Made by a program: the position numbers and the translations under genes
Shown: piece after piece, positions 1-64,000 of the stretch
How positions within the stretch are numbered: the stretch's first letter is position 1
Layout of the letters: the number at the start of each line of letters is the position of its first letter
Notes under the pieces: model-generated
The model's input: only the letters and a program-made list of their open reading frames with translations
Told to the model about the DNA's origin: nothing
Databases searched by the model: none
From: a virus
Length of the DNA stretch: 64,000 nt
Direction: 5' to 3' (one strand)
IMG/VR virus record: IMGVR_UViG_3300028833_000003

Positions 1-645
1 CAGGCAAGCTATTTACACTCAGCCAGAGATCTGGTGGCGTAAAGGCATCGTCGTAATTAGTATAAATGTTGCGTAGCAACCACGCAACCCGTCCGTGGGC
101 AGAATAGATGGGGTAAATTGAGTGTAAAAACTGGATACATGACCCAGTATAAAAAGGTGTCGCGCTTATAAGCCGCAAGTTCGCAATAGCTTATACAGTT
201 GCCCACTCTGTAAAAGGAGGCGCGCCGATAGACCGCAAGTGAAATAGTCTATTAAGGTGCCCAAATGCGGTAATTAGCGTGTAAGTTTTGAACAACTAAG
301 ACTGAGGAGCTCTGGGTCGCGCGCTATGAAGAATGGGTTAAATGGAGTTTGAGGAACAGCCAAGCGCAAACTGTATGGCTTTGTATGTGCCAGATTGCTC
401 GGCGCTTAATAAAAGAAGAGCAAAGTAAGCTCCTAGTTGCTGATAAAGTGAGTATAGTAAGGTTCTCATACTAGGATTGACCGAATCCCGCAGGTGGGAA
501 AGCACAACATCCCAGCCCGGTCAAGACAGGGTTAAGCCATCACGTGTGCCAGTGGATGCGGCGTACCGATAGGAAGTTCGGAGTAGGTCACTTTTGGAGA
601 TATTCAGAAATGCCGAATAGGCTATCCGGAAATTCTCCACTTTAT
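1..645 (+). ncRNA. Candidate large structured non-coding RNA directly upstream of the tRNA array (5' end cut by the window)
   Basis: The supplied track has no ORF of 60 aa or more here. GC is visibly above the AT-rich background. There are many hairpins, including GCAA loops. A tandem motif has compensatory stem changes. The region shares ATGCGGTAAT and GCGCGC strings with 5093-5566. Confidence 0.4.
152..263 (+). repeat. Tandem duplication of a ~52-nt RNA motif (AAAAGG-n-GCGCGC-stem-CCGCAAGT-stem-TGCCCA)
   Basis: Unit 1 is 152-205 and unit 2 is 212-263. The internal helix TATAAGC/GCTTATA (167-173/189-195) is replaced by ATAGAC/GTCTAT (228-233/247-252), so pairing is kept while the sequence differs. 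Confidence 0.6.
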
Positions 646-720
646 GCCCTGTTGGACAATCGGTAAAGTCGGCGGCCCTTCAAGCCACAGTGCCGGGTTC
701 AACTCCCGGACAGGGTACCA
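646..720 (+). tRNA. tRNA, nominal anticodon UUC (Glu-like), with non-canonical C33
   Basis: Hand-folded cloverleaf. Acceptor GCCCTGT/ACAGGGT, T arm CCGGG-TTCAACT-CCCGG, A73 and encoded CCA. The anticodon stem GCGGC/GCCAC has one C-A mismatch. The loop CCTTCAA puts TTC at positions 34-36 with C at position 33. Confidence 0.6.
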
Positions 721-768
721 CCTTTCTTAATAGCTGGTGTTTCCTTTCGTAGTGGCACATGCCACTAT

Positions 769-845
769 CTGGGTGTAGCGCAGTTTGGTAGCGTACTTGA
801 TTTGGGATCAAGGGGTCGTGGGTTCAAATCCCACCACCCAGACCA
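769..845 (+). tRNA. tRNA-Pro(TGG)
   Basis: Acceptor CTGGGTG/CACCCAG (C1-G72), D arm GCGC-AGTTTGGTA-GCGT, anticodon arm CTTGA-TTTGGGA-TCAAG, T arm GTGGG-TTCAAAT-CCCAC, A73, CCA encoded. Confidence 0.9.
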
Positions 846-1001
846 TTGCCCTTAAATGGGACGCCCTTTAAAGTTGTTTGCGGTAGTCGAATAACCTTCG
901 CTATGGCGAAGTAAAATATCCATAGCATTATATGGAACTAAATCTATCCCGAGTTCCTGCGGTTCAAGGATAGGGTTTGCGGCAACCTTAGCGCCGCGCA
1001 T

Positions 1002-1073
1002 AGGTCGGTAGTGTAATTGGTAGCACGCTAATCTCCAAAATTAGTTGTTTAGGTTCAAGTCCTAACCTTCCTG
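1002..1073 (+). tRNA. tRNA-Trp(CCA)-like, possibly a pseudogene
   Basis: D arm GTGT-AATTGGTA-GCAC, anticodon arm CTAAT-CTCCAAA-ATTAG, T arm TTAGG-TTCAAGT-CCTAA, G73. The acceptor AGGTCGG/CCTTCCT has two central mismatches and no CCA is encoded. A canonical Trp tRNA lies at 8155. Confidence 0.45.
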
Positions 1074-1078
1074 CTTAT

Positions 1079-1155
1079 GGTGCCATAGTTCAGCTGGTCA
1101 GAACGCCTGCCTGTCACGCAGGAGGTCGCGGGTTCGAACCCCGCTGGCATCGCCA
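1079..1155 (+). tRNA. tRNA-Asp(GTC)
   Basis: Acceptor GGTGCCA/TGGCATC, anticodon arm CCTGC-CTGTCAC-GCAGG, T arm GCGGG-TTCGAAC-CCCGC, G73, CCA encoded. Confidence 0.9.
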
Positions 1156-1314
1156 TTAAATGTCGGTAGGCAAGTATTAAAAGCCGAGAAGAGAATAAAG
1201 CCTATGTGATAGAACACTTTGAGGTCCAACTCAACAGGGTGTAGTAGTCCCAATTAAGAAGGATGTGCAATCTATCGAGGATGCGCGTGATTGTAACTGC
1301 ACGCCCGACAATAT

Positions 1315-1390
1315 GCCCGGTTAGCTCAGTCGGTAGAGCAGCTGGCTGTTAACCAGCGTGTCGGGGGTTCAAGTCCCTCACCGGGCGCCA
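1315..1390 (+). tRNA. tRNA-Asn(GTT)
   Basis: Acceptor GCCCGGT/ACCGGGC, D arm GCTC-AGTCGGTA-GAGC, anticodon arm GCTGG-CTGTTAA-CCAGC, G73, CCA encoded. Confidence 0.9.
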
Positions 1391-1480
1391 CCTTTCCTGA
1401 GCAAATGCGGAGATTAAACCGATGTGCGGTTAGCTGACCTTAAAGCTAATTCTTGCAAGAGTTAAAGGAGAGAAATAACA

Positions 1481-2020
1481 ATGGCTGATGCTAGATTGAA
1501 GATTTTGCCGCCTTGGACAATTGTTATCCGTAAGTTTGAAGCATTGTTCGATGGTGATCCGTAGATTGCATGTAACTGTAACTTCGGCGGTTCTGCTCCA
1601 TCAATTGTATTTGCTTGCAATAACGGTGATAAGGTAGCTGCATTGCAGAAAATTCTTCCTGAGGAAATTAACTTTGGCAATGTCAAGCTCAAAGTAAAGG
1701 TTGATGGTATTCCTTCTAATCGTGCCTTCACCAGTAAGGTTGAACTATTTGATACTGCTTTCAAGGGCAATCCTGCTTATGCTTATTCTGTTTGCCCTGC
1801 TGAGGAAGGTTATCAGTGGATTGGAACAACTTATGTTGTATTCAATAACTGCGTAGTACAGTTCCCGGCTGACAATTTGAATGACTGTCATGGTATTATC
1901 AGTACTCTTTATGAGACTATTGCTGATGAACTTCTAACTGGTCCTGCTGTTCAAGGTGTATTCTTTAATACAAACGTTGAACGCGCTAACCTCGGTAAGC
2001 CGCTGGGTGAGTGGCCGTGA
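1481..2020 (+). CDS. Hypothetical protein (one in-frame TAG at 1562)
   Basis: ATG lies 8 nt after AAGGAGAG. It is in frame with track ORF 1643..2020 across a single TAG. The gene ends in TGA. It uses the AAG/CGT/GCT-rich codon regime shared with other probably highly expressed genes here. Confidence 0.7.
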
Positions 2021-2184
2021 TAGTTGAATTAACAAATCATTGGGTTGAAATGAGCGGCCAATATGAAATTGAAGGAGTAGAAGATCATAATGATTATTTC
2101 CGCTTCTACTTCGGCAATGGTAAGTGGTCAAGAGAGTATAATACATCAATGTACTCTTATAGGATTATACAAAAATGAATTGCG

Positions 2185-2210
2185 GTAATTACTCTTCGGA
2201 GATTACCTTT
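2185..2210 (+). terminator. Hairpin with UUCG loop followed by TTTAT
   Basis: GGTAAT..CTC-TTCG-GAG-ATTACC, then TTTAT. Confidence 0.4.
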
Positions 2211-2236
2211 ATAGGGTGGATGCGTCTGCCCTGTAT

Positions 2237-2311
2237 GCCCGATTAGCTCAACGGATAGAGCACGCGGCTACGGACCGCGGGATGTGGGTTCGATTCCTAC
2301 ATCGGGTGCCA
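2237..2311 (+). tRNA. tRNA-Arg(ACG)
   Basis: Acceptor GCCCGAT/ATCGGGT, anticodon arm CGCGG-CTACGGA-CCGCG, T arm GTGGG-TTCGATT-CCTAC, G73, CCA encoded. Confidence 0.9.
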
Positions 2312-2523
2312 CTTTAATCTAATCCACTCGATATGGCTGTGACTACAAAGCGCGGAAGAGTGGCGGTAGTATAACGCCTTAATTGGCTGAAACGATAGGC
2401 CGATTAAGGATGAAATAAAGCACCAGGATGCAAGAGAGTTATACACTACGTAAAACTTTAATATAGATGTGTGTAGTCGTGCTACCGGTGGCGCGTAACA
2501 ACATAATAGGACACCGGGTACTT

Positions 2524-2601
2524 CGGGATGTAGCACAGTCGGTTTAGTGCAGCGCTCTGATAAGGCGAAGATCACTGGTTCGAGTCCAGTCATCCCGACC
2601 A
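2524..2601 (+). tRNA. tRNA-Ile(GAT)
   Basis: Acceptor CGGGATG/CATCCCG, D arm GCAC-AGTCGGTTTA-GTGC, anticodon loop CTGATAA, T arm ACTGG-TTCGAGT-CCAGT, A73, CCA encoded. Confidence 0.85.
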
Positions 2602-2608
2602 TTTTTAT

Positions 2609-2682
2609 GTGCTATTAGCGTAATGGTAGCGTTGCTGCCTTCCAAGCAGCGGGTGTCAGTTCGAATCTGATATAGCACTCCA
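2609..2682 (+). tRNA. tRNA-Gly(TCC)
   Basis: Acceptor GTGCTAT/ATAGCAC, anticodon arm GCTGC-CTTCCAA-GCAGC, T arm GTCAG-TTCGAAT-CTGAT, U73, CCA encoded. Confidence 0.9.
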
Positions 2683-2787
2683 TGGCCGCAGACACGTCAG
2701 CAAACTGACTTAAATAATTACTGCTAATGTTGCTGTATCGTAAGCACCGGGTTCGGCTCCGGGAAGATAAGCGTGTCTAGTTTTTAT

Positions 2788-2863
2788 GCTCCCTTAGTCC
2801 AACGGCAGAGACAATGCGCTTAGAACGCATCCAGTGTGGGTTCGAATCCCATGGGGAGTACCA
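2788..2863 (+). tRNA. Type-I (short variable loop) tRNA with Leu-box anticodon UAG; identity unresolved
   Basis: Acceptor GCTCCCT/GGGGAGT, anticodon arm ATGCG-CTTAGAA-CGCAT (perfect 5 bp), 5-nt variable loop CCAGT, T arm GTGGG-TTCGAAT-CCCAT, A73, CCA encoded. It is a paralogue of the tRNA at 5016-5092. Confidence 0.75.
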
Positions 2864-2867
2864 ATAT

Positions 2868-2957
2868 GCGCTCGTGGCTGAGAGGTCGAAAGCGGTGCCC
2901 TGCTAAGGCATTGACTCTTTCCCGGGTCCGAAGGTTCGAATCCTTCCGAGCGCGCCA
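2868..2957 (+). tRNA. tRNA-Ser(GCT)
   Basis: Type II tRNA. Acceptor GCGCTCG/CGAGCGC, anticodon arm GTGCC-CTGCTAA-GGCAT, long variable arm, T arm GAAGG-TTCGAAT-CCTTC, G73, CCA encoded. Confidence 0.9.
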
Positions 2958-3027
2958 TTTTAAATTAATTCATCTATCTAAATCTTCATTATAAAATAGA
3001 ATCTCAATATTTCAAAGGGGGATTACT

Positions 3028-3828
3028 ATGTATAATGGATACAAAGAAATTCGTGGGACCACTGACGAAATTAATGAGCTAATGTTTCAAATGGATCCTG
3101 CGGATTGGGCAATCAATGAATATCTTATTATTCACAACACAGATGAAAATCGCACAACTGAAATGCGTTGGACTGGTTCGTAGTTTGTTGCATTAAAATT
3201 ACCGCCATCTTCATATGTAAAAGCACTCAATAGTGAGCAAAGATGTTTGTTGGATTTGCTTAATAATAAAAACATTACTGTTGTTGCTGCACTTGGAACT
3301 TATGGTTCTGGTAAAACTTATTTAGCTTTACAAATGGCACTTTACGGTTTAAAAGAAAAAGGATGGTATGATAAAATCCTTGGTGTGCGCGAAGTCATTG
3401 GTGAAGGTCGAGATATTGGTTTTTTGCCAGGTGAGTAGAAAGCTAAAACAGATAATTTCTTTAAACCGTTAGAACAATAGCTAAATGGTGGAGAGTTTGA
3501 ATTAGATAGCTTAGTGCGGCAAGGGCAATTAGAAACATAGATTCCTTATTTTTTAAAAGGCTGTACTTATAATCAGACTGCGATTGTCGTTGATGAAGCC
3601 GAGGACTTAACTGAAAAACAAATTAAGTTAATTGGTACTCGCGCTGGAAAAGGCAGTCGTGTTATTTTTGCCGGTGACTATAAACAATCATTAGTAAATC
3701 ACACTGAGTCCAATCCACTTGTTAAAATGTGTGATGCATTGCGCGGTAACCCTCTGTTTGGATGCGTAGTATTAAAAGAGGATGTCCGTAGCGAAACTTC
3801 TAAATTATTTGCTGACCTCTTCACTTGA
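3028..3828 (+). CDS. phoH: PhoH-like ATPase (four in-frame TAGs: 3181, 3436, 3478, 3538)
   Basis: Walker A GTYGSGKTY, the GFLPG motif and Walker B VVDEAED lie in one frame only if TAG is read through. ATG follows GGGGGA. The gene ends in TGA at 3826. Confidence 0.85.
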
Positions 3829-3853
3829 AAATTTTAAAAATTTTTGATATAAT
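3825..3853 (+). promoter_or_regulatory. Sigma70-like promoter cassette (TTGAAA-N17-TGaTATAAT)
   Basis: -35 at 3825-3830 and -10 at 3848-3853 with a TG extension. It is followed by the conserved ATATATAGAAAGTGAG leader. Confidence 0.75.
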
Positions 3854-3884
3854 ATATATAGAAAGTGAGAGGGAGGTAAGCCTT

Positions 3885-4052
3885 ATGACCTATGCTGAGT
3901 GTCCTTGGTATGATTGCTACGAATTGTGCGACGGTTGTCCTGAACGAATTGCTTGTAATGAGTATAGAGACTATGTTGATAATGGCGTATGTGAATTTGA
4001 GCATCGTGAGTATGGCGAAGAAGGCTATCCCGACATGGAAGAAGACGATTAA
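3885..4052 (+). CDS. Small Cys-rich acidic protein
   Basis: ATG lies 9 nt after GAGGGAGG, downstream of the promoter. MTYAECPWYDCYELCDGCPERIACNEY... The gene ends in TAA. Confidence 0.55.
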   Translation: MTYAECPWYDCYELCDGCPERIACNEYRDYVDNGVCEFEHREYGEEGYPDMEEDD

Positions 4053-4073
4053 AATCACAGGAGGAAGAGAGCC

Positions 4074-4373
4074 ATGAGCGATACTAAAAACACCTGTTCG
4101 CAGGATTGTTCTAAGACTTGTAAAAATTATTAGCCAGTTACTCCGTAGAAAGATAATTATGGATGGATTTGCGCGAAGTGTGGTCGTGGCATTGCGCCAA
4201 ATCAAATAACTTGTCCTTATTGCGGACCTACTTATACTTGGATTAGTACATCACCTTGGTGGAGCGGTCCATATTATACAACTACTAATGTTTCTAACAC
4301 TATTGATAAAGATAGTGTAACAGCAAGTGCGTCAAATATCACATTAAATGCTAATGCTACTACGCTAACTTGA
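4074..4373 (+). CDS. Zinc-ribbon protein (two in-frame TAGs: 4131, 4146)
   Basis: ATG follows GGAGGAAGAGAG. CAKCG...CPYCG ribbon. The frame is open to TGA at 4371 only if TAG is sense. Confidence 0.55.
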
Positions 4374-4398
4374 AAATTTTAAAAAAATTTGATATAAT
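4370..4398 (+). promoter_or_regulatory. Promoter cassette (TTGAAA-N17-TGaTATAAT)
   Basis: -35 at 4370-4375 and -10 at 4393-4398. Class B leader ATATATGTAAGATAAAGAAAAGGAG. Confidence 0.75.
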
Positions 4399-4430
4399 AT
4401 ATATGTAAGATAAAGAAAAGGAGAAATTAA

Positions 4431-4646
4431 ATGTATTATTACCTTGTAGATTTTCTTGATGAGGATTATAACGAGCATAAAGAATCTGGCCTAATTGGTG
4501 CTCAGTCTTATAGCACTGCTACTGCACAGGTTACTGATTTCTACGGTGAAGGTAATATTATTTCTCTTTATCTTGAACAGTGGAATGATGTTGTAACCGA
4601 GGATGAAGTTCTCGATGGCTTTGAAGAAGCCGATGTGAGGGTTTAA
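4431..4646 (+). CDS. Hypothetical acidic protein
   Basis: Track ORF. ATG lies 8 nt after AAGGAG. TAA stop sits inside a hairpin at 4635-4654. Confidence 0.6.
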   Translation: MYYYLVDFLDEDYNEHKESGLIGAQSYSTATAQVTDFYGEGNIISLYLEQWNDVVTEDEVLDGFEEADVRV

Positions 4647-4658
4647 TCCCTCACTTAT

Positions 4659-4742
4659 GCGGGTATGGTGGAATGGCAGACACCACAGACTTAAAATCTG
4701 TTGCCGCAAGGCGTGCCGGTTCAAGTCCGGCTACCCGCACCA
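4659..4742 (+). tRNA. tRNA-Leu(TAA)
   Basis: Type II tRNA. Acceptor GCGGGTA/TACCCGC, anticodon arm ACAGA-CTTAAAA-TCTGT, variable arm GCC-GCAA-GGC, A73, CCA encoded. Confidence 0.9.
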
Positions 4743-4814
4743 TTAAGGCTCACACAGCAAATTTTAATGCAATAGTATTGGTAAACTATAAGTGCAGGCG
4801 AGCCTTGTTTTTAT

Positions 4815-4896
4815 GCCCGAGTGGCGGAATGGCAGACGCGCTTGACTCAAAATCAAGTTCGAGAGAGTGTGGGTTCAAGTCCCACCTTGGGCACCA
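4815..4896 (+). tRNA. tRNA-Leu(CAA)
   Basis: Type II tRNA. Acceptor GCCCGAG/CTTGGGC, anticodon arm CTTGA-CTCAAAA-TCAAG, long variable arm, A73, CCA encoded. Confidence 0.9.
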
Positions 4897-5015
4897 GATT
4901 GTTGTCCGGCCGGCAACCCAGTGGATGGATTGTTACGCATCCCGTGCTACTACTGCGAGAGGGATCACGCTTAGGCTTTGCATGCGCACCACGGCCCATG
5001 AAGGTAGCACACTAT

Positions 5016-5092
5016 GCTCCCTTAGCCCAATTGGCAGAGGCAGTTGGCTAAGAACCAACACAGTGAGAGTTCGAATCTCTTGGGGAGTACCA
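5016..5092 (+). tRNA. Type-I tRNA with Leu-box anticodon AAG; identity unresolved
   Basis: Same acceptor GCTCCCT/GGGGAGT and A73-CCA as the tRNA at 2788. Anticodon arm GTTGG-CTAAGAA-CCAAC, 5-nt variable loop ACAGT, T arm GAGAG-TTCGAAT-CTCTT. Confidence 0.75.
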
Positions 5093-5566
5093 CCAGGGCA
5101 TGCCTGGTTTATATTGTCTAGCAACAAGGCAATCACACTGCAATGTTGTATGTAGGTAAATGATGGGGAGGAGTTAAAGGCGTCCTCTCTCTGGGGCAAT
5201 GCGGTAATACCTGCGCGCGGGTAGCAAAGTTACCCTACCAGTAGTTAGAAGTCTGTAAAACTTCCATTGGGCTGGCTGAGAGGCCCTGGTCCATCTTCCT
5301 TGCCAACAGTGATAGTCCTGTTTAAGGCAAAAAACATGCGGGTTAGCTAAACGCGATGATGGCTAGTTTTAGGGTTTTACGCCACGCTTTTAAGGACTTT
5401 GGCATTGATAAGCAAATTTGCTTGTCTATACTAGTTAATGCCGCAGTTCTAATTTGTCTGCACACTCGATTGGTAGTGTCCCACAAAAAAACTTGTTGAA
5501 GAGTGAAGTTGGTGGTTTTAGCTCTTAAAAAATATCTTATATGCGCTAAGATAAGGGCGCTTAATA
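5093..5566 (+). ncRNA. Candidate structured non-coding RNA (~470 nt) between the tRNA array and the next gene
   Basis: No credible ORF on either strand even with TAG read through. The track ORFs here run through tRNAs. The region is GC-enriched and hairpin-rich. It begins with CCAGG-GCATG-CCTGG. It shares ATGCGGTAAT and GCGCGC strings with 1-645. Confidence 0.4.
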
Positions 5567-5587
5567 GTGAAGGAGAGGAACTTAACT

Positions 5588-5902
5588 ATGAAATTTTTTT
5601 CTGAGGTAACGAATAGGGTTTATGATTCTGTTGATGCACTTAACGCCGCCGAAAAAAAGGTAGCCGATGAGAAGCGTGCTCGTGAGGAAGCCGAAGCTAA
5701 GAAAAAGGAAACTCGTGAAGCCCGCGCAAAGGAAGTTGAAGCTGCCCTTGAACTTGCTTCCAAGACTCGCTCAGATGCTTTGGAGAAGTTGAATGCTTTT
5801 GTGAAGGACTATGGTGCCTTCCATACTTCCATCAAGAATGTTGATTCACTGTTTGGATCAGAGCATGCATTGAGTACCCTGTTTGATCTGTTCAACTATT
5901 GA
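5588..5902 (+). CDS. Lys/Glu/Ala-rich coiled-coil protein
   Basis: ATG lies 9 nt after GAAGGAGAGG and is internal to track ORF 5567. It uses the AAG-rich codon regime. TGA stop, then a terminator. Confidence 0.6.
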   Translation: MKFFSEVTNRVYDSVDALNAAEKKVADEKRAREEAEAKKKETREARAKEVEAALELASKTRSDALEKLNAFVKDYGAFHTSIKNVDSLFGSEHALSTLFDLFNY

Positions 5903-5914
5903 TTAGATGCCTCT

Positions 5915-5939
5915 GGCGGCAGGCAAAAAGCCGCCTTTA
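5915..5939 (+). terminator. Rho-independent terminator-like hairpin
   Basis: GGCGGC-AGGCAAAAA-GCCGCC followed by TTTAT. Confidence 0.5.
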
Positions 5940-5942
5940 TAT

Positions 5943-6018
5943 GGGGATGTAGCTCAGTTGGTAGAGCGCCTGCCTTGCAAGCAGGAGGTAGAGGGTTCGA
6001 TCCCCTTCATCTCCACCA
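5943..6018 (+). tRNA. tRNA-Ala(TGC)
   Basis: Acceptor GGGGATG/CATCTCC with G3-U70, anticodon arm CCTGC-CTTGCAA-GCAGG, A73, CCA encoded. Confidence 0.9.
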
Positions 6019-6019
6019 G

Positions 6020-6136
6020 AAGACCTGTCAGCAATTATCTTTTTGCATTAGGAGCACGGGGTTCCAGGTTCGAATCCTGGGTCGGGGATTATTCCCCGGC
6101 TAGCTCAACTGGTAGAGCACGTTATTAGCGGGTCTT
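6020..6136 (+). ncRNA. Circularly permuted tRNA-like module (YrlA/Y-RNA-like candidate 1)
   Basis: Order of elements: closing helix AAGACC (6020-6025) with GGTCTT (6131-6136); T arm CCAGG-TTCGAAT-CCTGG (6064-6080); capped acceptor helix GTCGGGG (6081-6087), loop ATTATT, CCCCGGC (6094-6100); TA; D arm GCTC-AACTGGTA-GAGC (6103-6118). Confidence 0.5.
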
Positions 6137-6170
6137 GTATTTTAAAAGTATCAAAAGGAGAGGTTACACT

Positions 6171-6593
6171 ATGAGGAAAGTAATTAGTTTAATAATGGTG
6201 ATGCTTATGTTATTCTTGCCATTAACAAGTTAGGCATCTTGTGCATCCCCATCTGTCGAATCTTTGGTTTCATTTACACCTAAAATTAGCTGGCAATACG
6301 CCACAGAAGATAGTTTGTTTAGCAAATTTTATCCTGAGTGGGTAGATACATTCTTATTCAGGTCTGAGTGGAAAATTATAGACGCATTTGAAATTAGTCT
6401 GCAAGCACCGCATCGTCTTGTTACTATGTATTGGGCGGTAATGCCAGAGAATGTAAAAGATTTCGGTGTCTTGTTTGTGGGTAATAACCAGTTCATCTTG
6501 CGCTCTGCGTTTGTATATGATGAAACCCATCTTATGATTAATTTCACAAATGTATTACCTGGCGATTATCTTATGGTAATAGTTGCGCGATAA
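6171..6593 (+). CDS. Secreted protein with N-terminal signal peptide (one in-frame TAG at 6231)
   Basis: ATG lies 9 nt after AGGAGAGG. MRKVISLIMVMLMLFLPLTS-TAG-ASCASPS... It is in frame with track ORF 6264..6593 and ends in TAA. Confidence 0.6.
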
Positions 6594-6608
6594 TTTTCGC
6601 GCATAAAT

Positions 6609-6682
6609 GCGGCTATAGTATAGTGGTAATACGCGGCCTTGCCAAGGCTGAATCACGGGTTCAAATCCCGTTAGCCGCTCCA
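6609..6682 (+). tRNA. tRNA-Gly(GCC)
   Basis: Acceptor GCGGCTA/TAGCCGC, anticodon arm CGGCC-TTGCCAA-GGCTG, T arm ACGGG-TTCAAAT-CCCGT, U73, CCA encoded. Confidence 0.9.
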
Positions 6683-6686
6683 TTCA

Positions 6687-6719
6687 ATAGACCTGTTCAT
6701 ACAACAGGTCTATATTTTA
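6687..6719 (+). terminator. Strong hairpin followed by a T-run, inside the tRNA array
   Basis: ATAGACCTGTT-CATAC-AACAGGTCTAT, then ATTTTAT. Confidence 0.6.
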
Positions 6720-6720
6720 T

Positions 6721-6796
6721 GCGCGTGTAGCTCAGTCGGTAGAGCACGTGACTTTTAATCACGGCGTCGGGAGTTCGATCCTCCCCACGCGCACCA
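6721..6796 (+). tRNA. tRNA-Lys(TTT)
   Basis: Acceptor GCGCGTG/CACGCGC, anticodon arm CGTGA-CTTTTAA-TCACG, T arm GGGAG-TTCGATC-CTCCC, A73, CCA encoded. Confidence 0.9.
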
Positions 6797-6799
6797 TAT

Positions 6800-6874
6800 G
6801 GCTTGGTAGCTGAGACGGATTAGCAGCGGACTGAAAATCCGCATAGGTTGGATCGTTACCAACCCAAGCCACCA
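6800..6874 (+). tRNA. tRNA-Phe(GAA) with an unusual T loop (A54/U58)
   Basis: Acceptor GGCTTGG/CCAAGCC, anticodon arm GCGGA-CTGAAAA-TCCGC, T arm GTTGG-ATCGTTA-CCAAC, A73, CCA encoded. Confidence 0.85.
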
Positions 6875-6967
6875 GGGAGTCGGGAAGCTGTGTCATTAGT
6901 ATCACGTGCTACGGTGACAATGCAGTGAAACAATTGCGCATAATACCGAATAGAGACACTCCCACCA
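6875..6967 (+). ncRNA. Structured spacer RNA closed by an acceptor-like helix and ending in ACCA
   Basis: GGGAGT (6875-6880) pairs with ACTCCC (6958-6963), followed by ACCA (6964-6967). Internal hairpins are TGTCA...TGACA and GCAGT-GAAACA-ATTGC. No D or T arm consensus is present. Confidence 0.35.
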
Positions 6968-6995
6968 TTTTAAATAATCAATAGGAGGCCATTCT

Positions 6996-7205
6996 ATGAG
7001 TTTTAAAGACGCCTATAAAGCCATGCGTGAAGGTAAAGCTATTTCTAATACTGAGCATCCTGATGATCAGTGGGTTTGGAAGAATGACTAGATGATTTTC
7101 CAAAGTGGTGATGGCATTAGCTATCCGGTTAATGATATGCTATCTATTGAATATCTCCTCGATTAGATTGTACAAGATATTTGGTTTGTTGTAGAAGAAG
7201 AATAA
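6996..7205 (+). CDS. Small DUF2829-like protein (two in-frame TAGs: 7089, 7164)
   Basis: ATG lies 8 nt after AGGAGG. MSFKDAYKAMREGKAI...W...DIWFVV recalls the DUF2829 pattern (F..A...m..GK...W ... D.W). The family assignment is from memory only. Confidence 0.5.
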
Positions 7206-7217
7206 ACTTCTTCTTAT

Positions 7218-7292
7218 GTGGAGTGTCGTCTAATGGTAAGACAGCAGATTGTGGCTCTGCGAACGCAGGTTCGATTCCTGTCATTCCACCCA
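7218..7292 (+). tRNA. tRNA-His(GTG)
   Basis: G-1 opposite C73, acceptor TGGAGTG/CATTCCA, anticodon arm GCAGA-TTGTGGC-TCTGC, CCA encoded. Confidence 0.9.
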
Positions 7293-7365
7293 GCTAGCGG
7301 TGAGGGCAATTGACGAATGGGGCTAGCGGAATCCGCACGCGACGTCGGTAAAAAAGCTCCTATAT

Positions 7366-7440
7366 GCGCTGAACCCTCGTCGGTCGGGGAGAGGTCTGCA
7401 AAACCTCTGTTAGTGGGTTCAACTCCCACTCAGCGCTCCA
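7366..7440 (+). tRNA. tRNA-Cys(GCA)
   Basis: Acceptor GCGCTGA/TCAGCGC, anticodon arm GAGGT-CTGCAAA-ACCTC, T arm GTGGG-TTCAACT-CCCAC, U73, CCA encoded. Confidence 0.9.
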
Positions 7441-7456
7441 ATTAAAGAGGGGAGCG

Positions 7457-8140
7457 ATGCATATGTTATTAAGAAAAGGAATGCGTGGAGAATCGGTTCG
7501 ATAGTTACAAACACGTTTAACTGAATTAGGTTTCCTCAATAGTAAGATTGATGGAGTATTTGGTCCAGTAACTTAGAACGCAGTTATGAATTTTCAAATG
7601 CAAGCAAATTTAGGAGTTGATGGTATTGTTGGTCCAAAAACAGAAGCAGCATTAAATGATGTGAATGCGCCGCATTATGTTATACCAACTTCAACTGCGG
7701 TTCCTGCTACTGGCACTGCGCAAATGATGGATTGGTGGAAAAGTGATATTTCTAAAATCTTTGCGCGTGGTGTAGTGGCAACTATTACAGATGTAGATAC
7801 TGGCTTAGCTTGGCACGAAGTACGTAAAGGCGGCTCTAACCACGCTGACGTTCAACCATGTACTGCCGCAGATACTGCTGTATTGAAATAGGCTTATGGT
7901 GGAAAATGGTCATGGGCTAGACGCGCAATTTTTGTAACGATCAATGGTGTTAATTATGCCGCATCAATGAATGGGATGCCACACAGCGGACAATCTATTT
8001 TAGATAATAATTTCCCTGGACATCATTGTATCCACTTTACTAATAGCCGCACACATAATACAAATAAAGTGTGTCCAGACCATCGTAAAGCTATTGAAAA
8101 AGCAGCAAAAGCAAATTTAGGTGATAATTCGGTGGGTTAA
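7457..8140 (+). CDS. Peptidoglycan-binding (PG_binding_1-like) protein with an uncharacterised C-terminal domain (three in-frame TAGs: 7502, 7574, 7889)
   Basis: G..V.-TAG-LQ..L..LGF....DG.FG..T-TAG-.AV..FQ....L..DG.VG..T matches the PG_binding_1 repeat pattern. The frame is open from ATG 7457 to TAA 8138 only if TAG is sense. Confidence 0.75.
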
Positions 8141-8153
8141 TTAACCCACTTTA
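8132..8153 (+). terminator. Palindromic hairpin overlapping the stop codon
   Basis: GTGGGTTAA/TTAACCCAC followed by TTTAT. Confidence 0.45.
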
Positions 8154-8154
8154 T

Positions 8155-8229
8155 AGGGGAATGGTGTAATTGGCAGCATGTCGGTCTCCAAAACCGCTGG
8201 TCTAGGTTCGAGTCCTAGTTCCCCTGCCA
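8155..8229 (+). tRNA. tRNA-Trp(CCA)
   Basis: Acceptor AGGGGAA/TTCCCCT, anticodon loop CTCCAAA, T arm CTAGG-TTCGAGT-CCTAG, G73, CCA encoded. Confidence 0.9.
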
Positions 8230-8233
8230 TTAT

Positions 8234-8308
8234 GCGGGTATAGTTCAACGGATAGAATAACAGACTTCTAATCTGTACATCAGGGTTCAATTCCCTGTAC
8301 CCGTACCA
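8234..8308 (+). tRNA. tRNA-Arg(TCT)
   Basis: Acceptor GCGGGTA/TACCCGT, anticodon arm ACAGA-CTTCTAA-TCTGT, T arm CAGGG-TTCAATT-CCCTG, A73, CCA encoded. Confidence 0.9.
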
Positions 8309-8309
8309 G

Positions 8310-8338
8310 TTGATTTTTTTAAAAATTTTTGATATAAT
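8310..8338 (+). promoter_or_regulatory. Promoter cassette (TTGATT-N17-TGaTATAAT)
   Basis: -35 at 8310-8315 and -10 at 8333-8338. Class B leader ATATATGTAAGATAAAGAAAGG. Confidence 0.75.
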
Positions 8339-8375
8339 ATATATGTAAGATAAAGAAAGGAAGGGCAAACAGTAA

Positions 8376-8714
8376 ATGAAAATTACTCTGTTTGTGGATG
8401 ATGAACGCAGACCTCACAGAGAAGATGCGCATAGTTGGATACTTGTTAGAACTGGTAAGCTTGCAATTGATTTACTTGATGCTCTTCGTAAAATTAATTC
8501 TAAGAATGTTTTTGATATATATCTTGACCATGACCTTGGCTCTGGCATAAGCGGTTATGATGTAGCAAAATATATTGTAGATAACAATATCACAGAAGTG
8601 CAACATGTATATGTAATAAGTATGAATCCAGTTGGTGCGCAGAATATTTGTGATTTGCTTAATCATTACGGTTGGTCGGCAAAGCGAGTGGGGCTAGATG
8701 TTATTGGATTATAA
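8376..8714 (+). CDS. Receiver-like domain protein resembling the cyclic-phosphate-processing REC (cREC) domain of RNA-repair systems
   Basis: MKITLFVDDERRP...WILVRT...AIDLL......IYLDHDLG...SGYDVAKYIV......VYVISMNPVG..NI matches the remembered cREC pattern. No TAG. It runs directly into the suppressor tRNA. Confidence 0.55.
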   Translation: MKITLFVDDERRPHREDAHSWILVRTGKLAIDLLDALRKINSKNVFDIYLDHDLGSGISGYDVAKYIVDNNITEVQHVYVISMNPVGAQNICDLLNHYGWSAKRVGLDVIGL

Positions 8715-8807
8715 AGCCCCTTAGTTCAACGGTAGAACACCGGTCTCTAAAACCGTTATATCCCTCTGAAGGAGGTAGTCTGGGTTCGAATCCCAGAGGG
8801 GCCGCCA
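8715..8807 (+). tRNA. Amber-suppressor tRNA, anticodon CUA, with a long (23-nt) variable region
   Basis: Acceptor AGCCCCT/AGGGGCC (A1-C72 mismatch, then 6 bp), U8, D arm GTTC-AACGGTA-GAAC, anticodon stem CGGT/ACCG with loop CTCTAAA, variable region 8757-8779 with a CCTC/GAGG stem, T arm CTGGG-TTCGAAT-CCCAG, G73, CCA encoded. Confidence 0.8.
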
Positions 8808-8811
8808 ATCA

Positions 8812-8921
8812 TCGACACGTACAGCAAATATAAAGAGTAATCTTTATGTCATGGGTTCAACTCCCATCCTGCACACAGTGCATGTAGCTTAGTTGGTAGA
8901 GCGAAAGAATATAAGTGTCGA
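8812..8921 (+). ncRNA. Circularly permuted tRNA-like module (YrlA/Y-RNA-like candidate 2)
   Basis: Order of elements: closing helix TCGACAC (8812-8818) with GTGTCGA (8915-8921); hairpin ATAAAGA-GTAA-TCTTTAT; T arm ATGGG-TTCAACT-CCCAT (8851-8867); capped acceptor CCTGCAC (8868-8874), loop ACA, GTGCATG (8878-8884); TA; D arm GCTT-AGTTGGTA-GAGC (8887-8902). AAAGA (8904-8908) is complementary to TCTTT (8841-8845). Confidence 0.55.
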
Positions 8922-8932
8922 GTAAATTTTTA

Positions 8933-9025
8933 TAGACAGCATACTGCAATGAAATATTGGATAATATAACAGTTTTTATGCAACTATTATTAGAAGGTTC
9001 AAGTCCTTCGCTTATGCGCTGTCTA
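8933..9025 (+). ncRNA. Second structured module: bulged closing helix plus an orphan T arm
   Basis: TAGACAGCATA (8933-8943) pairs with TATGC-GC-GCTGTCTA (9013-9025) with a 2-nt bulge. T arm GAAGG-TTCAAGT-CCTTC lies at 8993-9009. There is an internal ATAATA/TATTAT hairpin. No D arm or anticodon arm is present. Confidence 0.4.
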
Positions 9026-9123
9026 GAATTTTATTAGGACATAATTAATCAACGCATTGTCCTTAAAATTGAATAAATATTAGGGTGTACATACCTAAAA
9101 TTTCCATGGAAAGGACGATGCTT

Positions 9124-9579
9124 ATGGCAGCTACAATTTTATTTACCAAGCCTGAAACTCAAGAGCTTGCTAATATATACCAAGAGTATGCGTTGCAAAA
9201 TGCTGAATTGGTAGCTAAGAAAGAACTTGCGTTGATTGGCATAGCCATTAACAATGCTGCGGCGAAAGGCGCCACTAGCATTAATTACAAGGCTTCAAAA
9301 GACTTTACTACTTTACAGGGTACTTATTATAATAAGGCTGTAGAGATTATGAACGCAGATTTCCAAAATGCTGGTTATTCTGCTGAAGCAACCACTGACC
9401 GCAATGGTTATGCAATTGCATTCTCTTTTGATTGGTCTGTAATTGATGGCGATGTTCCTGGTGGTAATACTAATCCATCTGCACCAGCAGCAGAGGAAAA
9501 TTGGGAAGAAATTCCTGATCCAGCCCCAGCAGACCCAGCAGAAGGAGAGCCAACCGAAACTCCAACAGATGGCGAGTAA
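9124..9579 (+). CDS. Hypothetical protein with a Pro/Glu/Ala-rich acidic tail
   Basis: Track ORF 9085..9579. In-frame ATGs lie at 9106, 9118 and 9124, and 9124 has the best spacing from GGAAAGGA. TAA stop. Confidence 0.55.
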   Translation: MAATILFTKPETQELANIYQEYALQNAELVAKKELALIGIAINNAAAKGATSINYKASKDFTTLQGTYYNKAVEIMNADFQNAGYSAEATTDRNGYAIAFSFDWSVIDGDVPGGNTNPSAPAAEENWEEIPDPAPADPAEGEPTETPTDGE

Positions 9580-9686
9580 TTGATTGATTAATGATAGGCT
9601 CCAACAGCAAGACAAGAAACACATTCATTTTTAACAAGAAAACGATAGGTGCTATAGGGAGCCTAGATTTTTATGAGGTATAAATA

Positions 9687-9839
9687 ATGATAACAGTAAG
9701 TTAGATTTTTGTTTTTCTTTTAATGTTTGATGCAGCCTGGGTATTCTATGGACTGCTACATAAAAAAAATATGTGGAAATGGATTTGTCTTTATTGGATA
9801 CTCCTCACATTAAAAAATGCAAGTGATCTAATTTTTTGA
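9687..9839 (+). CDS. Small single-pass membrane protein (one in-frame TAG at 9702)
   Basis: ATG lies 8 nt after GAGG. MITVS-TAG-IFVFLLMFDAAWVFYGLLHKKNMWKW... Ends in TGA at 9837. Confidence 0.35.
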
Positions 9840-9852
9840 GGAGATGAAAAAG

Positions 9853-10098
9853 ATGTATTCAAGAGCACACATTAGATGTAATGGCCCACAGGAAACTGCG
9901 CAATTAGTAAGTTTATTAAATACTGATGGTACAACCAATAAGTATATCTTAGAAACGGCAGATAGTGCTTATCGTGTAAATGCAAGAAGTTTCTTAGGTG
10001 CGGTATATTTTACTACTGAGCATGCTGATGATACTTGGTTAGTAAATACTGATAATGATGGTTGGTATCCTATTGGTATTGATAACTTCCGTATCTAA
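9853..10098 (+). CDS. Hypothetical protein (weak HPr-like resemblance, catalytic His absent)
   Basis: Track ORF 9844..10098. The second ATG (9853) lies 9 nt after GAGGAG. ...RVNARSFLGAVYF recalls the HPr ...KS.mg.m.L segment. Confidence 0.55.
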   Translation: MYSRAHIRCNGPQETAQLVSLLNTDGTTNKYILETADSAYRVNARSFLGAVYFTTEHADDTWLVNTDNDGWYPIGIDNFRI

Positions 10099-10121
10099 TT
10101 GGGACAAAATAGTCCCCATAA

Positions 10122-10198
10122 TGGGGTGTAGCCAAGTTGGCCAAGGCATGGGACTTTGACTCCCACATTCGCAGGTTCGAGTCCTGCCACCCCAGCCA
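10122..10198 (+). tRNA. tRNA-Gln(TTG)
   Basis: Acceptor TGGGGTG/CACCCCA (U1-A72), anticodon arm TGGGA-CTTTGAC-TCCCA, T arm GCAGG-TTCGAGT-CCTGC, G73, CCA encoded. Confidence 0.9.
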
Positions 10199-10202
10199 AT
10201 AT

Positions 10203-10277
10203 GCCGTCGTGGCTCAATGGTAGAGCAGCTGATTTGTAATCAGCAGGTTGTAGGTTCGACTCCTATCGGCGGCTCCA
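10203..10277 (+). tRNA. tRNA-Thr(TGT)
   Basis: Acceptor GCCGTCG/CGGCGGC, anticodon arm GCTGA-TTTGTAA-TCAGC, T arm GTAGG-TTCGACT-CCTAT, U73, CCA encoded. Confidence 0.85.
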
Positions 10278-10541
10278 AGAGAGCATACTCTTAACCAATG
10301 TCGATTGCAGGTGGTATCGTTAAATCCACCCCAGGCGGACCAGAGGATAATGCAGACGTGCAAAAATGCCCCAAACCCAGTGCGGTTTGTCAGTCGTCAC
10401 AATCGGGACAAGCTGGTCTAAAGATGGAAAGCCGGCTCATTACAGCAATGTTAGCCAGAGTAGTATAAAAGGCAAGTACAGCGCAGATGACAATGCGAAG
10501 ATTTCGGTTCGACTCCGAACTAAAAATCCATCTTGAAATAT
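10278..10541 (+). ncRNA. Candidate structured non-coding RNA (~260 nt) between tRNA-Thr and tRNA-Ser
   Basis: No ORF. Helices: AAGAG/CTCTT, GGTGG-TATCGTTAAAT-CCACC, GACCAG (10339-10344) with CTGGTC (10413-10418), TTGTC/GACAA, AGATGGA (10422-10428) with TCCATCT (10526-10532), and a T-arm-like TTCGG-TTCGACT-CCGAA. Confidence 0.4.
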
Positions 10542-10630
10542 GGGCGTGTGGCCGAGAGGCTGAAGGCTATGGTCCTGAAAACCATCGTGGTGATGAGCCA
10601 CCGTAGGTTCGAATCCTACCGCGCTCGCCA
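10542..10630 (+). tRNA. tRNA-Ser(TGA) with non-canonical C33
   Basis: Type II tRNA. Acceptor GGGCGTG/CGCGCTC, anticodon arm ATGGT-CCTGAAA-ACCAT (perfect stem; the loop has C at position 33), long variable arm, T arm GTAGG-TTCGAAT-CCTAC, G73, CCA encoded. Confidence 0.8.
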
Positions 10631-10634
10631 GTAT

Positions 10635-10667
10635 AAAGACTACAATAAGTAGTCTTTTATTTTTTTA
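10635..10667 (+). terminator. Rho-independent terminator ending the tRNA array
   Basis: AAAGACTAC-AATAA-GTAGTCTTT followed by TATTTTTTT. Confidence 0.8.
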
Positions 10668-10696
10668 CAAATATAATGACCGAGGAGGATTTTAAT

Positions 10697-11338
10697 ATGA
10701 AAGTTCAACATGCTGTTGGTAATGCTGCCGCAATTGCAGCACTTCCTGTTACCCCAGGTAAAATTTATTTTTCTAAAGACACCAAAAAGATTTTCTTTGA
10801 TACTGCTGATGGTCGTATTGAAATCAACAGTGATGTAGTCGCACAAGTAGCTAATTTACTTGCTGCAGTAAATGTTTTAAATGGCGATGCTAATGTAGCA
10901 GGCTCAGTTGCTAATGTTGCAAATGCCGCTGCCGCACGTAAGGTCGCTGAAATTGTTGGCGATGCTGATGAAAATTTAGATACTCTTGAAGAAATCGCTA
11001 CTTGGATTAGTTCTGATGAAGGCGGAAAAGCTGCTGCCGCATTAGCTAGTCGCGTAGAGACTGTTGAAAATACTTTACAGGGCATGAGTGATCATGGTTC
11101 TCGTATTAGTGGTTTAGAGTCCTCAATGCAATTAGTTGTTACTAATAGCCAGTTGGCTAATTATGCTTTAAAAACTGATTTGAATGATTTAGTAACAAAT
11201 ACCGCATTGACCACTGCTCTTGCTGATTATGTACAAAATGCAGCTTTAGCTACCTATGCTACCAAAGCTGCACTTGATGCTTTGGATACTCGTGTTACTG
11301 CTCTTGAAACCGCTAATGATGAAGGTGCTGGTGCTTAA
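10697..11338 (+). CDS. Ala-rich coiled-coil fibre-like protein
   Basis: ATG lies 7 nt after GAGGAGGA and is internal to track ORF 10676. Heptad-like Ala/Leu/Asn-rich repeats. TAA overlaps the next ATG (TAATG). Confidence 0.6.
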   Translation: MKVQHAVGNAAAIAALPVTPGKIYFSKDTKKIFFDTADGRIEINSDVVAQVANLLAAVNVLNGDANVAGSVANVANAAAARKVAEIVGDADENLDTLEEIATWISSDEGGKAAAALASRVETVENTLQGMSDHGSRISGLESSMQLVVTNSQLANYALKTDLNDLVTNTALTTALADYVQNAALATYATKAALDALDTRVTALETANDEGAGA

Positions 11339-12480
11339 TGGAACCAGTTGCAGGTGTTATTACAGCTTCAGGTTGGAGTTTTGGTTTTAATCGTTATTAT
11401 ATGGAAAGTAATCAAGCACCTATAATTAGCGGATATAGTAGGCGTTGTAAAAGTTCTTCAACTGGTAATGGAAAAGCATATTTTTCTAATATCCCCGCCA
11501 ATTATCATCCAATTAGTTTGGTTTTAAGTGTAGGTAGTTGGAGTACAAGTTAGAATACGCCTAGTGCTGGTATGGCATATGTTTTGTATGATTATGATAC
11601 ACCATCACATTATGTTGTACTTTGGACTGGAGTGGCTTCAAGCGCATGGTCAGAGATTGTTAATTCTATCTGCGCGAATTGGAACCAAGATGGTACTTAT
11701 TACGACGGAGATTATCTATATATTAATGATATGCGTATTTGGAATACTTTAGCTGGTGCTTCAACAATTATTTTGCATGTTTATACTACCGCATCAAAAA
11801 CTGAATATTCAACTCATATTCATTAGACATATGGCTCAAATGTCGGTATGTTGTATTATGCTAAAGATAATAAAGCACCAATTAACTGTTAGATTAAATG
11901 GCCTGCAGCAAATAATCGTTCTACATATAATACAACGCCATATTTTAAAGCAGTCGCTACTGATGAAGATGGCGATTAGATTCAATATAAATTTGAAACA
12001 TACCAATACAATAATGGTGGAACTCCGACATTAATTCAAGAATCAACAACTACTCCAGCCAATAGCGGCACAGAGGTAGTATGGCATGCGACAACAGCAT
12101 GTACAGGAGATGCTTAGAATAAATATATTATAAAAGTTACACCTATTGATACTAATGATGTAGCTGGTGCTTCAGTACAATATGTATTTATTGAAGAAAG
12201 CCCTCCTGTTGTACCAATTGGTTTAATTACACTTGTGAATTTAGAAACATATCGTAATTATACTAATACAATGTATAATTGGTATGGCATGACTTTGCCG
12301 ACTTGGACTACAAAAGCAATTGGAGATCCGATTTTACACAGCGATGTTGCAGAGTTAAAAACTAAAATAGAAGGTTTGCCAAATACTGCTAGTGGTGCTG
12401 TTTCATTAGCTTCACAATATACGACAATTCGTACAAATACATCATTAAATAATATGAAAACTGCATTAACACGTGCATAA
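11338..12480 (+). CDS. Hypothetical protein, probably virion-associated (five in-frame TAGs: 11551, 11824, 11890, 11977, 12115)
   Basis: Track ORFs 11338, 11572 and 12235 share one frame. Only TAG separates them. TAA at 12478 is followed by a strong terminator. Confidence 0.6.
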
Positions 12481-12481
12481 A

Positions 12482-12515
12482 TTAAGCCCCTCATTTGAGG
12501 GGCTTAATTTTTTTT
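12482..12515 (+). terminator. Rho-independent terminator
   Basis: TTAAGCCCCTCA-TT-TGAGGGGCTTAA followed by T8. Confidence 0.9.
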
Positions 12516-12542
12516 GCCTTTTTTATTTTTTTATGTTATAAT
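12514..12542 (+). promoter_or_regulatory. Promoter (TTGCCT-N17-TGtTATAAT)
   Basis: -10 at 12537-12542 with a TG extension. The -35 is weaker than in the other cassettes. Confidence 0.55.
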
Positions 12543-12574
12543 ATAAATGAAAAATAAAAAGGAGGTTAATTTAT

Positions 12575-12961
12575 ATGAAACGCCTTATTACTCTTTTTTT
12601 GACATTATGTTTATTTATATATCCACTCGCGGCATATGCGACAGAAGTAGAATCATAGACTGTAAATTTAGATGGCGTAGAACTAATTATTCCAGAACCT
12701 GACCCATGTCTTACCAGTGTTCGTATTGATTGGAAGATGGGACGTCCAAGCGTAGTAGAAGAAAATACTCCTCTTACTTTAACGAGTACATTAGAGGGTA
12801 TTAGAATTGATGAATTAGTTTTATCATATCAATGGTATTATGACAAACATGATGGTCAAGGTTTTGTTCCAATTTCGGGCGCAAATTCTAAATCATATAG
12901 TTTCCCAGCAACCGCCGCAACTTTAAGTTATGATTATAAATTAATTGTTACTTATCAATAA
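12575..12961 (+). CDS. Secreted protein with signal peptide (one in-frame TAG at 12656)
   Basis: ATG lies 9 nt after AAGGAGG. MKRLITLFLTLCLFIYPLAAYA... It is in frame with track ORF 12737 and ends in TAA. Confidence 0.6.
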
Positions 12962-12965
12962 ATAA

Positions 12966-12999
12966 CAGGGCTGTATAAAACAGCCCTTGATTTTTTTTA
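12966..12999 (+). terminator. Rho-independent terminator
   Basis: CAGGGCTGT-ATAAA-ACAGCCCTTG followed by a T-run. The 3' arm doubles as the -35 of the next promoter. Confidence 0.85.
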
Positions 13000-13015
13000 T
13001 TTTTTTTGATATAAT
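12987..13015 (+). promoter_or_regulatory. Promoter cassette (TTGATT-N17-TGaTATAAT)
   Basis: -35 at 12987-12992 and -10 at 13010-13015. Leader ATATATAGAAAATCAATAGGAGG. Confidence 0.75.
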
Positions 13016-13046
13016 ATATATAGAAAATCAATAGGAGGTTCTATAT

Positions 13047-13607
13047 ATGAAAGCATATCTCGCTGGTAGTATTTTTTATCTTGGCGATAAATTTAGAAAT
13101 GAATACTTCTCTTAGAAATTGCGCGAGGCTTTCCCAGATTTAGATTTATATAATCCATTAGAAAATACTGCGATTAATGATAAAACTAAATTTGCCGATG
13201 CGAGAGCTATTGCTGATGGAGACAATGAACGTTTAAACAATAGTGATATTCTAATTGCTTGTATTGATGGAGATGTATTACCAAGTGGCACATGTTCAGA
13301 AATTGGAAAATTCCATGAAAAAATTGCACGCGGCGACCATAAGTTACTTGTGGGAATTTGTACTGATACACGTCAGCAATATCTCACTCATAGTGCAGAA
13401 AAAGATAGCACATACAACGAACCCGGTGAGTGCCAATATTGTTATGAAAATCTATATGTTACTGGACTCATTAAGCAAGCGGGCACTTTGGTAACAAATA
13501 TTGAAGATGCTATTAAAGCTATTTCTATTTGGTTAGATCAAAAGGATATAAAAGCTTTTATTAATGATTATCATACATTTTGGGAGGAAGGGTCTGAATG
13601 GCGGTAA
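13047..13607 (+). CDS. Nucleoside 2-deoxyribosyltransferase-like protein (one in-frame TAG at 13113)
   Basis: MKAYLAGSIF...D...ACIDG......GTCSEIG follows the deoxyribosyltransferase-fold pattern. It is in frame with track ORF 13119. Confidence 0.6.
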
Positions 13608-14884
13608 ATTATTCTTTACGAGAAAAACCTCGTAATTGGAAAGACGCAATTGGTTATACTCTATAGTTTGTATTTGCGGTCCTAACCGCAACTATTTTAA
13701 TCGCAACTATCTGCGGAACCAGCATCGCGGCAGGTCTCGTCGCAGCAGGTATCGGCACATTAACTTTTTTGTGTATCACAGGTTTTAAAGCGCCAATAGT
13801 GATTAGTAATAGCGGCGCTACGGTATCTGCGGTAGTAGGTGCATTAGCTCTATCTAGTGCAGTTGAAACTAATTTCGCTGGTGTTATTTTAGGTGGCGCG
13901 GTAATCGCAGTTATTTATGGAGCAGCAGCATTGGCAATTAAGAAATGGGGCATTCAATGGTTACAGAAGCTAATTCCGCCACTAATTTCGGGGACAACCA
14001 TATTAGTAATCGGTATTACATTGGCTGCATTTATTCCGACATACGCACTTGTGGGTGGCAGCTATTCGTTATGGGGCATCCTTATTGCGGGGATTACAGC
14101 AATAACCACAGTTCTGTGTATGCATTATGGGAAGAGCTTAGTCAAGACAATGCCTTTCTTAATTGGTTTGCTAGTAGGGTACATTGTCAGTTTTGTCCTA
14201 ACTTTAACAAATGTTGCTCCATTAGTCAACATGGACGCATTGAAGATTTCAAGTGTCTTTACTGTTCCCCAATTTGCCTTCTTGCAAACGAACTTCAATA
14301 CTTTCGATTGGTCAGCTCTACCGCAAATCATTCTCTCATTTGGAATGGTAGCACTTGCGGCAATGACTGAGCACATTGGAGATATGACGACTGCTTCTGC
14401 TGTAACTGGATATAATCTATTAGAAACTCCTGGTTTGCATCGCACATTACTTGGTGATGGCGTAGGTAGTTTAATGGGTACTATTGTTGGCGGATAGCCC
14501 AATACCACTTATAGTGAATATACTTCTACAATGGCAATTAGCGGAGTTTATAGCACTTGGTACACATTATATACTGCTATTGTTTTAATCGCACTTGGTT
14601 TTATTGCACCATTTAATGCTTTCTTAATGGCATTACCTAATGCGGTATTTGCTGGTGTATCAATAGTAGCATATGGTATGATTGCTCTTGCTGGTTTGCG
14701 CACTATTGTAAATGCAAATATTGATTTTAGCAATAGTAAAAATCAAATTATATTTGCGGCAATGGTAACAACCGGATTGAGTGGTTTAGCAATTACATAT
14801 GGAGCATTTAATTTAACAGGCATTGCGCTTGCAATGATTGTCGGTGTGCTATTGAATGTAATTTTAAAAAATAAGGGAGAGTAA
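13598..14884 (+). CDS. NCS2-family nucleobase (uracil/xanthine-type) permease (two in-frame TAGs: 13664, 14495)
   Basis: About 12 hydrophobic segments. Motifs include ...PNTTY.E......A..GVYS.W and TEHIGD. Track ORFs 13769 and 14531 are in one frame with ATG 13598, which follows GGGAGGAAGGG. TAG 13664 falls at the family Q of the QH motif. Confidence 0.85.
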
Positions 14885-14902
14885 TCTCCCTTGATTTTTT
14901 TT
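14875..14902 (+). terminator. Rho-independent terminator overlapping the stop codon
   Basis: GGGAGA-GTAA-TCTCCC followed by TTGATTTTTTTT. Confidence 0.8.
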
Positions 14903-14919
14903 AAAATTTTTGGTATAAT
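14891..14919 (+). promoter_or_regulatory. Promoter cassette (TTGATT-N17-TGgTATAAT)
   Basis: -35 at 14891-14896 and -10 at 14914-14919. Class B leader ATATATGTAAGATAAAGAAAAG. Confidence 0.75.
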
Positions 14920-14986
14920 ATATATGTAAGATAAAGAAAAGTCCTACGGTCTTGAAAAAGACTAAGAGAAAAAGGAGAGAAAAAAA

Positions 14987-16519
14987 ATGAGTGAATTTCT
15001 TAACAGCTTAAAGGTTGCTACTAACATGACCCATACGACTAATGGCGCTCTTACCTATAAGTCTACGCTTAACAAGGTGTATGATTTGTTCGCTCAGGGT
15101 GCGGCTATGCGTAATGGCGATGAATCTATGTGTCGTTCTTTGTTTATGTCTGCATATCATGAAAATCCTACGCTGGCATTAAAGTGTCTGTTCTATTTGC
15201 GTGATATTCGTGGCGGTCAAGGCGAGCGGCGCTTCTTCCGCATTGCTATTCGTTCACTGGCTCAGAAGTATCAAAAGGAAATGTCTAATCTGGTAAAGTA
15301 TATTCCTGAATTTGGTCGGTGGGATGACCTATATACTCTTGTAGATACCCCTCTGGAAAATGAAGCATTTGCTTTTATGAAGAAGCAGATTATGCTGGAC
15401 TTGGACAGCAAGACCCCTTCTTTGCTTGCTAAGTGGCTGAAGTCTGAGAATACCTCTTCTCAGGAGTCTGTGCGCTTGGCAACTAAGACTCGTCTGGCTT
15501 TCGGTCTGTCTGCGCGGCGTTATCGTAAGATGCTGTCTCTGCTTCGTAATCGTATTAACATCGTTGAAACTCTGATGTCTCAGAACCGCTGGGACGAGAT
15601 TGAGTTTGATAAGCTGCCTTCTCGGGCTGGTATTATTTATAAGAATGCATTCGCACGCCATGACATTACTAAGGCTCGTTATGAAGCATTTATTAAGGAT
15701 GAGAACACTAAGGTCAATACCGGAACTCTTTATCCTTATGATGTTGTTCATGAAGTATCTAAGTTGTGGAAGGGTTGGTATAACTATAAGCTGACTAAGG
15801 ACGTCAATGACGTTGAACGTTTGGCCATCAATAAGTATTGGGATAATCTGACCGATTATTTCAATGGTGCAACTCTGAACGCGCTGGCTGTTGTAGATAC
15901 CTCCGGTTCTATGACTAGTGGGTCTGGAAATATTGCTCCTATTGATGTCGCTATCGCTCTCGGTATGTATTGCGCTGACCGTGCGCAGGGACCTTTCCAT
16001 AATCACTTTGTTTCTTTCAGCCGCCGTCCTGAGTTGATTGAAATTGAGGGTGTGGATTTCTGCGAGAAGGTAAGCAATATCTATCGTCAGAACCTGTGTG
16101 AGAATACCAACATCGAAGCTACCTTTGATTTGCTTCTTAACACTGCAAAGCGCGCTCATCTGCGTCAGGATCAGCTTCCTCAGTCTCTGATTATCATCAG
16201 CGATATGCAGTTTGACCGGGCAACTGGCCGCTACTGTAATGATGATGAAATGGATGCATGGGCTAACACTTTGTTTGAAACTATTAATCAGCGCTGGGAA
16301 AATGCCGGATATGAGATGCCTCATCTTATCTTCTGGAACGTAAATGCTGCTTCTGGTGGCGGAAACATTCCTATGCGCGACAGTGGAAATGTTACTTACG
16401 TCAGCGGTGCTTCTCCTGTTATTCTGGAACAGGTGCTTACGGGCAAGACTGGCCAGGATGTCATGCTGGACAAGCTGATGTCTGAACGCTACGCTGTTAT
16501 CAAGTCTATTACTGAGTAA
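14987..16519 (+). CDS. DUF2828/TROVE-like protein with a C-terminal vWA domain (Ro60-related candidate)
   Basis: N-terminus T.NGALTY.ST.N...DLF......R........LF..AY.ENP.LALKCLFYLRDIRGGQGERR.F matches the remembered DUF2828 pattern. VDTSGSM is a vWA MIDAS-type motif. No TAG. AAG/CGT/CTG codon regime. Confidence 0.7.
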   Translation: MSEFLNSLKVATNMTHTTNGALTYKSTLNKVYDLFAQGAAMRNGDESMCRSLFMSAYHENPTLALKCLFYLRDIRGGQGERRFFRIAIRSLAQKYQKEMSNLVKYIPEFGRWDDLYTLVDTPLENEAFAFMKKQIMLDLDSKTPSLLAKWLKSENTSSQESVRLATKTRLAFGLSARRYRKMLSLLRNRINIVETLMSQNRWDEIEFDKLPSRAGIIYKNAFARHDITKARYEAFIKDENTKVNTGTLYPYDVVHEVSKLWKGWYNYKLTKDVNDVERLAINKYWDNLTDYFNGATLNALAVVDTSGSMTSGSGNIAPIDVAIALGMYCADRAQGPFHNHFVSFSRRPELIEIEGVDFCEKVSNIYRQNLCENTNIEATFDLLLNTAKRAHLRQDQLPQSLIIISDMQFDRATGRYCNDDEMDAWANTLFETINQRWENAGYEMPHLIFWNVNAASGGGNIPMRDSGNVTYVSGASPVILEQVLTGKTGQDVMLDKLMSERYAVIKSITE

Positions 16520-16527
16520 CTTATATA

Positions 16528-16561
16528 CAAGGCTGAGTAAATCTCAGCCTTGATTTTTTTT
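16528..16561 (+). terminator. Rho-independent terminator
   Basis: CAAGGCTGAG-TAAAT-CTCAGCCTTG followed by a T-run. Confidence 0.9.
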
Positions 16562-16578
16562 ATATTTTTTGGTATAAT
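16550..16578 (+). promoter_or_regulatory. Promoter cassette (TTGATT-N17-TGgTATAAT)
   Basis: -35 at 16550-16555 and -10 at 16573-16578. Confidence 0.75.
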
Positions 16579-16598
16579 ATATAAGGAAGGTGAAAGAA

Positions 16599-16805
16599 AT
16601 GAAAGAGTTTGAATTTTTGCCAAAGCAAATTTTCCTTGAATGGTATGAAACAAATCGTATTAAACCTGGTAAATATTATTGGGTTGTAGAAGAAGAAGAT
16701 GGGTGGCAACGTCAATTGCGTTATCCCATTATGAATTATCGTCCAGATTTGGCAGCGGCTGCCACGAATCCTCAATATATAGGAGTGAATTATTATGCTC
16801 TTTAA
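16599..16805 (+). CDS. Hypothetical protein
   Basis: ATG lies 8 nt after AAGGAAGG and is internal to track ORF 16590. TAA stop. Confidence 0.5.
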   Translation: MKEFEFLPKQIFLEWYETNRIKPGKYYWVVEEEDGWQRQLRYPIMNYRPDLAAAATNPQYIGVNYYAL

Positions 16806-17598
16806 TAAAACGCAGGAACAAAAACAGAAAATTCTTGACAAGGTTCAAAATCATCATTATTTCGTCGAAAATTATTTGCCAGATGAAGTAATTTTTACAG
16901 CACTAATTGGTAGTCAAAATTATAATTTAGATACTGAGAATAGTGATATTGACACTATTACATTTATTTTGCCGTCTTTATCTTCCTTTTATACAACAGA
17001 ACAATTAATTTCAAAAGAATATGAACTTGAAGATGGCAAAGCAGTAATTAAAGATATTCGTTTATTTTTTAAGCTTTTGCGCAAAAGTTCGCCCAATAGT
17101 ATTGAATGGATTTGCAGCCATTATATGTATATTAATCCAACATATGAAACTGTTATTGAGCGGATGCGCAATGATTGCAATCTATTAAGCAGCTGCGATA
17201 TACTCAATATGCTACATGCAATTGCTGGCACCGCAACACAGTTACATGGTAGAAATATGACTATTGGTAAGCGTTTCTCACATGTTTTACGTTTAGATGA
17301 TATGATGTACACTTATACAGTTAATTTTGAAAATGGCGATTTCTTAGCGCTGCGGCCTGGCGATATGCGCATGGCATTAGATGCAAAAACTGGTCATTGT
17401 AATTTAACTGATGATGAAATCAAAAGTGAATGTGATAAATTAACCACAAAGATTAATCAAGAAGTTACTGATTATCATTTAACTTCTATCGACATTAATC
17501 GCATGGCGCTTGCGCGAGCACTTTTAAAATTTCATGAAAGACGCTTATTTGAGACTTACTTGCATACCCAGGGATTTGAAAAAATTAAAAAAATTTGA
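16795..17598 (+). CDS. RlaP-like (RNA-ligase-associated Pol-beta-fold) nucleotidyltransferase
   Basis: ALIGSQNYNLDTENSDIDTITF is the GS..Y......SD.D nucleotidyltransferase signature. It overlaps the upstream gene by 11 nt and follows GGAG. No TAG. Confidence 0.65.
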   Translation: MLFNKTQEQKQKILDKVQNHHYFVENYLPDEVIFTALIGSQNYNLDTENSDIDTITFILPSLSSFYTTEQLISKEYELEDGKAVIKDIRLFFKLLRKSSPNSIEWICSHYMYINPTYETVIERMRNDCNLLSSCDILNMLHAIAGTATQLHGRNMTIGKRFSHVLRLDDMMYTYTVNFENGDFLALRPGDMRMALDAKTGHCNLTDDEIKSECDKLTTKINQEVTDYHLTSIDINRMALARALLKFHERRLFETYLHTQGFEKIKKI

Positions 17599-17604
17599 TA
17601 TAAT
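17576..17604 (+). promoter_or_regulatory. Promoter cassette (TTGAAA-N17-TGaTATAAT) embedded in the 3' end of the preceding gene
   Basis: -35 at 17576-17581 and -10 at 17599-17604. Leader ATATATAGAAAGTGAGGGA. Confidence 0.7.
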
Positions 17605-17630
17605 ATATATAGAAAGTGAGGGATTAAGTG

Positions 17631-17918
17631 ATGGCTATGAAGGTTTGGTTTGAAGATGCTAATGGCAATGAGCGGATTATTAAAAATACTGCTTTGACCT
17701 GGGCAGAGGTTGATCAAGCTATCAATGAATTTATTCGGCGATGCAATATCAATAAGATAAACCAAGCTAAGCGGTTGTATGGCGACCAGTATGATGAGTC
17801 TAAGGTTAATCTCTTCAAACGGTATTATACTCGGGTATGGAAGCAAGAGGATGGCCGAACCAAGATTGACGTAGGTTCTCATAGTGAGTTCTTCTTATGG
17901 GAGGGAACGTATGAGTAA
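17631..17918 (+). CDS. Hypothetical protein
   Basis: ATG lies 7 nt after GAGGGA. Track ORF 17628..17918. Confidence 0.5.
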   Translation: MAMKVWFEDANGNERIIKNTALTWAEVDQAINEFIRRCNINKINQAKRLYGDQYDESKVNLFKRYYTRVWKQEDGRTKIDVGSHSEFFLWEGTYE

Positions 17919-18435
17919 AAGTTGGTTTTTGCATGAAATTGATTATAGTCGTATTCCTCCAAGAGATAATGGCTATTGGGAAATTCGTGGCAATAAGCCT
18001 CAACCTAACACAATCATTCAAGTATATAACATGATGGGCGGTCATCATGATTATAAAGTTACTGAATTGGATGAATTTATTTACTCTGATTGGGAGACAG
18101 TAGGACGTCGTAGATATACAGAAAATCAGAAATCAGATTATGGATGGATTGATTTAGAAGGTAATTTTTATGGTTGTGATTGGGCCGAACATAGAGATTG
18201 CGCATATATATGTTTTGGCCTAACTGAGTTAGATGCTGAACGCCAAGGCTATGTAAAAATTTATTATGATAAATCTAATGCCAAATATGATAATTATCAT
18301 TACCGTCCTGATGGTTTAGGCTGGTACTGCGATCGTCCCTTAACTGATGCGCAGATAGCTAAATTAAATGAACGAGGTTTCTCTGCCAACAGAGAAAGAG
18401 AGGATTTGTTATATGACGACGGATATGATGATTAA
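17911..18435 (+). CDS. Hypothetical protein
   Basis: ATG follows GGGAGGGAACGT and is internal to track ORF 17884. It overlaps the upstream stop. Confidence 0.55.
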   Translation: MSKSWFLHEIDYSRIPPRDNGYWEIRGNKPQPNTIIQVYNMMGGHHDYKVTELDEFIYSDWETVGRRRYTENQKSDYGWIDLEGNFYGCDWAEHRDCAYICFGLTELDAERQGYVKIYYDKSNAKYDNYHYRPDGLGWYCDRPLTDAQIAKLNERGFSANREREDLLYDDGYDD

Positions 18436-18604
18436 ACGAATTAATGAATTAGAAAGCACTGTACAAAGGTATGAAGCAGAAAATTTCGCATTGCGTGTGG
18501 AGCTTAATAGGCTTCGAGATGAATCAGCAACAATACAACAGCAAGCCGAATTTGGCAAAGCAACTGAAACTTTTATTAAAGAAATCAAAAGGATTATGAG
18601 GTGA
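18413..18604 (+). CDS. Small coiled-coil protein
   Basis: ATG lies 9 nt after GAGAGGA and is internal to track ORF 18368. TGA stop lies 4 nt before the ligase start. Confidence 0.45.
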   Translation: MTTDMMIKRINELESTVQRYEAENFALRVELNRLRDESATIQQQAEFGKATETFIKEIKRIMR

Positions 18605-18608
18605 GATT

Positions 18609-20012
18609 ATGGCATATTGTGGATATGTAGTTAAGGTAGAACATCTTCGTAAGCATACCAATGCGGACCGTCTGCAAATTGCTACTTTTTTTGGTAATGA
18701 TACTATTGTTGGTATGAACACTCAGTACGGTGATATTGGTGTTTATTTCCCTGTTGATGGTCAGTTATCTGAGCGCTTTTGTGAGGTAAATGACCTTGTG
18801 CGCCGCAAGGATGAAAACGGTAAGCAGGTTGGCGGTTATCTTGACCCTGATAAGCGTAACATAAAGGCCTTGAAGCTGCGTGGTGAAAAGTCTGATGGTC
18901 TTTATCTGCCTATTACTTGTTTAGCTGACTTCTGCAAGATTTCTGATTTGAAGGTTGGTGACACTATTGATACTGTCAATGGTGAGCTGATTTGCCAGAA
19001 GTACATTCCTCATTCTAATGCTCGCACTCATGCTGGCGGTGCGAAGGGTGTAAAGAAGGTCAAGGCCAACATCGCACCTACTTTCTATGAACATGTTGAT
19101 ACTGCTCAGTTGGCTTATAACCTCAACGCTTTTAAGCCTGGTGATACTGTTCAGCTGACCTTGAAGATGCATGGCACTTCTGGTCGTACTGGGTATCTAC
19201 CTCTGGTACATGTAAAGCAAACTTGGTTTGATAAGTTGTTCCATCGTCCTGGCAAGGAATATAAGGAGTATGGTTATATTACTGGCACTCGTCGTGTAGT
19301 CCTGGATGGGAAGCGCACTGGTGGTTTCTATGACTCTGATGATTTCCGTGAAGCTATGGCTGCCAAGTTCGATGGTAAGCTCCGTAAGGGCGAAGTTGCC
19401 TATTATGAAATCGTTGGATTCCAGGGACCTAATGGTGCTCCTATTATGAGCCAGGTTCAGAACTCTAAGGTAAAGGACCCTGAATTTACTAAGCAGTATG
19501 GTTCAGTAACTACTTTCTCTTATGGTTGTGAGCAAGATGGTGGCTATGAAGCTAAGAGCATCCTTGATCCTGGCGTAGAATTTAACAAGGCTCCTTGCTG
19601 TGAAGTGTATGTCTATCGTATGACTATGGTCAATGAAGATGGTGATGTAGTAGAATATTCTCCTGCTCAGATTAAGGAGCGTTGTGAGCAGATGGGTATT
19701 CATACTGTAATGGAATTTGAAACCTTCATAATTCCTGATATGATTCAGCTACCTGACGATGTTGGGTCTTTACAGGCGGTCGATGCTGGCGAATATGTTC
19801 TTCGTAAGGTTGAGCAGTATTTCGATGGTCCTGACCCTATCGGTAAGACCCATGTGCGCGAAGGAGTAGTTGCTCGTATCCTTAACCGTACTAACTTCGC
19901 AGTTTATAAGCACAAGAACTTCTCTTTCAAGGTGTTGGAAGGCATTGCCAAGGATGAAGCTACCGCGCCTGACATTGAAGAGGCTCAGGAAATAATGGAA
20001 GATGGAGTTTAA
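18609..20012 (+). CDS. RNA ligase (Rnl2/Rnl5-like nucleotidyltransferase) with an N-terminal tRNA-binding-type OB domain
   Basis: N-terminus VVKVEHLRKHTNADRLQI resembles the hPNADkL tRNA-binding OB motif. TLKMHGTSG fits the ligase motif I (K.HG). No TAG. All ten Lys codons in the first ~100 codons are AAG. Confidence 0.7.
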   Translation: MAYCGYVVKVEHLRKHTNADRLQIATFFGNDTIVGMNTQYGDIGVYFPVDGQLSERFCEVNDLVRRKDENGKQVGGYLDPDKRNIKALKLRGEKSDGLYLPITCLADFCKISDLKVGDTIDTVNGELICQKYIPHSNARTHAGGAKGVKKVKANIAPTFYEHVDTAQLAYNLNAFKPGDTVQLTLKMHGTSGRTGYLPLVHVKQTWFDKLFHRPGKEYKEYGYITGTRRVVLDGKRTGGFYDSDDFREAMAAKFDGKLRKGEVAYYEIVGFQGPNGAPIMSQVQNSKVKDPEFTKQYGSVTTFSYGCEQDGGYEAKSILDPGVEFNKAPCCEVYVYRMTMVNEDGDVVEYSPAQIKERCEQMGIHTVMEFETFIIPDMIQLPDDVGSLQAVDAGEYVLRKVEQYFDGPDPIGKTHVREGVVARILNRTNFAVYKHKNFSFKVLEGIAKDEATAPDIEEAQEIMEDGV

Positions 20013-20015
20013 TTT

Positions 20016-20339
20016 ATGAATAGAGAACAATATAGACGTTGGGCTAAAACTAATAAAAAACATTTTACAGACACTTGTCCTTATTGCAAACGTGATACTC
20101 GTTTTATCTTCGCTGAGGATGTACCTGGCGAAGTAACTGTAAAATGTGCTGTATGTGATGCGGTTGTTAATTCAGAACCTGAACTTAAAGAATTTGGCGT
20201 GAAGGGCGTGTATATGCCCTTCCCGCTTCGCACACTGGAAGCAATTATTCTATCTGCGAGGATGCAAAAGCAAAAAGAACAAGAGCAGAAGGAGAAAATG
20301 CTGAAAGATGAAATATCTGATAGTGCTCGGATATCGTGA
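20016..20339 (+). CDS. Zinc-ribbon protein with a Lys/Glu-rich tail
   Basis: Track ORF. CPYC...CAVC. Confidence 0.5.
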   Translation: MNREQYRRWAKTNKKHFTDTCPYCKRDTRFIFAEDVPGEVTVKCAVCDAVVNSEPELKEFGVKGVYMPFPLRTLEAIILSARMQKQKEQEQKEKMLKDEISDSARIS

Positions 20340-20637
20340 CTCAAATACGCATAAAACAACTTATACTAATGGTTTTTGTAAAGAGATGCTCGATGGTAAT
20401 GCGGCTAGAATACTCGCGCGTCAGAAAGAAATTGAATATCTGCGCTCATTAAATGTATGGAAACGAGTTGTAGAAAATGCACCTACTTTAGAAGCTGCCG
20501 CAGAAACTTTTAAAGATATGATAGCTTATATGGTATGCTGGCTACATAATTACGTCAATTTACCAGTTGTGCAAGTGTTACCATGGGAAATTATTTATCA
20601 AGAGTATATATTCTATAAGGAGGAGTATCATGACTAA
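20308..20637 (+). CDS. Hypothetical protein
   Basis: Track ORF. It overlaps the upstream gene. Confidence 0.5.
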   Translation: MKYLIVLGYRDSNTHKTTYTNGFCKEMLDGNAARILARQKEIEYLRSLNVWKRVVENAPTLEAAAETFKDMIAYMVCWLHNYVNLPVVQVLPWEIIYQEYIFYKEEYHD

Positions 20638-20755
20638 GGAACAGAAAGTCGAGCAGCTTCAAGCGCGTAAAAAGAGGATCCTGTCGCGTGGTTATTATAA
20701 TATGAGAATTGCGAATAAAATTGATCGCAAAATTAGGAGGATTCAAAATGGATGA
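20630..20755 (+). CDS. Small basic protein
   Basis: ATG lies 6 nt after AAGGAGGAG and is internal to track ORF 20567. Confidence 0.4.
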   Translation: MTKEQKVEQLQARKKRILSRGYYNMRIANKIDRKIRRIQNG

Positions 20756-20957
20756 ATTTTTTAAAGTAATTGGAGTATTAGTGCTACTTGCGCTTCTTAT
20801 CTTCCTCGGTCCGCTCGTTGTGATGATTGGTTGGAATTGTGCGCGAGAAGCATGGCCAATGCTTCCAGTACTGTCTTATTGGCAGGTATTTTGGATGACA
20901 AATGGTTTGAGCCTGATTTTTAAAACAACCACAACTGGTCGCTACAAAAATGATTAA
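20748..20957 (+). CDS. Two-pass membrane protein
   Basis: ATG lies 7 nt after AGGAGGA and is internal to track ORF 20709. Two hydrophobic segments. Confidence 0.5.
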   Translation: MDEFFKVIGVLVLLALLIFLGPLVVMIGWNCAREAWPMLPVLSYWQVFWMTNGLSLIFKTTTTGRYKND

Positions 20958-20960
20958 TTA

Positions 20961-20989
20961 ATCAAGGGATTTACTCCCTTGATTTTTTT
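20961..20989 (+). terminator. Rho-independent terminator
   Basis: ATCAAGGGA-TTTAC-TCCCTTGAT followed by a T-run. Confidence 0.9.
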
Positions 20990-21007
20990 ATAATTTTTTG
21001 ATATAAT
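20979..21007 (+). promoter_or_regulatory. Promoter cassette (TTGATT-N17-TGaTATAAT)
   Basis: -35 at 20979-20984 and -10 at 21002-21007. Leader ATATATAGAAAGCGAGGGAAG. Confidence 0.75.
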
Positions 21008-21032
21008 ATATATAGAAAGCGAGGGAAGAAGT

Positions 21033-21773
21033 ATGAACTACTATGCAATGGGTGACATTCATGGCCGTGCAGATTTGTTCTGGAATGCAGTAGAATTTAT
21101 GAGTCATGATGCTGCGCCAGGTAAGTGGCATTGTTATTTTCTTGGCGATGCCTGTGACCGTGGCCCTGATGGTTGGGAACTCATTAAAATCCTATTGGAC
21201 AATCCTAACCTATTTACATATCTCTTGGGCAATCATGAAGATATGTTACTCAAAGCAATTGCATCATTAAAATCAGTAGCGCGATTTCATAATCTAGACA
21301 TCACTGATTATGATGCAATAAGAGAGAATACTTATTCTCAAAACGTGGCACTTTGTGATTATAATGGCGGCGACCCAACTATGAGAGCGGCGCTGAAAGA
21401 CCCAAAGCTCAATGAATATGTTTTAAAGCTAAGACAGCTTCCACTTACTGCATCTCATGGAGTAATTGATATGTGCCATGCCGGTTGTACCATTGGCGAT
21501 TGGGAGCGGTTAAAGGACGTTCGCAATGATGAGGCTATTGACATCTTCTGCTGGGACCGTGAGCATTTTGGGGCACCCTGGTATGAAAATCGTATTTTGC
21601 TTCATGGCCATACTCCAATAGTTAGCAGCCATTTTAGACCTTGGAAAGATTATGGCCCATATAAGACTGGCGAAAAAGTAAATCTTGATGCTGGCGCAGT
21701 TTGGACCAATGAACTTTATCTTTATGATTTTCAACAGCAAGATGTTGTAGTAATTCACGCTATTGAAAATTAA
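21033..21773 (+). CDS. Lambda-type Ser/Thr protein phosphatase (metallophosphoesterase)
   Basis: GDIHG ... GDACDRGPDG ... GNHE ... GHTP motifs in canonical order. Confidence 0.8.
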   Translation: MNYYAMGDIHGRADLFWNAVEFMSHDAAPGKWHCYFLGDACDRGPDGWELIKILLDNPNLFTYLLGNHEDMLLKAIASLKSVARFHNLDITDYDAIRENTYSQNVALCDYNGGDPTMRAALKDPKLNEYVLKLRQLPLTASHGVIDMCHAGCTIGDWERLKDVRNDEAIDIFCWDREHFGAPWYENRILLHGHTPIVSSHFRPWKDYGPYKTGEKVNLDAGAVWTNELYLYDFQQQDVVVIHAIEN

Positions 21774-21791
21774 TAAAAAATTTGGTATAAT
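21763..21791 (+). promoter_or_regulatory. Promoter cassette (TTGAAA-N17-TGgTATAAT)
   Basis: -35 at 21763-21768 (inside the stop region of the previous gene) and -10 at 21786-21791. Class B leader. Confidence 0.7.
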
Positions 21792-21826
21792 ATATATGTA
21801 AGATAAAGAAAGGGGTTTGGTAAGAA

Positions 21827-22036
21827 ATGAAAGATACTTGCTATTGTATTTATCGTCATGATGACCCTGACAATCCATTCTTTTTTGAAGATGCTGATTC
21901 TGCAATGTTCGTAATGAAGTACATTAATCCTGAGTACCGTGATAGATATAAGGTTGAAAAGTGTATGTCTCCGTTTATGGACCCTTGCGAAGCGATTGAT
22001 AGAATTAACATGTTTGAAAATAAATATGGAGAGTGA
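21827..22036 (+). CDS. Hypothetical protein
   Basis: Track ORF. ATG follows AAAGGGG. Confidence 0.5.
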   Translation: MKDTCYCIYRHDDPDNPFFFEDADSAMFVMKYINPEYRDRYKVEKCMSPFMDPCEAIDRINMFENKYGE

Positions 22037-22041
22037 GATAT

Positions 22042-22308
22042 ATGGCACGTGGAGTTAATGCTTTTGAATCTCATGACTTTTATTGTATGTGCTGCGGCAA
22101 TAAAGGTATTCCGCTATCACGACAGGTTGGCAAAAACCGCGGCGCGCAACATCGCAAACTTCTATATTGTATCTACTGTCAAAAGCGCGTAAATCATATC
22201 GAATGTCGTAATGAGCAAGAAGTCAAAGCGTTCAAGGAGGATTTTGAAAATGGACTCTATCTTGATGAAGCAGTCGCAGAACTTAACTATGCAGATGCCC
22301 ATGCGTAA
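22042..22308 (+). CDS. Zinc-ribbon protein
   Basis: ATG lies about 11 nt after GGAGAG and is internal to track ORF 22033. CMCCG...CIYC. Confidence 0.5.
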   Translation: MARGVNAFESHDFYCMCCGNKGIPLSRQVGKNRGAQHRKLLYCIYCQKRVNHIECRNEQEVKAFKEDFENGLYLDEAVAELNYADAHA

Positions 22309-22792
22309 GCCTATTCTATACATTATGTGCGGCATTCCTGGTAGCGGTAAATCTACCCTCGCTGAGAAGCTGATGCGCGACAAGGCTGATGAAGATATTC
22401 GATATGTTTCTCGTGATGAAATTCGGTTCCATTTACTTAAAGAAGGAGAAGATTACTTCTCTCATGAAGATGAAGTATATGATCGTTTTGTTGGAACCAT
22501 TGCTAATACCCTGATTGATGGATTTGATGTCATTGCAGACGCAACTCACTGCAATCATGGCTCTCGGGCGAAGCTGTATAATTATCTGCGACTGTGGCAT
22601 ATGCCGCCCGAAGATTATGATGTTGTGTTTATCCAGATGACTACTTCTTTTGAAGAGTGCATGAAGCGTAATGATTTGCGCGAAGGTGTGACTCATGTGC
22701 CAAAGTCTGTTATGAAGCGCATGTGGGCGCAGAGCACTTATCCTACTAAGCATGAATTCTCTAATGTTAAGGACGTGATCTATCATGAGTGA
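22301..22792 (+). CDS. P-loop kinase (polynucleotide-kinase-like, AAA_33 type)
   Basis: MRKPILYIMCGIPGSGKSTLA contains the Walker A motif. The start is chosen at ATGCGTAA, which overlaps the upstream stop; in-frame ATGs also lie at 22289 and 22295. It overlaps the next gene by 8 nt. Confidence 0.65.
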   Translation: MRKPILYIMCGIPGSGKSTLAEKLMRDKADEDIRYVSRDEIRFHLLKEGEDYFSHEDEVYDRFVGTIANTLIDGFDVIADATHCNHGSRAKLYNYLRLWHMPPEDYDVVFIQMTTSFEECMKRNDLREGVTHVPKSVMKRMWAQSTYPTKHEFSNVKDVIYHE

Positions 22793-23390
22793 AATTTTTT
22801 TCACTTCTGACACTCACTTCTGCCACGAACAAGATTTTCTTTATGCACCACGCGGATGCTCATCTACTGAGGAAATGACAGAAAAGATTGTAAATCGTTG
22901 GAATGAAGTTGTAGGAAAAAATGATATTGTTTATCATCTCGGTGATGTGCTGATGGGACATTATGATGTTAATATCCTATCCAGACTCAATGGTTCGATT
23001 AAATTAATTAGAGGCAATCATGACACCGATAAGAAATTGCGCGACATCTACGCGATTGGTAAATTGGCTACTGATAATATACTTACTAGCGAACTTATAA
23101 AGTTCGGCAAACTTTCGCTATTCTTGTGCCACTATCCAGTCCTTACTGCCAATTTCGATGATAGGCATTTCAGTCAGCACGTGATTTCCCTGCATGGGCA
23201 CACACATCAATCAAAGAACTGGTTATTCCCCTCTAACCCGTTCATATATCATGTGGGCCTTGATTCACACGATTGTTATCCGGTTCATATTGAAACCATC
23301 ATTCAAGACATTAAGAACCGATGGAATGAATTGGGTACAATCAACGGCATACACCCTCTCGTCTCTGTAATGCCGGAATATCCCCTGTAA
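22785..23390 (+). CDS. Calcineurin-like metallophosphoesterase (candidate 2',3'-phosphate end-healing partner of the kinase)
   Basis: SDTHF.H ... GD ... GNHD ... HGH motifs. It is translationally coupled to the kinase. Confidence 0.75.
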   Translation: MSEIFFTSDTHFCHEQDFLYAPRGCSSTEEMTEKIVNRWNEVVGKNDIVYHLGDVLMGHYDVNILSRLNGSIKLIRGNHDTDKKLRDIYAIGKLATDNILTSELIKFGKLSLFLCHYPVLTANFDDRHFSQHVISLHGHTHQSKNWLFPSNPFIYHVGLDSHDCYPVHIETIIQDIKNRWNELGTINGIHPLVSVMPEYPL

Positions 23391-23396
23391 ATGACT

Positions 23397-23423
23397 GAGC
23401 CTACACAAAGTAGGCTCTTTTTG
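23397..23423 (+). terminator. Rho-independent terminator
   Basis: GAGCCTAC-ACAAA-GTAGGCTC followed by TTTTTGT. Confidence 0.85.
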
Positions 23424-23507
23424 TATCTACCACACCCTGAACTGCGATAACGGCCGGTGCCCCGGTCGGATGCACGCTAGCAAATTTTTTTACCAAAAAG
23501 GGCATAT

Positions 23508-23536
23508 TTGACTTTTTCCATTTTTTTTGCTATAAT
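23508..23536 (+). promoter_or_regulatory. Near-consensus sigma70 promoter (TTGACT-N17-TGcTATAAT)
   Basis: -35 at 23508-23513 and -10 at 23531-23536. It lacks the ATATAT leader of the other cassettes. Confidence 0.75.
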
Positions 23537-23558
23537 AATTTCAAAGGAGTGAATTAAA

Positions 23559-24008
23559 ATGAAGCCAATAGTGTTTGATAAAATAGACCACACTACAATT
23601 TGTAAGCGACAGGTCAGAAATAAAATTTATACTGGTAAAGCAATCTGCCATCCGCACGATTATGATTTTGAAAGCACGCTTGTAGGATAGAACTATGCTT
23701 ATAGTCGTTCTCTTATTGCTGAGCTATGTGATAATCGTGATGCAAAAGCAGAGCAATTAAAAGTGTTAAAGCATGTGTATAATATTATGGAACAAAATAA
23801 AAATGTGCGCTTAGAAAGCGAGGAGTGCTATATCCTTCGTCGGCAGATTACTGTAACTGAGCGCGACTTACAGGAACTGCGCGATCTTATTCGCGCGATG
23901 AGAAAAGACTTACGCAACACTATTGAAGGGAGAGACAAAATGTATGCACGACTTCGAGAAATCAGACGAGAACAAAATGTATCTAATTATGACACCGAGC
24001 GCGTTTAA
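23559..24008 (+). CDS. Hypothetical protein (one in-frame TAG at 23688)
   Basis: ATG lies 10 nt after AAAGGAG. It is in frame with track ORF 23763 and ends in TAA. Confidence 0.5.
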
Positions 24009-24387
24009 ACAAATTGTATGGCATGGAGAATTGGCGCACCTAATGGAAAATATGAAAGCCAATGACCATAAGGTATATGTATATTCAGAAGTATATGAAG
24101 ATTATGTATCTAGTTTTGAAAGTATGCCGCACTCTGAGGATATATTAAAATATTATTATGATTTACATTTTATTCCACAAAGAACAAATACAACAGATGA
24201 TATACGTTGTTTTGTAAATACATATTGTCCAGACAATGTATTAATTGTTGTATATAGTTTAGCAGAATTTAATTACCTCAATCGACTATTTAGCAATGAT
24301 GAATTAATTCCTTATACAGATCCGCGTATATATGATTGGCCCATAGATAAAATTTTGTTAGACGTTAATAACAGATTTGGGGGCTAA
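23977..24387 (+). CDS. Hypothetical protein (start uncertain)
   Basis: Track ORF 23923..24387. In-frame ATGs lie at 23977 and 23989 and both have weak RBSs. Confidence 0.45.
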   Translation: MYLIMTPSAFKQIVWHGELAHLMENMKANDHKVYVYSEVYEDYVSSFESMPHSEDILKYYYDLHFIPQRTNTTDDIRCFVNTYCPDNVLIVVYSLAEFNYLNRLFSNDELIPYTDPRIYDWPIDKILLDVNNRFGG

Positions 24388-24395
24388 AATTTGAA

Positions 24396-24427
24396 AAGTC
24401 AAGTAGGGAGATACTTGACTTTTTTTT
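24396..24427 (+). terminator. Rho-independent terminator
   Basis: AAGTCAAGTA-GGGAGA-TACTTGACTT followed by a T-run. Confidence 0.85.
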
Positions 24428-24443
24428 ATTTTTATGTTATAAT
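24415..24443 (+). promoter_or_regulatory. Promoter (TTGACT-N17-TGtTATAAT)
   Basis: The -35 (24415-24420) is formed by the terminator's 3' arm. -10 at 24438-24443. Confidence 0.7.
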
Positions 24444-24468
24444 ATAAATGTGAAAGGATGAAAAGAGT

Positions 24469-24678
24469 ATGAGTAATTTAGAAAAAGTTGAATTTACGTG
24501 TCCAGAATGTGGCACACAATGGACAGAATGGCAAGACCCAAGTGATGATTGGTTTAAACTGGCTACCAATCAAACTTTATGCGCAAACTGTGGCAAAGAA
24601 GTAATGAAACGGATTATCGACAAAATGGAGGATTCAGATAATGAAGTTTTATCTAGCTGGCCCCGTAATCACGGATAA
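24469..24678 (+). CDS. Zinc-ribbon protein
   Basis: Track ORF. CPEC...CANC. Confidence 0.5.
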   Translation: MSNLEKVEFTCPECGTQWTEWQDPSDDWFKLATNQTLCANCGKEVMKRIIDKMEDSDNEVLSSWPRNHG

Positions 24679-25183
24679 TAAAGAAATTAAACAACAGATG
24701 GAAAAATTAGAAAAAGCCATCTATTGTATGAGATTGCCAGCCATTAATCCCGGCGAATGTGATATGCGCGATGATTATCCCGAGGTTTATAGACCTGGCA
24801 AGCATAAAGTACCAAATGCCTGGGGCATTGATATGGCGACTTGGGGTCAATGTGTATTTACAATGGACGTGGTTGCCATTGATGAATGTGATTGGATGGT
24901 ACTCGCGGACTATGGACGACAGGCCACAGCCGGCACTAGCTGGGAAGCAGGATATGCGTTCGCCAAAGGAGTAAAAATCCTTGTTGTGCAGATGCCGGGC
25001 GTAAAAGAAAGTAGTCTTATGACGCAAGGCTGCGCTGCGAATATCTGTAAATATGAAGACTTTATTAGTGGTCTTGACTGCGATGAAGATAATTGGCGTG
25101 AATGGGATACAATTTGGGATGCTAAATTCAACCAGTTTTTCTTTGAGCGCGGTCGTGTGAAAAAAGAAATAACGCTAAACTGA
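24641..25183 (+). CDS. Nucleoside 2-deoxyribosyltransferase-like protein (second copy of the fold)
   Basis: MKFYLAGPV ... DWMVLADYG....AGTSWEAGYAFAKGVKILVV. Confidence 0.6.
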   Translation: MKFYLAGPVITDNKEIKQQMEKLEKAIYCMRLPAINPGECDMRDDYPEVYRPGKHKVPNAWGIDMATWGQCVFTMDVVAIDECDWMVLADYGRQATAGTSWEAGYAFAKGVKILVVQMPGVKESSLMTQGCAANICKYEDFISGLDCDEDNWREWDTIWDAKFNQFFFERGRVKKEITLN

Positions 25184-25195
25184 GGAGATAATTAA

Positions 25196-27100
25196 GTGAG
25201 TATTCATTTAGATTATGGTGTAAAAGATATAAAAACACTGGAAGGGATGGAAGCAATTCGTACCAGACCTGGTATGTATATTGGTTCTGTTGGCCCAGAA
25301 GGTGTTTGGCAAATTACATTGGAAATTATTTCTAATGCAATAGATGAATATCTGGTTGGTGCATGTGATAATATCGCTGTTACTATTGAGCCGCCATATG
25401 TAACCATCAGTGATAATGGCCGTGGCGTTCCTTTTGGTAAAAATGCTGATGGCGAAGAAGTATTAATTAATATTTATACAAAACTACATACTGGCGCTAA
25501 ATTTGATAGTGATGGTAATACTGGTTATAATACTTCTGGCGGTATGAACGGCGTTGGCGCGAAAGCTACTAACGCACTATCTTCCTTTTTTAGAGTAGAT
25601 AGTTTCCGTGATGGGAAACATGCACATGCTATTTTTAAGCAAGGACAACTTCAAGAGTATAAAGTAGAACCATATGATGGAAAGGGTCATGGCACTAATG
25701 TGCGGTTTATCCCAGATGATAGCATTTTTACAGAAGGTATTGATTGCGACGTAACTCGCCTTCGTAAGCAACTTTGGGAACTCGCATATTTGTCTCCCGG
25801 TCTTCATTTTGCTCTCACCGTTGATGGGAAATGTGAGCAAATTGAGAGCAAAAATGGTCTTCTTGATTATCTGGACGTCTTAACTCAAAATCATAATAAA
25901 TTAACCCAATCCTTTTCCGCAGAAACACAGCAAGATAGGATGCGGGTGCGGTTGGCATTGGTATATACTGATACATATAGTGATACGTATAAGCTCTTTA
26001 CCAATAGTATCCCAAATACATCTGGTACGCATTTGACTGGTTTCCGTACCGCACTTACGCAAACAATCAATAAGTTTGCGCGTGCAAAGGGATTGCTAAA
26101 AGAAAAAGAAGATAATTTCACATCTGATGATTTAAAGGAAGGTTTAACGCTTATCCTTTCTTTAACAATGCCTGACCCAATATTTAGTGGGCAGACCAAA
26201 GATGTATTGACATCTGCGGAAGGCAGAACAATAGTTCAAAGTCTGTGCGCGAGTGAGTTAAATAATTGGTTCGCACAGAATGAAAAAGATGCGAAGGCTA
26301 TTGTTAATAAAGCATTACTAGCACGTAAAGCAAGAGAGAGCGCACGCAAAGCAAAGGAAAATACTCGTAACGCTGCAGTTAAGAACACAAGAATTACATT
26401 ACCTGGTAAATTGGCAGATTGTAGCTCTAAAAATCGTAGCAGTTGTGAAGTATTTATTGTAGAGGGCGATAGCGCGGCTGGTAGTGCGAAAGAAGCGCGT
26501 GATCGCAACACTCAGGCAATTCTGCCAATCCGTGGTAAAATTCTAAATGTATTAAAAGCGGATTTAAACAAAGCTATGAGCAATGAAGAAATCAAGAGTA
26601 TGATAGTTGGATTTGGTCTGCAAGTGCAGGGCAATAAAATTATTCTTGATGAATCAAAACTCCGTTATGGTAAAATTATTATTATGGCCGATGCTGATGT
26701 GGATGGCGACCATATTAGATGTTTGTTTTTGACTTTCATTTGGAAGTTTTGTCCAGAACTTATTACCAAGGGATATATCTATGCCGCAGTGCCCCCATTG
26801 TTTAGAATTATCAAAGGCAAAGAATCATTTTATATTAAAGATGAAGCGGCATTGGCTGAGTATCAAAATAAAAATGCGTCAAGTAAATATCAAGTAAAAC
26901 GTTTTAAAGGCTTAGGCGAAATGCCAGTAGAAGATTTGGAAGAATCTACTATGTCTATCCAAAACCGCACTTTAAAACAAATTACAATGAGTGATGTGCT
27001 GGGCGCAGCAGCTATGTTTAATAATCTGATGGGAGAGAGCAGCATTGCAAGAAAGAAATTCATCGAAGAAAACGCTGAACGGGCACAGCTTGATATATAA
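25196..27100 (+). CDS. Type IIA DNA topoisomerase, ATPase/Toprim subunit (GyrB/ParE-like)
   Basis: GHKL ATPase motifs (LEIISNAIDE, DNGRGVP, GGMNGVGA), Toprim EGDSA and PLRGKILNV-like IRGKILNV. GTG start follows GAGGAG. Confidence 0.9.
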   Translation: MSIHLDYGVKDIKTLEGMEAIRTRPGMYIGSVGPEGVWQITLEIISNAIDEYLVGACDNIAVTIEPPYVTISDNGRGVPFGKNADGEEVLINIYTKLHTGAKFDSDGNTGYNTSGGMNGVGAKATNALSSFFRVDSFRDGKHAHAIFKQGQLQEYKVEPYDGKGHGTNVRFIPDDSIFTEGIDCDVTRLRKQLWELAYLSPGLHFALTVDGKCEQIESKNGLLDYLDVLTQNHNKLTQSFSAETQQDRMRVRLALVYTDTYSDTYKLFTNSIPNTSGTHLTGFRTALTQTINKFARAKGLLKEKEDNFTSDDLKEGLTLILSLTMPDPIFSGQTKDVLTSAEGRTIVQSLCASELNNWFAQNEKDAKAIVNKALLARKARESARKAKENTRNAAVKNTRITLPGKLADCSSKNRSSCEVFIVEGDSAAGSAKEARDRNTQAILPIRGKILNVLKADLNKAMSNEEIKSMIVGFGLQVQGNKIILDESKLRYGKIIIMADADVDGDHIRCLFLTFIWKFCPELITKGYIYAAVPPLFRIIKGKESFYIKDEAALAEYQNKNASSKYQVKRFKGLGEMPVEDLEESTMSIQNRTLKQITMSDVLGAAAMFNNLMGESSIARKKFIEENAERAQLDI

Positions 27101-27716
27101 TGCCTGGCATCATGCAAAGACAATTCGCAAACATCGACGATGGGTGCGGCGATACTGTTTTAAAATAGGACTATATAAGAGAGGATTGATGCATGACTTC
27201 TCTAAATATTCTCCTATTGAATTTTTCACTTCAATAAAGTATTATACTGGTACAACTTCACCGATTATTGAAGAGAAAAATCAAACAGGTGGATACTCTT
27301 TGGCATGGTTGCATCACAAAGGGCACAATCCTCATCACTATGAATATTGGATGGACAATTTTGATAAAAGCAAACAATATAATTTAACTCCGCAATGTCA
27401 TTGTATGCCTTTTGAAGACTTTGCGGAACTAGTATGCGACTACCTTGGCGCCGCTCGCGCCTACGGTAAAAACTTCTCATATGCACATGAGTTAGATTGG
27501 TGGAGAGATAGACGCACTCGTATATCTATGCATCCAGCTAATGGTTTAATGTTAGATATTATATTTCATGATTTAGCAGAAGCAGAAGCTATTAATGAAG
27601 TAAAAGAATTGTTTGCTAGGGATTATCTTGAAGCAGTATATAATGCAAATTGTCCAGTATATCTACGCACTAAAAATTACAAAGGAATACCACCATATAT
27701 TCCATATGGAGACTAA
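27045..27716 (+). CDS. His-rich DUF5662-like protein (start uncertain)
   Basis: Motifs HDFSKYSP.EF and WLHHKGHNPHHYEYW. Both possible starts are TTG (27045 or 27090). There is no in-frame ATG before the conserved region. Confidence 0.5.
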   Translation: MQERNSSKKTLNGHSLIYNAWHHAKTIRKHRRWVRRYCFKIGLYKRGLMHDFSKYSPIEFFTSIKYYTGTTSPIIEEKNQTGGYSLAWLHHKGHNPHHYEYWMDNFDKSKQYNLTPQCHCMPFEDFAELVCDYLGAARAYGKNFSYAHELDWWRDRRTRISMHPANGLMLDIIFHDLAEAEAINEVKELFARDYLEAVYNANCPVYLRTKNYKGIPPYIPYGD

Positions 27717-27717
27717 A

Positions 27718-28344
27718 ATGCAACATATAGAGATATATACAGATGGTAGTGCCGCAAAAGCACGAAGTGGATGGGGATTTGTAGCAGTAGTAGATAATAA
27801 AATAATTACAAAAGCACAAAGTTTGCCAAAAGGCACAACTAACCAACATGCAGAATTGGTCGCCGCATTACAAGCATTAGATTGGTGGCGAGAACATTAC
27901 CATGATGTATCATGTACAATTTATAGTGATAGCGCTTATCTAGTAAATTGTTACATTGATGGTTGGTGGAAAAATTGGGTAAATAATGGTTGGTATAATA
28001 CTTCTAAACAACCAGTAGTAAATAAAGAGGTGTGGCAATTACTGGTGCCGTATTTTACCAATCCATATGTCCATATATGTAAAGTAACCGCGCATGTTGG
28101 TCATACTTATAATGAACTAGCTGATAAGCTAGCTCGTGGTATTGCTGTACCCAATTTTCAAGAAGAAATTAATTTGACAAAAACAAATAAATATGATATA
28201 ATAAGTATAGAATTAAGTAATATTTTACTTGGTTTTCATGCAAATAAAAAATCTTATAATGAAACAATTCATGCAATTATGAATATTATGATTAGGGAAG
28301 GAGTACAAATGGATGGAGAATATTATTCAAACACCGATAATTGA
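27718..28344 (+). CDS. rnhA: Ribonuclease HI with a C-terminal extension
   Basis: IEIYTDGS...GWG ... NQHAEL.A...AL ... IYSDS.Y ... H.GH..NE.AD.LA. ATG lies 5 nt after GGAGA. Confidence 0.85.
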   Translation: MQHIEIYTDGSAAKARSGWGFVAVVDNKIITKAQSLPKGTTNQHAELVAALQALDWWREHYHDVSCTIYSDSAYLVNCYIDGWWKNWVNNGWYNTSKQPVVNKEVWQLLVPYFTNPYVHICKVTAHVGHTYNELADKLARGIAVPNFQEEINLTKTNKYDIISIELSNILLGFHANKKSYNETIHAIMNIMIREGVQMDGEYYSNTDN

Positions 28345-30685
28345 AGAAGTAGAACAATCCTTCCTTGATTATTCTATGTCAGTTATCACAGATCGTGCAA
28401 TTCCAGCGGCAGAGGATGGTTTAAAACCTGTTCAACGTCGTATCTTATGGGGAATGCTTGAAGGTGGTTTTAAATCTGATAAACCTACTGTTAAGTGCGC
28501 TCGGCCTGTTGGTGATGTCATGGGTAAGTATCATCCTCATGGTGACTCATCTATTTATGGCGCTCTTGTTACGATGTCTCAACCTTGGACAATGCGGTAT
28601 CCGCTGATTGATTTCCAGGGTAATAATGGCAGTAGAGATGGTGATAACCCTGCCGCATATCGTTATACTGAGTGTCGTTTGTCAAAAGTAAGTGAAGCAA
28701 CCCTTGAACACATCAAAGATGATGCTGTTGATTGGGTTGATAACTTTGATGAAACAGAAAAAGAACCAGTATATTTGCCTGGTAAATTCCCAAACTTAAT
28801 GTGTAATGGTACTACTGGTATTGCGGTTGCTATGGCATGTAATTTTGCACCACATAATTTAAAAGAAATTATGGATGCCGCAATTTGGGTCGAAGAAAAT
28901 GGCAAAGAGAATGTTATCGCAGATGATTTAATGCAATTCGTTAAAGGTCCAGATTTCCCAACTGGTGGTATTATTGTTAATCAAAAGGAATTGAAAAGCG
29001 TATATAGCACTGGTAAGGGAAGAGTGCGACTTCGCGGCGAATATACAATCGAAAATAAAAATGGATATGAAACGATTGTATTTACATCTATTCCATATAA
29101 AGTATCAAAAGAACAACTGAGTAGTGAAATTGATGCCTTGTGCGAAGAAGGTAAATTAACTGGTATTTCTGAAATTCGTGATGAAACAAATAAAAAAGGT
29201 GTTCGTTTTGTTATCGAATGTAATAAAGGTATTAGCGGAGATGTAATTGCTAAAAAATTATATTCTTTAACAGACTTAGAGACAGTATTCAGCGTTAATA
29301 ATGTAGCACTTGTCAATCATAAACCGCAGCAACTTACTCTTTATCAGATGATTAAGGTGTATCTTGATCATCAGCGTGATGTGTTTATTAGAATGACACA
29401 GCATGAATACAATGAATTACAAATCAAGATTGAAGTTCTTAATGGTTTAATTAGAGCGAATGAAGATATTGATAATGTAATTCAGTTGATTAAGAAGAGT
29501 AAAGATAAAACTGATGCACGAAATAAGTTAATTGAAAAATATCAGTTGAGTGCGCGGCAGGCAGATGCTATTTTGGATATGAAACTTAGCAGACTGTCTC
29601 AAATGGAAACGATGGATTTGTTAAATGACCGTGCTGAAAAAGAAAAAAGATGTTTATATCTTAACGAGATTTTAACAAATGATAGCTTTGCAAGCGCACA
29701 ATTGGTATTGTCATTAAAAGCATTTAGAGATAAATTTGCTGATGAAAGACGAACCAAAATCATTCAAGTAAATGAAGACCCAGAAGAAAAAGAAATTGAA
29801 GGTATCCAGCCAGAAGATTGCGTTGTTTGTGTAACGGAAAACGGCAATGTAAAAAGAGTTCCAAGCGCGAGTTTCAGAGCACAACGTCGTAATGGCAAAG
29901 GCGTAAGAACACAAGACGATATTAGTGTTATGACTTTGCGCACTAATACAATAGATGCGTTACTTATCTTCTCATCTTATGGTAAAGTATATCGTCTGCC
30001 AGTAATTGATATTCCTGTTGGTAATAATGTCGCGCGAGGAGTAAATGTAGCAACATTGGTGCCGATGGAGCAAGGTGAAAAATTTGTAACTGTCGCATCT
30101 GTTGATCATGGTGATAAAACTAGTTTTGTATGGTTCTTAACTGCAAATGGTTTGATTAAGAAAACACCTATTAGTGAATATCTTAATATTAAGCGTAAAA
30201 CTGGCATTGTAGCAACTACACTTCGTGAAAATGATCATTTGGTTAAAGTCTTTATTACAGATAATCATCCAATTTTGATTGTGACAAAAGAAGGTAAGGC
30301 AATTAAAATTGATGGTACAGAGGTTGCTCCATCGTCAAGAATATCTTCTGGTGTTAAAGGTATTGGATTAAATGAAACTGACAAGTGCGTAACAATGATA
30401 CCTTTGACCAAAAGTCAAGTAATTATTTTCACAAAAACTGGTGGAGCAAAACGGATGGATGCAACCGAATTTGTGATGCAACATCGTGGTGGAAAAGGTA
30501 TTATTTGCTTAAAGAATGAAGAAATTGTTGATATACTTGGTGTCGAGGAAGATAGTAATGTACTGATAACTGGTTCTGCGCAGGCGATATGCATTGCTGT
30601 AAATGATATTCCAAAAGCAAGTCGTACCGCAGGTATAGTAAAAGTAATTAAAAACAGTGATATAGTATCAACTGCGAGAGTTTAA
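28313..30685 (+). CDS. Type IIA DNA topoisomerase, breakage-reunion subunit (GyrA/ParC-like)
   Basis: SFLDYSMSVITDRAIP, DGLKPVQRRILW, KYHPHGD, and RYTE with the catalytic-Tyr context. Confidence 0.9.
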   Translation: MENIIQTPIIEEVEQSFLDYSMSVITDRAIPAAEDGLKPVQRRILWGMLEGGFKSDKPTVKCARPVGDVMGKYHPHGDSSIYGALVTMSQPWTMRYPLIDFQGNNGSRDGDNPAAYRYTECRLSKVSEATLEHIKDDAVDWVDNFDETEKEPVYLPGKFPNLMCNGTTGIAVAMACNFAPHNLKEIMDAAIWVEENGKENVIADDLMQFVKGPDFPTGGIIVNQKELKSVYSTGKGRVRLRGEYTIENKNGYETIVFTSIPYKVSKEQLSSEIDALCEEGKLTGISEIRDETNKKGVRFVIECNKGISGDVIAKKLYSLTDLETVFSVNNVALVNHKPQQLTLYQMIKVYLDHQRDVFIRMTQHEYNELQIKIEVLNGLIRANEDIDNVIQLIKKSKDKTDARNKLIEKYQLSARQADAILDMKLSRLSQMETMDLLNDRAEKEKRCLYLNEILTNDSFASAQLVLSLKAFRDKFADERRTKIIQVNEDPEEKEIEGIQPEDCVVCVTENGNVKRVPSASFRAQRRNGKGVRTQDDISVMTLRTNTIDALLIFSSYGKVYRLPVIDIPVGNNVARGVNVATLVPMEQGEKFVTVASVDHGDKTSFVWFLTANGLIKKTPISEYLNIKRKTGIVATTLRENDHLVKVFITDNHPILIVTKEGKAIKIDGTEVAPSSRISSGVKGIGLNETDKCVTMIPLTKSQVIIFTKTGGAKRMDATEFVMQHRGGKGIICLKNEEIVDILGVEEDSNVLITGSAQAICIAVNDIPKASRTAGIVKVIKNSDIVSTARV

Positions 30686-30772
30686 AAATAAATATTAATT
30701 ATAGGAACCCATATTGGGATTATAATCAAATTACATTAGAAAACATAATGTCTGATAAATGGTTAATAAAGG

Positions 30773-31936
30773 ATGAGTAAAATGCTTTGTATTGAACCTA
30801 TGAAAATCAATAAAATCCCAGAAGGTAAAGAAGATCTTCTACCATCTATTTGTGCATCTGGTGAATATTTTGCACAAATTAAAAAGGATGGCTATTGGTA
30901 TCAATTTGAAAAACAAGAAGGCGTGGCTTATCTTTGGAGTCGCACAACTTCAAAAGTAACAGGAACACTTGCTGAAAAAGGCGCCAATGTTCCTCATATT
31001 ATGGAGATTCTCGCGCCGCTTCCAGCTGGCACAGTTATTATTGGTGAAATCTATTATCCTGGTAAAGAATCAAAAGATGTAACACCAATAATGGGAGCAT
31101 TACCTGAGAAAGCGGTTGAACGGCAGCAAGGTGAATATGGTCCATTACATTATTATATTCACGATATGATTTATTATAATGGACGTAATCTTATGGATGT
31201 CGGTGCGGCAGTGCGCTATGATTTACTTAAAAAGGTTTATGAAAAATATCGTCTTGGCGATTTTGAAGTAAATGATGAGCAGATTATTGAATTAGCAGAG
31301 CGCTTTGATGATGATATTTTAAATAAAATTAATGAAGTGCTTGCCGCGGGTGAAGAAGGTATGGTTCTTAAAAAGAAGACTGCCCCATATACGCCTGGTA
31401 AGCGACCTGCATGGGATACAATTAAAGTTAAAAAGACCGATGGTTGTGATGCCATTCTTATGGGCTTTAATGCGCCAACAGTAGTATATGATGGAAAATT
31501 GGACATTGGAGAAAATTATACTGGCGCAGATGCTGATAATTGGTCTTATTGGGCAACGTTTGAATTGACAAATGCTGATACAACAAAATTGATTGAGCGT
31601 AAGCCTATTGGTGACAGGTCTATTGAATTAGAAGAAAAACAAGTAATTTATCCTGTTACAAAAGCATTTTACTATGGATGGCCAACAGCAATTAAGATTG
31701 GTGCATATGATAAGGATAATAAAGTTGTACAAATTGGCACCGTATCTTCCGGCTTAACCGAAGAATTAATGCAAGATTTTGTGCAACATCCATTTAAATA
31801 TCTTAATACTGTTGTAGAATTGCGCGGAATGGAAAAACATAATGAAGACCACACACTGCGGCACTTCTATTTTAAAGGTTTCCGTGATGATAAAGATCCA
31901 ACTGAATGTACTATTGATTCAATTTTTGGAGGTTAA
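30773..31936 (+). CDS. ATP-dependent DNA ligase
   Basis: Motif I AQIKKDGYW (K.DG), EGMVLKK, and a C-terminal OB-like region. Confidence 0.8.
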   Translation: MSKMLCIEPMKINKIPEGKEDLLPSICASGEYFAQIKKDGYWYQFEKQEGVAYLWSRTTSKVTGTLAEKGANVPHIMEILAPLPAGTVIIGEIYYPGKESKDVTPIMGALPEKAVERQQGEYGPLHYYIHDMIYYNGRNLMDVGAAVRYDLLKKVYEKYRLGDFEVNDEQIIELAERFDDDILNKINEVLAAGEEGMVLKKKTAPYTPGKRPAWDTIKVKKTDGCDAILMGFNAPTVVYDGKLDIGENYTGADADNWSYWATFELTNADTTKLIERKPIGDRSIELEEKQVIYPVTKAFYYGWPTAIKIGAYDKDNKVVQIGTVSSGLTEELMQDFVQHPFKYLNTVVELRGMEKHNEDHTLRHFYFKGFRDDKDPTECTIDSIFGG

Positions 31937-31937
31937 G

Positions 31938-32102
31938 ATGTATATTATTGTATGGCAGGATGAATTTGAGCATATAATTATTGATACCCATGCTCCTGTC
32001 TTTGATGATTATTATCTCGCAGTTGATTATGTTTCACGCAAAAATGAAAAATTTGCCGAATCATCTTATTATCACAAGCGTTGGATTTATGAGGTCAAAT
32101 AA
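31938..32102 (+). CDS. Hypothetical small protein
   Basis: ATG lies 6 nt after GGAGG and is internal to track ORF 31842. Confidence 0.45.
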   Translation: MYIIVWQDEFEHIIIDTHAPVFDDYYLAVDYVSRKNEKFAESSYYHKRWIYEVK

Positions 32103-32109
32103 AAAATAA

Positions 32110-32138
32110 TTGACTTTATAAAAAATTTTTGATATAAT
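32110..32138 (+). promoter_or_regulatory. Promoter cassette (TTGACT-N17-TGaTATAAT)
   Basis: -35 at 32110-32115 and -10 at 32133-32138. Leader ATATATGAAGATAAGGAAAGG. Confidence 0.75.
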
Positions 32139-32171
32139 ATATATGAAGATAAGGAAAGGAAGAAAAAAATC

Positions 32172-32372
32172 GTGACTAAGAAACAACGCAAGCGCTTGGC
32201 ACAACAGTTGGCTGAACTTGAACATATCATCCAGACTAGTGAAGATCGAAACGCAGTAAGAGATGCGCAAGAGCGTATGATGCAAATGCAAGAGGCCGCA
32301 GATATGAATACGGAAGATATGTGCGCGGTTGATGAAATGGTCCAGGATATTTTACAAACCTTGACTTATTAA
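32172..32372 (+). CDS. Hypothetical acidic protein (GTG start)
   Basis: Track ORF, downstream of GGAAAGGAAG. Confidence 0.45.
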   Translation: MTKKQRKRLAQQLAELEHIIQTSEDRNAVRDAQERMMQMQEAADMNTEDMCAVDEMVQDILQTLTY

Positions 32373-32389
32373 AAAATTTTTGGTATAAT
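32361..32389 (+). promoter_or_regulatory. Promoter cassette (TTGACT-N17-TGgTATAAT)
   Basis: -35 at 32361-32366 (inside the 3' end of the previous gene) and -10 at 32384-32389. It is followed by a 105-nt leader. Confidence 0.7.
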
Positions 32390-32494
32390 AAATGTAGTTA
32401 ATAATTGAGGGGCAAAAAAATCCACCCGTCAGATTATTATAAATACTATAAAAAATAGTGGTAAAACCACAGGAAAAAAAGGAGAAATGTTGTT

Positions 32495-32773
32495 ATGGCT
32501 ATGAGTGAGAATTCTAAGAAGGTTATTACGTATCTGCAGGGTCTGGATAAGAACGCTAATGTGACTGCCGGTGATGTGGCAGACGCTCTGGGCCTTGAAA
32601 AGCGCAGTGTTGATGGTGTCTTTACTTCCGCTATTCAGCGCAAGCATCTTGGTGAGCGCGTTGAAGCTGAAATTGAATTGGACGATGGCACCCACAAGAA
32701 GGTTAAGTTCCTGCACTTGAACGCTGATGGTTATGCGTTTGATCCTAACGCTGAGCCAGTTGCGGCTGAATAA
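32495..32773 (+). CDS. Small winged-helix-like DNA-binding protein
   Basis: ATG follows AAAGGAG. ...VTAGDVADALGLEKRSVDGVFTSAIQRK... AAG/CTG codon regime, then a terminator. Confidence 0.5.
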   Translation: MAMSENSKKVITYLQGLDKNANVTAGDVADALGLEKRSVDGVFTSAIQRKHLGERVEAEIELDDGTHKKVKFLHLNADGYAFDPNAEPVAAE

Positions 32774-32790
32774 TTTAGTGTAATTAGTTA

Positions 32791-32824
32791 GGGGAGACGA
32801 TACTACATTGTCTCCCCTATTTTA
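32791..32824 (+). terminator. Rho-independent terminator
   Basis: GGGGAGAC-11 nt-GTCTCCCC followed by TATTTT. Confidence 0.75.
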
Positions 32825-32829
32825 CTCGA

Positions 32830-33837
32830 ATGGTTTAGATTGTTATATCTGTTATTGCCGCAATTTTAATTCTGGCCGCGATTATAATTGATTCTAAATT
32901 ATCTCAATAGCGCAAGGATTTAGTGCAGGAAATCACAGAATTAAAAACGCGCACAGAAGAATTAGTTAAAACTCGTGATGAATTGTAGGATGCAAATGAA
33001 AAATTAATGCACACCCGCAATGAAAATGAGCAATATATCGGATGGCAAGAATCAAAAATTGCATCTACAAAGACATCTATTGAAGTGATGCAATTAGCTG
33101 TAAAAAATGCTGAAAAAGGTGCTAATCTTCGTATCGAGGAATTAAAAAAACAAATAGAAAAAGAATATGATTATGCTAAATTTGAAGCCAAGGAAGATTA
33201 TCTTAAATTACAAGAAACACTAAGTCAAGATACTCAAAAGCAATTAGAAACAGATTTACAAAAATTACAAGAAGTAAATGATAATATAAATACGCAACAA
33301 GCTATTTTAGATGCTTTGCGCTCAAAGGCCATCGCGGCACGTAATATTAACATTGCAAGAGAAAAAGAAAAAGATGGAATTGCATTTTATCAGTTGCAAT
33401 TAACGCCAGAAGCAAAGCATGATAGTGAAGTAATGCGTTCTTTTGAATATCAATTAAGTCGTCCTGATGTAATTAATAAACTTATTTGGAAAGTGTTTTA
33501 TGAAAAACCATATACTAGTTTAGTCGGTCGAGTATTAGGCACTGCTACACATACTGGTGTTTATAAAATTACTGAATTAGAAAGCGGTAAAGTATATGTT
33601 GGTCAAGCAGTCGATGTTGCAGAAAGATGGCGTCAGCATATCAAGCGCGGCTTAGGCGCAGAACCAGTAACACAAAATAAGTTATATCCTGCTATGCACA
33701 AATTAGGTCCAGAGAATTTCACTTTTGAATTAATCGAAGATTGTCCAAGAGAAGAATTAAATGAGCGTGAGCGCTATTGGATTGATTTTTATGGCGGGAA
33801 AGAATTTGGATATAATGTTACCGGAGGCAACAAATGA
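32830..33837 (+). CDS. Membrane-anchored coiled-coil protein with a C-terminal GIY-YIG/T5orf172-type nuclease domain (three in-frame TAGs: 32836, 32908, 32986)
   Basis: C-terminus GVYKITELESGKVYVGQAVDVAERWRQH...YWIDFYGG fits GIY-YIG. It is in frame with track ORF 33007. The start is uncertain because there is no RBS and TAG is codon 3. Confidence 0.55.
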
Positions 33838-34118
33838 AAAGAATTATTGATACACGCGGCACAGGAAAAACATATAGACTATTGGAACACGCGCAAGCAG
33901 TTGGCGGTATTGTTGTATGTAGTCATCCAGAAGGTATGAAAGTTAAAGCTGAATCATATGGTTTTGATAATATTACTTGTATGAGTTATGGCGAATATGC
34001 CAATGAAAATTTTTTACCTGGTAGCCGTACTCCAATTTTTATTGATGAATTGGAAGCATTTCTTACGTATAATATTAGTAATTATATAGAAGGCTATACT
34101 ATTAGTGTTGATTATTGA
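33834..34118 (+). CDS. Hypothetical protein with a P-loop-like GTGKT
   Basis: Track ORF. ATGA overlap with the upstream gene. Confidence 0.5.
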   Translation: MKRIIDTRGTGKTYRLLEHAQAVGGIVVCSHPEGMKVKAESYGFDNITCMSYGEYANENFLPGSRTPIFIDELEAFLTYNISNYIEGYTISVDY

Positions 34119-34143
34119 CTTTTTTAAAAAAATTTGGTATAAT
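34115..34143 (+). promoter_or_regulatory. Promoter cassette (TTGACT-N17-TGgTATAAT)
   Basis: -35 at 34115-34120 and -10 at 34138-34143. Leader ATATATAGAAAATGAAGAAAGGG. Confidence 0.75.
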
Positions 34144-34175
34144 ATATATAGAAAATGAAGAAAGGGTTTTAAAAA

Positions 34176-34529
34176 ATGTCTAAAAGCGAAGAGTTCTTGA
34201 ATTTCTGGAATTATTTGGTTCATGATGTAGCAGGTGATATTGATGTGCCTGAGAATGTGCAGGCATACATTGATGCACTAAGTGGTAATGAGAAAAAGGA
34301 GAAACCCTTATTTACCGATAATGGTAAAGTAATTTTGCAATGGTTGCAAGGTGCGCCGGACGCTTATTATAAATCAAAAGACATTGCTGAACAAGTTGGT
34401 TTGGCATCGAAGTCTGTGGCTGGCGCAATGAGAAAGTTGATTACAGATGGATTTGTTGAAAAAGTAGGCAAAGATCCAGTACTGTATATGATTACATCAA
34501 AAGGAAAAGAAATTAATATTGAGGAGTAA
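34176..34529 (+). CDS. Winged-helix (MarR-like) DNA-binding protein
   Basis: ...SKDIAEQVGLASKSVAGAMRKLITDGFVEKVG... Confidence 0.55.
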   Translation: MSKSEEFLNFWNYLVHDVAGDIDVPENVQAYIDALSGNEKKEKPLFTDNGKVILQWLQGAPDAYYKSKDIAEQVGLASKSVAGAMRKLITDGFVEKVGKDPVLYMITSKGKEINIEE

Positions 34530-34534
34530 TGATT

Positions 34535-35485
34535 ATGAAAAAGACAATGAACAATGTGCATCTCGAAGGTTATGTGTATGATATTGACATGAAGGAAGCA
34601 GTTACTGGTGAAAGATCAAAAGTTCCTGGCACTAAGTATCTGCGCGGCACCATTCAGATTTGTACTGATGAAGTTGGCGCGAATGTATGCCCAGTTTATA
34701 TTTCTTATGCTACTCCTGTGACACCGGCTGGTCGTGCAAATGAGACTTATAACATCTTGTCTAAGCTCATGAGTGGGGAATACTCTACTTGGATGAATGG
34801 TGGCAAGGATAATGCCTGCCGTGTTCGTATTGATACTAGCATTGGCGTAAATGATTTTTATGCAACTGATGGAACTCTTGTTTCTCAGGTTCGTAATGAG
34901 AACGGTTTCCTCCATATTATGACCGAGGATTTCAATGAGGATACCAATCAGCGCGCTTCTTTCCAGGTTGATACGGTTATTACGAATGTAATTGAGAAGG
35001 AAGCAGACCCTGAGAGAGAGATGCCTGCACATGCTTTGATTAAGGGTTATACGTTTAATTACAATGGGTCTAAGATTATGCCTGTTGATTTTATGATTAC
35101 TAAGCCCGATGGTATTCGGTTCTTCCTTAGTATCGGTGCTTCTAATGCTAAGCCTTATTTCACGAAGTTGAGTGGTCATCAGACTTCTCGTACTGCTCAA
35201 ATTAAGGTTGAGGAAGAAAGCGCATTTGGTGACCCAATTGTTCGTTTCCGTTCTATTTCTCGGAAGGCATATGTCGTTGATAGTTGCTTGAAGCAGCCTT
35301 ATCTGTGGGATGATGCTGAAACGATTACTGCGGCTGAGTTTAAGAGTAAGTTGGCTGACCGTGATGTTGAGCTTGCTGCTTTAAAGCAGAGTTCAGATGA
35401 GTATCGTAAGAACCGTGCGGCTGGTGGTACTGCAACTGCTACAACCACGGCTGCCGCAAGCACTAATGCACTTTATGATTTTTAA
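34535..35485 (+). CDS. Candidate single-stranded DNA-binding protein
   Basis: ATG lies 8 nt after GAGGAG. Its position is upstream of the recombination ATPase. It has an Ala/Thr-rich linker ending in LYDF, like SSB C-terminal tips, and uses the high-expression codon regime. The function is inferred. Confidence 0.5.
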   Translation: MKKTMNNVHLEGYVYDIDMKEAVTGERSKVPGTKYLRGTIQICTDEVGANVCPVYISYATPVTPAGRANETYNILSKLMSGEYSTWMNGGKDNACRVRIDTSIGVNDFYATDGTLVSQVRNENGFLHIMTEDFNEDTNQRASFQVDTVITNVIEKEADPEREMPAHALIKGYTFNYNGSKIMPVDFMITKPDGIRFFLSIGASNAKPYFTKLSGHQTSRTAQIKVEEESAFGDPIVRFRSISRKAYVVDSCLKQPYLWDDAETITAAEFKSKLADRDVELAALKQSSDEYRKNRAAGGTATATTTAAASTNALYDF

Positions 35486-35502
35486 TTAAGGAGGGCACAT
35501 AA

Positions 35503-36507
35503 ATGGCTAATGCATTGCTCTCTATTAAACCCCACGAAGTGTCTAAGGACCTTCGTGGGTATAGTGTCCTTTTGTACGGCACACCCAAAAGCGGTAAAAC
35601 TTCTACCGCAGTTCAGTTCCCTAAACATTTGCTTCTTGCTTTTGAAAAGGGTTATAGCGCAATTCCCGGCGCGATGGTTCAGCCAATTAACTCTTGGAAT
35701 GAGTTTAAAGCAACTTTGATTGACCTTCGAGACGAGGATGTTAAAAAGACTTATGAAACCATCATTATTGATACAGCGGATATTGCTTATGATTACTGCT
35801 GTGAATATGTTGCTAGCTCTTATGATAAAGCATCTATTAGCGAAATCCCTTACGGTAAGGGATACGAGCTTGTCATGACCGAATTTGATAAAGGTATCCG
35901 TAAAATCCTACAAATGGGTTACGGCCTTGTTCTTATCTCTCACGCTCAGGAACGCACTGATAAAGATGTTGATGGTTCAGATATTGTGCGGTTGATGCCT
36001 ACTCTTGATAAACGTGGGCGCTTGATTTGCGAACGTACTTGTGACATTGTTGGTCTTATTAAGCCTGCTCGTGGAGCAGACGGTATTGTTCGTAGCAGAA
36101 TGTATATGCGCGAAACACCAGAATATCAGGCCGGTTCTCGTTTCAAGTATATGGTCGATAGCATTGACCTTAGTTATGATAATCTTGTAAAAGCCATCTC
36201 AGATGCTATTGAAAAAGAAGAGCAGATGACTGGTGGAAAATATGTAACTGCAACACGTGAGCAAGTTTATACTGAGGCTCCTAAGCCCGATGATGAAGAT
36301 GATTTGCTCGCAGCCCAAGAAGAATTTAAAACTGTTGCTAGTCAGCTATTGACAAAAAATCAGGCTAATCGCACCAAGATTGCCGCAGTAATTCTCCAAT
36401 ATCTCGGCAGAGATGAGAGCGGAGCACCGCGGAAAGTCACTGAAACCGAGGTAAAGGATGTTCCTGCAATTAGACTGATTAATAAAGACCTCGGCAGTTT
36501 GCTATAA
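35503..36507 (+). CDS. AAA_24/Sak4-like RecA-fold recombination ATPase
   Basis: VLLYGTPKSGKTS (Walker A), IIIDTAD (Walker B), LVLISHAQER. Confidence 0.7.
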   Translation: MANALLSIKPHEVSKDLRGYSVLLYGTPKSGKTSTAVQFPKHLLLAFEKGYSAIPGAMVQPINSWNEFKATLIDLRDEDVKKTYETIIIDTADIAYDYCCEYVASSYDKASISEIPYGKGYELVMTEFDKGIRKILQMGYGLVLISHAQERTDKDVDGSDIVRLMPTLDKRGRLICERTCDIVGLIKPARGADGIVRSRMYMRETPEYQAGSRFKYMVDSIDLSYDNLVKAISDAIEKEEQMTGGKYVTATREQVYTEAPKPDDEDDLLAAQEEFKTVASQLLTKNQANRTKIAAVILQYLGRDESGAPRKVTETEVKDVPAIRLINKDLGSLL

Positions 36508-36522
36508 ACAATATTTCAAATC

Positions 36523-36553
36523 AACCGAGACAAAAATCTCGGTTGATTTTTTT
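36523..36553 (+). terminator. Rho-independent terminator
   Basis: AACCGAGA-CAAAAA-TCTCGGTT followed by GATTTTTTT. Confidence 0.85.
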
Positions 36554-36571
36554 CTAAAATTATGATATAAT
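36543..36571 (+). promoter_or_regulatory. Promoter cassette (TTGATT-N17-TGaTATAAT)
   Basis: -35 at 36543-36548 and -10 at 36566-36571. Confidence 0.75.
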
Positions 36572-36592
36572 ATATATAAGGAAGGTGAGATA

Positions 36593-37117
36593 GTGGCGCA
36601 TTATGTGCATTGTGTATTTTGTAATGAGCGTTTTGATCGTGATAAAGTGCCATGTGTAGCAATAAGTCAGCGACGCTATGCTCATACGGATTGTGCAACT
36701 GCCGCCGAAGCAGGAAAATCAAAAGAAGAGCATGATTATGATGAATTAGTTGCATATATTAAGAAATTATTTGATATAACACAATTATCACCAAAGATAA
36801 ATAAACAAATTCAAGTATATCATGATGAAAATAATTTTTCTTATAGCGGCATCCATAAATCATTGGTTTATTTTTATGAAGTAAAAGGTAATTCAATAGC
36901 AAAAGCAAATGGCGGTATTGGTATTGTCCCGTATGTATATGATGTGGCAAAACAATATTACACTGCAATTTGGATTGCTAATCAGCAAAATAAAGAAAAA
37001 GCACAAGCAATTTTACCAGAAATGGTACAGACGAAAACAGTAGTAATTACAATTCCTCGTCCAGTACCAAAAAAGAAAGCACCATTTAGTTTTTTGGACG
37101 AGGAGGCAGTTGAATAA
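36593..37117 (+). CDS. Hypothetical protein with an N-terminal Cys/His cluster (possible helicase loader or replication organiser by position)
   Basis: Track ORF with a GTG start after AAGGAAGG. HCVFC...C...HTDC. It lies directly upstream of the helicase. Confidence 0.5.
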   Translation: MAHYVHCVFCNERFDRDKVPCVAISQRRYAHTDCATAAEAGKSKEEHDYDELVAYIKKLFDITQLSPKINKQIQVYHDENNFSYSGIHKSLVYFYEVKGNSIAKANGGIGIVPYVYDVAKQYYTAIWIANQQNKEKAQAILPEMVQTKTVVITIPRPVPKKKAPFSFLDEEAVE

Positions 37118-38658
37118 TGGCATCTAAATATGTAGATACAACTGCAATTATCCAGGTAATTGGTAATATATTTAATAATCCAACATTGTTGGATAATACT
37201 GAACAGGAATACAGTTTATCAGAAGCAGACTTCCCAGAAGACTTCCACAAAGTGTTAATCGGTGCAATTTATAAACTATATACAAGTGGAGTTAATCCTA
37301 TACGATTAACTGATATAGTAGATTATTTGGAAAGTCGGCCCAAAAGTAAAGCAATTTTTGAAGTTAATCATGGTGAAGATTATTTGCATCATATCTCTAA
37401 AAATGCAAATGCTTTAACATTTAACTATTATTATGCAAGATTAAAAAAATTTTCTCTTTTAAGAGCGTATGATGATTTGGGTTTTAAATTAGAAGAATAT
37501 TATGACCCAGACACATTAGATAGTAAGAAAAAAGAAGAACAAGAAGAATGGCTTGATAATACTTCACTTGAAAGAATTGCTGATTGTTTTGAAGCAAAAA
37601 TTGAGTCCATTCGAGAACAATATACTACTGATACATCTTATAATCATTCATATAGCGCTGGCGATGGCATTGTTGAATTGATTAAGAAACTGGAAGAGCA
37701 TCCAGATGTTGGTGTTCCACTGTATGGGCAGTATATATCAACAATAACGAGAGGCGCGCGACTTGGAAAATTATACCTTAGATCCGCTCCAACGGGCGTT
37801 GGTAAAACTCGTAGTATGGTGGCGGATGCTTGTTATATCGGCTGTAATAAGATATATGATAAAGATTTTGGTATGTGGATCAACAACGGACAAGCGCTAC
37901 CAACAGTGTTTATCGCTACTGAACAGGATAAAGAAGAGATACAGACTTTGATGCTGGCTTTCTTATCCAGCGTTGATGAAAGACATATCTTAATGGGACA
38001 GTATGAAAATGATGAGCGTGAGAGAGTTATGGAAGCGGCAAAAATTATTCAAGAGTCACCAATGTGGATTGAAGAGCTACCGCAATTCAATTTGCAAGAC
38101 GTAGAGAATACTGTCAAACGCGCAATTAGAGAACATGATGTAAGATATATCTTTCATGATTACATTCATACCAGTTTAAAGATTTTGGAAGAAATTAGTA
38201 AGCGCGCTGGTAAAATAGCATTACGTGAAGATAATATTTTGTTTATGTTATCAGCCCGCTTAAAAGAAATTTGTGAAAAACATAATGTTTTTATGATGAC
38301 CGCAACACAGTTGAACGGCGATTGGAAAGACAGTAAAACACCTGACCAGAATTTGCTGCGTGGCGCAAAAGCAATAGCAGATAAGATTGACTATGGTAGT
38401 ATTTTATTGCCAGTCACAGATGATGATTTAACTAAAATTCAAAGCATTATTGGCGCGAACCCACGATGGACCGCGCCGAACCTGAAATTGTCTGTTTATA
38501 AAAATAGACGAGGAGAATATAAAAGTGTATTATTGTGGTGTAAAGCTGACTTAGGCACTTGTCATATCGACCCGATGTTTATGACAGATTATTCATTTAA
38601 TTTGATTCCTATTGAAGATTTAAAAATTATGTTTGAAGAAGAGGAGCGTGTATTTTAA
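37117..38658 (+). CDS. DnaB-like replicative DNA helicase
   Basis: The C-terminal RecA-like domain has APTGVGKT (Walker A) and IFHDY (Walker B-like). The N-terminal domain is DnaB-like. Confidence 0.85.
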   Translation: MASKYVDTTAIIQVIGNIFNNPTLLDNTEQEYSLSEADFPEDFHKVLIGAIYKLYTSGVNPIRLTDIVDYLESRPKSKAIFEVNHGEDYLHHISKNANALTFNYYYARLKKFSLLRAYDDLGFKLEEYYDPDTLDSKKKEEQEEWLDNTSLERIADCFEAKIESIREQYTTDTSYNHSYSAGDGIVELIKKLEEHPDVGVPLYGQYISTITRGARLGKLYLRSAPTGVGKTRSMVADACYIGCNKIYDKDFGMWINNGQALPTVFIATEQDKEEIQTLMLAFLSSVDERHILMGQYENDERERVMEAAKIIQESPMWIEELPQFNLQDVENTVKRAIREHDVRYIFHDYIHTSLKILEEISKRAGKIALREDNILFMLSARLKEICEKHNVFMMTATQLNGDWKDSKTPDQNLLRGAKAIADKIDYGSILLPVTDDDLTKIQSIIGANPRWTAPNLKLSVYKNRRGEYKSVLLWCKADLGTCHIDPMFMTDYSFNLIPIEDLKIMFEEEERVF

Positions 38659-38660
38659 AA

Positions 38661-38906
38661 ATGGCAACGATTGCGAAAGAATTGGTTTATAGCAAAGGAC
38701 ACAAGAAAGTAATTCGCGGACGTGAATTGCAATATGTGATGCCTCTTGAAGAATATCGTGCTATCGCTGGTCAGGGACCGAAGAATATGAATTCTCCTGA
38801 TTATGTGCTGGATTATCTTAATGAAGCTGGTGGCTTTCTTGGAACTGTCACTAAAATCGTAACAGAAGATACGCCCATCCATATTATTCATAACTTAGAG
38901 GAGTAA
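38661..38906 (+). CDS. Hypothetical protein
   Basis: Track ORF, tightly packed between the helicase and primase genes. Confidence 0.5.
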   Translation: MATIAKELVYSKGHKKVIRGRELQYVMPLEEYRAIAGQGPKNMNSPDYVLDYLNEAGGFLGTVTKIVTEDTPIHIIHNLEE

Positions 38907-38908
38907 TT

Positions 38909-40012
38909 ATGTATTATTATGACAAGGACGAAATCAAAAATAAACTCACTACTGATATGATTTTTGAGTGTGTCCAGGATTGTGGCGGTTCTCCTAACCG
39001 CACCCCATTCGGCTTTATATCCGCCACAATCTGTCATAATAAATATGGAGAAGGTTCTCACAAATTGTATTATTATGAGAATACTCGTTTGTTTAGATGT
39101 TATACAGGTTGTGACGCGACATTTGATATTTTTGAATTAATTACTAAAATTCATAAGATTAATCATCCGGAAGATACTGAATGGTCTTTGTATAGCTCAG
39201 TTTGTTGGGTAGCGCAAAAGTTTCATTTTGCTCCTACAAATACAGTAACAAAAGAAGCAGGTAAAGAATTACCAGAGTGGGGATTATTTGAACGGCGCGC
39301 ACAATTTAAATTAACAGAAGAACAACCTCGTATTCAGTTACCAGAATTTCCAAAAACTATTTTATATAATTTGCCACGCCCGATTGTTCCTGACTGGATA
39401 AATGAAGGCATGACGCAAGAAGCAATCAATCATCATATGATTGGTTATTATGCACCAACAGAGCAATTAACTATTCCGCACTTTGATATAGATGATAGAT
39501 TTATAGGATTGCGCGGGCGAGCACTCGGTGAAGATGGTGCGCAATATGGTAAATATCGCCCAATGATGATTAGTGGTAGAATGTATAATCATCCATTGGG
39601 TTTAAATTTATATAATATTAATAATGCTAAAACCGCAATACAAAAGATACGTAAAGCAATTATCTTTGAAGGCGAGAAAAGCGCCATTTTATATGAATCA
39701 TATTTTGGACAAGAAAATGATATTTCTGTTGCGTGTTGCGGTTCTAACATTAGTAGTTATCAAATTAAATTATTATTAGACCTCGGAGTGGAAGAAATTA
39801 TTATCGCGTTTGATAGACAGTTTCAAACGCGAGGGGATGAAGAATTTAAACATCTAACTCGAAATCTAACTTCCATAAACAAAAAATATAGGCCGTATGT
39901 ATTAATCTCTTTTATCTTTGATAAAACGGATTTACTGCCCTATAAAGCATCCCCAATAGATTTAGGTAAAGACGTTTTTTTGAAGATGTTTAAGGAGAGA
40001 ATTATTCTATGA
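38909..40012 (+). CDS. DnaG-like DNA primase (zinc finger plus Toprim)
   Basis: CH..........H......C..GC zinc-binding segment. Toprim IIFEGEKSA and AFDRQ. Confidence 0.8.
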   Translation: MYYYDKDEIKNKLTTDMIFECVQDCGGSPNRTPFGFISATICHNKYGEGSHKLYYYENTRLFRCYTGCDATFDIFELITKIHKINHPEDTEWSLYSSVCWVAQKFHFAPTNTVTKEAGKELPEWGLFERRAQFKLTEEQPRIQLPEFPKTILYNLPRPIVPDWINEGMTQEAINHHMIGYYAPTEQLTIPHFDIDDRFIGLRGRALGEDGAQYGKYRPMMISGRMYNHPLGLNLYNINNAKTAIQKIRKAIIFEGEKSAILYESYFGQENDISVACCGSNISSYQIKLLLDLGVEEIIIAFDRQFQTRGDEEFKHLTRNLTSINKKYRPYVLISFIFDKTDLLPYKASPIDLGKDVFLKMFKERIIL

Positions 40013-41760
40013 AATATAAGTTGATTAATGAACAAACATATAGTGATTGGATAGAACAGGTTTTACACAATCGTGGTTTAACTGATAGAGAGATACATCT
40101 TTATTTAAATCCATATGAGTCATTGGAGCACGATTGGCGTGAATTATCACATATAGGAGATGCGGCGTATCAAGTAGCAATGGCAATCGCGCAGCAAAAG
40201 AAGGTATATGTACAAGTCGATTGCGACTGCGATGGCTATACCTCTGCCGCGGCACTATTAAATTATTTATGGTCATTATTTCCAGCTACTATTGAAAATA
40301 ACTGGACGTGGGGACTTCATGCTAATAAAGAACATGGCATTGAAGTAGAAGCAGTAAAAACATTAATCCCCTCTGGCTTACATATGGTAATTGCGCCTGA
40401 TAGTTCAAGTAATGAGCATGACATACATAAAGAACTATTAAATGATTGGAATATTAAAACAATAGTATTAGACCACCATGAAGCAACACCTGATGCAGAA
40501 GACCCCGCGTATATTGTAAATAATCAAATGTGCAATTATCCAAATAAAACATTAAGTGGCGTTGGCATTGTTTATAAATTCTGTGAAGCATTTGATGAGA
40601 TGTTTGGTTTTAATAATCATACGCAGATTTTAGACTTAGTTGCTCTTGGTATGATTGGTGATATGATGGATATGCGTTCATTAGAAACTCGATATTTAAT
40701 TACTGAAGGTCTAGCATATCCGCAAAATCCATATTTTACTGGAATGTTAATGAAACAGCAATACCAGCTGCAAGATAATTTTACGCCATTTAATATAGCA
40801 TTTTATGTTGTGCCATATATTAATGCAATTACAAGAGTAGGAACACAAGAAGAAAAAGAATTAATCTTTCAAGCATTATTAGATTTTAAAGCGCATAATT
40901 TAATTGTTTCTACAAAACGTGGTGACGCACCTGGGACTATGACTGAACTAGTAACACAAGCTGTGCGGGTGTGCGGCAATGTGAAGGCACGACAGGAACG
41001 AGAAAAGAAAGCAGTAATTGACCAATTAGATGATATGATTGTAAATAATCGTCTTACAGATTATCCAGTGATTATTTGTGAGATGAAAGAACCAATAGAT
41101 GCAAATCTCACTGGCTTAGTTGCTAACTATGTAATGGCTAAATACGGTAAGCCAACACTTATTCTTAATTGGCGCGATGACCATTGGGCTGGTAGCGGTC
41201 GCGCATTTCCAATAGCCGAAGTAGAGAATTGGCGTAATTTTTTTGAGAACGATTGCTCAGTTATATATGCGCAAGGACATGCTAATGCTTTTGGTATCGC
41301 AATGACTGCGGAGCAATTACAAGAATTAAAACAGCAAATGAACACTTGGTCTTTTGTAATTACTCCTATTCATGACGTTGATTTTGTATTTAATGCTAAA
41401 TCTGAATTGTTGGTACATTGTATTAAACGTCTTACTGAACGCGGCGATTTGTGGGGACAAGGAGTAAGCGAACCAGAAATTTGTGTTGAGCATGTAAAAA
41501 TAGATGCGAAACAAATTCATTTATTTTCTCCTGATAAAAAACCTACCATTCGTTTCGATTTGCCGCACAATATCGCAGGAATGATTTTTAATACAACGCA
41601 AACAGTATATGATAAATTAGTCAGTATGATACCTGAGATGGGTGCGATTGAATTAAGGATTATTGGTAAGGCATCATTAAATAATTATAATGGGAATATT
41701 ACACAACAAATCATAATCTCTGACTATGAAGTAACAAATGTGATAGACCTTGACTTTTAA
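40009..41760 (+). CDS. DHH-family RecJ-like exonuclease
   Basis: VDCDCDGYTSAA (motif I/II), VLDHHE (DHH), GVGIVYKF. Confidence 0.75.
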   Translation: MKYKLINEQTYSDWIEQVLHNRGLTDREIHLYLNPYESLEHDWRELSHIGDAAYQVAMAIAQQKKVYVQVDCDCDGYTSAAALLNYLWSLFPATIENNWTWGLHANKEHGIEVEAVKTLIPSGLHMVIAPDSSSNEHDIHKELLNDWNIKTIVLDHHEATPDAEDPAYIVNNQMCNYPNKTLSGVGIVYKFCEAFDEMFGFNNHTQILDLVALGMIGDMMDMRSLETRYLITEGLAYPQNPYFTGMLMKQQYQLQDNFTPFNIAFYVVPYINAITRVGTQEEKELIFQALLDFKAHNLIVSTKRGDAPGTMTELVTQAVRVCGNVKARQEREKKAVIDQLDDMIVNNRLTDYPVIICEMKEPIDANLTGLVANYVMAKYGKPTLILNWRDDHWAGSGRAFPIAEVENWRNFFENDCSVIYAQGHANAFGIAMTAEQLQELKQQMNTWSFVITPIHDVDFVFNAKSELLVHCIKRLTERGDLWGQGVSEPEICVEHVKIDAKQIHLFSPDKKPTIRFDLPHNIAGMIFNTTQTVYDKLVSMIPEMGAIELRIIGKASLNNYNGNITQQIIISDYEVTNVIDLDF

Positions 41761-41778
41761 ATAAAAATATGATATAAT
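41750..41778 (+). promoter_or_regulatory. Promoter cassette (TTGACT-N17-TGaTATAAT)
   Basis: -35 at 41750-41755 (within the last codons of the RecJ-like gene) and -10 at 41773-41778. Confidence 0.7.
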
Positions 41779-41808
41779 AAATATAGAAAATAGTAGGAGA
41801 TTATGTGT

Positions 41809-42999
41809 ATGATTTTAACTGCTAAACAAGAACAAGGATTGAAAATCGCGGTTGAACGTTATCATAATAATGAACCATATACAGTAATCGCAGGCTATGC
41901 TGGCACTGGTAAATCTACTCTTATTAGATTTATCATTGCCGCATTAGATTTAGATGAACATTTTGTAACCTATGTGGCATATACGGGAAAAGCCGCGCAA
42001 GTGTTGCGGAACAAGGGTTGCCCTAATGCTCGTACAGCACACAAGTTGCTCTATCGTTCAGTTCCTAAAAAGGATGGAACATTTTTTCATCTACCTGTTG
42101 AGTCATTAGCGCCATATCAATTAGTTGTTGTTGATGAAGTTTCTATGCTCCCTAAGAAAATGTGGGAGCAATTATTGTCATATGGTGTTCATGTTATTGC
42201 TTTGGGCGATCCTGGCCAGTTGCCACCTGTTGCGGCAGAAGATAATGGTGTATTGGAGCATCCGCAAATCTTTTTGGACGAAGTAATGCGGCAAGCAGAA
42301 GAAAGCGAAATTATTCGTTTAACTATGGACATTCGAGAAGGGAAGCCTTTACAATACCAACATGGACAAGAAGTGCGTGTTGTAGATCGTAATGAATTTT
42401 TAAAGCCAGGTTTCCTCTTTTGGGCCGACCAAGTATTGGTTGGAAAAAATGCTACCAGACGTTTGCTTAATATGTCAATGCGGCAAGGGCTATGGAAAGA
42501 GCAATATCAAGAGGAACCAATCGTAGGAGATAAATTAATTTGTTTGCGCAACGATTGGGATAGAAGTAATGCTTCTGGTGATGCAATGGTTAATGGTATG
42601 ACTGGGCATTTAAAATATATTAGATATGCTACTGCCAAAACAGAAATTAACCCTTTTATGAAGCGCACACCCATTATTGATTTCCAACCTGACTATGAAG
42701 ATGCTGGGTTATTTGACTCAGTAGAAGTTGATTATAAGTTACTTACTACTGGCGAACCAACAGTGGTAAGAGGATTTAATGGTAATTGGGGAAAAATACC
42801 TAAGTTATATCATCCTCATGAATTTGATTATGGGTATGCGATTACGACGCATAAAAGCCAGGGTAGTGAATTTGACAAAGTAATTGTTTTAGAAGAGTTT
42901 TTGAAAAGTGAAAGTCGTGAAGACCATATTAAATGGTTATATACCGCGGCAACACGTGCGGCAAAGAAGTTGATTATTGTTAAGAATTTTCACCCTTGA
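41809..42999 (+). CDS. RecD/Dda-like SF1 DNA helicase
   Basis: GYAGTGKST (Walker A), VVDEVSM, ITTHKSQGSEFD. The second ATG (41809) has better RBS spacing than 41803. Confidence 0.8.
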   Translation: MILTAKQEQGLKIAVERYHNNEPYTVIAGYAGTGKSTLIRFIIAALDLDEHFVTYVAYTGKAAQVLRNKGCPNARTAHKLLYRSVPKKDGTFFHLPVESLAPYQLVVVDEVSMLPKKMWEQLLSYGVHVIALGDPGQLPPVAAEDNGVLEHPQIFLDEVMRQAEESEIIRLTMDIREGKPLQYQHGQEVRVVDRNEFLKPGFLFWADQVLVGKNATRRLLNMSMRQGLWKEQYQEEPIVGDKLICLRNDWDRSNASGDAMVNGMTGHLKYIRYATAKTEINPFMKRTPIIDFQPDYEDAGLFDSVEVDYKLLTTGEPTVVRGFNGNWGKIPKLYHPHEFDYGYAITTHKSQGSEFDKVIVLEEFLKSESREDHIKWLYTAATRAAKKLIIVKNFHP

Positions 43000-43024
43000 T
43001 TTTTTTAAAAAAGTATGATATAAT
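42996..43024 (+). promoter_or_regulatory. Promoter cassette (TTGATT-N17-TGaTATAAT)
   Basis: -35 at 42996-43001 (overlaps the stop codon) and -10 at 43019-43024. Confidence 0.75.
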
Positions 43025-43057
43025 ATATATAGAATAAGGAAGAAAGAGGATTGTTGT

Positions 43058-46000
43058 ATGGCATTTTTTAACGATCATAATCACACGATGTATAGCAATC
43101 TTCGGTTAATTGATAGTATAAATAAACCGAAAGACTTAATTGATTATGCAATTCAATTAGGTCTTTCTGGTATTGCAATTACAGACCATGAAGCATTGTG
43201 TTGTCATATCGAAGTAAATCAGTATGCGCAGAAAATAAAAGAGCAGCATCCTGATTTTAAAATTGCATTAGGAAATGAAATTTATTTAACTGATACAAGA
43301 GAACCTCGGCAGAATTATTATCATTTTATTTTGATTGCAAAAGATGCACTTGGGCATAAGGCATTGCGTATTTTGAGTTCAAAAGCATGGTATAATACGT
43401 ATTATGCAAGTATGGAAAGAGTTCCAACTTTGAAAAGTGAATTGGCCGAAGTAATGCAGGAGTATAAGGGACATGTAATCGCAACAACTGCATGTATTGG
43501 CGGCGAGCTTGGACAAAATTTTTTACATCAACGGATAATGCTGAAAGCCGGTTTAGCAGATACGCAAGCTGAACAAAACATTCGTGAGTATTTGGATTTT
43601 TGCATTAATCTTTTTGGTGACGATTTTTATATTGAAGTTGCACCTGGCGAAAGTGAAGAGCAGATTTATGTAAATAAAAGATTATGGGAAATTGCGCAGG
43701 AATATAATTTAAAGATTGTCCCTGGAACAGATAGTCATTATTTGAAAAAAGAATTGCGGTTTGCGCATAAAGCATATCTTAATTCAAAAGATGGCGAACG
43801 TGAAGTTGATACATTTTATGAATATGCGTATTTAATGAGCGAAGAAGAGTGCCGTCAGCATCTACATGCAAGTTTTGATGATAATACGATTGACTGGATG
43901 TTTGAATGCACTCAAACGATGCAGAATAGCATACAAGATTATTCTTTGGAGCGTCCGCAGCAAATCCCAACAGTTAAGATTGACCCACCTGCTCCATGTG
44001 CATGGTGGGGAGTAAATAATCCATTTGCTGATGATTTTGGTAAAGGCGGATGCTATGAACTAATTGGTTCATTATTCACATCAAAAGAGCCCCAGGAACG
44101 TCAATGGATTAATGATGTGTGGGATGCTTTGGCTGATAAGATTGGTTATTGGGGAGAACATGAAGATTATGTGGCAAGAATTCAAACAGAAGCTGAGGTC
44201 ATCAGATACATTGGAGATCGCCTTGGGACTTGTCTATTTGCTTATTTCAATACCTTTAAGCATTATATTGATTTGTTCTGGGATTGTGGTTCTATCGTTG
44301 GCCCTGGTCGTGGCAGTGCTACGGGATTTTTATCAAATTATCTGCTTGGTATTACGCAACTTGACCCAATGAAATGGGATTTACCTTGGTGGAGATTTTT
44401 GAATAAAGAACGCGCGGAATTGCCTGATATTGATATTGACTTGGCGCCAAGCGTTCGTCCTGAAATTTTTGAGAAGATTAGAGAAGAACGTGGCGAACTT
44501 GGATGTGTTCAGGTTGTTACGTTTGGAACAGAAGGGACAAAAAGTGCAATTCAAACAGCATGCCGTGGATATAGAGCGCAAGATGATTTTGGTAAAGAGT
44601 TATATCCTGATGGTATTGATGTTGATGTGGCAAACTATCTTAGTTCTTTAATTCCACAAGAACGTGGATTTTTGTGGAGTTTGCATGATTGTATTTATGG
44701 AAATGAAGAGTTAAATCGTAAGCCTGTTGGTTTATTGATATTGGAATTAGATAAGTATCCAGGATTGTTGAATATTATTGAAAATATTGAAGGTATTGTT
44801 AAGCAGCGTGGTATTCATGCATCTGGTGTAATTTTATATGATGCAGAACATATTTATGACACCGCCGCGATTATGCGTAGTAAAGAAGGAGATTTAACTA
44901 CTTGTTATGACTTGCATATGTGTGAGGCAGCTGGCGATACTAAATATGACTTCTTGGTAACAGAAGTTTGTGATAAAATTATCAAATGTTATGAACTTTT
45001 GAAAGAACATTATGAAATTCCAAATATCAACTTGCGGTCATTTTATGATCACTATCTTCATCCCGAACATATTGATGTAAATAATCCTATTATTTGGGAT
45101 CATCTTGCAAAAGGTGACGTATTAGATGTGTTCCAATTCAATAGCGGTGTTGGATTAGCGATGGCAAAAGCAATTAAAGCAACTAATCCTTTAGAAATGA
45201 CTGCTGCGAACGCTATGATACGTCTAATGTCAGAACCTGGCGTTGAAAGCCAGCAGGATAGATATATTAGAATTAGAGATGGCGGCATTGGTTTATTTGA
45301 TAAAGAAATGCGTCAAGCACATTTACCAGAGAATATGATTGAAGCAATGCATAAGTATTGTGATACATATTATGGATGTTGTGCAATTCAAGAGCAAATG
45401 ATGCAAATTCTAATGGATGACAATATCGCTCATTTCACATTGAAAGAAGCAAATGATGCACGTAAAATCGTAGCAAAGAAACAAATGAAACGTATCCCAG
45501 AGTTGCGGCAGAAAGTATATAATGCTATTGGAGATACGAAAAAAGCAGACTATATTTGGGAAGTTGCAGTGCGGCCACAGCTGGGATATGCGTTTAGTTT
45601 GAATCATAGTTTGCCTTATAGCTTTGTTGGCATTCAAACCATTATTTTAGCAACTCAGTTTAGTCCAGTATATTGGAATGCAGCATGTTTGATTGTAAAT
45701 AGTGGTGCGGTCGATCCAGAGGAGAAGGGTCAAACTGATTACGCGAAAATTGCGAAAGCAGTTAATGATATTAAAGATCGTGGAATTGTTGTATCACCTA
45801 TTGACATTAATGTATCAGAATATGGTTTCACGCCGAACGCCGCAACTAATTCAATTATGTTCGGTATGAAAGGATTGTTGAATGTAGGTGAAGATGTTAT
45901 CACAACTATCATCAACAATCGTCCGTATGTAAGTTTTGAAGATTTTTACAATAGAGTAAAATTAACAAAACAACCAATGATTGCATTAATTAAATCTGGT

Positions 46001-46936
46001 GCATTTGATAAATTTGAAGATCGAAAGAAATTGATGGCAAAATATTTGTGGTTAGTCTGTGATAAAAAGAAAAAGATTAATTTACAGAATATGGCTGGGT
46101 TAATTAGACGTGATATGTTACCAGACGAATTAAAGAAACAACGAGCAGTATTTGAGTTTAATCGTTATTTAAGAGATAAGTGTGCTAAACAACCAGGAGT
46201 TTATCAATTAGATGATAGAGCATTAGGTTTTCTTGAAAAGTATGATGCAGAGTTCCCATTAACAATTGAAAATAATACATACTTATTAGATGCAAAGTTG
46301 TGGGAGCGCGAGTATAAAGTTCAAATGGACATTGTGCGCGAATGGATGAAAGACAATCAAGAAGATGCACTTTATCGGTTGAATAAAGAAATCTTTTTGG
46401 AAGATTGGAACAAATATGCGAGTGGCAATTATTCATCTTGGGAAATGGAAGTAATGTGTTTCTATGATCATCCTCACGAATTGATAAATGTAAGTAAATA
46501 TAAGTATGGTATTATGAATTACTTTGATTTACCAGAAGAGCCAATCGTAGAAACGTTGTGGCGTGGTCGTATCCCGATTTATAAGTTGTCGCGCATATTT
46601 GGTACAGTTATCGCAAAGAATAAAACAAAATCTCAGGTAACACTTTTGACACCAGAAGGTGTTGTAACAGTTAAATTCACAAAAGAATATTTTGCAATGT
46701 TTGATAGACAAATTAGTCAAAAGAACCTTGATGGAACAAAACATGTCGTTGAAAAATCTTGGTTCAATCGTGGTAGTATGATTATGGTTACTGGAATGCG
46801 GCGCGGTGATGAGTTTGTAGCAAAGAAGTATTCTGCAACACCTGGTCATCAGCTGTATAAAATTATTAAAGTCAATACTGATGGCACAATCGTCCTGCAA
46901 GACCAGCGAGCGCAAGGAGATTTAGAAGATGAATGA
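43058..46936 (+). CDS. dnaE: DNA polymerase III alpha-type replicative polymerase (PHP plus Pol IIIa core plus OB)
   Basis: The PHP N-terminus has HNHTMYS and ITDHE, followed by Pol III alpha fingers/palm motifs (GPGRGSA, PDIDIDL). 1,292 aa with no TAG. Confidence 0.9.
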   Translation: MAFFNDHNHTMYSNLRLIDSINKPKDLIDYAIQLGLSGIAITDHEALCCHIEVNQYAQKIKEQHPDFKIALGNEIYLTDTREPRQNYYHFILIAKDALGHKALRILSSKAWYNTYYASMERVPTLKSELAEVMQEYKGHVIATTACIGGELGQNFLHQRIMLKAGLADTQAEQNIREYLDFCINLFGDDFYIEVAPGESEEQIYVNKRLWEIAQEYNLKIVPGTDSHYLKKELRFAHKAYLNSKDGEREVDTFYEYAYLMSEEECRQHLHASFDDNTIDWMFECTQTMQNSIQDYSLERPQQIPTVKIDPPAPCAWWGVNNPFADDFGKGGCYELIGSLFTSKEPQERQWINDVWDALADKIGYWGEHEDYVARIQTEAEVIRYIGDRLGTCLFAYFNTFKHYIDLFWDCGSIVGPGRGSATGFLSNYLLGITQLDPMKWDLPWWRFLNKERAELPDIDIDLAPSVRPEIFEKIREERGELGCVQVVTFGTEGTKSAIQTACRGYRAQDDFGKELYPDGIDVDVANYLSSLIPQERGFLWSLHDCIYGNEELNRKPVGLLILELDKYPGLLNIIENIEGIVKQRGIHASGVILYDAEHIYDTAAIMRSKEGDLTTCYDLHMCEAAGDTKYDFLVTEVCDKIIKCYELLKEHYEIPNINLRSFYDHYLHPEHIDVNNPIIWDHLAKGDVLDVFQFNSGVGLAMAKAIKATNPLEMTAANAMIRLMSEPGVESQQDRYIRIRDGGIGLFDKEMRQAHLPENMIEAMHKYCDTYYGCCAIQEQMMQILMDDNIAHFTLKEANDARKIVAKKQMKRIPELRQKVYNAIGDTKKADYIWEVAVRPQLGYAFSLNHSLPYSFVGIQTIILATQFSPVYWNAACLIVNSGAVDPEEKGQTDYAKIAKAVNDIKDRGIVVSPIDINVSEYGFTPNAATNSIMFGMKGLLNVGEDVITTIINNRPYVSFEDFYNRVKLTKQPMIALIKSGAFDKFEDRKKLMAKYLWLVCDKKKKINLQNMAGLIRRDMLPDELKKQRAVFEFNRYLRDKCAKQPGVYQLDDRALGFLEKYDAEFPLTIENNTYLLDAKLWEREYKVQMDIVREWMKDNQEDALYRLNKEIFLEDWNKYASGNYSSWEMEVMCFYDHPHELINVSKYKYGIMNYFDLPEEPIVETLWRGRIPIYKLSRIFGTVIAKNKTKSQVTLLTPEGVVTVKFTKEYFAMFDRQISQKNLDGTKHVVEKSWFNRGSMIMVTGMRRGDEFVAKKYSATPGHQLYKIIKVNTDGTIVLQDQRAQGDLEDE

Positions 46937-47579
46937 GAATGTAAAAACTATCATTGCTATATGCGGTAAATCTGGGTCTGGTAAAGACTCACTTGAAAAA
47001 TTAATGTGTAAGTTGGTTCCTATCGCGCATCCAATAGTCAGTCATACTACCCGCCCCAAGCGGGAGTATGAAACTGACGGCGTAGATTATCATTATGTTA
47101 CTGATGAACAATTCTTAGATTTGGTCGTTCAAGGACAAATGCTAGAAGCAAGTTATTTCAATCATTGGCATTATGGAACTAGTTTGTCCTCTCTACAAGA
47201 CGGATTAAATGTTGGAGTATTTAATCCAGATGGGCTAGATGCTCTTTTGGAAAGCTCACGAGAGCGTAAAGATTTATTTGTACTATGCTATTATCTGGAT
47301 GTAGATGGCAAAACACGCTTGCTGCGTCAGCTGAACCGAGAAGAGCACCCTGATGTTGATGAAATTATTCGTCGATATAGCACTGATGAAGTTGATTTTG
47401 GTGATATTAATCTATTCCCAATTACTGCACTAATTAATGATACTCCAACTGACTTATATGATAATATTTTAATTATCTTAGATGATATTAAAAATTATAC
47501 TTCTCTTTTTGAAAAAGATGAATATTATGATACAGTAAGAAAGGTCATTCACGCGCGAGACAATGACGGTGCATGGTAA
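46929..47579 (+). CDS. Guanylate-kinase-like nucleotide kinase
   Basis: CGKSGSGKDS P-loop. HTTRPKREYETDGVDYHYV is the GK signature. Confidence 0.7.
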   Translation: MNENVKTIIAICGKSGSGKDSLEKLMCKLVPIAHPIVSHTTRPKREYETDGVDYHYVTDEQFLDLVVQGQMLEASYFNHWHYGTSLSSLQDGLNVGVFNPDGLDALLESSRERKDLFVLCYYLDVDGKTRLLRQLNREEHPDVDEIIRRYSTDEVDFGDINLFPITALINDTPTDLYDNILIILDDIKNYTSLFEKDEYYDTVRKVIHARDNDGAW

Positions 47580-47647
47580 GCGCGGCGGACCTATAAAGAT
47601 AATTTATTTATTTAAAATCCCAAAAATCTTATAGGAGGGATTTAAAA

Positions 47648-49885
47648 ATGGGTTTAGAAATTATAAAACGTAATGGTAATTTAGTTCCTTTTGATAAACA
47701 GCGTATTATTGATGCAATTAATAAAGCATTTATTGAAGTCGATGGAAAACTATTTGAAACTGACACTTCACGTAGTATCGCTGATGATGTAGAAAAATAT
47801 GTTGCAATGTAGGGCGAACCAATTCACGTTGAAGCAATTCAAAATATGATTGAGTTCTACCTTATGCAAAGCGAACGTAGAGACGTTGCTAAGGCTTATA
47901 TTCGTTATAGATATAAAAGAGAAATTGCACGTTCATATAACGCAGAGTTTATTGAAGAGATTGGTAAGAAATTACAAGCAAAAAATATTGAAAATCAGAA
48001 CGCGAATGTAGATGAACATTCATTTGGTGGCAGAAAAGGTGAAGCTACAAATTTGTTGATGAAACAGTATGCGCTTGACTTTCTTATTAGTCCTCGTCAC
48101 GCATATAATCACTTGCATAATCGTATCTATATCCACGATTTAGATGCCTATGCAGTTGGTATGCACAACTGTTTATCAATTCCTTTTGATGATTTGCTTG
48201 CGAAAGGCTTTAATACGCGACAAACTGATATTCGTCCTGCAAACAGTATTAATACTGCTTTCCAACTTGTCGCTGTTATATTCCAGTTACAGAGCTTACA
48301 ACAGTTCGGTGGCGTCTCAGCAACTCATTTAGATTGGACAATGGTTCCATATGTTCAAAAGTCATTTGCTAAACATTTTAAAAAGGGCTTGCGCTGGACT
48401 GAAAAAGCGCCTGCCGATTATATTGAAAATGTTCCTGATATGATACCTATTGAGTCACCTATCGCGCAGGACTGGGTTAATGCTTATAAATATGCTATGG
48501 CTATGACAGAGCAAGAATTAAAGCAAGCCGTAGAAGGTATGTATCATAATCTCAATACTTTACAGTCACGCAGTGGCAATCAGTTACCTTTCACTTCTAT
48601 TAATTACGGCACATGCACGCTTCCAGAAGGCCGTTTGGTTATTGAAGCATTATTGAATGGTTCTATTGATGGTGTAGGTAAATTACATCGTACTCCTATT
48701 TTCCCTTGCGGTATTTTCCAAATGATGAAGGGTGTTAATAGAACACCTCGTGACCCAAATTATGATTTATATAGATTAGCATTGCAATCAACAGCAAAAC
48801 GTTTATATCCTAACTATGCTAATGTTGATTGGAGCGGCAATGCCGGTTATGACCCAGCTGATCCAAAAACTTATTTCAGCACTATGGGTTGCCGCACTAG
48901 TAATGGTTTAGATATAAATGCAGAACCTGGTACTAATCCTCAGACCAAAGATGGCCGTGGGAATATCTGCCCAGTAACTATCATTCTCCCTACTATTGCT
49001 ATGGAAGCAAAAGCAGCGTATAAAGATGATAACATTACTAATGATACGATTATTGATTATTTTATGAGATTTTTAGGCAGCGCCATTGAAGATGCAAGAG
49101 ATTGTTTATTAGAACGTTTTGACTATATTTGTTCGCAATCTCCTGAATCTGCCAAATTTATGTATGAAAATGGCACAATGCTCGGGTATCATCCAGAAGA
49201 AGGCATCCGTTCTGCTTTAAAACATGGTACAATTGTTATTGGTCAGCTCGGTTTGGCAGAGTGCTTGGAAATTTTAATTGGTAAAAACCAGACTACCGAT
49301 GAAGGTATGGCTTTGGCCAAACAAATAGAACAATTATTTAAAGAGCGTTGTGCAGAGTATAAGCAACAGTATAAATTAAATTTTGGTGTTTATTATACCC
49401 CTGCTGAGAATCTTTGCTATACTGCTATGAAATATTTCAAACAACAGTATGGTGAAATTAAAAATGTATCTGACCATGAATATTTTACCAATAGCATCCA
49501 TGTACCAGTATGGGAGCATGTTGGTGTGCTTGATAAAATTGAAATTGAAAGTCAATTAACTGGTTATAGTAATGCAGGTTGTATCACTTACGTAGAACTT
49601 GATAGCGGCATTGCTAATAACTTAGACGCTTTGGATTAGATTGTCCAGTTTGCTATGGACAAAGATATTCCATATCTTGCTATTAATGTTCCTAATGACA
49701 CTTGTTTAGAGTGTGGTTATACTGGTGAATTTAATGATAAATGCCCGATGTGTGGCAGCACGCATTTACAGCAATTGCGGCGTGTTACTGGTTATTTAAC
49801 TGGCGATTATAAAACCGCATTTAACTGGGGCAAACAAAAAGAAACAGAAGCAAGAGTAAAACACGTTAATGAATTAAAGGAGTGA
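47648..49885 (+). CDS. nrdD: Anaerobic ribonucleoside-triphosphate reductase NrdD (two in-frame TAGs: 47810, 49637)
   Basis: N-terminal ATP-cone (IIKRNGNLVPFDKQRI). The C-terminal Zn ribbon and glycyl-radical segment (CLECGY...CPMCGS...RRVTGYL) are in frame only through TAG 49637. Track ORFs 47846 and 49655 share the frame. Confidence 0.9.
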
Positions 49886-49889
49886 GAAC

Positions 49890-50372
49890 ATGCGCTACGC
49901 AGGAATTATATATGATGATACCGCCGCAGCGCCGGGTTTAAGTCTCACATTCTTTACCCAAGGTTGTCCTATTCATTGCCCGGGTTGCCATAACCCGGGC
50001 ACTTGGGACCCAGATGGCGGACGTGAATTTACACCAGAAGTATTAAGTAGAGTATTAGATGGACTTACTAAAAATGGTGTAACTCGTAATTTTTGTATTA
50101 TGGGCGGAGAACCGTTAGCTCCATATAATGTTTTTCTTACACATCTATTGGTAAAAACAGTAAGAGAAAAATATCCGCAAATTCAAATTTATTTATGGAC
50201 TGGTTATACATTGGATCAAGTAAAAGAAAATGCAAAGAGCAATCCACATATTGACGCAATTCTATCTAATATAGATTGCATCATTGATGGACCATTCATT
50301 CAATCACAACGTGATATTACATTATTTATGCGCGGTAGTGCCAATCAAAGAATTACATATTTGACGGAATAA
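49890..50372 (+). CDS. nrdG: NrdG, anaerobic RNR activating radical-SAM protein
   Basis: GCPIHCPGCHN cluster motif. Its size and position downstream of nrdD fit NrdG. Confidence 0.85.
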   Translation: MRYAGIIYDDTAAAPGLSLTFFTQGCPIHCPGCHNPGTWDPDGGREFTPEVLSRVLDGLTKNGVTRNFCIMGGEPLAPYNVFLTHLLVKTVREKYPQIQIYLWTGYTLDQVKENAKSNPHIDAILSNIDCIIDGPFIQSQRDITLFMRGSANQRITYLTE

Positions 50373-50389
50373 AAAAAATATGATATAAT
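50361..50389 (+). promoter_or_regulatory. Promoter cassette (TTGACG-N17-TGaTATAAT)
   Basis: -35 at 50361-50366 (inside the nrdG 3' end) and -10 at 50384-50389. Confidence 0.7.
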
Positions 50390-50418
50390 GTACATAGAAA
50401 ATATAAGGAGCTAATAGC

Positions 50419-50898
50419 ATGAAAAAGCATGAAGATGGATACCTCGTAGAGCCAGAAGAATTAGAAGCTCTTGAAAAAGGTGAAAATATTAAATTAGAAG
50501 GCGAAAGCTATCCCATTGATACTGGGTTATCTTTATATTAGGTAAATCAGCAACTCGTTAATCAAATGCCTGTATTATCAAAAGAAATTGCTTATACGAA
50601 ATATTATGATAGTTGGCGCGGTTGGATTAGCGGACATGCTGCTCATTATTATGTTTTTATTTGCCGCGATGGTGGTGAATATACATTCTTTGTAAATCGT
50701 CAAGGTACAGCTAAACCTGGTGTAATTTGGGATAATCTTTGGGATGTTTTTGATCGTATTGGTGATGTCCTTAGTATTGAACCAGCGCCAGAAGGTATGG
50801 ATGATGTTGTAGAAGTATGGATTCGCGCACGCGAAGAAGGTGCGCAGCCACTCGTTTATTATTTCGTAGATTGGGACGAAGGGACGATTGAAGTATGA
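50419..50898 (+). CDS. Hypothetical protein (one in-frame TAG at 50539)
   Basis: ATG lies 9 nt after AAGGAG. It is in frame with track ORF 50566. Confidence 0.5.
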
Positions 50899-51155
50899 AG
50901 AAATTGCTGTGGGATGTAAATCAATTTACTACTCATTCAACGATATATGATACTGATGGTATTTCTCTACAACTATTTGGTCGAGACACGGCAACTCAGC
51001 TTGCCAGTCTTGCAAACTATATTTCGCTCTTAGATGACGATGTACAAATTTTAGTTAATCGCAAAGGCTATGCTAAATTGACTATGCCGCTTGCGCAAGT
51101 ATTAAATACCAAATATTCTAATCAACATAAGATTGAGATTATTGAGGAGGACTAA
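50895..51155 (+). CDS. Hypothetical protein
   Basis: Track ORF with an ATGA overlap. Confidence 0.5.
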   Translation: MKKLLWDVNQFTTHSTIYDTDGISLQLFGRDTATQLASLANYISLLDDDVQILVNRKGYAKLTMPLAQVLNTKYSNQHKIEIIEED

Positions 51156-51156
51156 T

Positions 51157-51414
51157 ATGGCTTATCTTTTGAATACAGTAGAAACGTATCAGGTAGCAAC
51201 TGAGCAAGAAGCACTTAATATGCGTGAAGCGTTTTCTAATCAACCTGAGTATGAATTAGAAAGTTTTAGTTATACTTGTAAATATGATAAAAAGGCTGAT
51301 GAAGACTATGTAGTTGTTAAAGTAAAGAAGTTTGTCAATAAAGAAAAAGATTGCAAACGTGATGTTATAACTAGTATTCTTCCAAGAGCCGGAATAGGAG
51401 ATACCACATGGTAA
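51157..51414 (+). CDS. Hypothetical protein
   Basis: ATG lies 6 nt after GAGGAGGA and is internal to track ORF 51133. Confidence 0.5.
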   Translation: MAYLLNTVETYQVATEQEALNMREAFSNQPEYELESFSYTCKYDKKADEDYVVVKVKKFVNKEKDCKRDVITSILPRAGIGDTTW

Positions 51415-52010
51415 TTGATGCAGAATTTAAATGTGTAAAACAATATGAAGGTTAGGAAGAGCAACTACTTCCTAGACGCGCAACCGCGGGCTCTGCTGGA
51501 TATGATTTTATTGTAGCAGAAGATACAATAGTCCCAGCAATGGAAAAACAATTTTTTGATTTTGAAAAAAGATACCAAGCCTATGTGAAAGAACGGTATC
51601 AGAGCTTTGAAGACTACGCTAAAACTGAAACAGAAGATGGCGCGCTTTCTTTGGATAGGTTAAAGCAATTCTGTAAGTTATGGAAGATTAAACCCACACT
51701 TGTTCCTACTGGCGTTAAGGCAAGAATGCCAAAAGACTATTATCTGCAATTAAGTGTGCGGTCGAGCCTACCTTTAAATGATTGGCTTATTCTTGCTAAT
51801 GGCGTAGGCATTATAGATAGCGATTACTATGATAATCCCGATAATGAAGGGCATATTTTCTTCCAATTAATCAATCTCCATCCTGCTGACATTATTCTCC
51901 ATAAAGGTGATAGGATTGGACAAGGTGTGTTTCTCCCCTACTACACCGTGCTATCTGAAAACACTGTGGTTGATGAACGTACTGGCGGGTTTGGTTCTAC
52001 AAATGGCTAA
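51408..52010 (+). CDS. dut: dUTPase with an insertion of roughly 50 aa (one in-frame TAG at 51453)
   Basis: AGSAGYD (motif 1), RSS (motif 2), GIIDSDY (motif 3), GDRIGQ (motif 4), GGFGSTNG (motif 5). A long insert lies between motifs 1 and 2. Confidence 0.8.
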
Positions 52011-52491
52011 AATTCTCGCATATGACCAGGCTTCGAGAGTATCGGGCTGGTCATTTTTTGTTGATGGGGAGTTAAAAGACTACGGGCACTTTTCCTTTGA
52101 ATTTACAAACTTTGCTCTTCGCTTGCTTAGGATTTGTTAGCAAATGGAGGAGCAAATTAAGAAATACGAGCCAGACGTTATCCTATTAGAAAATATTTCT
52201 CTAGAAGGGAGAGGACCCGTTAATGTATCTACTTTTTAGAAGCTCGCGCAAGTGCAAGGCGCAATGATGATGACTGCGCAAGCGCACGATATTGAAGCAA
52301 AATTAGTTTATCCAAGTGAGTGGAGAGCGAAATGTAATTTCCTTAAAGGTGAAGATAAGCACCGAGATAATTAGAAACGTATCGCTCAATAGTGGGTTCT
52401 ATCAACATTTAATAAAAAATGCACACAAGATGAGGCGGATGCAATATGTATAGGATATAGCGAAACAGCTAATGAAATGATGACGTGGTAA
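52003..52491 (+). CDS. RuvC-like Holliday-junction resolvase (four in-frame TAGs: 52138, 52237, 52372, 52390)
   Basis: ILAYDQAS (Asp1), LLEN (Glu), KLAQVQGA, and QDEADAICIG (C-terminal acidic pair). The frame is open to TAA 52489 only if TAG is sense. Confidence 0.7.
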
Positions 52492-52561
52492 TTAAATGGG
52501 TAGGTCTAGTTGGAAGACATACCCTATTTTTTATATTCAACGAGAGGAGGGTGCTGCCAAT

Positions 52562-53038
52562 ATGGAACAGTATGATTTGCTGGAATACTTTCTAAAATGG
52601 TTTATTCCCTTCGCTTGTGCTGGATTGTTTGCGGTGTGTGTCAAACCACTAATTGATGCTATTAAACGCGGCAAACGCAGTGCGCGCGATGAGGAATTTA
52701 AACGTGCTTTTGAGCATGAAATTGCTCCTGTATAGGAATAGTTACAAACTATTGCTACCAAGAGTGAAAGAGAGGATAGTCGTTTAGAGGGGAAAATTGA
52801 CGGGCTGTCCAAAGAAATTCAGCAGGCCACCGCCGGTTTGCGCGAAGCCATTTTGGTTACTCACTTACGAGATTTAATCGCAGACAGCAAGCGCTATATA
52901 AATCAAGGTTGGTTATCAGCCGATGAGTGGGAAGATTATGATAACAGATATAACGTATATAAAATGCTCGGCGGAAATGGACATATGGATGCTTGGTACC
53001 CCAAAGTAAAAAATTTACCGCAACATCCAGTTATATAA
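52562..53038 (+). CDS. Membrane-anchored coiled-coil protein (two in-frame TAGs: 52733, 52739)
   Basis: ATG lies 10 nt after GAGAGGAGGG. One N-terminal TM segment. Track ORFs 52496 and 52838 share the frame. This is the last plus-strand gene. Confidence 0.55.
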
Positions 53039-53040
53039 AA

Positions 53041-53089
53041 AAAAATAAAGGGACGTAGATAAAAAATCTACGTCCCTTTATTTTTTTTT
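53041..53089. terminator. Bidirectional terminator at the convergence of the plus and minus modules
   Basis: AAAGGGACGTAGAT-AAAAA-ATCTACGTCCCTTT, flanked by an A-run on one side and a T-run on the other. Confidence 0.9.
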
Positions 53090-53492
53090 ACCCTACAACA
53101 GGTGTTTTCTTTTCATTAACCAATGATTCAATATATGCCTTAGTGAATAGATCAAAATCACCTACGACCGCGGTTAGATACTGCTTAGCATCTTCACTTA
53201 ATACTGTAATTACGCTATTGTAAGTTAATTGAAATGCTTCTTTCTGTGCTTCCGCAGTGAAAGCATTTTTATTCTTTAAAGCATTAACATAAGTTTGGTT
53301 CGTCATTTCTACGCAACGAGCAACTGTATCTTCAAACATACTTAAATACTTGTAATATACAGTATCCTCTTGACCAGCTTTATAATTGTCGATCTTTGCG
53401 CGAACCCACTTAACAAAATAAGTAGTCAATATCCCCAAAAAAGGAATGATAACTAACTTAAAAATCTCATTTAAAATTTCAGCCCAATTCAT
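53088..53492 (-). CDS. Holin-like membrane protein (LL-H-type pattern)
   Basis: The chosen start ATG (MNWAEIL...) lies 9 nt after GGAGGA. One N-terminal TM segment (IIPFLGILTTYFV). The long amphipathic C-terminus ending ...YIESLV recalls the Holin_LLH family. No TAG. Confidence 0.55.
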   Translation of the reverse strand: MNWAEILNEIFKLVIIPFLGILTTYFVKWVRAKIDNYKAGQEDTVYYKYLSMFEDTVARCVEMTNQTYVNALKNKNAFTAEAQKEAFQLTYNSVITVLSEDAKQYLTAVVGDFDLFTKAYIESLVNEKKTPVVG

Positions 53493-53712
53493 TGTCATAA
53501 TCCTCCGAATTATCTTCTTCGTTATTATCACTAATTGCTGCTGCATCTTGTATTTCTTTGTATGTTTCACTTATCTTTTTATAATTCTCAATACCTGCTT
53601 TTGCAGTATAACCCAAACGTAAGGAAACATATACTGTTGTTACACCAGCCAAGGCGCTTGAACCAAAAGATGCTAATCCTTGATTAATAACAACAATAGC
53701 AAGAATTGCCAA
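53479..53712 (-). CDS. Two-TM holin-like protein with a charged C-terminus (start unresolved)
   Basis: Track ORF starting at TTG. The frame stays open upstream to 53769 with no ATG or GTG. It has two hydrophobic segments and an acidic tail. No TAG. Confidence 0.45.
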   Translation of the reverse strand: MAILAIVVINQGLASFGSSALAGVTTVYVSLRLGYTAKAGIENYKKISETYKEIQDAAAISDNNEEDNSEDYDNELG

Positions 53713-53764
53713 GAGTGATACAGCATATACGACAATATCTATAATAGTAAGTCGCTTACTCCAT

Positions 53765-55183
53765 TCAAGCGGTCGCTGTTGTCGCTTTCGCTAATTTTTG
53801 GAGCGCTGCTACTAATTCTTTTGCTTCTATCTCACTTGAACACGCCACCTTTACATACCAAGATTTTGGTGTATCAGGTGTGGTAGGTTCAACAGGCACA
53901 GATACAGGAATTAAAAATTCATTCATCATATATCCGGTCTGTCCGTTATACATAATGCGGTCCCATTCAGTGCCATGATCAATAATATCAACAATAGTCC
54001 CAGTTGATATTTTTGCTATTACACCAAAATTAGTGCCCGCGCCAGAACGCATACGCACTGTCGTGCCGCTTTTTGATTTTACTGTTGCCTAGTATAACAC
54101 TGATAAAACCTCCCCTTCTGATGTACCAGCATTTGCTAGTTCTTCTGGTGTATATAAACCCGCGGGGATTGCATAGTGCGTCCAGCCATATGTACCTAAT
54201 TCTTGACGTTTAACGCCAGACTTGCTACCAGCTGCATGCATAAAAGTGCCATCGCCCAGATAAACACCAGTATGTGACATTGGATTAGATGTTGGTGATT
54301 CATGATATAAAGCACAAATCTTATCTTTTGGCATCTAATCAATTGGTCCTTTTCGCACCCAGATACTTGATTTCCATTGTGAAGATGCGCCAGATACTAA
54401 GGAAATACCAATTTGCGCGAAGCATAACTTCGTAAATCCTTGGCAATCATAAACCTACTTACCGAGCCACTTCTTTACAATGTTATAATCAACTTTGTCT
54501 GGATATTGAGCAATACGCGCACGAATAAATTGTTCGGTTGCAATTTGTCCTTGAGCACCATAGATATAACCACAACCTTCTTTACTTAACGCATACTCTC
54601 TGATTACTTTCTCTTTCTCCTATGAGGTCATTACTTCAAATACCTCCTTTACTACTGCACCAGGATAATAAAATTGTAAAATATCCTAATATGTAAAGCC
54701 CATATTTGCCATCTTCTTTGCGCCAACTTGGCTCATACCAACACAATGTCCATTGCGCGCAGTAGTTGTATAGGGGTCATCTTTACTAACTAGCCAAGCG
54801 CGTTCTCCACCCCAGACTTCTTTAGAGCTTTTTATATGTCCGCCATTGCTAGAAGAGAAAGGCACTGGGCTACATAAAGTGTTTTTATATGTTAAAACTA
54901 ATGCATTAGTTGCTTCAACACAACGATAAGTAGCAGCATAAGCATTATCAATTGATCTCGAATATCGATATGCCTAATGCTTAGCGCTATTATCTGTCAT
55001 ATTTTTAATAGTATAAGCATTAGTTCGTGCGGCAATTGCTTGGGCTTTTACAGCTTCATCCGGCCCATTCATTTCACTAGGAACACAACCTAGCAAATAT
55101 GTTTCTGGATGAATATTGATCGTGTCATTAACATTAACGCCCCAAGCTTCCGCATTACTTTCTCTTGTTAAAGTTAATCTCAT
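53765..55183 (-). CDS. Three-domain endolysin: SpoIID-like, NlpC/P60 and SH3 (six in-frame TAGs; plus-strand 'cta' at 54974, 54686, 54620, 54455, 54335, 54089)
   Basis: LLGCVPSEM..P.EAVKAQAIAARTNA and GHCVGMSQVGA...ILQFYYPG are SpoIID-like. YDCQGF ... HTGVYLGDGTFMHA is NlpC/P60. TVRMRSGAGTNFGVI...G..V......W.RI...G.TGYM is SH3. There is no TAA or TGA between the domains. ATG 55183 lies 7 nt after GGAGA and overlaps the upstream TAA. Confidence 0.8.
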
Positions 55184-56343
55184 TATAATTTCTCCAATAA
55201 AAGCGCCCATTGCGCATGTGTTATGGGGGTTTCAACTTCATCTATATTATCTGGGATTTCATAATTTTCATTACGCCCTTGCAATTGATGCATTAATATA
55301 TCGTAATGGTTCTACGTAATTGGAATGTCATAATCCCAATCCAAAGTGTTAATAGCTGGCATAATGGCTGCCATTTGCGCACTTTCTTGTGTTAATCTAT
55401 TAACATGGCCGATAAACTAACGACATAATGTATATGCAGTCATTAAGTCATCAATCTAAAACATAGTTTCATTCTCATCTTCTAATGTATCAATAAAAAC
55501 AAAAGAAGCGCTTCGATAGAATTCATTTGATGTATCTAATGAACAACCTGCTGAACCAACTATTTTAGAGTCTAAAACTGCACATACTTTAACATATAAT
55601 GAAGGTGTTGTGTTAATTTCATTATAGTTTTTTGTACCAAGAAACGATGTTAAAGGAACAATCATAGATGTCTAATTTGTACGTTCCGTATCAATCCAAC
55701 CTAAAGAAACTAATTCTCCACTGTTTGGAGTTAATAATGTTTTATCATTAGGCCCAGCAAATACACCCACAGAATAATGATCAATTGTACCAGTAAAATT
55801 TTCTGGTGGAGACCAGCGCACCGCTACACGATTATAATACTAAGGCCATACTTCTATTTCTACTGGCGCTGGAATAGAAGTATCAATAGTTAAACTACGA
55901 TAGTAAATACGTACATCTACATAACTAATAATAATCGTTCCATTAATTGCGTAAGGCCAAAATGTAATCTAAAAAGTTTGGCTTGTCTTATTAGTCAAAC
56001 CTGTTATTTCATATTCATAACTGCCAAACGTTGAACCATTAATATTGCGAACTGGAAACTCTGAACTTTCTAAATAGTTAGTCCCGAAACCAACTCGTCC
56101 TTTACAATTCATTTCATAGTTAAAATCAATAACAGCTTTTGTAATTTCAACTCCGCCAGGAGGAGGATTACGTAATGTACAATTAATAGAAATAGTAGTG
56201 CCGCAGAATTGTAATTCTTCAACTGCTGCGGCCTGTGGAACATGTATATAAGTCGCCGGAGTTTCGGCGCACTATGAACTACTTTTAATTGGTTGCCCAG
56301 ATGCTATGGGATAATATGTATATTTACAATTTACATTCGCCAT
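55183..56343 (-). CDS. Structural protein with an FN3-like segment (seven in-frame TAGs)
   Basis: One frame is open from ATG 56343 to TAA 55183-55185. 'cta' at 56272, 55969, 55840, 55672, 55456, 55417 and 55312. VAVRWSPPENFTGTIDHYSV is FN3-like. Confidence 0.55.
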
Positions 56344-56366
56344 AGTGCGCCATCACTCCTTATAAA

Positions 56367-56705
56367 TTATTCACCATCATCTGCGTCTAAATCTTCACTA
56401 GAAGAAAAATTAACATACATTTCAAAATTGTCTCCACCATTGTATGTTTCTTGAATAGATGTAATTCTACCTTGAACATCATTTAAATCATAAATATTAT
56501 TACCACTATCACCTTTAATAGTAATACGAGAAACAGTCTGTGGCATTAAAGTATTCAAGAAAGTGGCGGTACTTGCACCAGGAACCAAACTAATATAAGC
56601 ATTGCTTACTAAATCATTCTGTTCCTTGTCATATGTAGTAGTACGACTATAATTTACGAGTTGAATAGCATGAGCTGCGTCACTATTAAAAATAATTGTT
56701 GCCAT
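56367..56705 (-). CDS. Hypothetical protein with an acidic C-terminus
   Basis: ATG lies 8 nt after AAGGAGG and is internal to track ORF 56367..56753. No TAG. Confidence 0.55.
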   Translation of the reverse strand: MATIIFNSDAAHAIQLVNYSRTTTYDKEQNDLVSNAYISLVPGASTATFLNTLMPQTVSRITIKGDSGNNIYDLNDVQGRITSIQETYNGGDNFEMYVNFSSSEDLDADDGE

Positions 56706-56718
56706 TAAAATGACCTCC

Positions 56719-57702
56719 TTATAAATTACCAAATAATAGTATATAACTATCATCTATTGTATTTATATCAGTAGCGCTCGCCCAGCACCATACTGACATA
56801 ATCGCATTAAATAACATATCTTTATTTGTCTATGTTATCTAATTATCTTTAAGTAATTGGCCTACTCTTTTATCAAAATTTGACCGTAAAATTTTTTCAT
56901 CATAACCATCTTTATTTTTTCGCATCTAACAATCCCATAATTTTCCATCACAATCAATAGTGAATGAATCAATGCCTGCCATACAATGCGGAGTTTGTTT
57001 AGGTACTTCTATGGTTCCAAACCATTTATAATAATTCTCTGCATCATAACCGAAATAACGACCAGGCACTTCAATGGTCGGCTTTGCACCGATATCATCA
57101 ATATTAATATATGGTCTTTTTTCTACTAAAGGTATCATTTTATCATGTAATTCCTACGCCCATGCATACCAAACTGTAGAGTCGGTGCGCAAATTAATTT
57201 TAGTTAATGTCGATTTAGTAGATATTTTTAACTAAAAATTATTGGTCGGCATTTTCGTTGGGCAAGAATAAATTAAATGCTCTAGCGCGCGGATTGAATT
57301 TTTATACGCACCTTTCTAACGATTAAAATCATTCATATCTTCTGGACCATCAATATTAAATTGGATATGTAATGTTACATCATATGATAATAATGGCATG
57401 ACGAAATAACGGTATAATTCTGATGTACCGTTTGTAGAAAACATAATATTTTTGATTTGCGGCCATCGCTTTAAAATTGCAGTAATCATTGCTGAAAAAT
57501 ATGGTCCATTAAGTGATGGCTCCATTCCCCATAATCCAATACTGGTAGTTTCTGGGGTGATAGTTTCAAGAATGGTTTTTGTAAATGAACCATTCTTGAA
57601 ACACTCCTAAATGCGTTTATTATCATGCTCTTGATATTGCATACAACAATAAGCACATTTTAAATTACATGCATCGGAAAAATAAATGTTAAGATTTTTC
57701 AT
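56719..57702 (-). CDS. Radical-SAM enzyme with a Twitch/partial-SPASM C-terminal motif (seven in-frame TAGs)
   Basis: N-terminal CNLKCAYC (Cx3Cx2C) at residues 12-19. HCMAGIDSFTIDCDGKLWDC equals C-x12-G-x4-C. Track ORFs 57316 and 56926 share the frame with ATG 57702. 'cta' at 57607, 57316, 57232, 57154, 56926, 56839 and 56830. TAA at 56719. Confidence 0.75.
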
Positions 57703-57793
57703 CTTTTATTTGCACTCCACATAAAGCATTACATAAAACATTACAAAACGAAGTTTCTGTAATATTTTGATTATTATCTTCTTGCCAACGCAT
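57689..57793 (-). CDS. 34-codon Cys-x3-Cys-x3-Cys peptide ORF, translationally coupled to the radical-SAM gene (candidate precursor peptide)
   Basis: MRWQEDNNQNITETSFCNVLCNALCGVQIKDEKS. ATG lies 8 nt after AAGGTG. Its TAA lies 11 nt downstream of the radical-SAM ATG, giving a 14-nt overlap. No TAG. Confidence 0.45.
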   Translation of the reverse strand: MRWQEDNNQNITETSFCNVLCNALCGVQIKDEKS

Positions 57794-57795
57794 TT

Positions 57796-60700
57796 TTATT
57801 TCACCTTAATCCATATTCTATTATTTACAGGAACTGCCTTTTCACCCCAAATTGTGTATTCAGGTACTTCACTAACATAGCCTATAATACAATCAGGATA
57901 CTAAACAATCTCTTCTCTTGTCATAATATCTATCGTACCATTAGGAGCAGCACATACTGCCATACCAGCGTGATAATTTGTTCTATCTTGATATGTATAT
58001 ACTAGAACACGACCAGCAACAGCCACTGGTGTTTTAGCCGTTTCAGTTTCACCTTGCGCAAAACCATAGGTATCAGATACAATAGAAGCGCCTGGTATTA
58101 GACGTTCTTCTGTACGAGTCATAATACCATTGTCATTTTCTTGTACGCAACGTCCAGCTTCTAATTCTGTCGTGCAACGATATTCCGCATAGTCATTCCA
58201 AGCAGCGCCCATTAAAACGCCAGCAGATAAATCAGAATAAATTGCACTACTGCCCAAATATAAACATGCTTTACTACTAGCATTAGCACGCCAAATTATA
58301 GCATCTGTAGTTGGATTTGCAGAAGGACCTGTAAAAACTAATTGTTTTCCTCTTCCAACTGTTATATTTTCAGTTGATGTAATACCAGCTGCCGTTAAAG
58401 CACCTGCAGATGATATATATGCACCTGCTGAAGCACATGGTACAATATTAGTTTGCTCTGCACTACCGCTTGGTGTGGTAGGCGTACCCAATAAATACGC
58501 TGTCCAAGTTGGTGATGTGGCAACTTTAACATTAACAAATTTATCAGTAGTAGTTATCTATGCCCATGTTGGCTCACCACTACCATTTGATTTTAAATAA
58601 TAGTTCTTAGTACCAGCACTAGTAGGAGCGTAGAAACTAGCTGATGTAGTTGCTGTACCATTTAATGTGACAGTACTTCCATCGCCCCATTCAGGCACAC
58701 TAGCACCCATTTTTAAGAATTTACCAGCCGCACCTTTACCTAAACGTGTTGGTGTATTAGCAGCAGACCAATAAATTATATCACCTGCGTGAGTACCAAT
58801 AGATTTAGGAATTGCATAGTCAGAAAAATTTAACTAATCTAATACATTAACCCAACCGCCATTAGTAGTGCTATTTTGAAGAGCACCACCTGCTACGCGT
58901 TTATAATAAATACCATTTGCATTAAATGGAATTGCGAGGTCAGTATAATAACCAGAATTATTTGCATGATTACATCTAATAATATGAGTCCAAGTAGCAC
59001 TAGAAAATGGAGTATCATTTACTTTAACTGCTCCCTATCTAGCAGCACTAATATTGAAATATTGTAAGCCATTCCAACCATAGTCCATACGTGTATTGCT
59101 ACTTAATTGCGTTGATGTAGTTGCAGTTGTAGCATTACCAGACAAAGTACCAGTAATTGTGTATCCACCAGTAATTGTTTTAGCATATGGATCAATAACT
59201 AATGCAGTACCGACACCAGTTTTTGTCGTTCCATCAGCAGATGCAATACCAAAAATACGGAAATTACTATTTAAATTATCTAAAACAATACCCGCTTTTG
59301 TTGTTGCATTTGCGGCAGCACATAAATGAAGTTCTCCACCTTCGCCAGAGCCATCTGGTTTAATATCTATAGTACCATTGAAATAGCTTGGTCCAGCAAC
59401 AGTTAAGTTATATGATGAATTAAAGTTACTATTAACAGCCAATCGAGAAGTAGCTTTAATACCATTGGTTCTAAAAGCGGCGCCTCTACTTTCAGATGTT
59501 ATAAGTCCAATAGTAAAATCAAATAATGAATCTGCTGAAGTATTATATCTGTCACCAATAAAATATGCTTTTTGGCTACCATCATTAAAAATTAATTTTG
59601 GGCCACCTAATGATTCATTATAAGCCGCTGTTGCACCTGTATCTGATCCAGAGACAGTTCCAGTTATCATAACATTGCCATTAAATGTAGTACCAAGTGT
59701 ATTATAGTCTATTGATATTGCATTTTTTGAATATGTAGTTTGCGCAGATGTAGTATAATTAGTATTAAACTATAATAAACCAGATGTATTCAAAATCTAC
59801 CAAGACGCACTAGAATTACGATAAAACTCAAGACCTACGGCAGCTGTTCCAGCACCTTTTAAAACTAATTTACCAGTTTGCGTAGTAGTAGATGAATTAT
59901 CTGCACCATCAATTAATAAACCAGTGGTTGTTGCAGTAATGCGCGCGCTATAATCAGCAGTGCTAGTATTTGTTGCGTGGAAATCAATATATTTACCAAT
60001 TTCCATTACACCATCAGAGCCAATTAATGGCGTACCTCTAAAATAAGCACCAGCTGCTGGGGCTAAATTAGATCTATAATTACTTAAACCAAGAATGGTC
60101 GCTCCGTTGGTTTCATCTAAAATGCGGCGCCAAGATTGCCAAGTGCCATTATTTTTACCGCGCACACTTAACTGTCCAGTTCGATAATCCTAAAAAATTT
60201 CTGTTATCCAAGAATTATTATACCACTGTGAAATTAATGCACCATCTGTCTATTGATAATTCCAAGCAGCTTTAGTCAAGCCAGATACATAGCCTAGTGC
60301 ATTAGTGCCAGGGCCATTACCATCAATACCAAGATTTGTGCTTGTGGTAACTTTAAAATTAGTTAAATTAGATGCGGTGGTAGAAGTATCAGAACTATTA
60401 GCATGATTAACTGTGCCACCATCTACTGCAACAGTTACATCATCATATGCAATCGCTCCAATACTTGTAGTAACATCAGGATAAACTTCAATAGATGTTT
60501 TTTTATCATCCGCTGTTGTATTATTTACTTCCGTACTTGCAAGCAATGTCCATGCATAATTAGCACCTTCTAATAAGTATGCATATGCACGCATATAAGT
60601 ACCACATTTTACATACACATCACATTGCGCAGATTGACCAGAAGCACCTTTACGAGCAATTCTAACATCACCAACTGCAAAACCATAACGCACTATCCAA

Positions 60701-63700
60701 GTAGCGCTTACTGAAGTTGCTGCTGGCGGGTCTGCACTAGCATTATTAGCACGAGCAGAAATTTTAATAACGCCGTATTTACCACCAGAGTATCGAGAAT
60801 GTATAAATAAAATTGCATCTCTATCAACATATGAACCAGTTCCTAAATTAGTAGTAGCTACACGATGCCAAGGATAATGATTAGTATTACCAGAATTAAC
60901 AGTAACATAATTATGATACCAAGTTAATGCTGTTGGAGTACCATTATTAAGATAAATACCTCTACACTCACTGCCAACTGTTGTTGTACCTAATTTAGAT
61001 GCTGCACCAGTCAAATTACCAACAAAACCATTAGTTGCAGTTACGCTGCCTGGGAAAGTGCTATTACCACTAGTATCAAATAATTTAATTTCTTTAGCAA
61101 CTATATTAGAAGTATTGTAACGTCTAACTACAATCTATTCGTTATTACCATCATCGCCAACAGCAATTTCTAATAAACCAGCATTCGCGGTTTCTTCTAA
61201 ATGACGAATCCAACCAGCATCATTATTTCCATTACCATTTAATGGGTCAGCAAATGCAATAGCGTTACTATAAATAAATACACCACGCTTATTACTATTA
61301 TAAGGTAGTTTATCTGGCATACCAGATGTAAGAGCCATACGAATATGGTTTCCTCCCGCTGCGGAACCACCTTGTACCCACAACCCACCTGTCTAAATCG
61401 TTGTTGCACCATTGATAAATAAAACACTACCATCTGTTTGTTCTGCGTGCTAACCAATTGTTAATTTAGGTACTGATATACGCACACCAGTTGCAAGCGT
61501 AGTTCCAGTTGGAGCATGCAAACGTATATTACCTTCTGAATTATAAGACTTAGCATTGTCAGTAACACCAATGTAACAATAGCTTAAACTATTTGCAGAA
61601 CCAAAATTACCAAAATTACTTAAAATAGATGTTTTATCATTTTTATAAGCATCAAATACTGTCCAAGCCCAACCGCCACCGCCATCTTTAACACGAGAAC
61701 TAAAAAATTGACTAGTATTTTCTGAGCCATAAAACTAAGATGTACCTAAAGTTTTATAAGTTTCGCTTAAATCCCCAACATATGATGCGGCAATAGCAGA
61801 ACCGTGCCAAGTACCAGCAGTAATAGTACCAACTTTTGTAATTTCAGTTAAATTTTTTTCTGTTATAATTCTATAATTCTTATTAGCAGTCAAACCAGTA
61901 GCAACTGTTGGTAAATAATATGTTTCATAATAACCGGTAGTAGTAGTCGTAGCAGGATTATTAGGACTATATTGACGCCAATTCCATATGCCTGTTGTTA
62001 CATTAGTTGCATCACCTACATCATACCAGGTTTCAGCTACTCTATTAAGAGCATTATTTCGTAATACTATATCTTTGATATAACGAGAAGTCGAACCCCA
62101 ATAACCATATCCACGTACATCTAGTACATAGTTACCAACTAACGGTGCCATAGTAGTAATAGCATTATCTTGATTAATTGTAAATAAAGCATTTGATTTA
62201 GTTGAGCCATGATTATGCAACCAAATGCCTCGATTACCAGTATCTGTCCCAGCACTATATAAATAAATGTCACCAGCATTGCTTTGTGCTTTTACATTAA
62301 TTTCTTTGCCTGATGTTGTTCTACCAGCAACAATATGAGAATTAGTATGTATTTGTTTTGTTACGCCTAAACCGCCACCAATACGAACTGCCCCGTTATT
62401 ATAGTCAGTAGCATCTTGAGTATATTGTATATTGACTATATTACCCGCTGTGGCATCACCATAGCCCATAATAATCGGGCCACCGTTTATATTTAAATAT
62501 AGTCCTTGTTCTGATTCATTAACTTCAGTTCCACGATTACCATCTGAATCACAACCAGAAATTCCACGGACAATTAAAGCATTTGAACCAGCAGAACCAA
62601 TAATATGCACACTGCCAGTTAAATACGATGCCGCGCCAGTGGCAATACCACCACCAACTACTAATGCGCCAGTTGTAGAAGAAGTTGATGCCGTAGTGGC
62701 TTTAATTTTTACTGTACCCGCTTTATTAATTGTTAATAATCCATTATTACCATAAAGCCCTAATCCAACTGCATTTTCTGCATTGTTAGAACCATAATAA
62801 TGGAACTCAAGTACTGCCTAATTATTAGAACCATTACTCACACCTGTCATTAAGCATGTGTTACCACCGCTAGCTAAATTAGGAACTAAATGATTAATAC
62901 CCCAAGAATAAGTACCACTTTTCACCACAGTTGCTGGCGCGTTTGAGGTTAAATTAATCATACCTTTTGCGGCACTATCTGTGGCATTTGGATTATATTC
63001 TACTGTAGTTTGACCAGTGAATAACGCTCCGCCATTTTCATAAAAACGAATTTGTGCATCTGTTCTTGCAGTTGTACCATTATAAGTTGTATCTTTAACA
63101 TAACTAAATAATAAATCATCTGTATATGAAGAATCTGTATAGGAACCAATTTCCCAAGATCCATTACTAGTTTTTGTTGATACTACTGGTGAATAACCAG
63201 GAATTGAAGTTATTGCAATCAAAGCATTATCTCTGCCTTTATGCCAAGAAGATGCAATACCAGCTCTTGTAATAATATGACTTGTAATAAATTTAGAACC
63301 ATCCCAAGTTAAAGAACCACCTGATAACTTATTCGTTTGATTATAGGTAGTAAATAGTAATCGAGTATTACCATTTAAACCCTAAATTGCTAATGTCCCC
63401 GCGCTATTGACGTCACCCATTTGGGCATCATCACCGACTTTATTCCATGTGTTATTAGCGAAATTCAATGCGCCGGTCATAGTCCCGCCAGCCAATGGTA
63501 AATATTTATTAACTCCTAATGCGGTAATCATATTGGCCTTACTAACCCAGTAAGTTTTGCCACCATTTGCAAATGAATCAATCGCAAGAAAAAATTCTGC
63601 GGCGCTACCTTTTTCTGGTAATGCTACATTATCTTTCCAGCTTAATGGCGCGGTCATCTAACCGCCTTCTATAATTTGCGGTTTAAGAGTAGTAGTATAG

Positions 63701-63756
63701 AGCGTATCAGTTACTCTGGCGCTCCCTTGTATCAATGTATCTTTTAATTGTGCCAA
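57796..63756 (-). CDS. Giant tail fibre (1,986 codons, 15 in-frame TAGs)
   Basis: TTG start lies 7 nt after AAGGAGG (MAQLKDTLIQGSARVTDTLY...). Eight track ORFs (63382, 62818, 61735, 61135, 60250, 59797, 59035, 57901) share one frame and are separated only by TAG. Composition is Gly/Ser/Thr/Asn-rich with repeated G.AGKFL...P.W-type motifs. TAA at 57796. Confidence 0.75.
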
Positions 63757-63768
63757 TGTAATTCCTCC

Positions 63769-64000
63769 TTAACGCTCTATAAATTGTGTAGCATTAACAC
63801 TAAACATTTTTTTACTTATTTGCGCAGGTTTATTTAAATCTTCTTCTGTTTCAGTAAAATGAGAAGCTTCAAATATACCTGTTCTTTTTATTTGTGGTTT
63901 AAACTCATTGTCAGCAATATACCACTATAAATGCCGTACTTTCCATGTAACTGGATTAGACTATCCGTTGGTTACTAGCCCTAAACTTGAATAGTCTCTG
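63769..64000 (-). CDS. 3' end of an upstream structural gene (partial, two in-frame TAGs)
   Basis: The frame is open from the window edge to TAA 63769-63771, with 'cta' at 63961 and 63925. It lies directly upstream of the tail-fibre RBS. Confidence 0.5.

What the first reader, a model, noticed from the sequence alone, without database searches (positions are those of the whole stretch)
6020..6136. Circularly permuted tRNA-like module 1: T arm, loop-capped acceptor helix, D arm, closed by a terminal helix (YrlA-type Y RNA architecture)
Seen in sequence:
- A canonical T arm CCAGG-TTCGAAT-CCTGG (6064-6080) is followed at once by GTCGGGG (6081-6087).
- After a 6-nt loop comes its complement CCCCGGC (6094-6100), giving 7 bp including one G-U pair.
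- Then come TA and a canonical D arm GCTC-AACTGGTA-GAGC.
- The outer ends pair: AAGACC at 6020-6025 with GGTCTT at 6131-6136.
- So the 3' half of a tRNA precedes the 5' half, the acceptor end is capped, and the anticodon side is replaced by a terminal helix.

Established knowledge: as I recall, bacterial and phage YrlA Y RNAs (Chen et al. 2014) have this tRNA-mimic layout and bind Ro60/Rsr (TROVE) proteins that are often encoded with RNA-repair genes.

Inference: this may be a Y-RNA-like partner for the TROVE-like protein at 14987.
Basis: partly seen in the sequence, partly recalled or inferred. Interest (0 to 1): 0.85.

Follow-up and report, generated by a model that had tools for sequence, protein, structure and literature searches.

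The report
Phage tRNA-mimic Y-like RNA family
The 117-base element is a real, conserved small RNA shaped like a tRNA turned inside out, one of several in this phage's tRNA cluster that share a signature stem and travel with a gene for a Ro60-shaped protein, so it is most likely a phage version of the "Y RNA" partners of Ro proteins that no database yet lists.

Summary
Window 6020-6137 holds a T arm, a loop-capped 7-bp acceptor helix, a D arm and a 9-bp terminal helix. This layout is expected 0.04 times per shuffled window.

It belongs to a large RNA family found upstream of, and on the same strand as, DUF2828/DUF7788 genes in phages. On a sequence-only alignment of 23 members, all five helices and the tRNA 15:48 tertiary pair covary (94.6% paired against 68% shuffled).

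The family signature is a closing helix 5'-(W)AGRCNNNN / NNNNGYCU(W)G-3' followed by unpaired (A)CAGCAA. The window carries at least seven such elements with different interiors.

The predicted structure of the 14987 protein matches Ro60/Rsr over its whole length, and RNA-repair genes follow it.

Rfam YrlA scores only 35.7 bits (threshold 69), and YrlA's GNCGAA motif is absent. The element therefore works like a YrlA-type Y RNA but is not a member of that family.

An unpermuted version, in ordinary tRNA order with the same signature as a hairpin in the anticodon position, exists in relatives.

Binding, expression and function are untested. Verdict: a new variant of a known kind, with moderately high interest.

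The parts
5943..6018 (+). tRNA-Ala(UGC) with encoded CCA, immediately upstream. Its 3' maturation would define the module's 5' end.
   Evidence: ARAGORN; Rfam tRNA 73.4 bits.
6020..6028 (+). 5' strand of the closing helix (AAGACCUGU), carrying the family signature (W)AGRC.
   Evidence: Pairs with 6128-6136 in the MFE fold. 7 of 9 pairs show compensatory changes in alignment A3.
6029..6034 (+). CAGCAA, the near-invariant single-stranded family motif next to the closing helix.
   Evidence: Invariant C-A-G-C-(A)-A columns in A3. The signature occurs 214 times on the gene strand against 4 on the other strand in 1.48 Mb.
6035..6053 (+). 5' linker UUAUCUUUUUGCAUUAGGA. Its sequence is conserved in orthologues of this subtype. 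UUGC can pair with the GCAA of the motif.
   Evidence: Conserved in L081, L078, L105 and L184; MFE fold.
6054..6058 (+). 3' strand of the anticodon-stem analogue (GCACG). Only 3 of 5 pairs form in this copy.
   Evidence: This helix is 94.7% paired with 5 of 5 pairs covarying across the family. The window copy scores 3/5.
6059..6063 (+). Variable-loop analogue GGGUU. U6063 corresponds to tRNA position 48.
   Evidence: The Levitt pair 48:15 covaries across the family (C:G 12, U:A 8). Here it is U6063:A6108.
6064..6080 (+). T arm: CCAGG-UUCGAAU-CCUGG.
   Evidence: 100% paired with 4 of 5 pairs covarying.
6081..6100 (+). Loop-capped 7-bp acceptor-stem analogue: GUCGGGG-AUUAUU-CCCCGGC.
   Evidence: All 7 pairs covary. 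All 7 pairs differ from orthologue L081, 6 of them on both sides.
6101..6118 (+). UA (tRNA positions 8-9) and the D arm GCUC-AACUGGUA-GAGC.
   Evidence: All 4 D-stem pairs covary.
6119..6127 (+). A26 analogue, the 5' strand of the anticodon-stem analogue (CGUUA, 6120-6124) and a 3-nt linker.
6128..6137 (+). 3' strand of the closing helix (GCGGGUCUU) plus the conserved terminal G.
   Evidence: The two bases after the helix are UG or AG in 94 of 107 cases.
8812..8922 (+).
   Evidence: Rfam YrlA 32.4 bits over the full model length; R1 97.1 bits; orthologue at L084 2757-2869.
2690..2780 (+). Family element with the signature (AGACACG ... CGUGUCU-AG, CAGCAA) whose interior holds only a T-arm-like hairpin.
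4745..4807 (+). Short family element (AAGGCUC ... GAGCCUU-G, ACAGCAA) with no tRNA-like arms, lying between two tRNA-Leu genes.
   Evidence: R1 29.2 bits.
8933..9026 (+). Family element (UAGACAGC ... GCUGUCUA-G, with the variant motif CUGCAA) containing a T arm at 8993-9009.
9595..9666 (+). Short family element (UAGGCUCC ... GGAGCCUA-G, ACAGCAA).
   Evidence: R1 24.4 bits.
10421..10535 (+). Probable family element (AAGAUGGA ... UCCAUCUU-G, ACAGCAA at 10442-10448, T arm 10503-10519), flush with tRNA-Ser. Less certain because the spacer before the motif is longer.
   Evidence: partial Rfam tRNA hit at 10459-10521.
14987..16519 (+). Gene for the DUF2828+DUF7788 protein with a predicted Ro60-like fold (helical-repeat ring plus vWA domain). 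Proposed protein partner.
   Evidence: Pfam; PHROG 850 'RNA-binding protein'; AF2 model pLDDT 80.5; Foldseek top nine hits are Ro60/Rsr/phiRo60 with TM about 0.53.
16795..17598 (+). RlaP-type nucleotidyltransferase (RNA-repair context).
   Evidence: Pfam PF10127; conserved neighbour in relatives.
18609..20012 (+). RNA ligase of the PHA02142/Rnl type (RNA-repair context).
   Evidence: Weak Pfam hit; PHROG 968 'RNA ligase' at 3.8e-66; conserved neighbour in relatives.

Best explanation
Window 6020-6137 encodes a small structured RNA of about 117 nt. It is a tRNA body (T arm, D arm, anticodon-stem analogue, 5-nt variable loop) whose acceptor end is closed by a loop. Its anticodon loop is replaced by the RNA's own 5' and 3' ends, which pair into a terminal helix.

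It is one of at least seven RNAs in this phage's tRNA array that share a signature module: helix (W)AGRCNNNN / NNNNGYCU(W)G plus unpaired (A)CAGCAA.

Proposed mechanism:
1. The RNA is transcribed with the tRNA array and released by tRNA-end processing.
2. The signature module is the docking site for the Ro60-fold ring protein encoded at 14987-16519, as the conserved stem of Y RNAs is for Ro60/Rsr.
3. The variable interior, here a tRNA mimic, acts as the adaptor or decoy end. It could present the particle to tRNA-recognising enzymes, to nucleases, or to the adjacent RNA-repair enzymes, or it could protect the RNA.
4. Because the acceptor analogue has 7 bp, RNase P cleavage in the cap and CCA addition are plausible, as shown for Mycobacterium smegmatis YrlA. 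This would give a two-piece RNA.

Shown here: the structure, its conservation, the signature, the genomic linkage and the protein fold. Inferred: transcription and processing, binding, and biological role (probably RNA quality control, RNA repair or counter-defence during infection).
For: **Structure**
- The fold is well beyond chance.
- On a MAFFT alignment of 23 members, 94.6% of cells are paired against 68% shuffled and 31-44% slid, and 27 of 30 pairs have compensatory changes.
- The anticodon-stem analogue was not used to pick the sequences, yet it is 94.7% paired with 5 of 5 pairs covarying. It scores 4.65/5 against 2.53 when sequences are permuted.
- The Levitt 15:48 tertiary pair covaries.
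- A covariance model finds 69 hits at E<=1e-4 in 1.55 Mb, all on the gene strand, with 93.3% paired against 60.7% shuffled.
- Orthologue L081 3078-3200, not in the training set (53 bits), differs at 4 T-stem pairs, all 7 acceptor pairs and 1 D-stem pair, yet keeps the 5' linker sequence.

**Signature**
- 214 matches on the gene strand against 4 on the other. With a perfect 7-bp closing helix the counts are 107 against 0.
- The same signature closes short, T-arm-only, T-acceptor-D and whole-tRNA interiors.

**Linkage to the gene**
- 49 of 51 DUF2828 loci with at least 8 kb upstream carry the signature, with 231 copies upstream against 16 downstream.
- An RNA-first scan of IMG/VR gave a DUF2828 homologue inside 29 of 120 short stretches. 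All 32 RNA-gene pairs are on the same strand, and 9 RNAs start 147-370 nt upstream of the gene.
- For comparison, 702 of 50,697 GenBank phage records (1.4%) have the gene.
- In mycobacteriophage Tyson the RNA lies directly 3' of the 'Ro-like RNA binding protein' gene with no tRNA array nearby.
- The phage T5 tRNA region (25 tRNAs, no DUF2828 in the stretch) has no member.

**Protein**
- The AF2 model matches Ro60, Rsr and phage phiRo60 (9kop) over the full length.

**Context**
- RlaP, RNA ligase, Band_7, a KTI12/AAA_33 kinase and Metallophos are conserved neighbours.

**Literature**
- YrlA RNAs have this layout and lie near Ro60 genes on the same strand. M. smegmatis YrlA, with a 7-bp acceptor, is cut by RNase P and CCA-tailed (PMC4201824).
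- Thermus phage phiRo60 binds two upstream Y-like RNAs (PMC12135203).
- Bas63 gp130 is Ro60-like, and its authors guessed that some neighbouring 'tRNAs' are Y RNAs (PMC11482910).
Against: - There are no expression or binding data.
- In this window the module is 8.9 kb from the gene, beyond the 4 kb used to define YrlA.
- RNA and gene both sit in or next to tRNA arrays, so part of the linkage could be indirect.
- Listeria phage A511 has the gene but not the signature.
- The signature differs from the Ro-binding motifs of known Y RNAs (GGUCCGA, GNCGAA).
- The protein is related to Ro60 only at fold level: TM about 0.53, 10-16% identity, no phmmer hit.
- In module 1 itself the anticodon-stem analogue has only 3 of 5 pairs.
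Confidence: 0.6

Rival explanations
1. It is a processing or punctuation element of the tRNA operon. The AGRC/GYCU helix and CAGCAA would be recognised by a host or phage RNase, or would protect or insulate neighbouring tRNA precursors. The tRNA-like interior would merely recruit RNase P. The RNA would have no role with the Ro-like protein.
For: - Elements are usually flush between tRNAs: about 40 nt from the upstream tRNA to the T arm, and about 28 nt from the D arm to the next tRNA.
- They are followed by a short A/U-rich leader.
- A bare AGAC/GUCU hairpin without CAGCAA sits between two tRNAs at 6687-6713.
Against: - Tyson has the RNA beside the Ro-like gene with no tRNAs nearby.
- Many members lie 150-370 nt upstream of the gene.
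- The T5 tRNA array has none.
- Elaborate, covarying tRNA tertiary features are not needed for a cleavage signal.
Confidence: 0.13
2. It is a tRNA decoy or sponge that acts on its own. In this reading it is a tRNA body that cannot be charged or decoded, and it titrates host tRNA-targeting defence nucleases or tRNA-modifying or tRNA-sensing proteins, independently of the Ro-like protein.
For: - The tRNA fold is faithful, including the 15:48 pair.
- Relatives carry versions with complete canonical anticodon loops: CUGAUAA, CUUAAAA, CUGUUAA.
- The neighbourhood encodes RNA-repair enzymes that answer anticodon nucleases (PMC7824862).
Against: - It does not explain the invariant signature shared with short family members that lack any tRNA-like part (4745-4807, 9595-9666).
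- It does not explain the tight, same-strand linkage to the DUF2828 gene.
- It is compatible with, rather than exclusive of, the main explanation.
Confidence: 0.15
3. It is a circularly permuted tRNA gene, as in Cyanidioschyzon. The ends would be cut and joined by the neighbouring RNA ligase, the cap opened by RNase P and 3' trimming, and a functional tRNA would result.
For: - The 3' half precedes the 5' half.
- After artificial rotation, ARAGORN builds a cloverleaf with an 'intron' at positions 33/34 for both window modules.
- Some relatives have GCCA or ACCA at the start of the acceptor cap.
- RNA ligase, kinase and phosphatase genes lie nearby.
Against: - Module 1 has no anticodon loop and only a 3-bp anticodon-stem analogue.
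- The anticodons implied across the family are erratic and often start with A34, which is rare in bacteria (sequences).
- The 'intron' carries the most conserved sequence of the whole RNA.
- Short members have no tRNA parts at all.
- The unpermuted relatives would need removal of a 60-70-nt non-group-I insert and would still have a poor anticodon stem.
Confidence: 0.04
4. It is a chance juxtaposition or the decayed remnants of two tandem tRNA genes: the T arm of one and the D arm of the next.
For: - The region is a dense tRNA array.
- Dimeric tRNAs are a known false-positive source for YrlA models (PMC4201824) and for R1 (the Tsamsa hit at 10675-10770).
Against: - The two acceptor strands pair with each other and covary.
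- A closing helix and an anticodon-stem analogue span the whole unit and covary.
- Orthologues keep the structure through compensatory changes.
- The layout is expected 0.04 times per shuffled window.
- No tRNA is called on either half.
Confidence: 0.01

Closest known systems
YrlA (Y RNA-like A; Rfam RF02553), the tRNA-mimicking Y RNAs bound by bacterial and mycobacteriophage Ro60/Rsr (Chen et al. 2014, PMC4201824)
   Same: - Order of elements: variable region, T arm, loop-capped acceptor analogue, D arm.
- The anticodon side continues into a stem formed by the 5' and 3' ends.
- The Levitt 15:48 pair covaries.
- Encoded on the same strand as, and usually upstream of, a Ro60-fold protein gene.
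- Several different Y-like RNAs per locus (compare YrlA and YrlB).
- A 7-bp acceptor, as in the RNase P-cleaved M. smegmatis YrlA.
   Different: - Scores 35.7 bits against the family threshold of 69, and only the tRNA-like core aligns.
- No member in six related or GenBank loci reaches the threshold.
- The GNCGAAN0-1G motif is absent. A different signature is conserved: AAGRC/GYCUUG helix plus ACAGCAA.
- The partner protein is Pfam DUF2828+DUF7788, not TROVE.
- The RNAs are embedded in phage tRNA arrays, with up to 7 or more copies.
- Relatives include unpermuted forms and forms with a complete anticodon arm.
Thermus phage phiLo phiRo60 with Yrl1/Yrl2 (PMC12135203; PDB 9KOP, 9L5Y)
   Same: - A phage-encoded Ro60-fold protein with two Y-like RNAs encoded upstream of its gene.
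- 9kop is the third-best structural match of the window protein.
   Different: - Per that paper, Yrl1 and Yrl2 were defined by a stem-bulge-stem shape and a CGAA motif, not by a tRNA-like domain or the CAGCAA signature.
- No tRNA array context is described.
Circularly permuted tRNA genes (Cyanidioschyzon merolae type) and two-piece permuted tmRNA
   Same: - The 3' half (T arm and 3' acceptor strand) is encoded before the 5' half (5' acceptor strand and D arm).
- Window module 1 is demonstrably a circular permutation of an unpermuted RNA in a related phage.
   Different: - No anticodon loop or credible anticodon.
- No tag reading frame. Rfam tmRNA_permuted scores 19.4 bits against a threshold of 47, and that hit is driven by the neighbouring tRNA-Ala.
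- The junction region is the most conserved part of the RNA rather than a discarded spacer.
Stable tRNA-like RNAs of unknown function in phage tRNA clusters (phage T5 RNA1, RNA2, RNAI, RNAIII, as annotated in NC_005859.1)
   Same: Small RNAs of about 100-145 nt encoded between tRNA genes and co-processed with them. Some are described as tRNA-like.
   Different: - They have no sequence or covariance-model similarity and no signature.
- The T5 stretch examined has no DUF2828 gene.

Membership tests
YrlA / Rfam RF02553 | Reaches the curated Rfam gathering score (69 bits). | tested here: not met
   35.7 bits, model positions 23-88 of 114 only. The second module scores 32.4 bits. No YrlA hit at threshold in L206-L209, L081 or L084.
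YrlA / Rfam RF02553 | tRNA-like domain in the order T arm, capped acceptor-like stem-loop, D arm. | tested here: met
   covariation in all three helices.
YrlA / Rfam RF02553 | tRNA tertiary pair 15:48 maintained by compensatory change. | tested here: met
   C:G 12, U:A 8, A:U 1, other 2 among 23 sequences. Module 1 has A15:U48 and module 2 has G15:C48.
YrlA / Rfam RF02553 | Stem formed by the 5' and 3' ends (Ro-binding module). | tested here: met
   9-bp helix 6020-6028/6128-6136; 7 of 9 pairs (A3) and 9 of 9 pairs (A4) show compensatory changes.
YrlA / Rfam RF02553 | GNCGAAN0-1G motif near the 5' end. | tested here: not met
   No CGAA in 6016-6063; the only CGAA is in the T loop. The family instead conserves (A)CAGCAA.
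YrlA / Rfam RF02553 | Encoded within 4 kb of a Ro60 orthologue, on the same strand. | tested here: inconclusive
   The strand is the same, but the distance is 8.9 kb in the window. In relatives, many copies lie 0.15-2 kb from the gene.
YrlA / Rfam RF02553 | Bound by the Ro60/Rsr protein in vivo. | not testable with these tools
   Needs immunoprecipitation or a gel-shift assay.
Ro60/TROVE proteins (for the proposed partner at 14987-16519) | Sequence match to the TROVE domain or to solved Ro60 structures. | tested here: not met
   Pfam gives DUF2828+DUF7788 only. phmmer against PDB finds no Ro60.
Ro60/TROVE proteins (for the proposed partner at 14987-16519) | Ro60 fold: helical-repeat ring plus C-terminal vWA domain. 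| tested here: met
   AF2 model with pLDDT 80.5 and pTM 0.73. The Foldseek top nine hits are Xenopus and human Ro60, D. radiodurans Rsr and phage phiRo60, with 530-590 aligned columns, TM 0.42-0.55 and E down to 6e-8.
tRNA (RF00005) | Contiguous cloverleaf with an anticodon loop and an open acceptor end. | tested here: not met
   No ARAGORN or Rfam tRNA call at 6020-6137.
Circularly permuted tRNA genes | 3' half encoded upstream of the 5' half. | tested here: met
   The rotated alignment to the unpermuted L078 RNA gives 93 identical columns of 128, against 62 of 166 unrotated.
Circularly permuted tRNA genes | Joining the termini restores a canonical anticodon stem-loop with a usable anticodon. 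| tested here: not met
   Module 1 has a 3-bp stem analogue and no loop. Implied anticodons across the family are erratic.
Two-piece (permuted) tmRNA | Reaches the Rfam threshold and carries a tag reading frame. | tested here: not met
   RF04321 scores 19.4 bits against 47, and the hit spans tRNA-Ala and the spacer. ARAGORN finds no tmRNA.

The most novel reading that the evidence does not exclude
The signature RNAs would form a modular, phage-specific system of Y-like RNAs, in which one docking module (AAGRC/GYCUUG helix plus ACAGCAA) is fused to interchangeable heads:
- none;
- a T arm only;
- a capped tRNA body;
- a whole tRNA with a real anticodon loop;
- or, in unpermuted form, a tRNA with an open, CCA-ending acceptor.

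The Ro-like ring would then use these heads as guides or baits. They could mimic tRNAs broken in, or intact at, the anticodon loop, and so steer the adjacent RNA-repair enzymes or block host anticodon nucleases and other defences.

The two mutually exclusive, both-covarying helices (the local 5' hairpin and the anticodon-stem analogue) would act as a switch between an inactive and a tRNA-shaped state. RNase P cleavage of the 7-bp cap would produce two-piece, possibly chargeable, molecules.
Probability: 0.2. Interest if true: 0.85.

Novelty: new variant of a known kind. Interest (0 to 1): 0.68.

Why it matters
- **Scale.** DUF2828 'RNA-binding' proteins occur in 702 of 50,697 GenBank phage records. 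These include Felix O1-like coliphages, Listeria A511/P100, Bacillus Tsamsa-like phages and many mycobacteriophages. No RNA partner has been defined for them.
- **What this adds.** This finding gives a concrete, searchable RNA signature and structure for such partners. It shows that they hide unannotated, or under spurious 'hypothetical protein' calls, in tRNA arrays. For example, the Felixounavirus elements are conserved in 244 records, including Bas63 (JohannRWettstein).
- **An open question becomes testable.** The Ro60-like gp130 of Bas63 was reported to counter the Ppl defence system, and its authors only guessed that Y RNAs exist nearby. The candidate RNAs can now be deleted or pulled down directly.
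- **Evolution.** Permuted and unpermuted versions of the same RNA offer a natural experiment on how tRNA bodies are recruited as protein adaptors.

Tried and rejected
- Rfam at gathering thresholds found only tRNAs in the window.
- Megablast of 5500-7000 against GenBank phages matched only tRNA pieces.
- An exact 21-mer from the module gave no hit in IMG/VR, so there is no near-identical relative there.
- phmmer of the protein against PDB gave nothing, so a fold search was needed.
- The same DNA pattern scanned over bacterial and archaeal genomes returned mostly chance matches: only 6 of 120 had a closing helix. Seven stretches nevertheless held a DUF2828 gene, next to the match where I compared positions.
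- The supplementary tables of Chen et al. 2014 and the Sim et al. 2020 review were not available. I therefore could not check whether any of their 22 phage YrlA RNAs belongs to this signature family.
- A511 has the gene but no signature, so the association is not universal.
- The 'tRNA with a 66-nt insert' reading of 8880-9018 (Rfam tRNA 18.9 bits) was dropped. The downstream T arm belongs to a separate signature element, 8933-9026.
- The spliced or permuted functional tRNA reading was considered and rejected for module 1.
- A DNA-level signal (promoter or terminator) was considered. The promoter/terminator scan reports no promoter-like or terminator-like site at the module. Strand specificity, G-U pairs and long-range covariation point to RNA.
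Full report
**1. The observation**

- T arm 6064-6080.
- 7-bp helix 6081-6087/6094-6100, with one G-U and a 6-nt cap.
- UA at 6101-6102.
- D arm 6103-6118.
- Ends that pair. The terminal helix is really 9 bp (6020-6028 with 6128-6136) and is followed by a G at 6137.

RNAfold reproduces these helices for 6016-6140 at -49 kcal/mol, z = -4.0. ARAGORN and Rfam tRNA and 24 tRNAs in 646-10630 but nothing here. The module begins 2 nt after the CCA of tRNA-Ala.

A purpose-built scanner finds this layout twice in the window (6064-6118 and 8851-8902), both on the + strand. Shuffled windows give 0.04 per window.

The only Rfam family that matches is YrlA. It scores 35.7 bits against a threshold of 69, and the match is limited to the tRNA-like core. 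The second module scores 32.4 bits.

**2. It is a member of a conserved RNA family**

The protein at 14987-16519 is DUF2828+DUF7788. I fetched 80 IMG/VR loci encoding relatives at 50-67% identity.

The scanner found the same T / capped acceptor / D layout in about 60 places that overlap no tRNA. All but two were on the gene strand, and the acceptor sequences were entirely different but complementary.

Extending these outward revealed a shared signature:
- a closing helix 5'-(W)AGRCNNNN with NNNNGYCU(W)-G-3';
- directly after the 5' strand, unpaired (A)CAGCAA.

The signature occurs 214 times on the gene strand against 4 on the other strand in 1.48 Mb. With a perfect 7-bp closing helix the counts are 107 against 0.

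**3. Covariation**

On a MAFFT (sequence-only) alignment of 23 members, a five-helix structure is 94.6% paired. Shuffled partners give 68% and slid partners 31-44%. 27 of 30 pairs show compensatory changes.
- The closing helix has 7 of 9 pairs covarying, and the capped acceptor 7 of 7.
- A fifth helix, which I had not used to select sequences, pairs the 5 nt just upstream of the variable loop with the 5 nt following the D arm. This is the anticodon-stem analogue. It is 94.7% paired with 5 of 5 pairs covarying, and scores 4.65/5 against 2.53 when sequences are permuted.
- The tRNA Levitt pair 15:48 also covaries: C:G 12, U:A 8.

A covariance model built from this alignment (R1) finds 69 hits at E<=1e-4 in 1.55 Mb, all on the gene strand. 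These are 93.3% paired against 60.7% shuffled.

The orthologue of module 1 in a phage whose protein is 70% identical (L081 3078-3200) was not in the training set and scores 53 bits. It differs at 4 T-stem pairs, all 7 acceptor pairs and one D-stem pair, but keeps the 5' linker CAGCAAUU.UCUUUUGCAU.AGGAGCACG.

**4. Modularity**

The window holds at least seven signature elements.

| Coordinates | Interior |
|---|---|
| 2690-2780 | T-arm-like hairpin only |
| 4745-4807 | short, no arms |
| 6020-6137 | tRNA-like (this finding) |
| 8812-8922 | tRNA-like |
| 8933-9026 | T arm only |
| 9595-9666 | short |
| 10421-10535 | probable member, T arm |

Relatives add two further forms:
- Versions with a complete canonical anticodon arm after the D arm (loops CUGAUAA, CUUAAAA, CUGUUAA). 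These are whole tRNAs permuted between the anticodon and variable arms.
- Unpermuted versions in ordinary tRNA order. In these the signature helix is a hairpin (GYCUU-loop-AAGRC) followed by ACAGCAA, sitting where the anticodon loop would be.

Rotating the unpermuted L078 RNA aligns it to window module 1 at 93 identical columns of 128, against 62 of 166 unrotated. Module 1 is therefore literally a circular permutation of an RNA that exists unpermuted elsewhere.

In most tRNA-like members, the strand upstream of the variable loop can pair in two ways: with the post-D strand, or with an upstream copy of that strand to form a local hairpin. Both pairings exceed all 2000 permutations, which suggests two alternative folds.

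**5. Linkage to the protein**

- *Protein-first.* 49 of 51 loci with at least 8 kb upstream carry the signature on the gene strand, with a mean of 4.2 copies. There are 231 copies upstream against 16 downstream, and they become denser toward the gene.
- *RNA-first.* A pattern scan of IMG/VR returned 120 short stretches, 29 of which also contain a DUF2828 homologue at 26-56% identity. All 32 RNA-gene pairs are co-oriented, and 9 RNAs start 147-370 nt upstream of the gene. For comparison, 1.4% of GenBank phage records have the gene.
- *Named phages.* R1 finds members in Tsamsa, in the Felixounavirus Alf5 and in mycobacteriophage Tyson. In Tyson the RNA lies directly 3' of the 'Ro-like RNA binding protein' gene and no tRNA is present.
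- *Annotation status.* The Felixounavirus elements are conserved in 244 records, including JohannRWettstein (Bas63). They are unannotated or lie under 'hypothetical protein' calls.
- *Negative control.* The phage T5 tRNA region has 25 tRNAs, no DUF2828 and no family member.
- *Exception.* Listeria phage A511 has the gene but not the signature.

**6. The protein and its neighbours**

Sequence methods do not link the protein to Ro60. An AlphaFold2 model (pLDDT 80.5) does. Its nine best PDB matches are Xenopus and human Ro60, D. radiodurans Rsr and Thermus phage phiRo60, aligned over the full length with TM about 0.5 and E down to 6e-8. vWA domains follow in the ranking.

Downstream genes encode an RlaP nucleotidyltransferase and an RNA ligase. 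Relatives add Band_7, a KTI12/AAA_33 kinase, Metallophos and DUF5662. This is the RNA-repair context described for Ro/TROVE systems (PMC7824862).

**7. Mechanism**

*Shown:* a tRNA-shaped, acceptor-capped RNA with a conserved docking-like module, genetically tied to a Ro60-fold protein.

*Inferred:*
- co-transcription with the tRNA array, and release by tRNA-end processing;
- binding of the signature module by the Ro-like ring, by analogy with Y RNA stems;
- an adaptor, decoy or protective role for the tRNA-like head;
- possible RNase P cleavage of the 7-bp cap followed by CCA addition, as demonstrated for M. smegmatis YrlA (PMC4201824).

Phage precedents:
- phiLo phiRo60 binds two upstream Y-like RNAs and host PNPase (PMC12135203).
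- Bas63 gp130, Ro60-like and next to tRNA genes, counters the Ppl defence (PMC11482910).

I put 0.6 on the RNA-protein partnership. The rivals are a processing element, a free-standing decoy, a functional permuted tRNA and decayed tRNAs. Each is weighed in its own section of this report.

**8. Comparison and novelty**

The element works like YrlA but fails two defining tests of that family: the Rfam threshold and the GNCGAA motif. Its partner is a different Pfam family.

No paper in the searchable library describes the signature. I could not inspect the supplementary phage list of Chen et al. 2014.

I classify it as a new variant of a known kind.

Noticed in passing
window 2690-2780, 4745-4807, 8812-8922, 8933-9026, 9595-9666, 10421-10535: Six further RNAs share the closing-helix + CAGCAA signature of the finding but have different interiors: none, a T arm only, or a full tRNA mimic. 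All are on the + strand inside the tRNA array.
   Followed up: yes
window 6687-6713: A bare hairpin UAGACCUGUU-CAUAC-AACAGGUCUA followed by AUUUUAU lies between tRNA-Gly and tRNA-Lys. It has the AGAC/GUCU helix but no CAGCAA. The scan flagged it as terminator-like. It may be a minimal or degenerate relative.
   Followed up: no
window 8715-8807, 14495-14497 and 6231-6233: A 93-nt tRNA with anticodon CUA (ARAGORN labels it 'Pyl') coexists with in-frame TAG codons. One splits a xanthine/uracil-permease gene (13769-14884) inside the conserved GG*PNTTYSE stretch. Another joins a signal-peptide-like start (6171-6233, with a ribosome-binding site just after the module) to ORF 6264-6593 in the same frame. 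This suggests amber suppression or recoding in this phage.
   Followed up: partly
window 5165-5295: Full-length but sub-threshold match to Rfam cow-rumen-3 RNA (42 bits, threshold 86.7) inside the tRNA array.
   Followed up: no
L081 4076-4660: A strong ROOL RNA (320 bits) sits in the tRNA array of a related phage, about 1 kb downstream of the orthologue of module 1.
   Followed up: no
L043 313-438, L008 4630-4755, L017 3369-3495, L009 1090-1215 and others: These family members contain a complete, canonical anticodon arm (loops CUGAUAA, CUUAAAA, CUGUUAA) after the D arm. They are whole tRNAs circularly permuted between the anticodon and variable arms, with capped acceptors.
   Followed up: partly
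L078 7259-7376, L105 165-262, L184 12423-12520, L043 about 765-895, L097 about 330-460: These are unpermuted counterparts in normal tRNA order. The signature helix is a hairpin plus ACAGCAA in place of the anticodon loop. The acceptor is open, and in L105 it ends in an encoded ACCA. Several lie directly upstream of the DUF2828 gene.
   Followed up: partly
alignment A3 columns 18-41 and 110-114 (window 8830-8847 and 8904-8908 in module 2): The strand just 5' of the variable loop (for example UCUUU) is complementary both to an upstream copy and to a post-D-arm copy of the same pentamer (AAAGA). Both pairings covary, so two mutually exclusive folds seem to be maintained.
   Followed up: partly
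L017 2506-2566, L022 3364-3422, L039 8812-8870, L065 9867-9926, L069 9864-9922: In a subset of relatives the cap of the acceptor helix begins with GCCA or ACCA. This looks like a discriminator base plus CCA encoded inside the loop, and is consistent with processing to a tRNA-like 3' end.
   Followed up: no
L206 14321-14644 (Escherichia phage Alf5, NC_031082.1 24989-25312, minus strand): The annotated 'hypothetical protein' BIZ90_gp133 lies antisense over two signature RNAs (starting at 14334 and 14420) between tRNA-Asp and tRNA-Lys. The CDS call is probably spurious.
   Followed up: partly
L335 (phage T5, NC_005859.1 30284-33949): The T5 record annotates several 'stable RNAs with unknown functions', some called tRNA-like, between its tRNA genes. 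They do not match this family. They show that such RNAs have long been seen and remain unexplained.
   Followed up: partly

Follow-up and report, generated by a model that had tools for sequence, protein, structure and literature searches.

A phage CUA tRNA with a tRNA-Trp-like body and a conserved extra arm that almost certainly reads TAG as glutamine

The tRNA(CUA) gene and its surroundings

The window, a stretch of viral DNA of 64 kb that was analysed as a whole, contains 25 tRNA genes, only one of which, at 8715-8807, has the anticodon CUA. About 50 in-frame TAG codons are located in the same window. The features at and near the tRNA(CUA) gene are as follows.

8155..8229, plus strand: tRNA-Trp(CCA) of the phage, with A1-U72, G73 and the same anticodon-arm core as tRNA(CUA); 44.7 bits with the family model
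8310..8338, plus strand: sigma-70-like promoter match (TTGATT, 17-nt spacer, TATAAT, preceded by TG; 10 of 12 matches), a candidate promoter for the cREC ORF and tRNA(CUA)
8376..8714, plus strand: ORF with a cREC_REC domain, 112 aa, no TAG (Pfam PF20274, 69 bits)
8715..8807, plus strand: tRNA(CUA), predicted amber suppressor, 93 nt, CCA encoded (ARAGORN; Rfam tRNA, 55.8 bits; family model R1, 110.4 bits)
8740..8756, plus strand: anticodon arm CCGGT-CTCTAAA-ACCGT, with C27·U43 unpaired and effectively a 4-bp stem
8747..8749, plus strand: anticodon CTA, inside the loop CTCTAAA (8745-8751)
8757..8779, plus strand: variable region of 23 nt, stem CCTC (8763-8766) with GAGG (8772-8775), loop TGAAG (8767-8771)
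10122..10198, plus strand: tRNA-Gln(UUG), canonical type I, with a backbone unrelated to tRNA(CUA)

The stop codon of the cREC ORF (TAA, 8712-8714) directly adjoins position 1 of tRNA(CUA). No terminator-like site was found in 8100-9700, and this, together with the promoter-like site at 8310, would fit co-transcription of the cREC ORF and tRNA(CUA); the total number of sigma-70-like sites is not above shuffle expectation, and 8310..8338 is a consensus match only. A conserved cREC-tRNA operon was rejected, as cREC homologues lie near the tRNA in only three loci and in varying order.

The gene is laid out as AGCCCCT, TA, a D arm GTTC-AACGGTA-GAAC, A, and the anticodon arm CCGGT-CTCTAAA-ACCGT, followed by the variable region TATATC-CCTC-TGAAG-GAGG-TAGT, a T arm CTGGG-TTCGAAT-CCCAG, AGGGGCC, G and CCA. 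It has the 7/4/5/5-bp stems, 7-nt anticodon loop with U33, G18G19 and T-loop TTCGAAT of an elongator tRNA. The D arm, with a stem of 4 bp and a loop of 7 nt, is of type I, and the acceptor end combines A·C at 1:72 with G2-C71, C3-G70, discriminator G73 and the encoded CCA. The variable stem is 4-5 bp long, with 5-6 unpaired bases on its 5' side and 3-4 on its 3' side. The first-pass annotation had described the CTCTAAA loop, A1·C72, G73, CCA, the 23-nt variable region and the CCTC/GAGG stem, all of which the sequence, ARAGORN and Rfam bear out; the C27·U43 mismatch, the tRNA-Trp-like body and the conservation of the arm across a family had been overlooked.

ARAGORN called a tRNA at 8715-8807 (+) with the anticodon cta at position 33, and its label 'Pyl' is a reflection of the CUA anticodon only. 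Rfam model RF00005 matched 8715-8804 with 55.8 bits (gathering score 29; E=2.5e-9 for the 64-kb window) over model positions 1-71, its full length, with all conserved bases present. It placed a 20-nt insertion in the variable region. The earlier annotation had named a covariance-model fold that put the anticodon elsewhere, or a pseudogene score, as grounds for doubt; the model places CUA in an ordinary 7-nt loop, CUCUAAA, at a score well above gathering. The segment 8715-8807 is a genuine, intact phage tRNA that reads TAG. A theta or HDV-like ribozyme has been reported 3' of many phage Sup tRNAs; a permissive Rfam scan of 8600-9100 found none 3' of tRNA(CUA).

Two other known types of tRNA were considered and rejected. 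In tRNA-Pyl the variable loop is 3 nt long, the anticodon stem is elongated and the D loop is small and lacks G18G19; the variable region of tRNA(CUA) is 23 nt long, its anticodon stem has effectively 4 bp and its D loop is normal and contains GG. The acceptor/T split of tRNA(CUA) is the standard 7/5, backed by covariation, instead of the 12-bp branch split 8/4 or 9/3 of allo-tRNAs (PMC5389517).

A tRNA-Trp-like body in a phage tRNA family

Over positions 8-43, tRNA(CUA) is identical to E. coli tRNATrp (verified sequence) at 31 of 36 positions, with C35U among the five differences. The same core agrees with the phage's own tRNA-Ser at 12 and with its tRNA-Gln at 4 of the 36 positions. The anticodon-arm core common to tRNA(CUA) and tRNA-Trp is CGGTCTC[T]AAAACCG. 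Among 356 tRNAs from related loci, tRNA-Trp was the best non-CUA isotype for tRNA(CUA), the maximum core score being 25 for Trp and 10 for Tyr, the least alike, and the second-best match of family model R1 in the window was the phage's own tRNA-Trp (8155..8229). The acceptor and T stems have no similarity to those of tRNATrp. From these comparisons we infer that tRNA(CUA) shares common descent with tRNA-Trp, an ancestry that would explain its G73 and weak 1:72 pair; the Trp-like anticodon arm could in part reflect convergent selection for an efficient suppressor context.

The earlier proposal that tRNA(CUA) is not derived from the phage's tRNA-Gln proved correct, as tRNA-Gln(UUG) at 10122-10198, which shares 49 identities with it overall, ranks near the bottom of the 24 other window tRNAs in similarity. 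Canonical bacterial tRNA-Gln was defined by U1-A72, G2-C71, G3-C70, a short variable loop and a tRNA-Gln-like backbone; tRNA(CUA) has A1·C72, C3-G70, the 23-nt variable region and the low core identity given above. G3-C70 is a GlnRS determinant in E. coli and is replaced here by C3-G70, and the anticodon loop has A36 and A38 where tRNA-Gln has G36 and U38.

Model R1 identified at least 30 distinct arm-bearing CUA tRNA sequences on viral contigs, with the window tRNA(CUA) as its top match (110.4 bits). The nearest members are one identical sequence (L068) and one that differs by 1 nt (L046). The anticodon is CUA throughout. The 1:72 position is U-A in 9 members, A-U in 6, wobble in 2 and mismatched in 12, and is G-C in none of 30; the discriminator is G73 in 28 of 29. 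The C27·U43 mismatch is present in all 30 members and G10-C25 is invariant, while C3-G70 is found in 22 of 30, window tRNA(CUA) included. The variable hairpin has a Y-rich and an R-rich strand, a UGAAG loop and then an invariant GGU; across 30 distinct relatives 95% of its cells pair, with compensatory changes in two of the four pairs. RNAalifold on 31 relatives returned a cloverleaf from which the pair 27:43 is omitted, and the 15:48 Levitt pair covaries around the variable-region insert in the family alignment.

These data bear on whether the gene is a relic or depends on splicing, its insert being an intron or a scar and the true suppressor lying elsewhere. In two relatives (L079 and L082) this tRNA is indeed interrupted by a group I intron of 175-190 nt, and the single-sequence minimum-free-energy fold of tRNA(CUA), which includes the variable stem in a 5-bp version, has no cloverleaf (z = -1.58), a result common for tRNAs. 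However, the relatives' introns are placed between U35 and A36, outside the variable arm, which the exons retain. The insert of the window gene is located between positions 45 and 48, its hairpin is held by compensatory changes in 30 distinct sequences, and the general tRNA model gives the gene 55.8 bits, every conserved base being in place. It is also the sole CUA tRNA of a window with some 50 in-frame TAG codons. An intron in place of a variable arm, an alternative noted at first pass, is excluded for the window gene by the covariation of 15:48 and of the hairpin and by its uninterrupted anticodon loop, and the relic reading as a whole is barely credible.

The family appears to be confined to phages. 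A single scan that covered 185,579 species genomes found two genuine family matches, both in phage-like tRNA arrays within MAGs, and a bacterial origin was rejected on this basis. BLAST of tRNA(CUA) against GenBank phages returned Phass-1 as the only true relative; matches to Streptomyces phages cover only the T-arm region of a tRNA-Ser. When arm-bearing tRNAs were set against recoding across loci, by the gain in ORF length with TAG as sense versus TGA as sense, the median gains were 2728 and 2736 nt, these loci consisting mostly of tRNA arrays and TAG-free early genes. The Trp-like body and the conserved extra hairpin together define a phage-only tRNA family that is not described in the papers searched.

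TAG as a sense codon and the amino acid it specifies

With TAG read as sense, ORFs of 100 aa or more sum to 80.7 kb instead of 57.0 kb, and fragments join into longer proteins, among them a fibre of 1986 aa and a lysin of 481 aa. Genes in 14987-47000 contain no TAG. The main TAG-containing genes are the following.

13598..14884, plus strand: uracil-permease-like protein, 2 TAG, the first on the Gln of the QH motif of E. coli UraA
47648..49885, plus strand: anaerobic ribonucleotide reductase NrdD, 2 TAG
53765..55210, minus strand: SpoIID/NlpC-P60/SH3 lysin, 6 in-frame TAG, the first on an invariant Gln of the SpoIID motif
55183..56343, minus strand: late protein, 386 aa, 7 in-frame TAG
56719..57702, minus strand: radical-SAM-like protein, 7 in-frame TAG
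57796..63756, minus strand: tail-fibre-like protein, 1986 aa, 15 in-frame TAG

A CUA tRNA and about 50 in-frame TAG codons in otherwise intact genes are the features of a code-15 genome. A search for related loci with the lysin alone gave one locus.

Homologous proteins were compared at the TAG positions. The column of the first lysin TAG holds Gln in 66 close homologues, in about 35 distant bacterial SpoIID homologues and in PDB entry 4rwr, and that of the first permease TAG is the Gln of the UraA QH motif. The close homologues were discounted as circular because the database had translated them with TAG=Q: three of them (P0001-P0003) have no translation from their DNA under the standard code and were called with TAG=Q. 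Independent evidence for Gln comes only from the distant bacterial and PDB homologues and from codon-level comparison. Several other TAG positions fall in variable columns, and matches of the radical-SAM protein to the PDB were too weak to bear on its TAG positions.

At the codon level, the partners of window TAG codons in relatives of 84-98% identity were TAG (12), CAG (3), CAA (2) and others (2). Over all relatives, 12 of 38 non-TAG partners were Gln codons, compared with 3 for Glu, 2 for Ser, 1 for Tyr and none for Trp. Codon usage within the window also points to TAG in place of CAG: the recoded late genes contain 65 CAA, 4 CAG and 40 TAG, and the TAG-free early genes 140 CAA, 101 CAG and no TAG. 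Taken together, the SpoIID and UraA positions, the codon interchange and the replacement of CAG by TAG indicate that tRNA(CUA) almost certainly reads TAG as glutamine.

The first-pass annotation had held that charging as Gln or as a Ser-like tRNA was ambiguous from structure alone. The structure by itself is indeed ambiguous, but the Ser-like option was not supported, as TAG aligns with Gln and 1:72 is never G-C. Insertion of serine would rest on SerRS, which recognises a long arm and G73 and ignores the anticodon; tRNA(CUA) has G73 and a hairpin in its 23-nt variable region, and tRNA-Ser-like CUA tRNAs do occur on other viral contigs, L018 for example. Bacterial tRNA-Ser was defined by G1-C72, G2-C71, a long stem right after position 45 and a class II D arm. 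None of the 30 family members has the G1-C72 pair that bacterial tRNA-Ser conserves (PMC9976931), and 12 of them are mismatched there. In addition, the D arm of tRNA(CUA) is type I, its variable stem has only 4-5 bp and is preceded by 5-6 unpaired bases, and its core is far closer to tRNA-Trp than to the phage's tRNA-Ser. The two Ser partners of TAG never fall at a conserved column, and it is TAG that fills the CAG deficit of the recoded genes. Serine at TAG is therefore most improbable. Bacterial tRNA-Tyr is likewise long-armed and could yield a CUA tRNA by one change (GUA to CUA) with U35 and A36 retained, and no tRNA-Tyr is present among the 25 window tRNAs. Tyr identity in bacteria nevertheless needs A73 and G1-C72 (PMC9976931), where tRNA(CUA) has G73 and A·C; the core resembles Tyr least, and only one of 38 partners is TAT or TAC, leaving insertion of tyrosine scarcely tenable.

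The Trp-like core raises the question of whether TrpRS still charges the tRNA through its body, A1 and G73. Trp identity elements include G73 and the first base pair (PMC9976931), and of 180 phage Sup tRNAs 19% were assigned to Trp by isotype models (PMC10879173). However, C34 and C35 are major TrpRS determinants and C35 is lost in tRNA(CUA), TGG never stands opposite a window TAG, the conserved columns under TAG are Gln, and the classical amber suppressor made from tRNATrp is charged with Gln (PMC9976931). Insertion of tryptophan appears highly unlikely.

An indirect route would give Gln or a Glu/Gln mixture: in a Bacillota host lacking GlnRS, a non-discriminating GluRS would charge the tRNA and GatCAB would then convert it, possibly incompletely. 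GlnRS is missing from many Bacillota, in which Gln-tRNA arises by way of GluRS and GatCAB, and the nearest GenBank phages infect Bacillota. The column of the second NrdD TAG is Glu in three solved NrdD structures, and Glu, besides its three codon partners, ranks second in frequency in two lysin columns. A weak 1:72 pair is important to amidotransferases as well, but the GluRS/GatCAB route prefers a modified U34 and U1-A72 (PMC9976931). The B. subtilis GluRS mainly needs the modified U34, where tRNA(CUA) has C34; U1-A72, on which GatCAB relies, is present in only 9 of 30 members, the window tRNA having A·C; and the invariant catalytic-motif positions under TAG are Gln. We consider the indirect route unlikely.

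Proposed charging and decoding, and comparison with known tRNAs

Direct charging with glutamine is the reading that we favour. tRNA(CUA) is probably a functional amber suppressor with a tRNA-Trp body (C35 to U) that host GlnRS charges with Gln for use at UAG, the arm being a conserved addition specific to phages and to CUA tRNAs. Insertion of Gln at UAG would let the phage translate its TAG-containing genes (the lysin, the tail fibre, other late genes and a few more) in a standard-code host. The tRNA would be transcribed within the tRNA-array region, possibly with the upstream cREC gene, and freed by RNase P directly after the cREC stop codon. No aaRS, release factor or amidotransferase domain was found in the scanned ORFs of the 64 kb.

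GlnRS belongs to the class I synthetases, which dock on the face of the tRNA opposite the variable region, so the arm should not block GlnRS. The enzyme reads U35, 1:72, 3:70, 10:25 and the discriminator base (PMC9976931). Host GlnRS would charge tRNA(CUA) through U35, G73 and an easily opened 1:72 pair, the features because of which it charges su+7. CUA suppressors read stop codons better once the uppermost pair of the anticodon stem is freed (PMC13092985), and the unpaired C27·U43 and the CUCUAAA loop may favour efficient reading of UAG against RF1. Our best guess for the variable arm is that it sharpens identity or decoding efficiency at the hinge of D arm, anticodon stem and variable arm; it could, for instance, sterically hinder class II enzymes that also read U35.

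A more far-reaching proposal, offered tentatively and on balance doubtful, is that the tRNA is a dedicated phage-evolved chassis in which the hairpin (with UGAAG and GGU), the unpaired 27:43 and the non-G-C 1:72 act together to give a clean GlnRS substrate, exclude class II enzymes and outcompete RF1. More speculatively still, the arm might be a handle for some phage or host protein. About half of the family members have a perfect Shine-Dalgarno sequence (AAGGAGGU) as the 3' strand of the arm. Shine-Dalgarno mimicry by the arm (GAAGGAGGU) is unlikely as its main role, as roughly half have GGGG, AGGG, CAGG or UGGG and the hairpin is kept by compensation.

Recoding in gut and rumen phages is known, and the questions it poses are how their suppressors gain an amino-acid identity and how these win over RF1 in a standard-code host. 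The locus points to a testable answer in a widespread phage group that has a Trp-derived CUA tRNA with a weak 1:72 pair, G73, an unpaired 27:43 and an extra arm. If charging with Gln is true, the list of long-arm tRNAs (Leu, Ser, bacterial Tyr and Sec) gains a Gln acceptor, and the family would supply natural templates of efficient amber suppressors for genetic-code engineering. If the chassis proposal is true, tRNA(CUA) would be the first tRNA in nature to accept Gln while bearing an extra arm like that of class II, and would represent a naturally evolved design for amber suppression that is both efficient and specific. Annotation is affected as well: arm-bearing CUA tRNAs may be labelled 'Trp' or 'Pyl' by isotype models, and naive homology arguments are circular because database proteins have already been translated with TAG=Q.

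In function tRNA(CUA) resembles the suppressors of code-15 gut phages (bioRxiv 10.1101/2021.08.26.457843; PMC9523058; PMC10879173), in which a phage CUA tRNA and TAG = Gln likewise occur with late and lysis genes and, as here, there is no dedicated synthetase and charging by the host is assumed. A term search of Borges et al., Peters et al. and Kienbeck et al. found no long variable arm, 4-bp anticodon stem or 1:72 rule for suppressors. The tRNA(CUA) represents an ordinary code-15 function on a new structural variant of suppressor tRNA.

The comparison with suppressors of other recoded phages proposed at first pass yielded the family described above, one member of which is in phage Phass-1: its second tRNA-Sup-CTA (OQ749652.1, 62445-62532; PMC10607447) scores 97.1 bits with R1. 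The two tRNAs have the same anticodon arm, C27·U43, G73 and a hairpin (CCCT/GGGG in Phass-1), whereas the Phass-1 tRNA is 88 nt long, with A1-U72 paired and a different acceptor stem. It lies upstream of NrdD and adjoins a 72-nt armless suppressor with the same 1:72 and G73 signature; the arm is therefore not needed for that signature. Phass-1 was placed in a code 15 clade and Gln was inferred from terminase alignments and tRNAscan-SE, with no comment in that paper on the variable arm or the Trp likeness (PMC10607447).

Class II tRNAs (Ser, Leu and bacterial Tyr) resemble tRNA(CUA) in having a stem-loop inserted between positions 45 and 48 and in being about 90 nt long. They differ from it in that tRNA(CUA) has a type I D arm, a short stem with unpaired flanks and a probable Gln identity, and its signature at 1:72 and 73 fits none of the three. 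Altering 1:72 and 3:70 turns amber variants of tRNA-Ser (supD) from Ser to Gln acceptors (cited in PMC9976931), and a long-arm CUA tRNA can thus be a GlnRS substrate once 1:72 is weakened. Those variants are laboratory mutants with a true tRNA-Ser body; tRNA(CUA) has a Trp-type body and a different arm. Among tRNAs whose 4-bp anticodon stem promotes the reading of stop codons (Blastocrithidia-type tRNATrp; bacterial survey PMC13092985), 27:43 of a Trp-type tRNA is unpaired, as here, at the hinge of D arm and variable arm; in contrast, the anticodon of tRNA(CUA) is already cognate to UAG, and its C·U mismatch is combined with a long arm.

The closest known parallel is E. coli su+7 (supU), which is trpT with C35 changed to U and is charged mainly with glutamine; tRNA(CUA) has the same make-up of tRNA-Trp D and anticodon arms with C35 to U, G73 and a weak first pair. 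Both have the CUCUAAA loop and A1, and Gln, inferred here, would be common to them. The phage tRNA differs in having A1·C72 instead of A1-U72 and C27·U43 instead of C27-G43, and departs from tRNATrp in its 23-nt variable arm in place of a 5-nt loop and its unrelated acceptor and T stems. Unlike su+7, it is natural, phage-encoded and under selection, and on these comparisons tRNA(CUA) looks like a natural counterpart of su+7.

The suppressor tRNA and its family

ARAGORN predicted 25 tRNAs in the window, including one with the anticodon cta at 8715-8807 (+); its 'Pyl' label for this gene was set aside, as it comes solely from the CUA anticodon. The general Rfam tRNA model matched 8715-8804 at 55.8 bits (gathering score 29, E=2.5e-9 over the whole window); in this match CUA lies in an ordinary CUCUAAA loop, and the variable region contains 20 inserted nucleotides. 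The gene reads AGCCCCT TA GTTC AACGGTA GAAC A CCGGT CTCTAAA ACCGT TATATC-CCTC-TGAAG-GAGG-TAGT CTGGG TTCGAAT CCCAG AGGGGCC G CCA. The first-pass annotation had described an atypical CUA tRNA here, and ARAGORN, the Rfam model and direct reading of the sequence bear this out, including the position of the anticodon. The features it listed are all present: the A·C mismatch at 1:72, discriminator G73, an encoded CCA, and a 23-nt variable region (8757-8779) with a 4-bp CCTC/GAGG stem (5 bp by single-sequence fold). C27·U43 is also mismatched, leaving a 4-bp anticodon stem, a point absent from that annotation.

An exact-pattern scan of IMG/VR with the anticodon arm returned 74 loci, 43 of which carry a CUA tRNA with a long variable region; about 39 of the 43 have the same arm, in about 30 distinct sequences. 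The tRNA of related locus L068 is identical to that of the window and the tRNA of L046 differs by one base; the flanks of these loci share no DNA similarity of at least 150 nt with the window. Two arm-only scans found CUA in every tRNA whose anticodon region lay in the fetched DNA (L080, whose sequence ends 5' of the arm, was left out of this count), and the other two matches were rejected as non-tRNA ribosome-binding sites. One scan across 185,579 species genomes of bacteria and archaea produced two real matches, both in phage-like tRNA arrays in MAG contigs. Phages appear to be the sole carriers of the arm-bearing family.

Family structure was evaluated with a covariance model and its alignment of 31 sequences (30 distinct). 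The alignment supports all five helices, with 93% of cells pairing and compensatory changes in 18 of 25 pairs; shuffle and slide controls all scored below the real alignment. The variable hairpin, predicted independently by RNAalifold, pairs in 95% of cells, and in two of its four pairs both partners vary (U-A, C-G, U·G; C-G, U-A, U·G). Position 15 covaries with the base immediately preceding the T stem (A-U 26, G-C 2), and therefore the insert lies between positions 45 and 48, like a true variable arm; this contradicts the possibility, named in the first-pass annotation, that the insert is an intron. Pair 1:72 is U-A in 9 members, A-U in 6, a wobble in 2, mismatched in 12 and never G-C. The discriminator is G73 in 28/29, G10-C25 is invariant, C27·U43 is unpaired in 30/30, and the arm loop is UGAAG in 22/30, with an invariant GGU after it.

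In some relatives, also including L077 and L081, the arm-bearing tRNA is interrupted between U35 and A36 by a 175-190-nt group I intron, whose splicing would be an extra step before suppression starts:

L079 468-659: intron-interrupted CUA tRNA; intron matches Rfam Intron_gpI at 50.5 bits
L082 5573-5747: intron-interrupted CUA tRNA; exons identical to the window tRNA through position 72

TAG as a sense codon and the residue inserted

TAG is a sense codon in the window. With read-through allowed, ORFs of 100 aa or more sum to 80.7 kb instead of 57.0 kb and fragments fuse into long genes, while the replication genes at 14987-47000 contain zero TAG.

Window genes with in-frame TAG codons
Fibre-like protein, 1986 aa: 15
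Radical-SAM-like protein, 327 aa: 7
Unnamed late protein, 386 aa: 7
Lysin, 481 aa: 6
Unnamed protein, 380 aa: 5
Permease: 2
NrdD: 2

Close database homologues of the lysin have Q at most TAG positions, but were rejected as evidence for Gln: the deposited proteins are not obtained from their DNA under the standard code and were called with TAG=Q, so that the comparison is circular. Among about 35 distant bacterial SpoIID/LytB proteins, lysin TAG#1 corresponds to Gln, an invariant residue of the SpoIID motif (D..xQxY/F), as it does in the B. anthracis SpoIID structure 4rwr, and permease TAG#1 aligns with the QH-motif Gln of E. coli UraA. Discordant positions are NrdD TAG#2, whose counterpart in three solved NrdD structures is Glu, and several further TAGs in variable columns. 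In the closest codon comparisons (L086, 98% amino-acid identity, and the L087 lysin, 84%), the partners of window TAG were TAG 12, CAG 3, CAA 2, GAA 1 and TTA 1; across all relatives, Gln codons made up 12 of 38 non-TAG partners, with Ser 2, Tyr 1 and Trp 0. Five recoded genes use CAA 65, CAG 4 and TAG 40 times, as against 140, 101 and 0 in twelve TAG-free genes; in effect, CAG is replaced by TAG, one C-to-T transition apart. Counting TAG as Gln raises the Gln content of the recoded genes from 1.9% to 3.1%, nearer the 3.7% of the early genes.

Gene neighbourhood and likely host

Upstream of the suppressor tRNA are the following features:

8308: end of a tRNA-Arg
8310-8338: TTGATT-17-TATAAT site, with TG upstream of it
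8376-8714: ORF with a cREC_REC domain (PF20274, 69 bits), its TAA stop directly abutting tRNA position 1

No terminator-like hairpin was found in 8100-9700, and this, together with the 8310-8338 site and the abutting stop, makes co-transcription of the tRNA and the cREC ORF plausible. Since only three related loci have a cREC homologue close to the equivalent tRNA, in differing order, no functional coupling is claimed.

Scanned window ORFs contained no aminoacyl-tRNA synthetase, release factor or amidotransferase domain; other products include gyrase, DNA ligase, DnaB, primase, RecJ, Pol III alpha, NrdD/NrdG, dUTPase and RNA-repair-type proteins. The Pol III alpha, which shares ∼37% identity with its counterparts in Enterococcus phages, Phass-1 and SPbeta-like phages, and the SpoIID/NlpC-P60/SH3 lysin point to a host in the Bacillota.

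The 25-tRNA array (1-10630) contains two tRNA-Trp(CCA) and four tRNA-Leu genes; tRNA-Tyr, tRNA-Met and tRNA-Val are absent from the ARAGORN predictions. Inside the array, a 179-aa ORF at 1481-2020 (+) has one in-frame TAG and no Pfam match. Its protein has 62-93% identity in seven loci that also bear the arm-bearing CUA tRNA and 42% in an eighth, and in two loci the homologue lies a few hundred bases from that tRNA.

Directly 3' of the suppressor tRNA, 8826-8932 (+) gives a sub-threshold YrlA match (RF02553, 32.4 bits against a gathering score of 69) containing T-arm-like GGGTTCAACTCCC and D-arm-like GTAGCTTAGTTGGTAGAGC in permuted order; a weak tRNA-like match at 8880-9018 overlaps it. Further sub-threshold YrlA matches of 31-39 bits lie in tRNA arrays (L046 4002-4101; L057 3846-3959; L007 59-161; L068 1079-1138), and the recurrence in four related loci of matches each weak alone suggests a divergent Y-like RNA. 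Besides the cREC gene, an RNA-repair-type cluster (14987-23390, +) lies downstream of the array:

14987-16516, +: DUF2828/DUF7788 protein
16795-17595, +: RlaP nucleotidyltransferase
18609-20009, +: RNA-ligase-like protein
22211-22789, +: AAA_33 kinase
22785-23387, +: metallophosphoesterase

DUF2828 proteins, which we take to be Ro/TROVE-like, would fit a Y-like RNA. Other structured RNAs abound in the tRNA arrays of related phages, namely ROOL (317.7 bits), cow-rumen-4, cow-rumen-3 and skipping-rope (L015 5403-5987; L046 5788-5855; L068 2912-2981; L077 7110-7174; L082 6612-6679; L046 1062-1157), none of which reached threshold within the window itself.

Charging, ancestry and known suppressors

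GlnRS reads U35, the 1:72, 3:70 and 10:25 pairs and the discriminator; an amber suppressor derived from tRNATrp is charged with glutamine, and a long-arm amber tRNA-Ser becomes Gln-inserting upon changes at 1:72 and 3:70, whereas G1-C72 is conserved in bacterial tRNA-Ser and bacterial tRNA-Tyr requires A73 and G1-C72 (PMC9976931). By these identity rules, the family signature agrees with Gln and speaks against Ser and Tyr. The Gln-versus-Ser ambiguity raised in the first-pass annotation thus holds for structure alone, but the signature and the TAG partners both favor Gln. A weak point for Gln charging is that G3-C70 is not conserved in the family, the window tRNA having C3-G70. Class I enzymes, GlnRS among them, approach a tRNA in such a way that its variable region points into solvent; on that basis, the long arm should not hinder GlnRS. 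Many Bacillota lack GlnRS, and the main rival to direct charging is an indirect route to Gln-tRNA, possibly placing some Glu at TAG, which is hard to square with C34 of the window tRNA, with the long arm and with the presence of U1-A72 in only 9/30 family members.

Phage Phass-1 carries a 72-nt armless suppressor gene (Sup-CTA) immediately 5' of the arm-bearing one (L075 5910-5984; OQ749652.1 62539-62610). Its U1·C72 mismatch and G73, accompanied by the CUCUAAA loop, indicate that the acceptor signature does not depend on the arm, and the two genes would be parallel suppressors with that signature in common. We favor a role for the arm in tuning identity or hinge mechanics. According to PMC13092985, the top anticodon-stem pair lies at the hinge beside the D arm and variable arm, and CUA suppressors in which it is unpinned read stop codons more efficiently; in light of these results, the invariant C27·U43 is plausibly an efficiency feature.

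CUA tRNAs of quite different build occur on other viral contigs (L018 7321-7407, L017 2835-2918, L034 3799-3883). That of L018 is a textbook tRNA-Ser-like class II molecule (GGAGAG...; G1-C72, G73, long arm), supD-like, and some phages may read TAG as a residue other than Gln.

The claim that the window tRNA is unrelated to the phage tRNA-Gln was upheld, with 49 identities globally and 4/36 in the D-arm and anticodon-arm core. At positions 8-43, 31 of 36 bases match E. coli tRNATrp (reference verified in 5,426 E. coli genomes as annotated tRNA-Trp at 100% identity), the five differences including C35U and G43U, which unpins 27:43. Among 356 ARAGORN tRNAs of related viral loci, the best non-CUA isotype was tRNA-Trp(CCA), with a maximum score of 25 (Gln 16, Ser 15, Tyr 10), and the second-best window match to the family covariance model is the phage's own tRNA-Trp (8155-8226). 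From these likenesses we infer descent from tRNA-Trp. The acceptor and T stems resemble no tRNA-Trp examined, and the Trp-like core could therefore also reflect convergence upon an efficient suppressor context. Window position 8738 is A24 of the tRNA (U11-A24), as in the Hirsh UGA-suppressor mutation, whereas E. coli tRNATrp has G24 (U11·G24); this likeness to the mutation may be incidental because the 11:24 pair, always Watson-Crick, varies across the family.

Peters et al. reportedly described TAG-to-Gln recoding with phage suppressor tRNAs. Such recoding is established in bioRxiv 10.1101/2021.08.26.457843, PMC10607447 and PMC10879173, the last assigning 180 Sup tRNAs by isotype models to Gln (69%) and Trp (19%); a term search of these three papers found neither a long variable arm nor a 4-bp anticodon stem nor a 1:72 rule described for such tRNAs. 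Nor are these features mentioned in the wider literature searched (open-access papers and preprints), and an earlier description may exist elsewhere. We rate the function of the window tRNA as ordinary for a phage of code 15 (TAG read as Gln) and its chassis as unusual: on a tRNA-Trp-like core, it carries the same C35U change that defines E. coli su+7, the trpT amber suppressor charged mainly with Gln.
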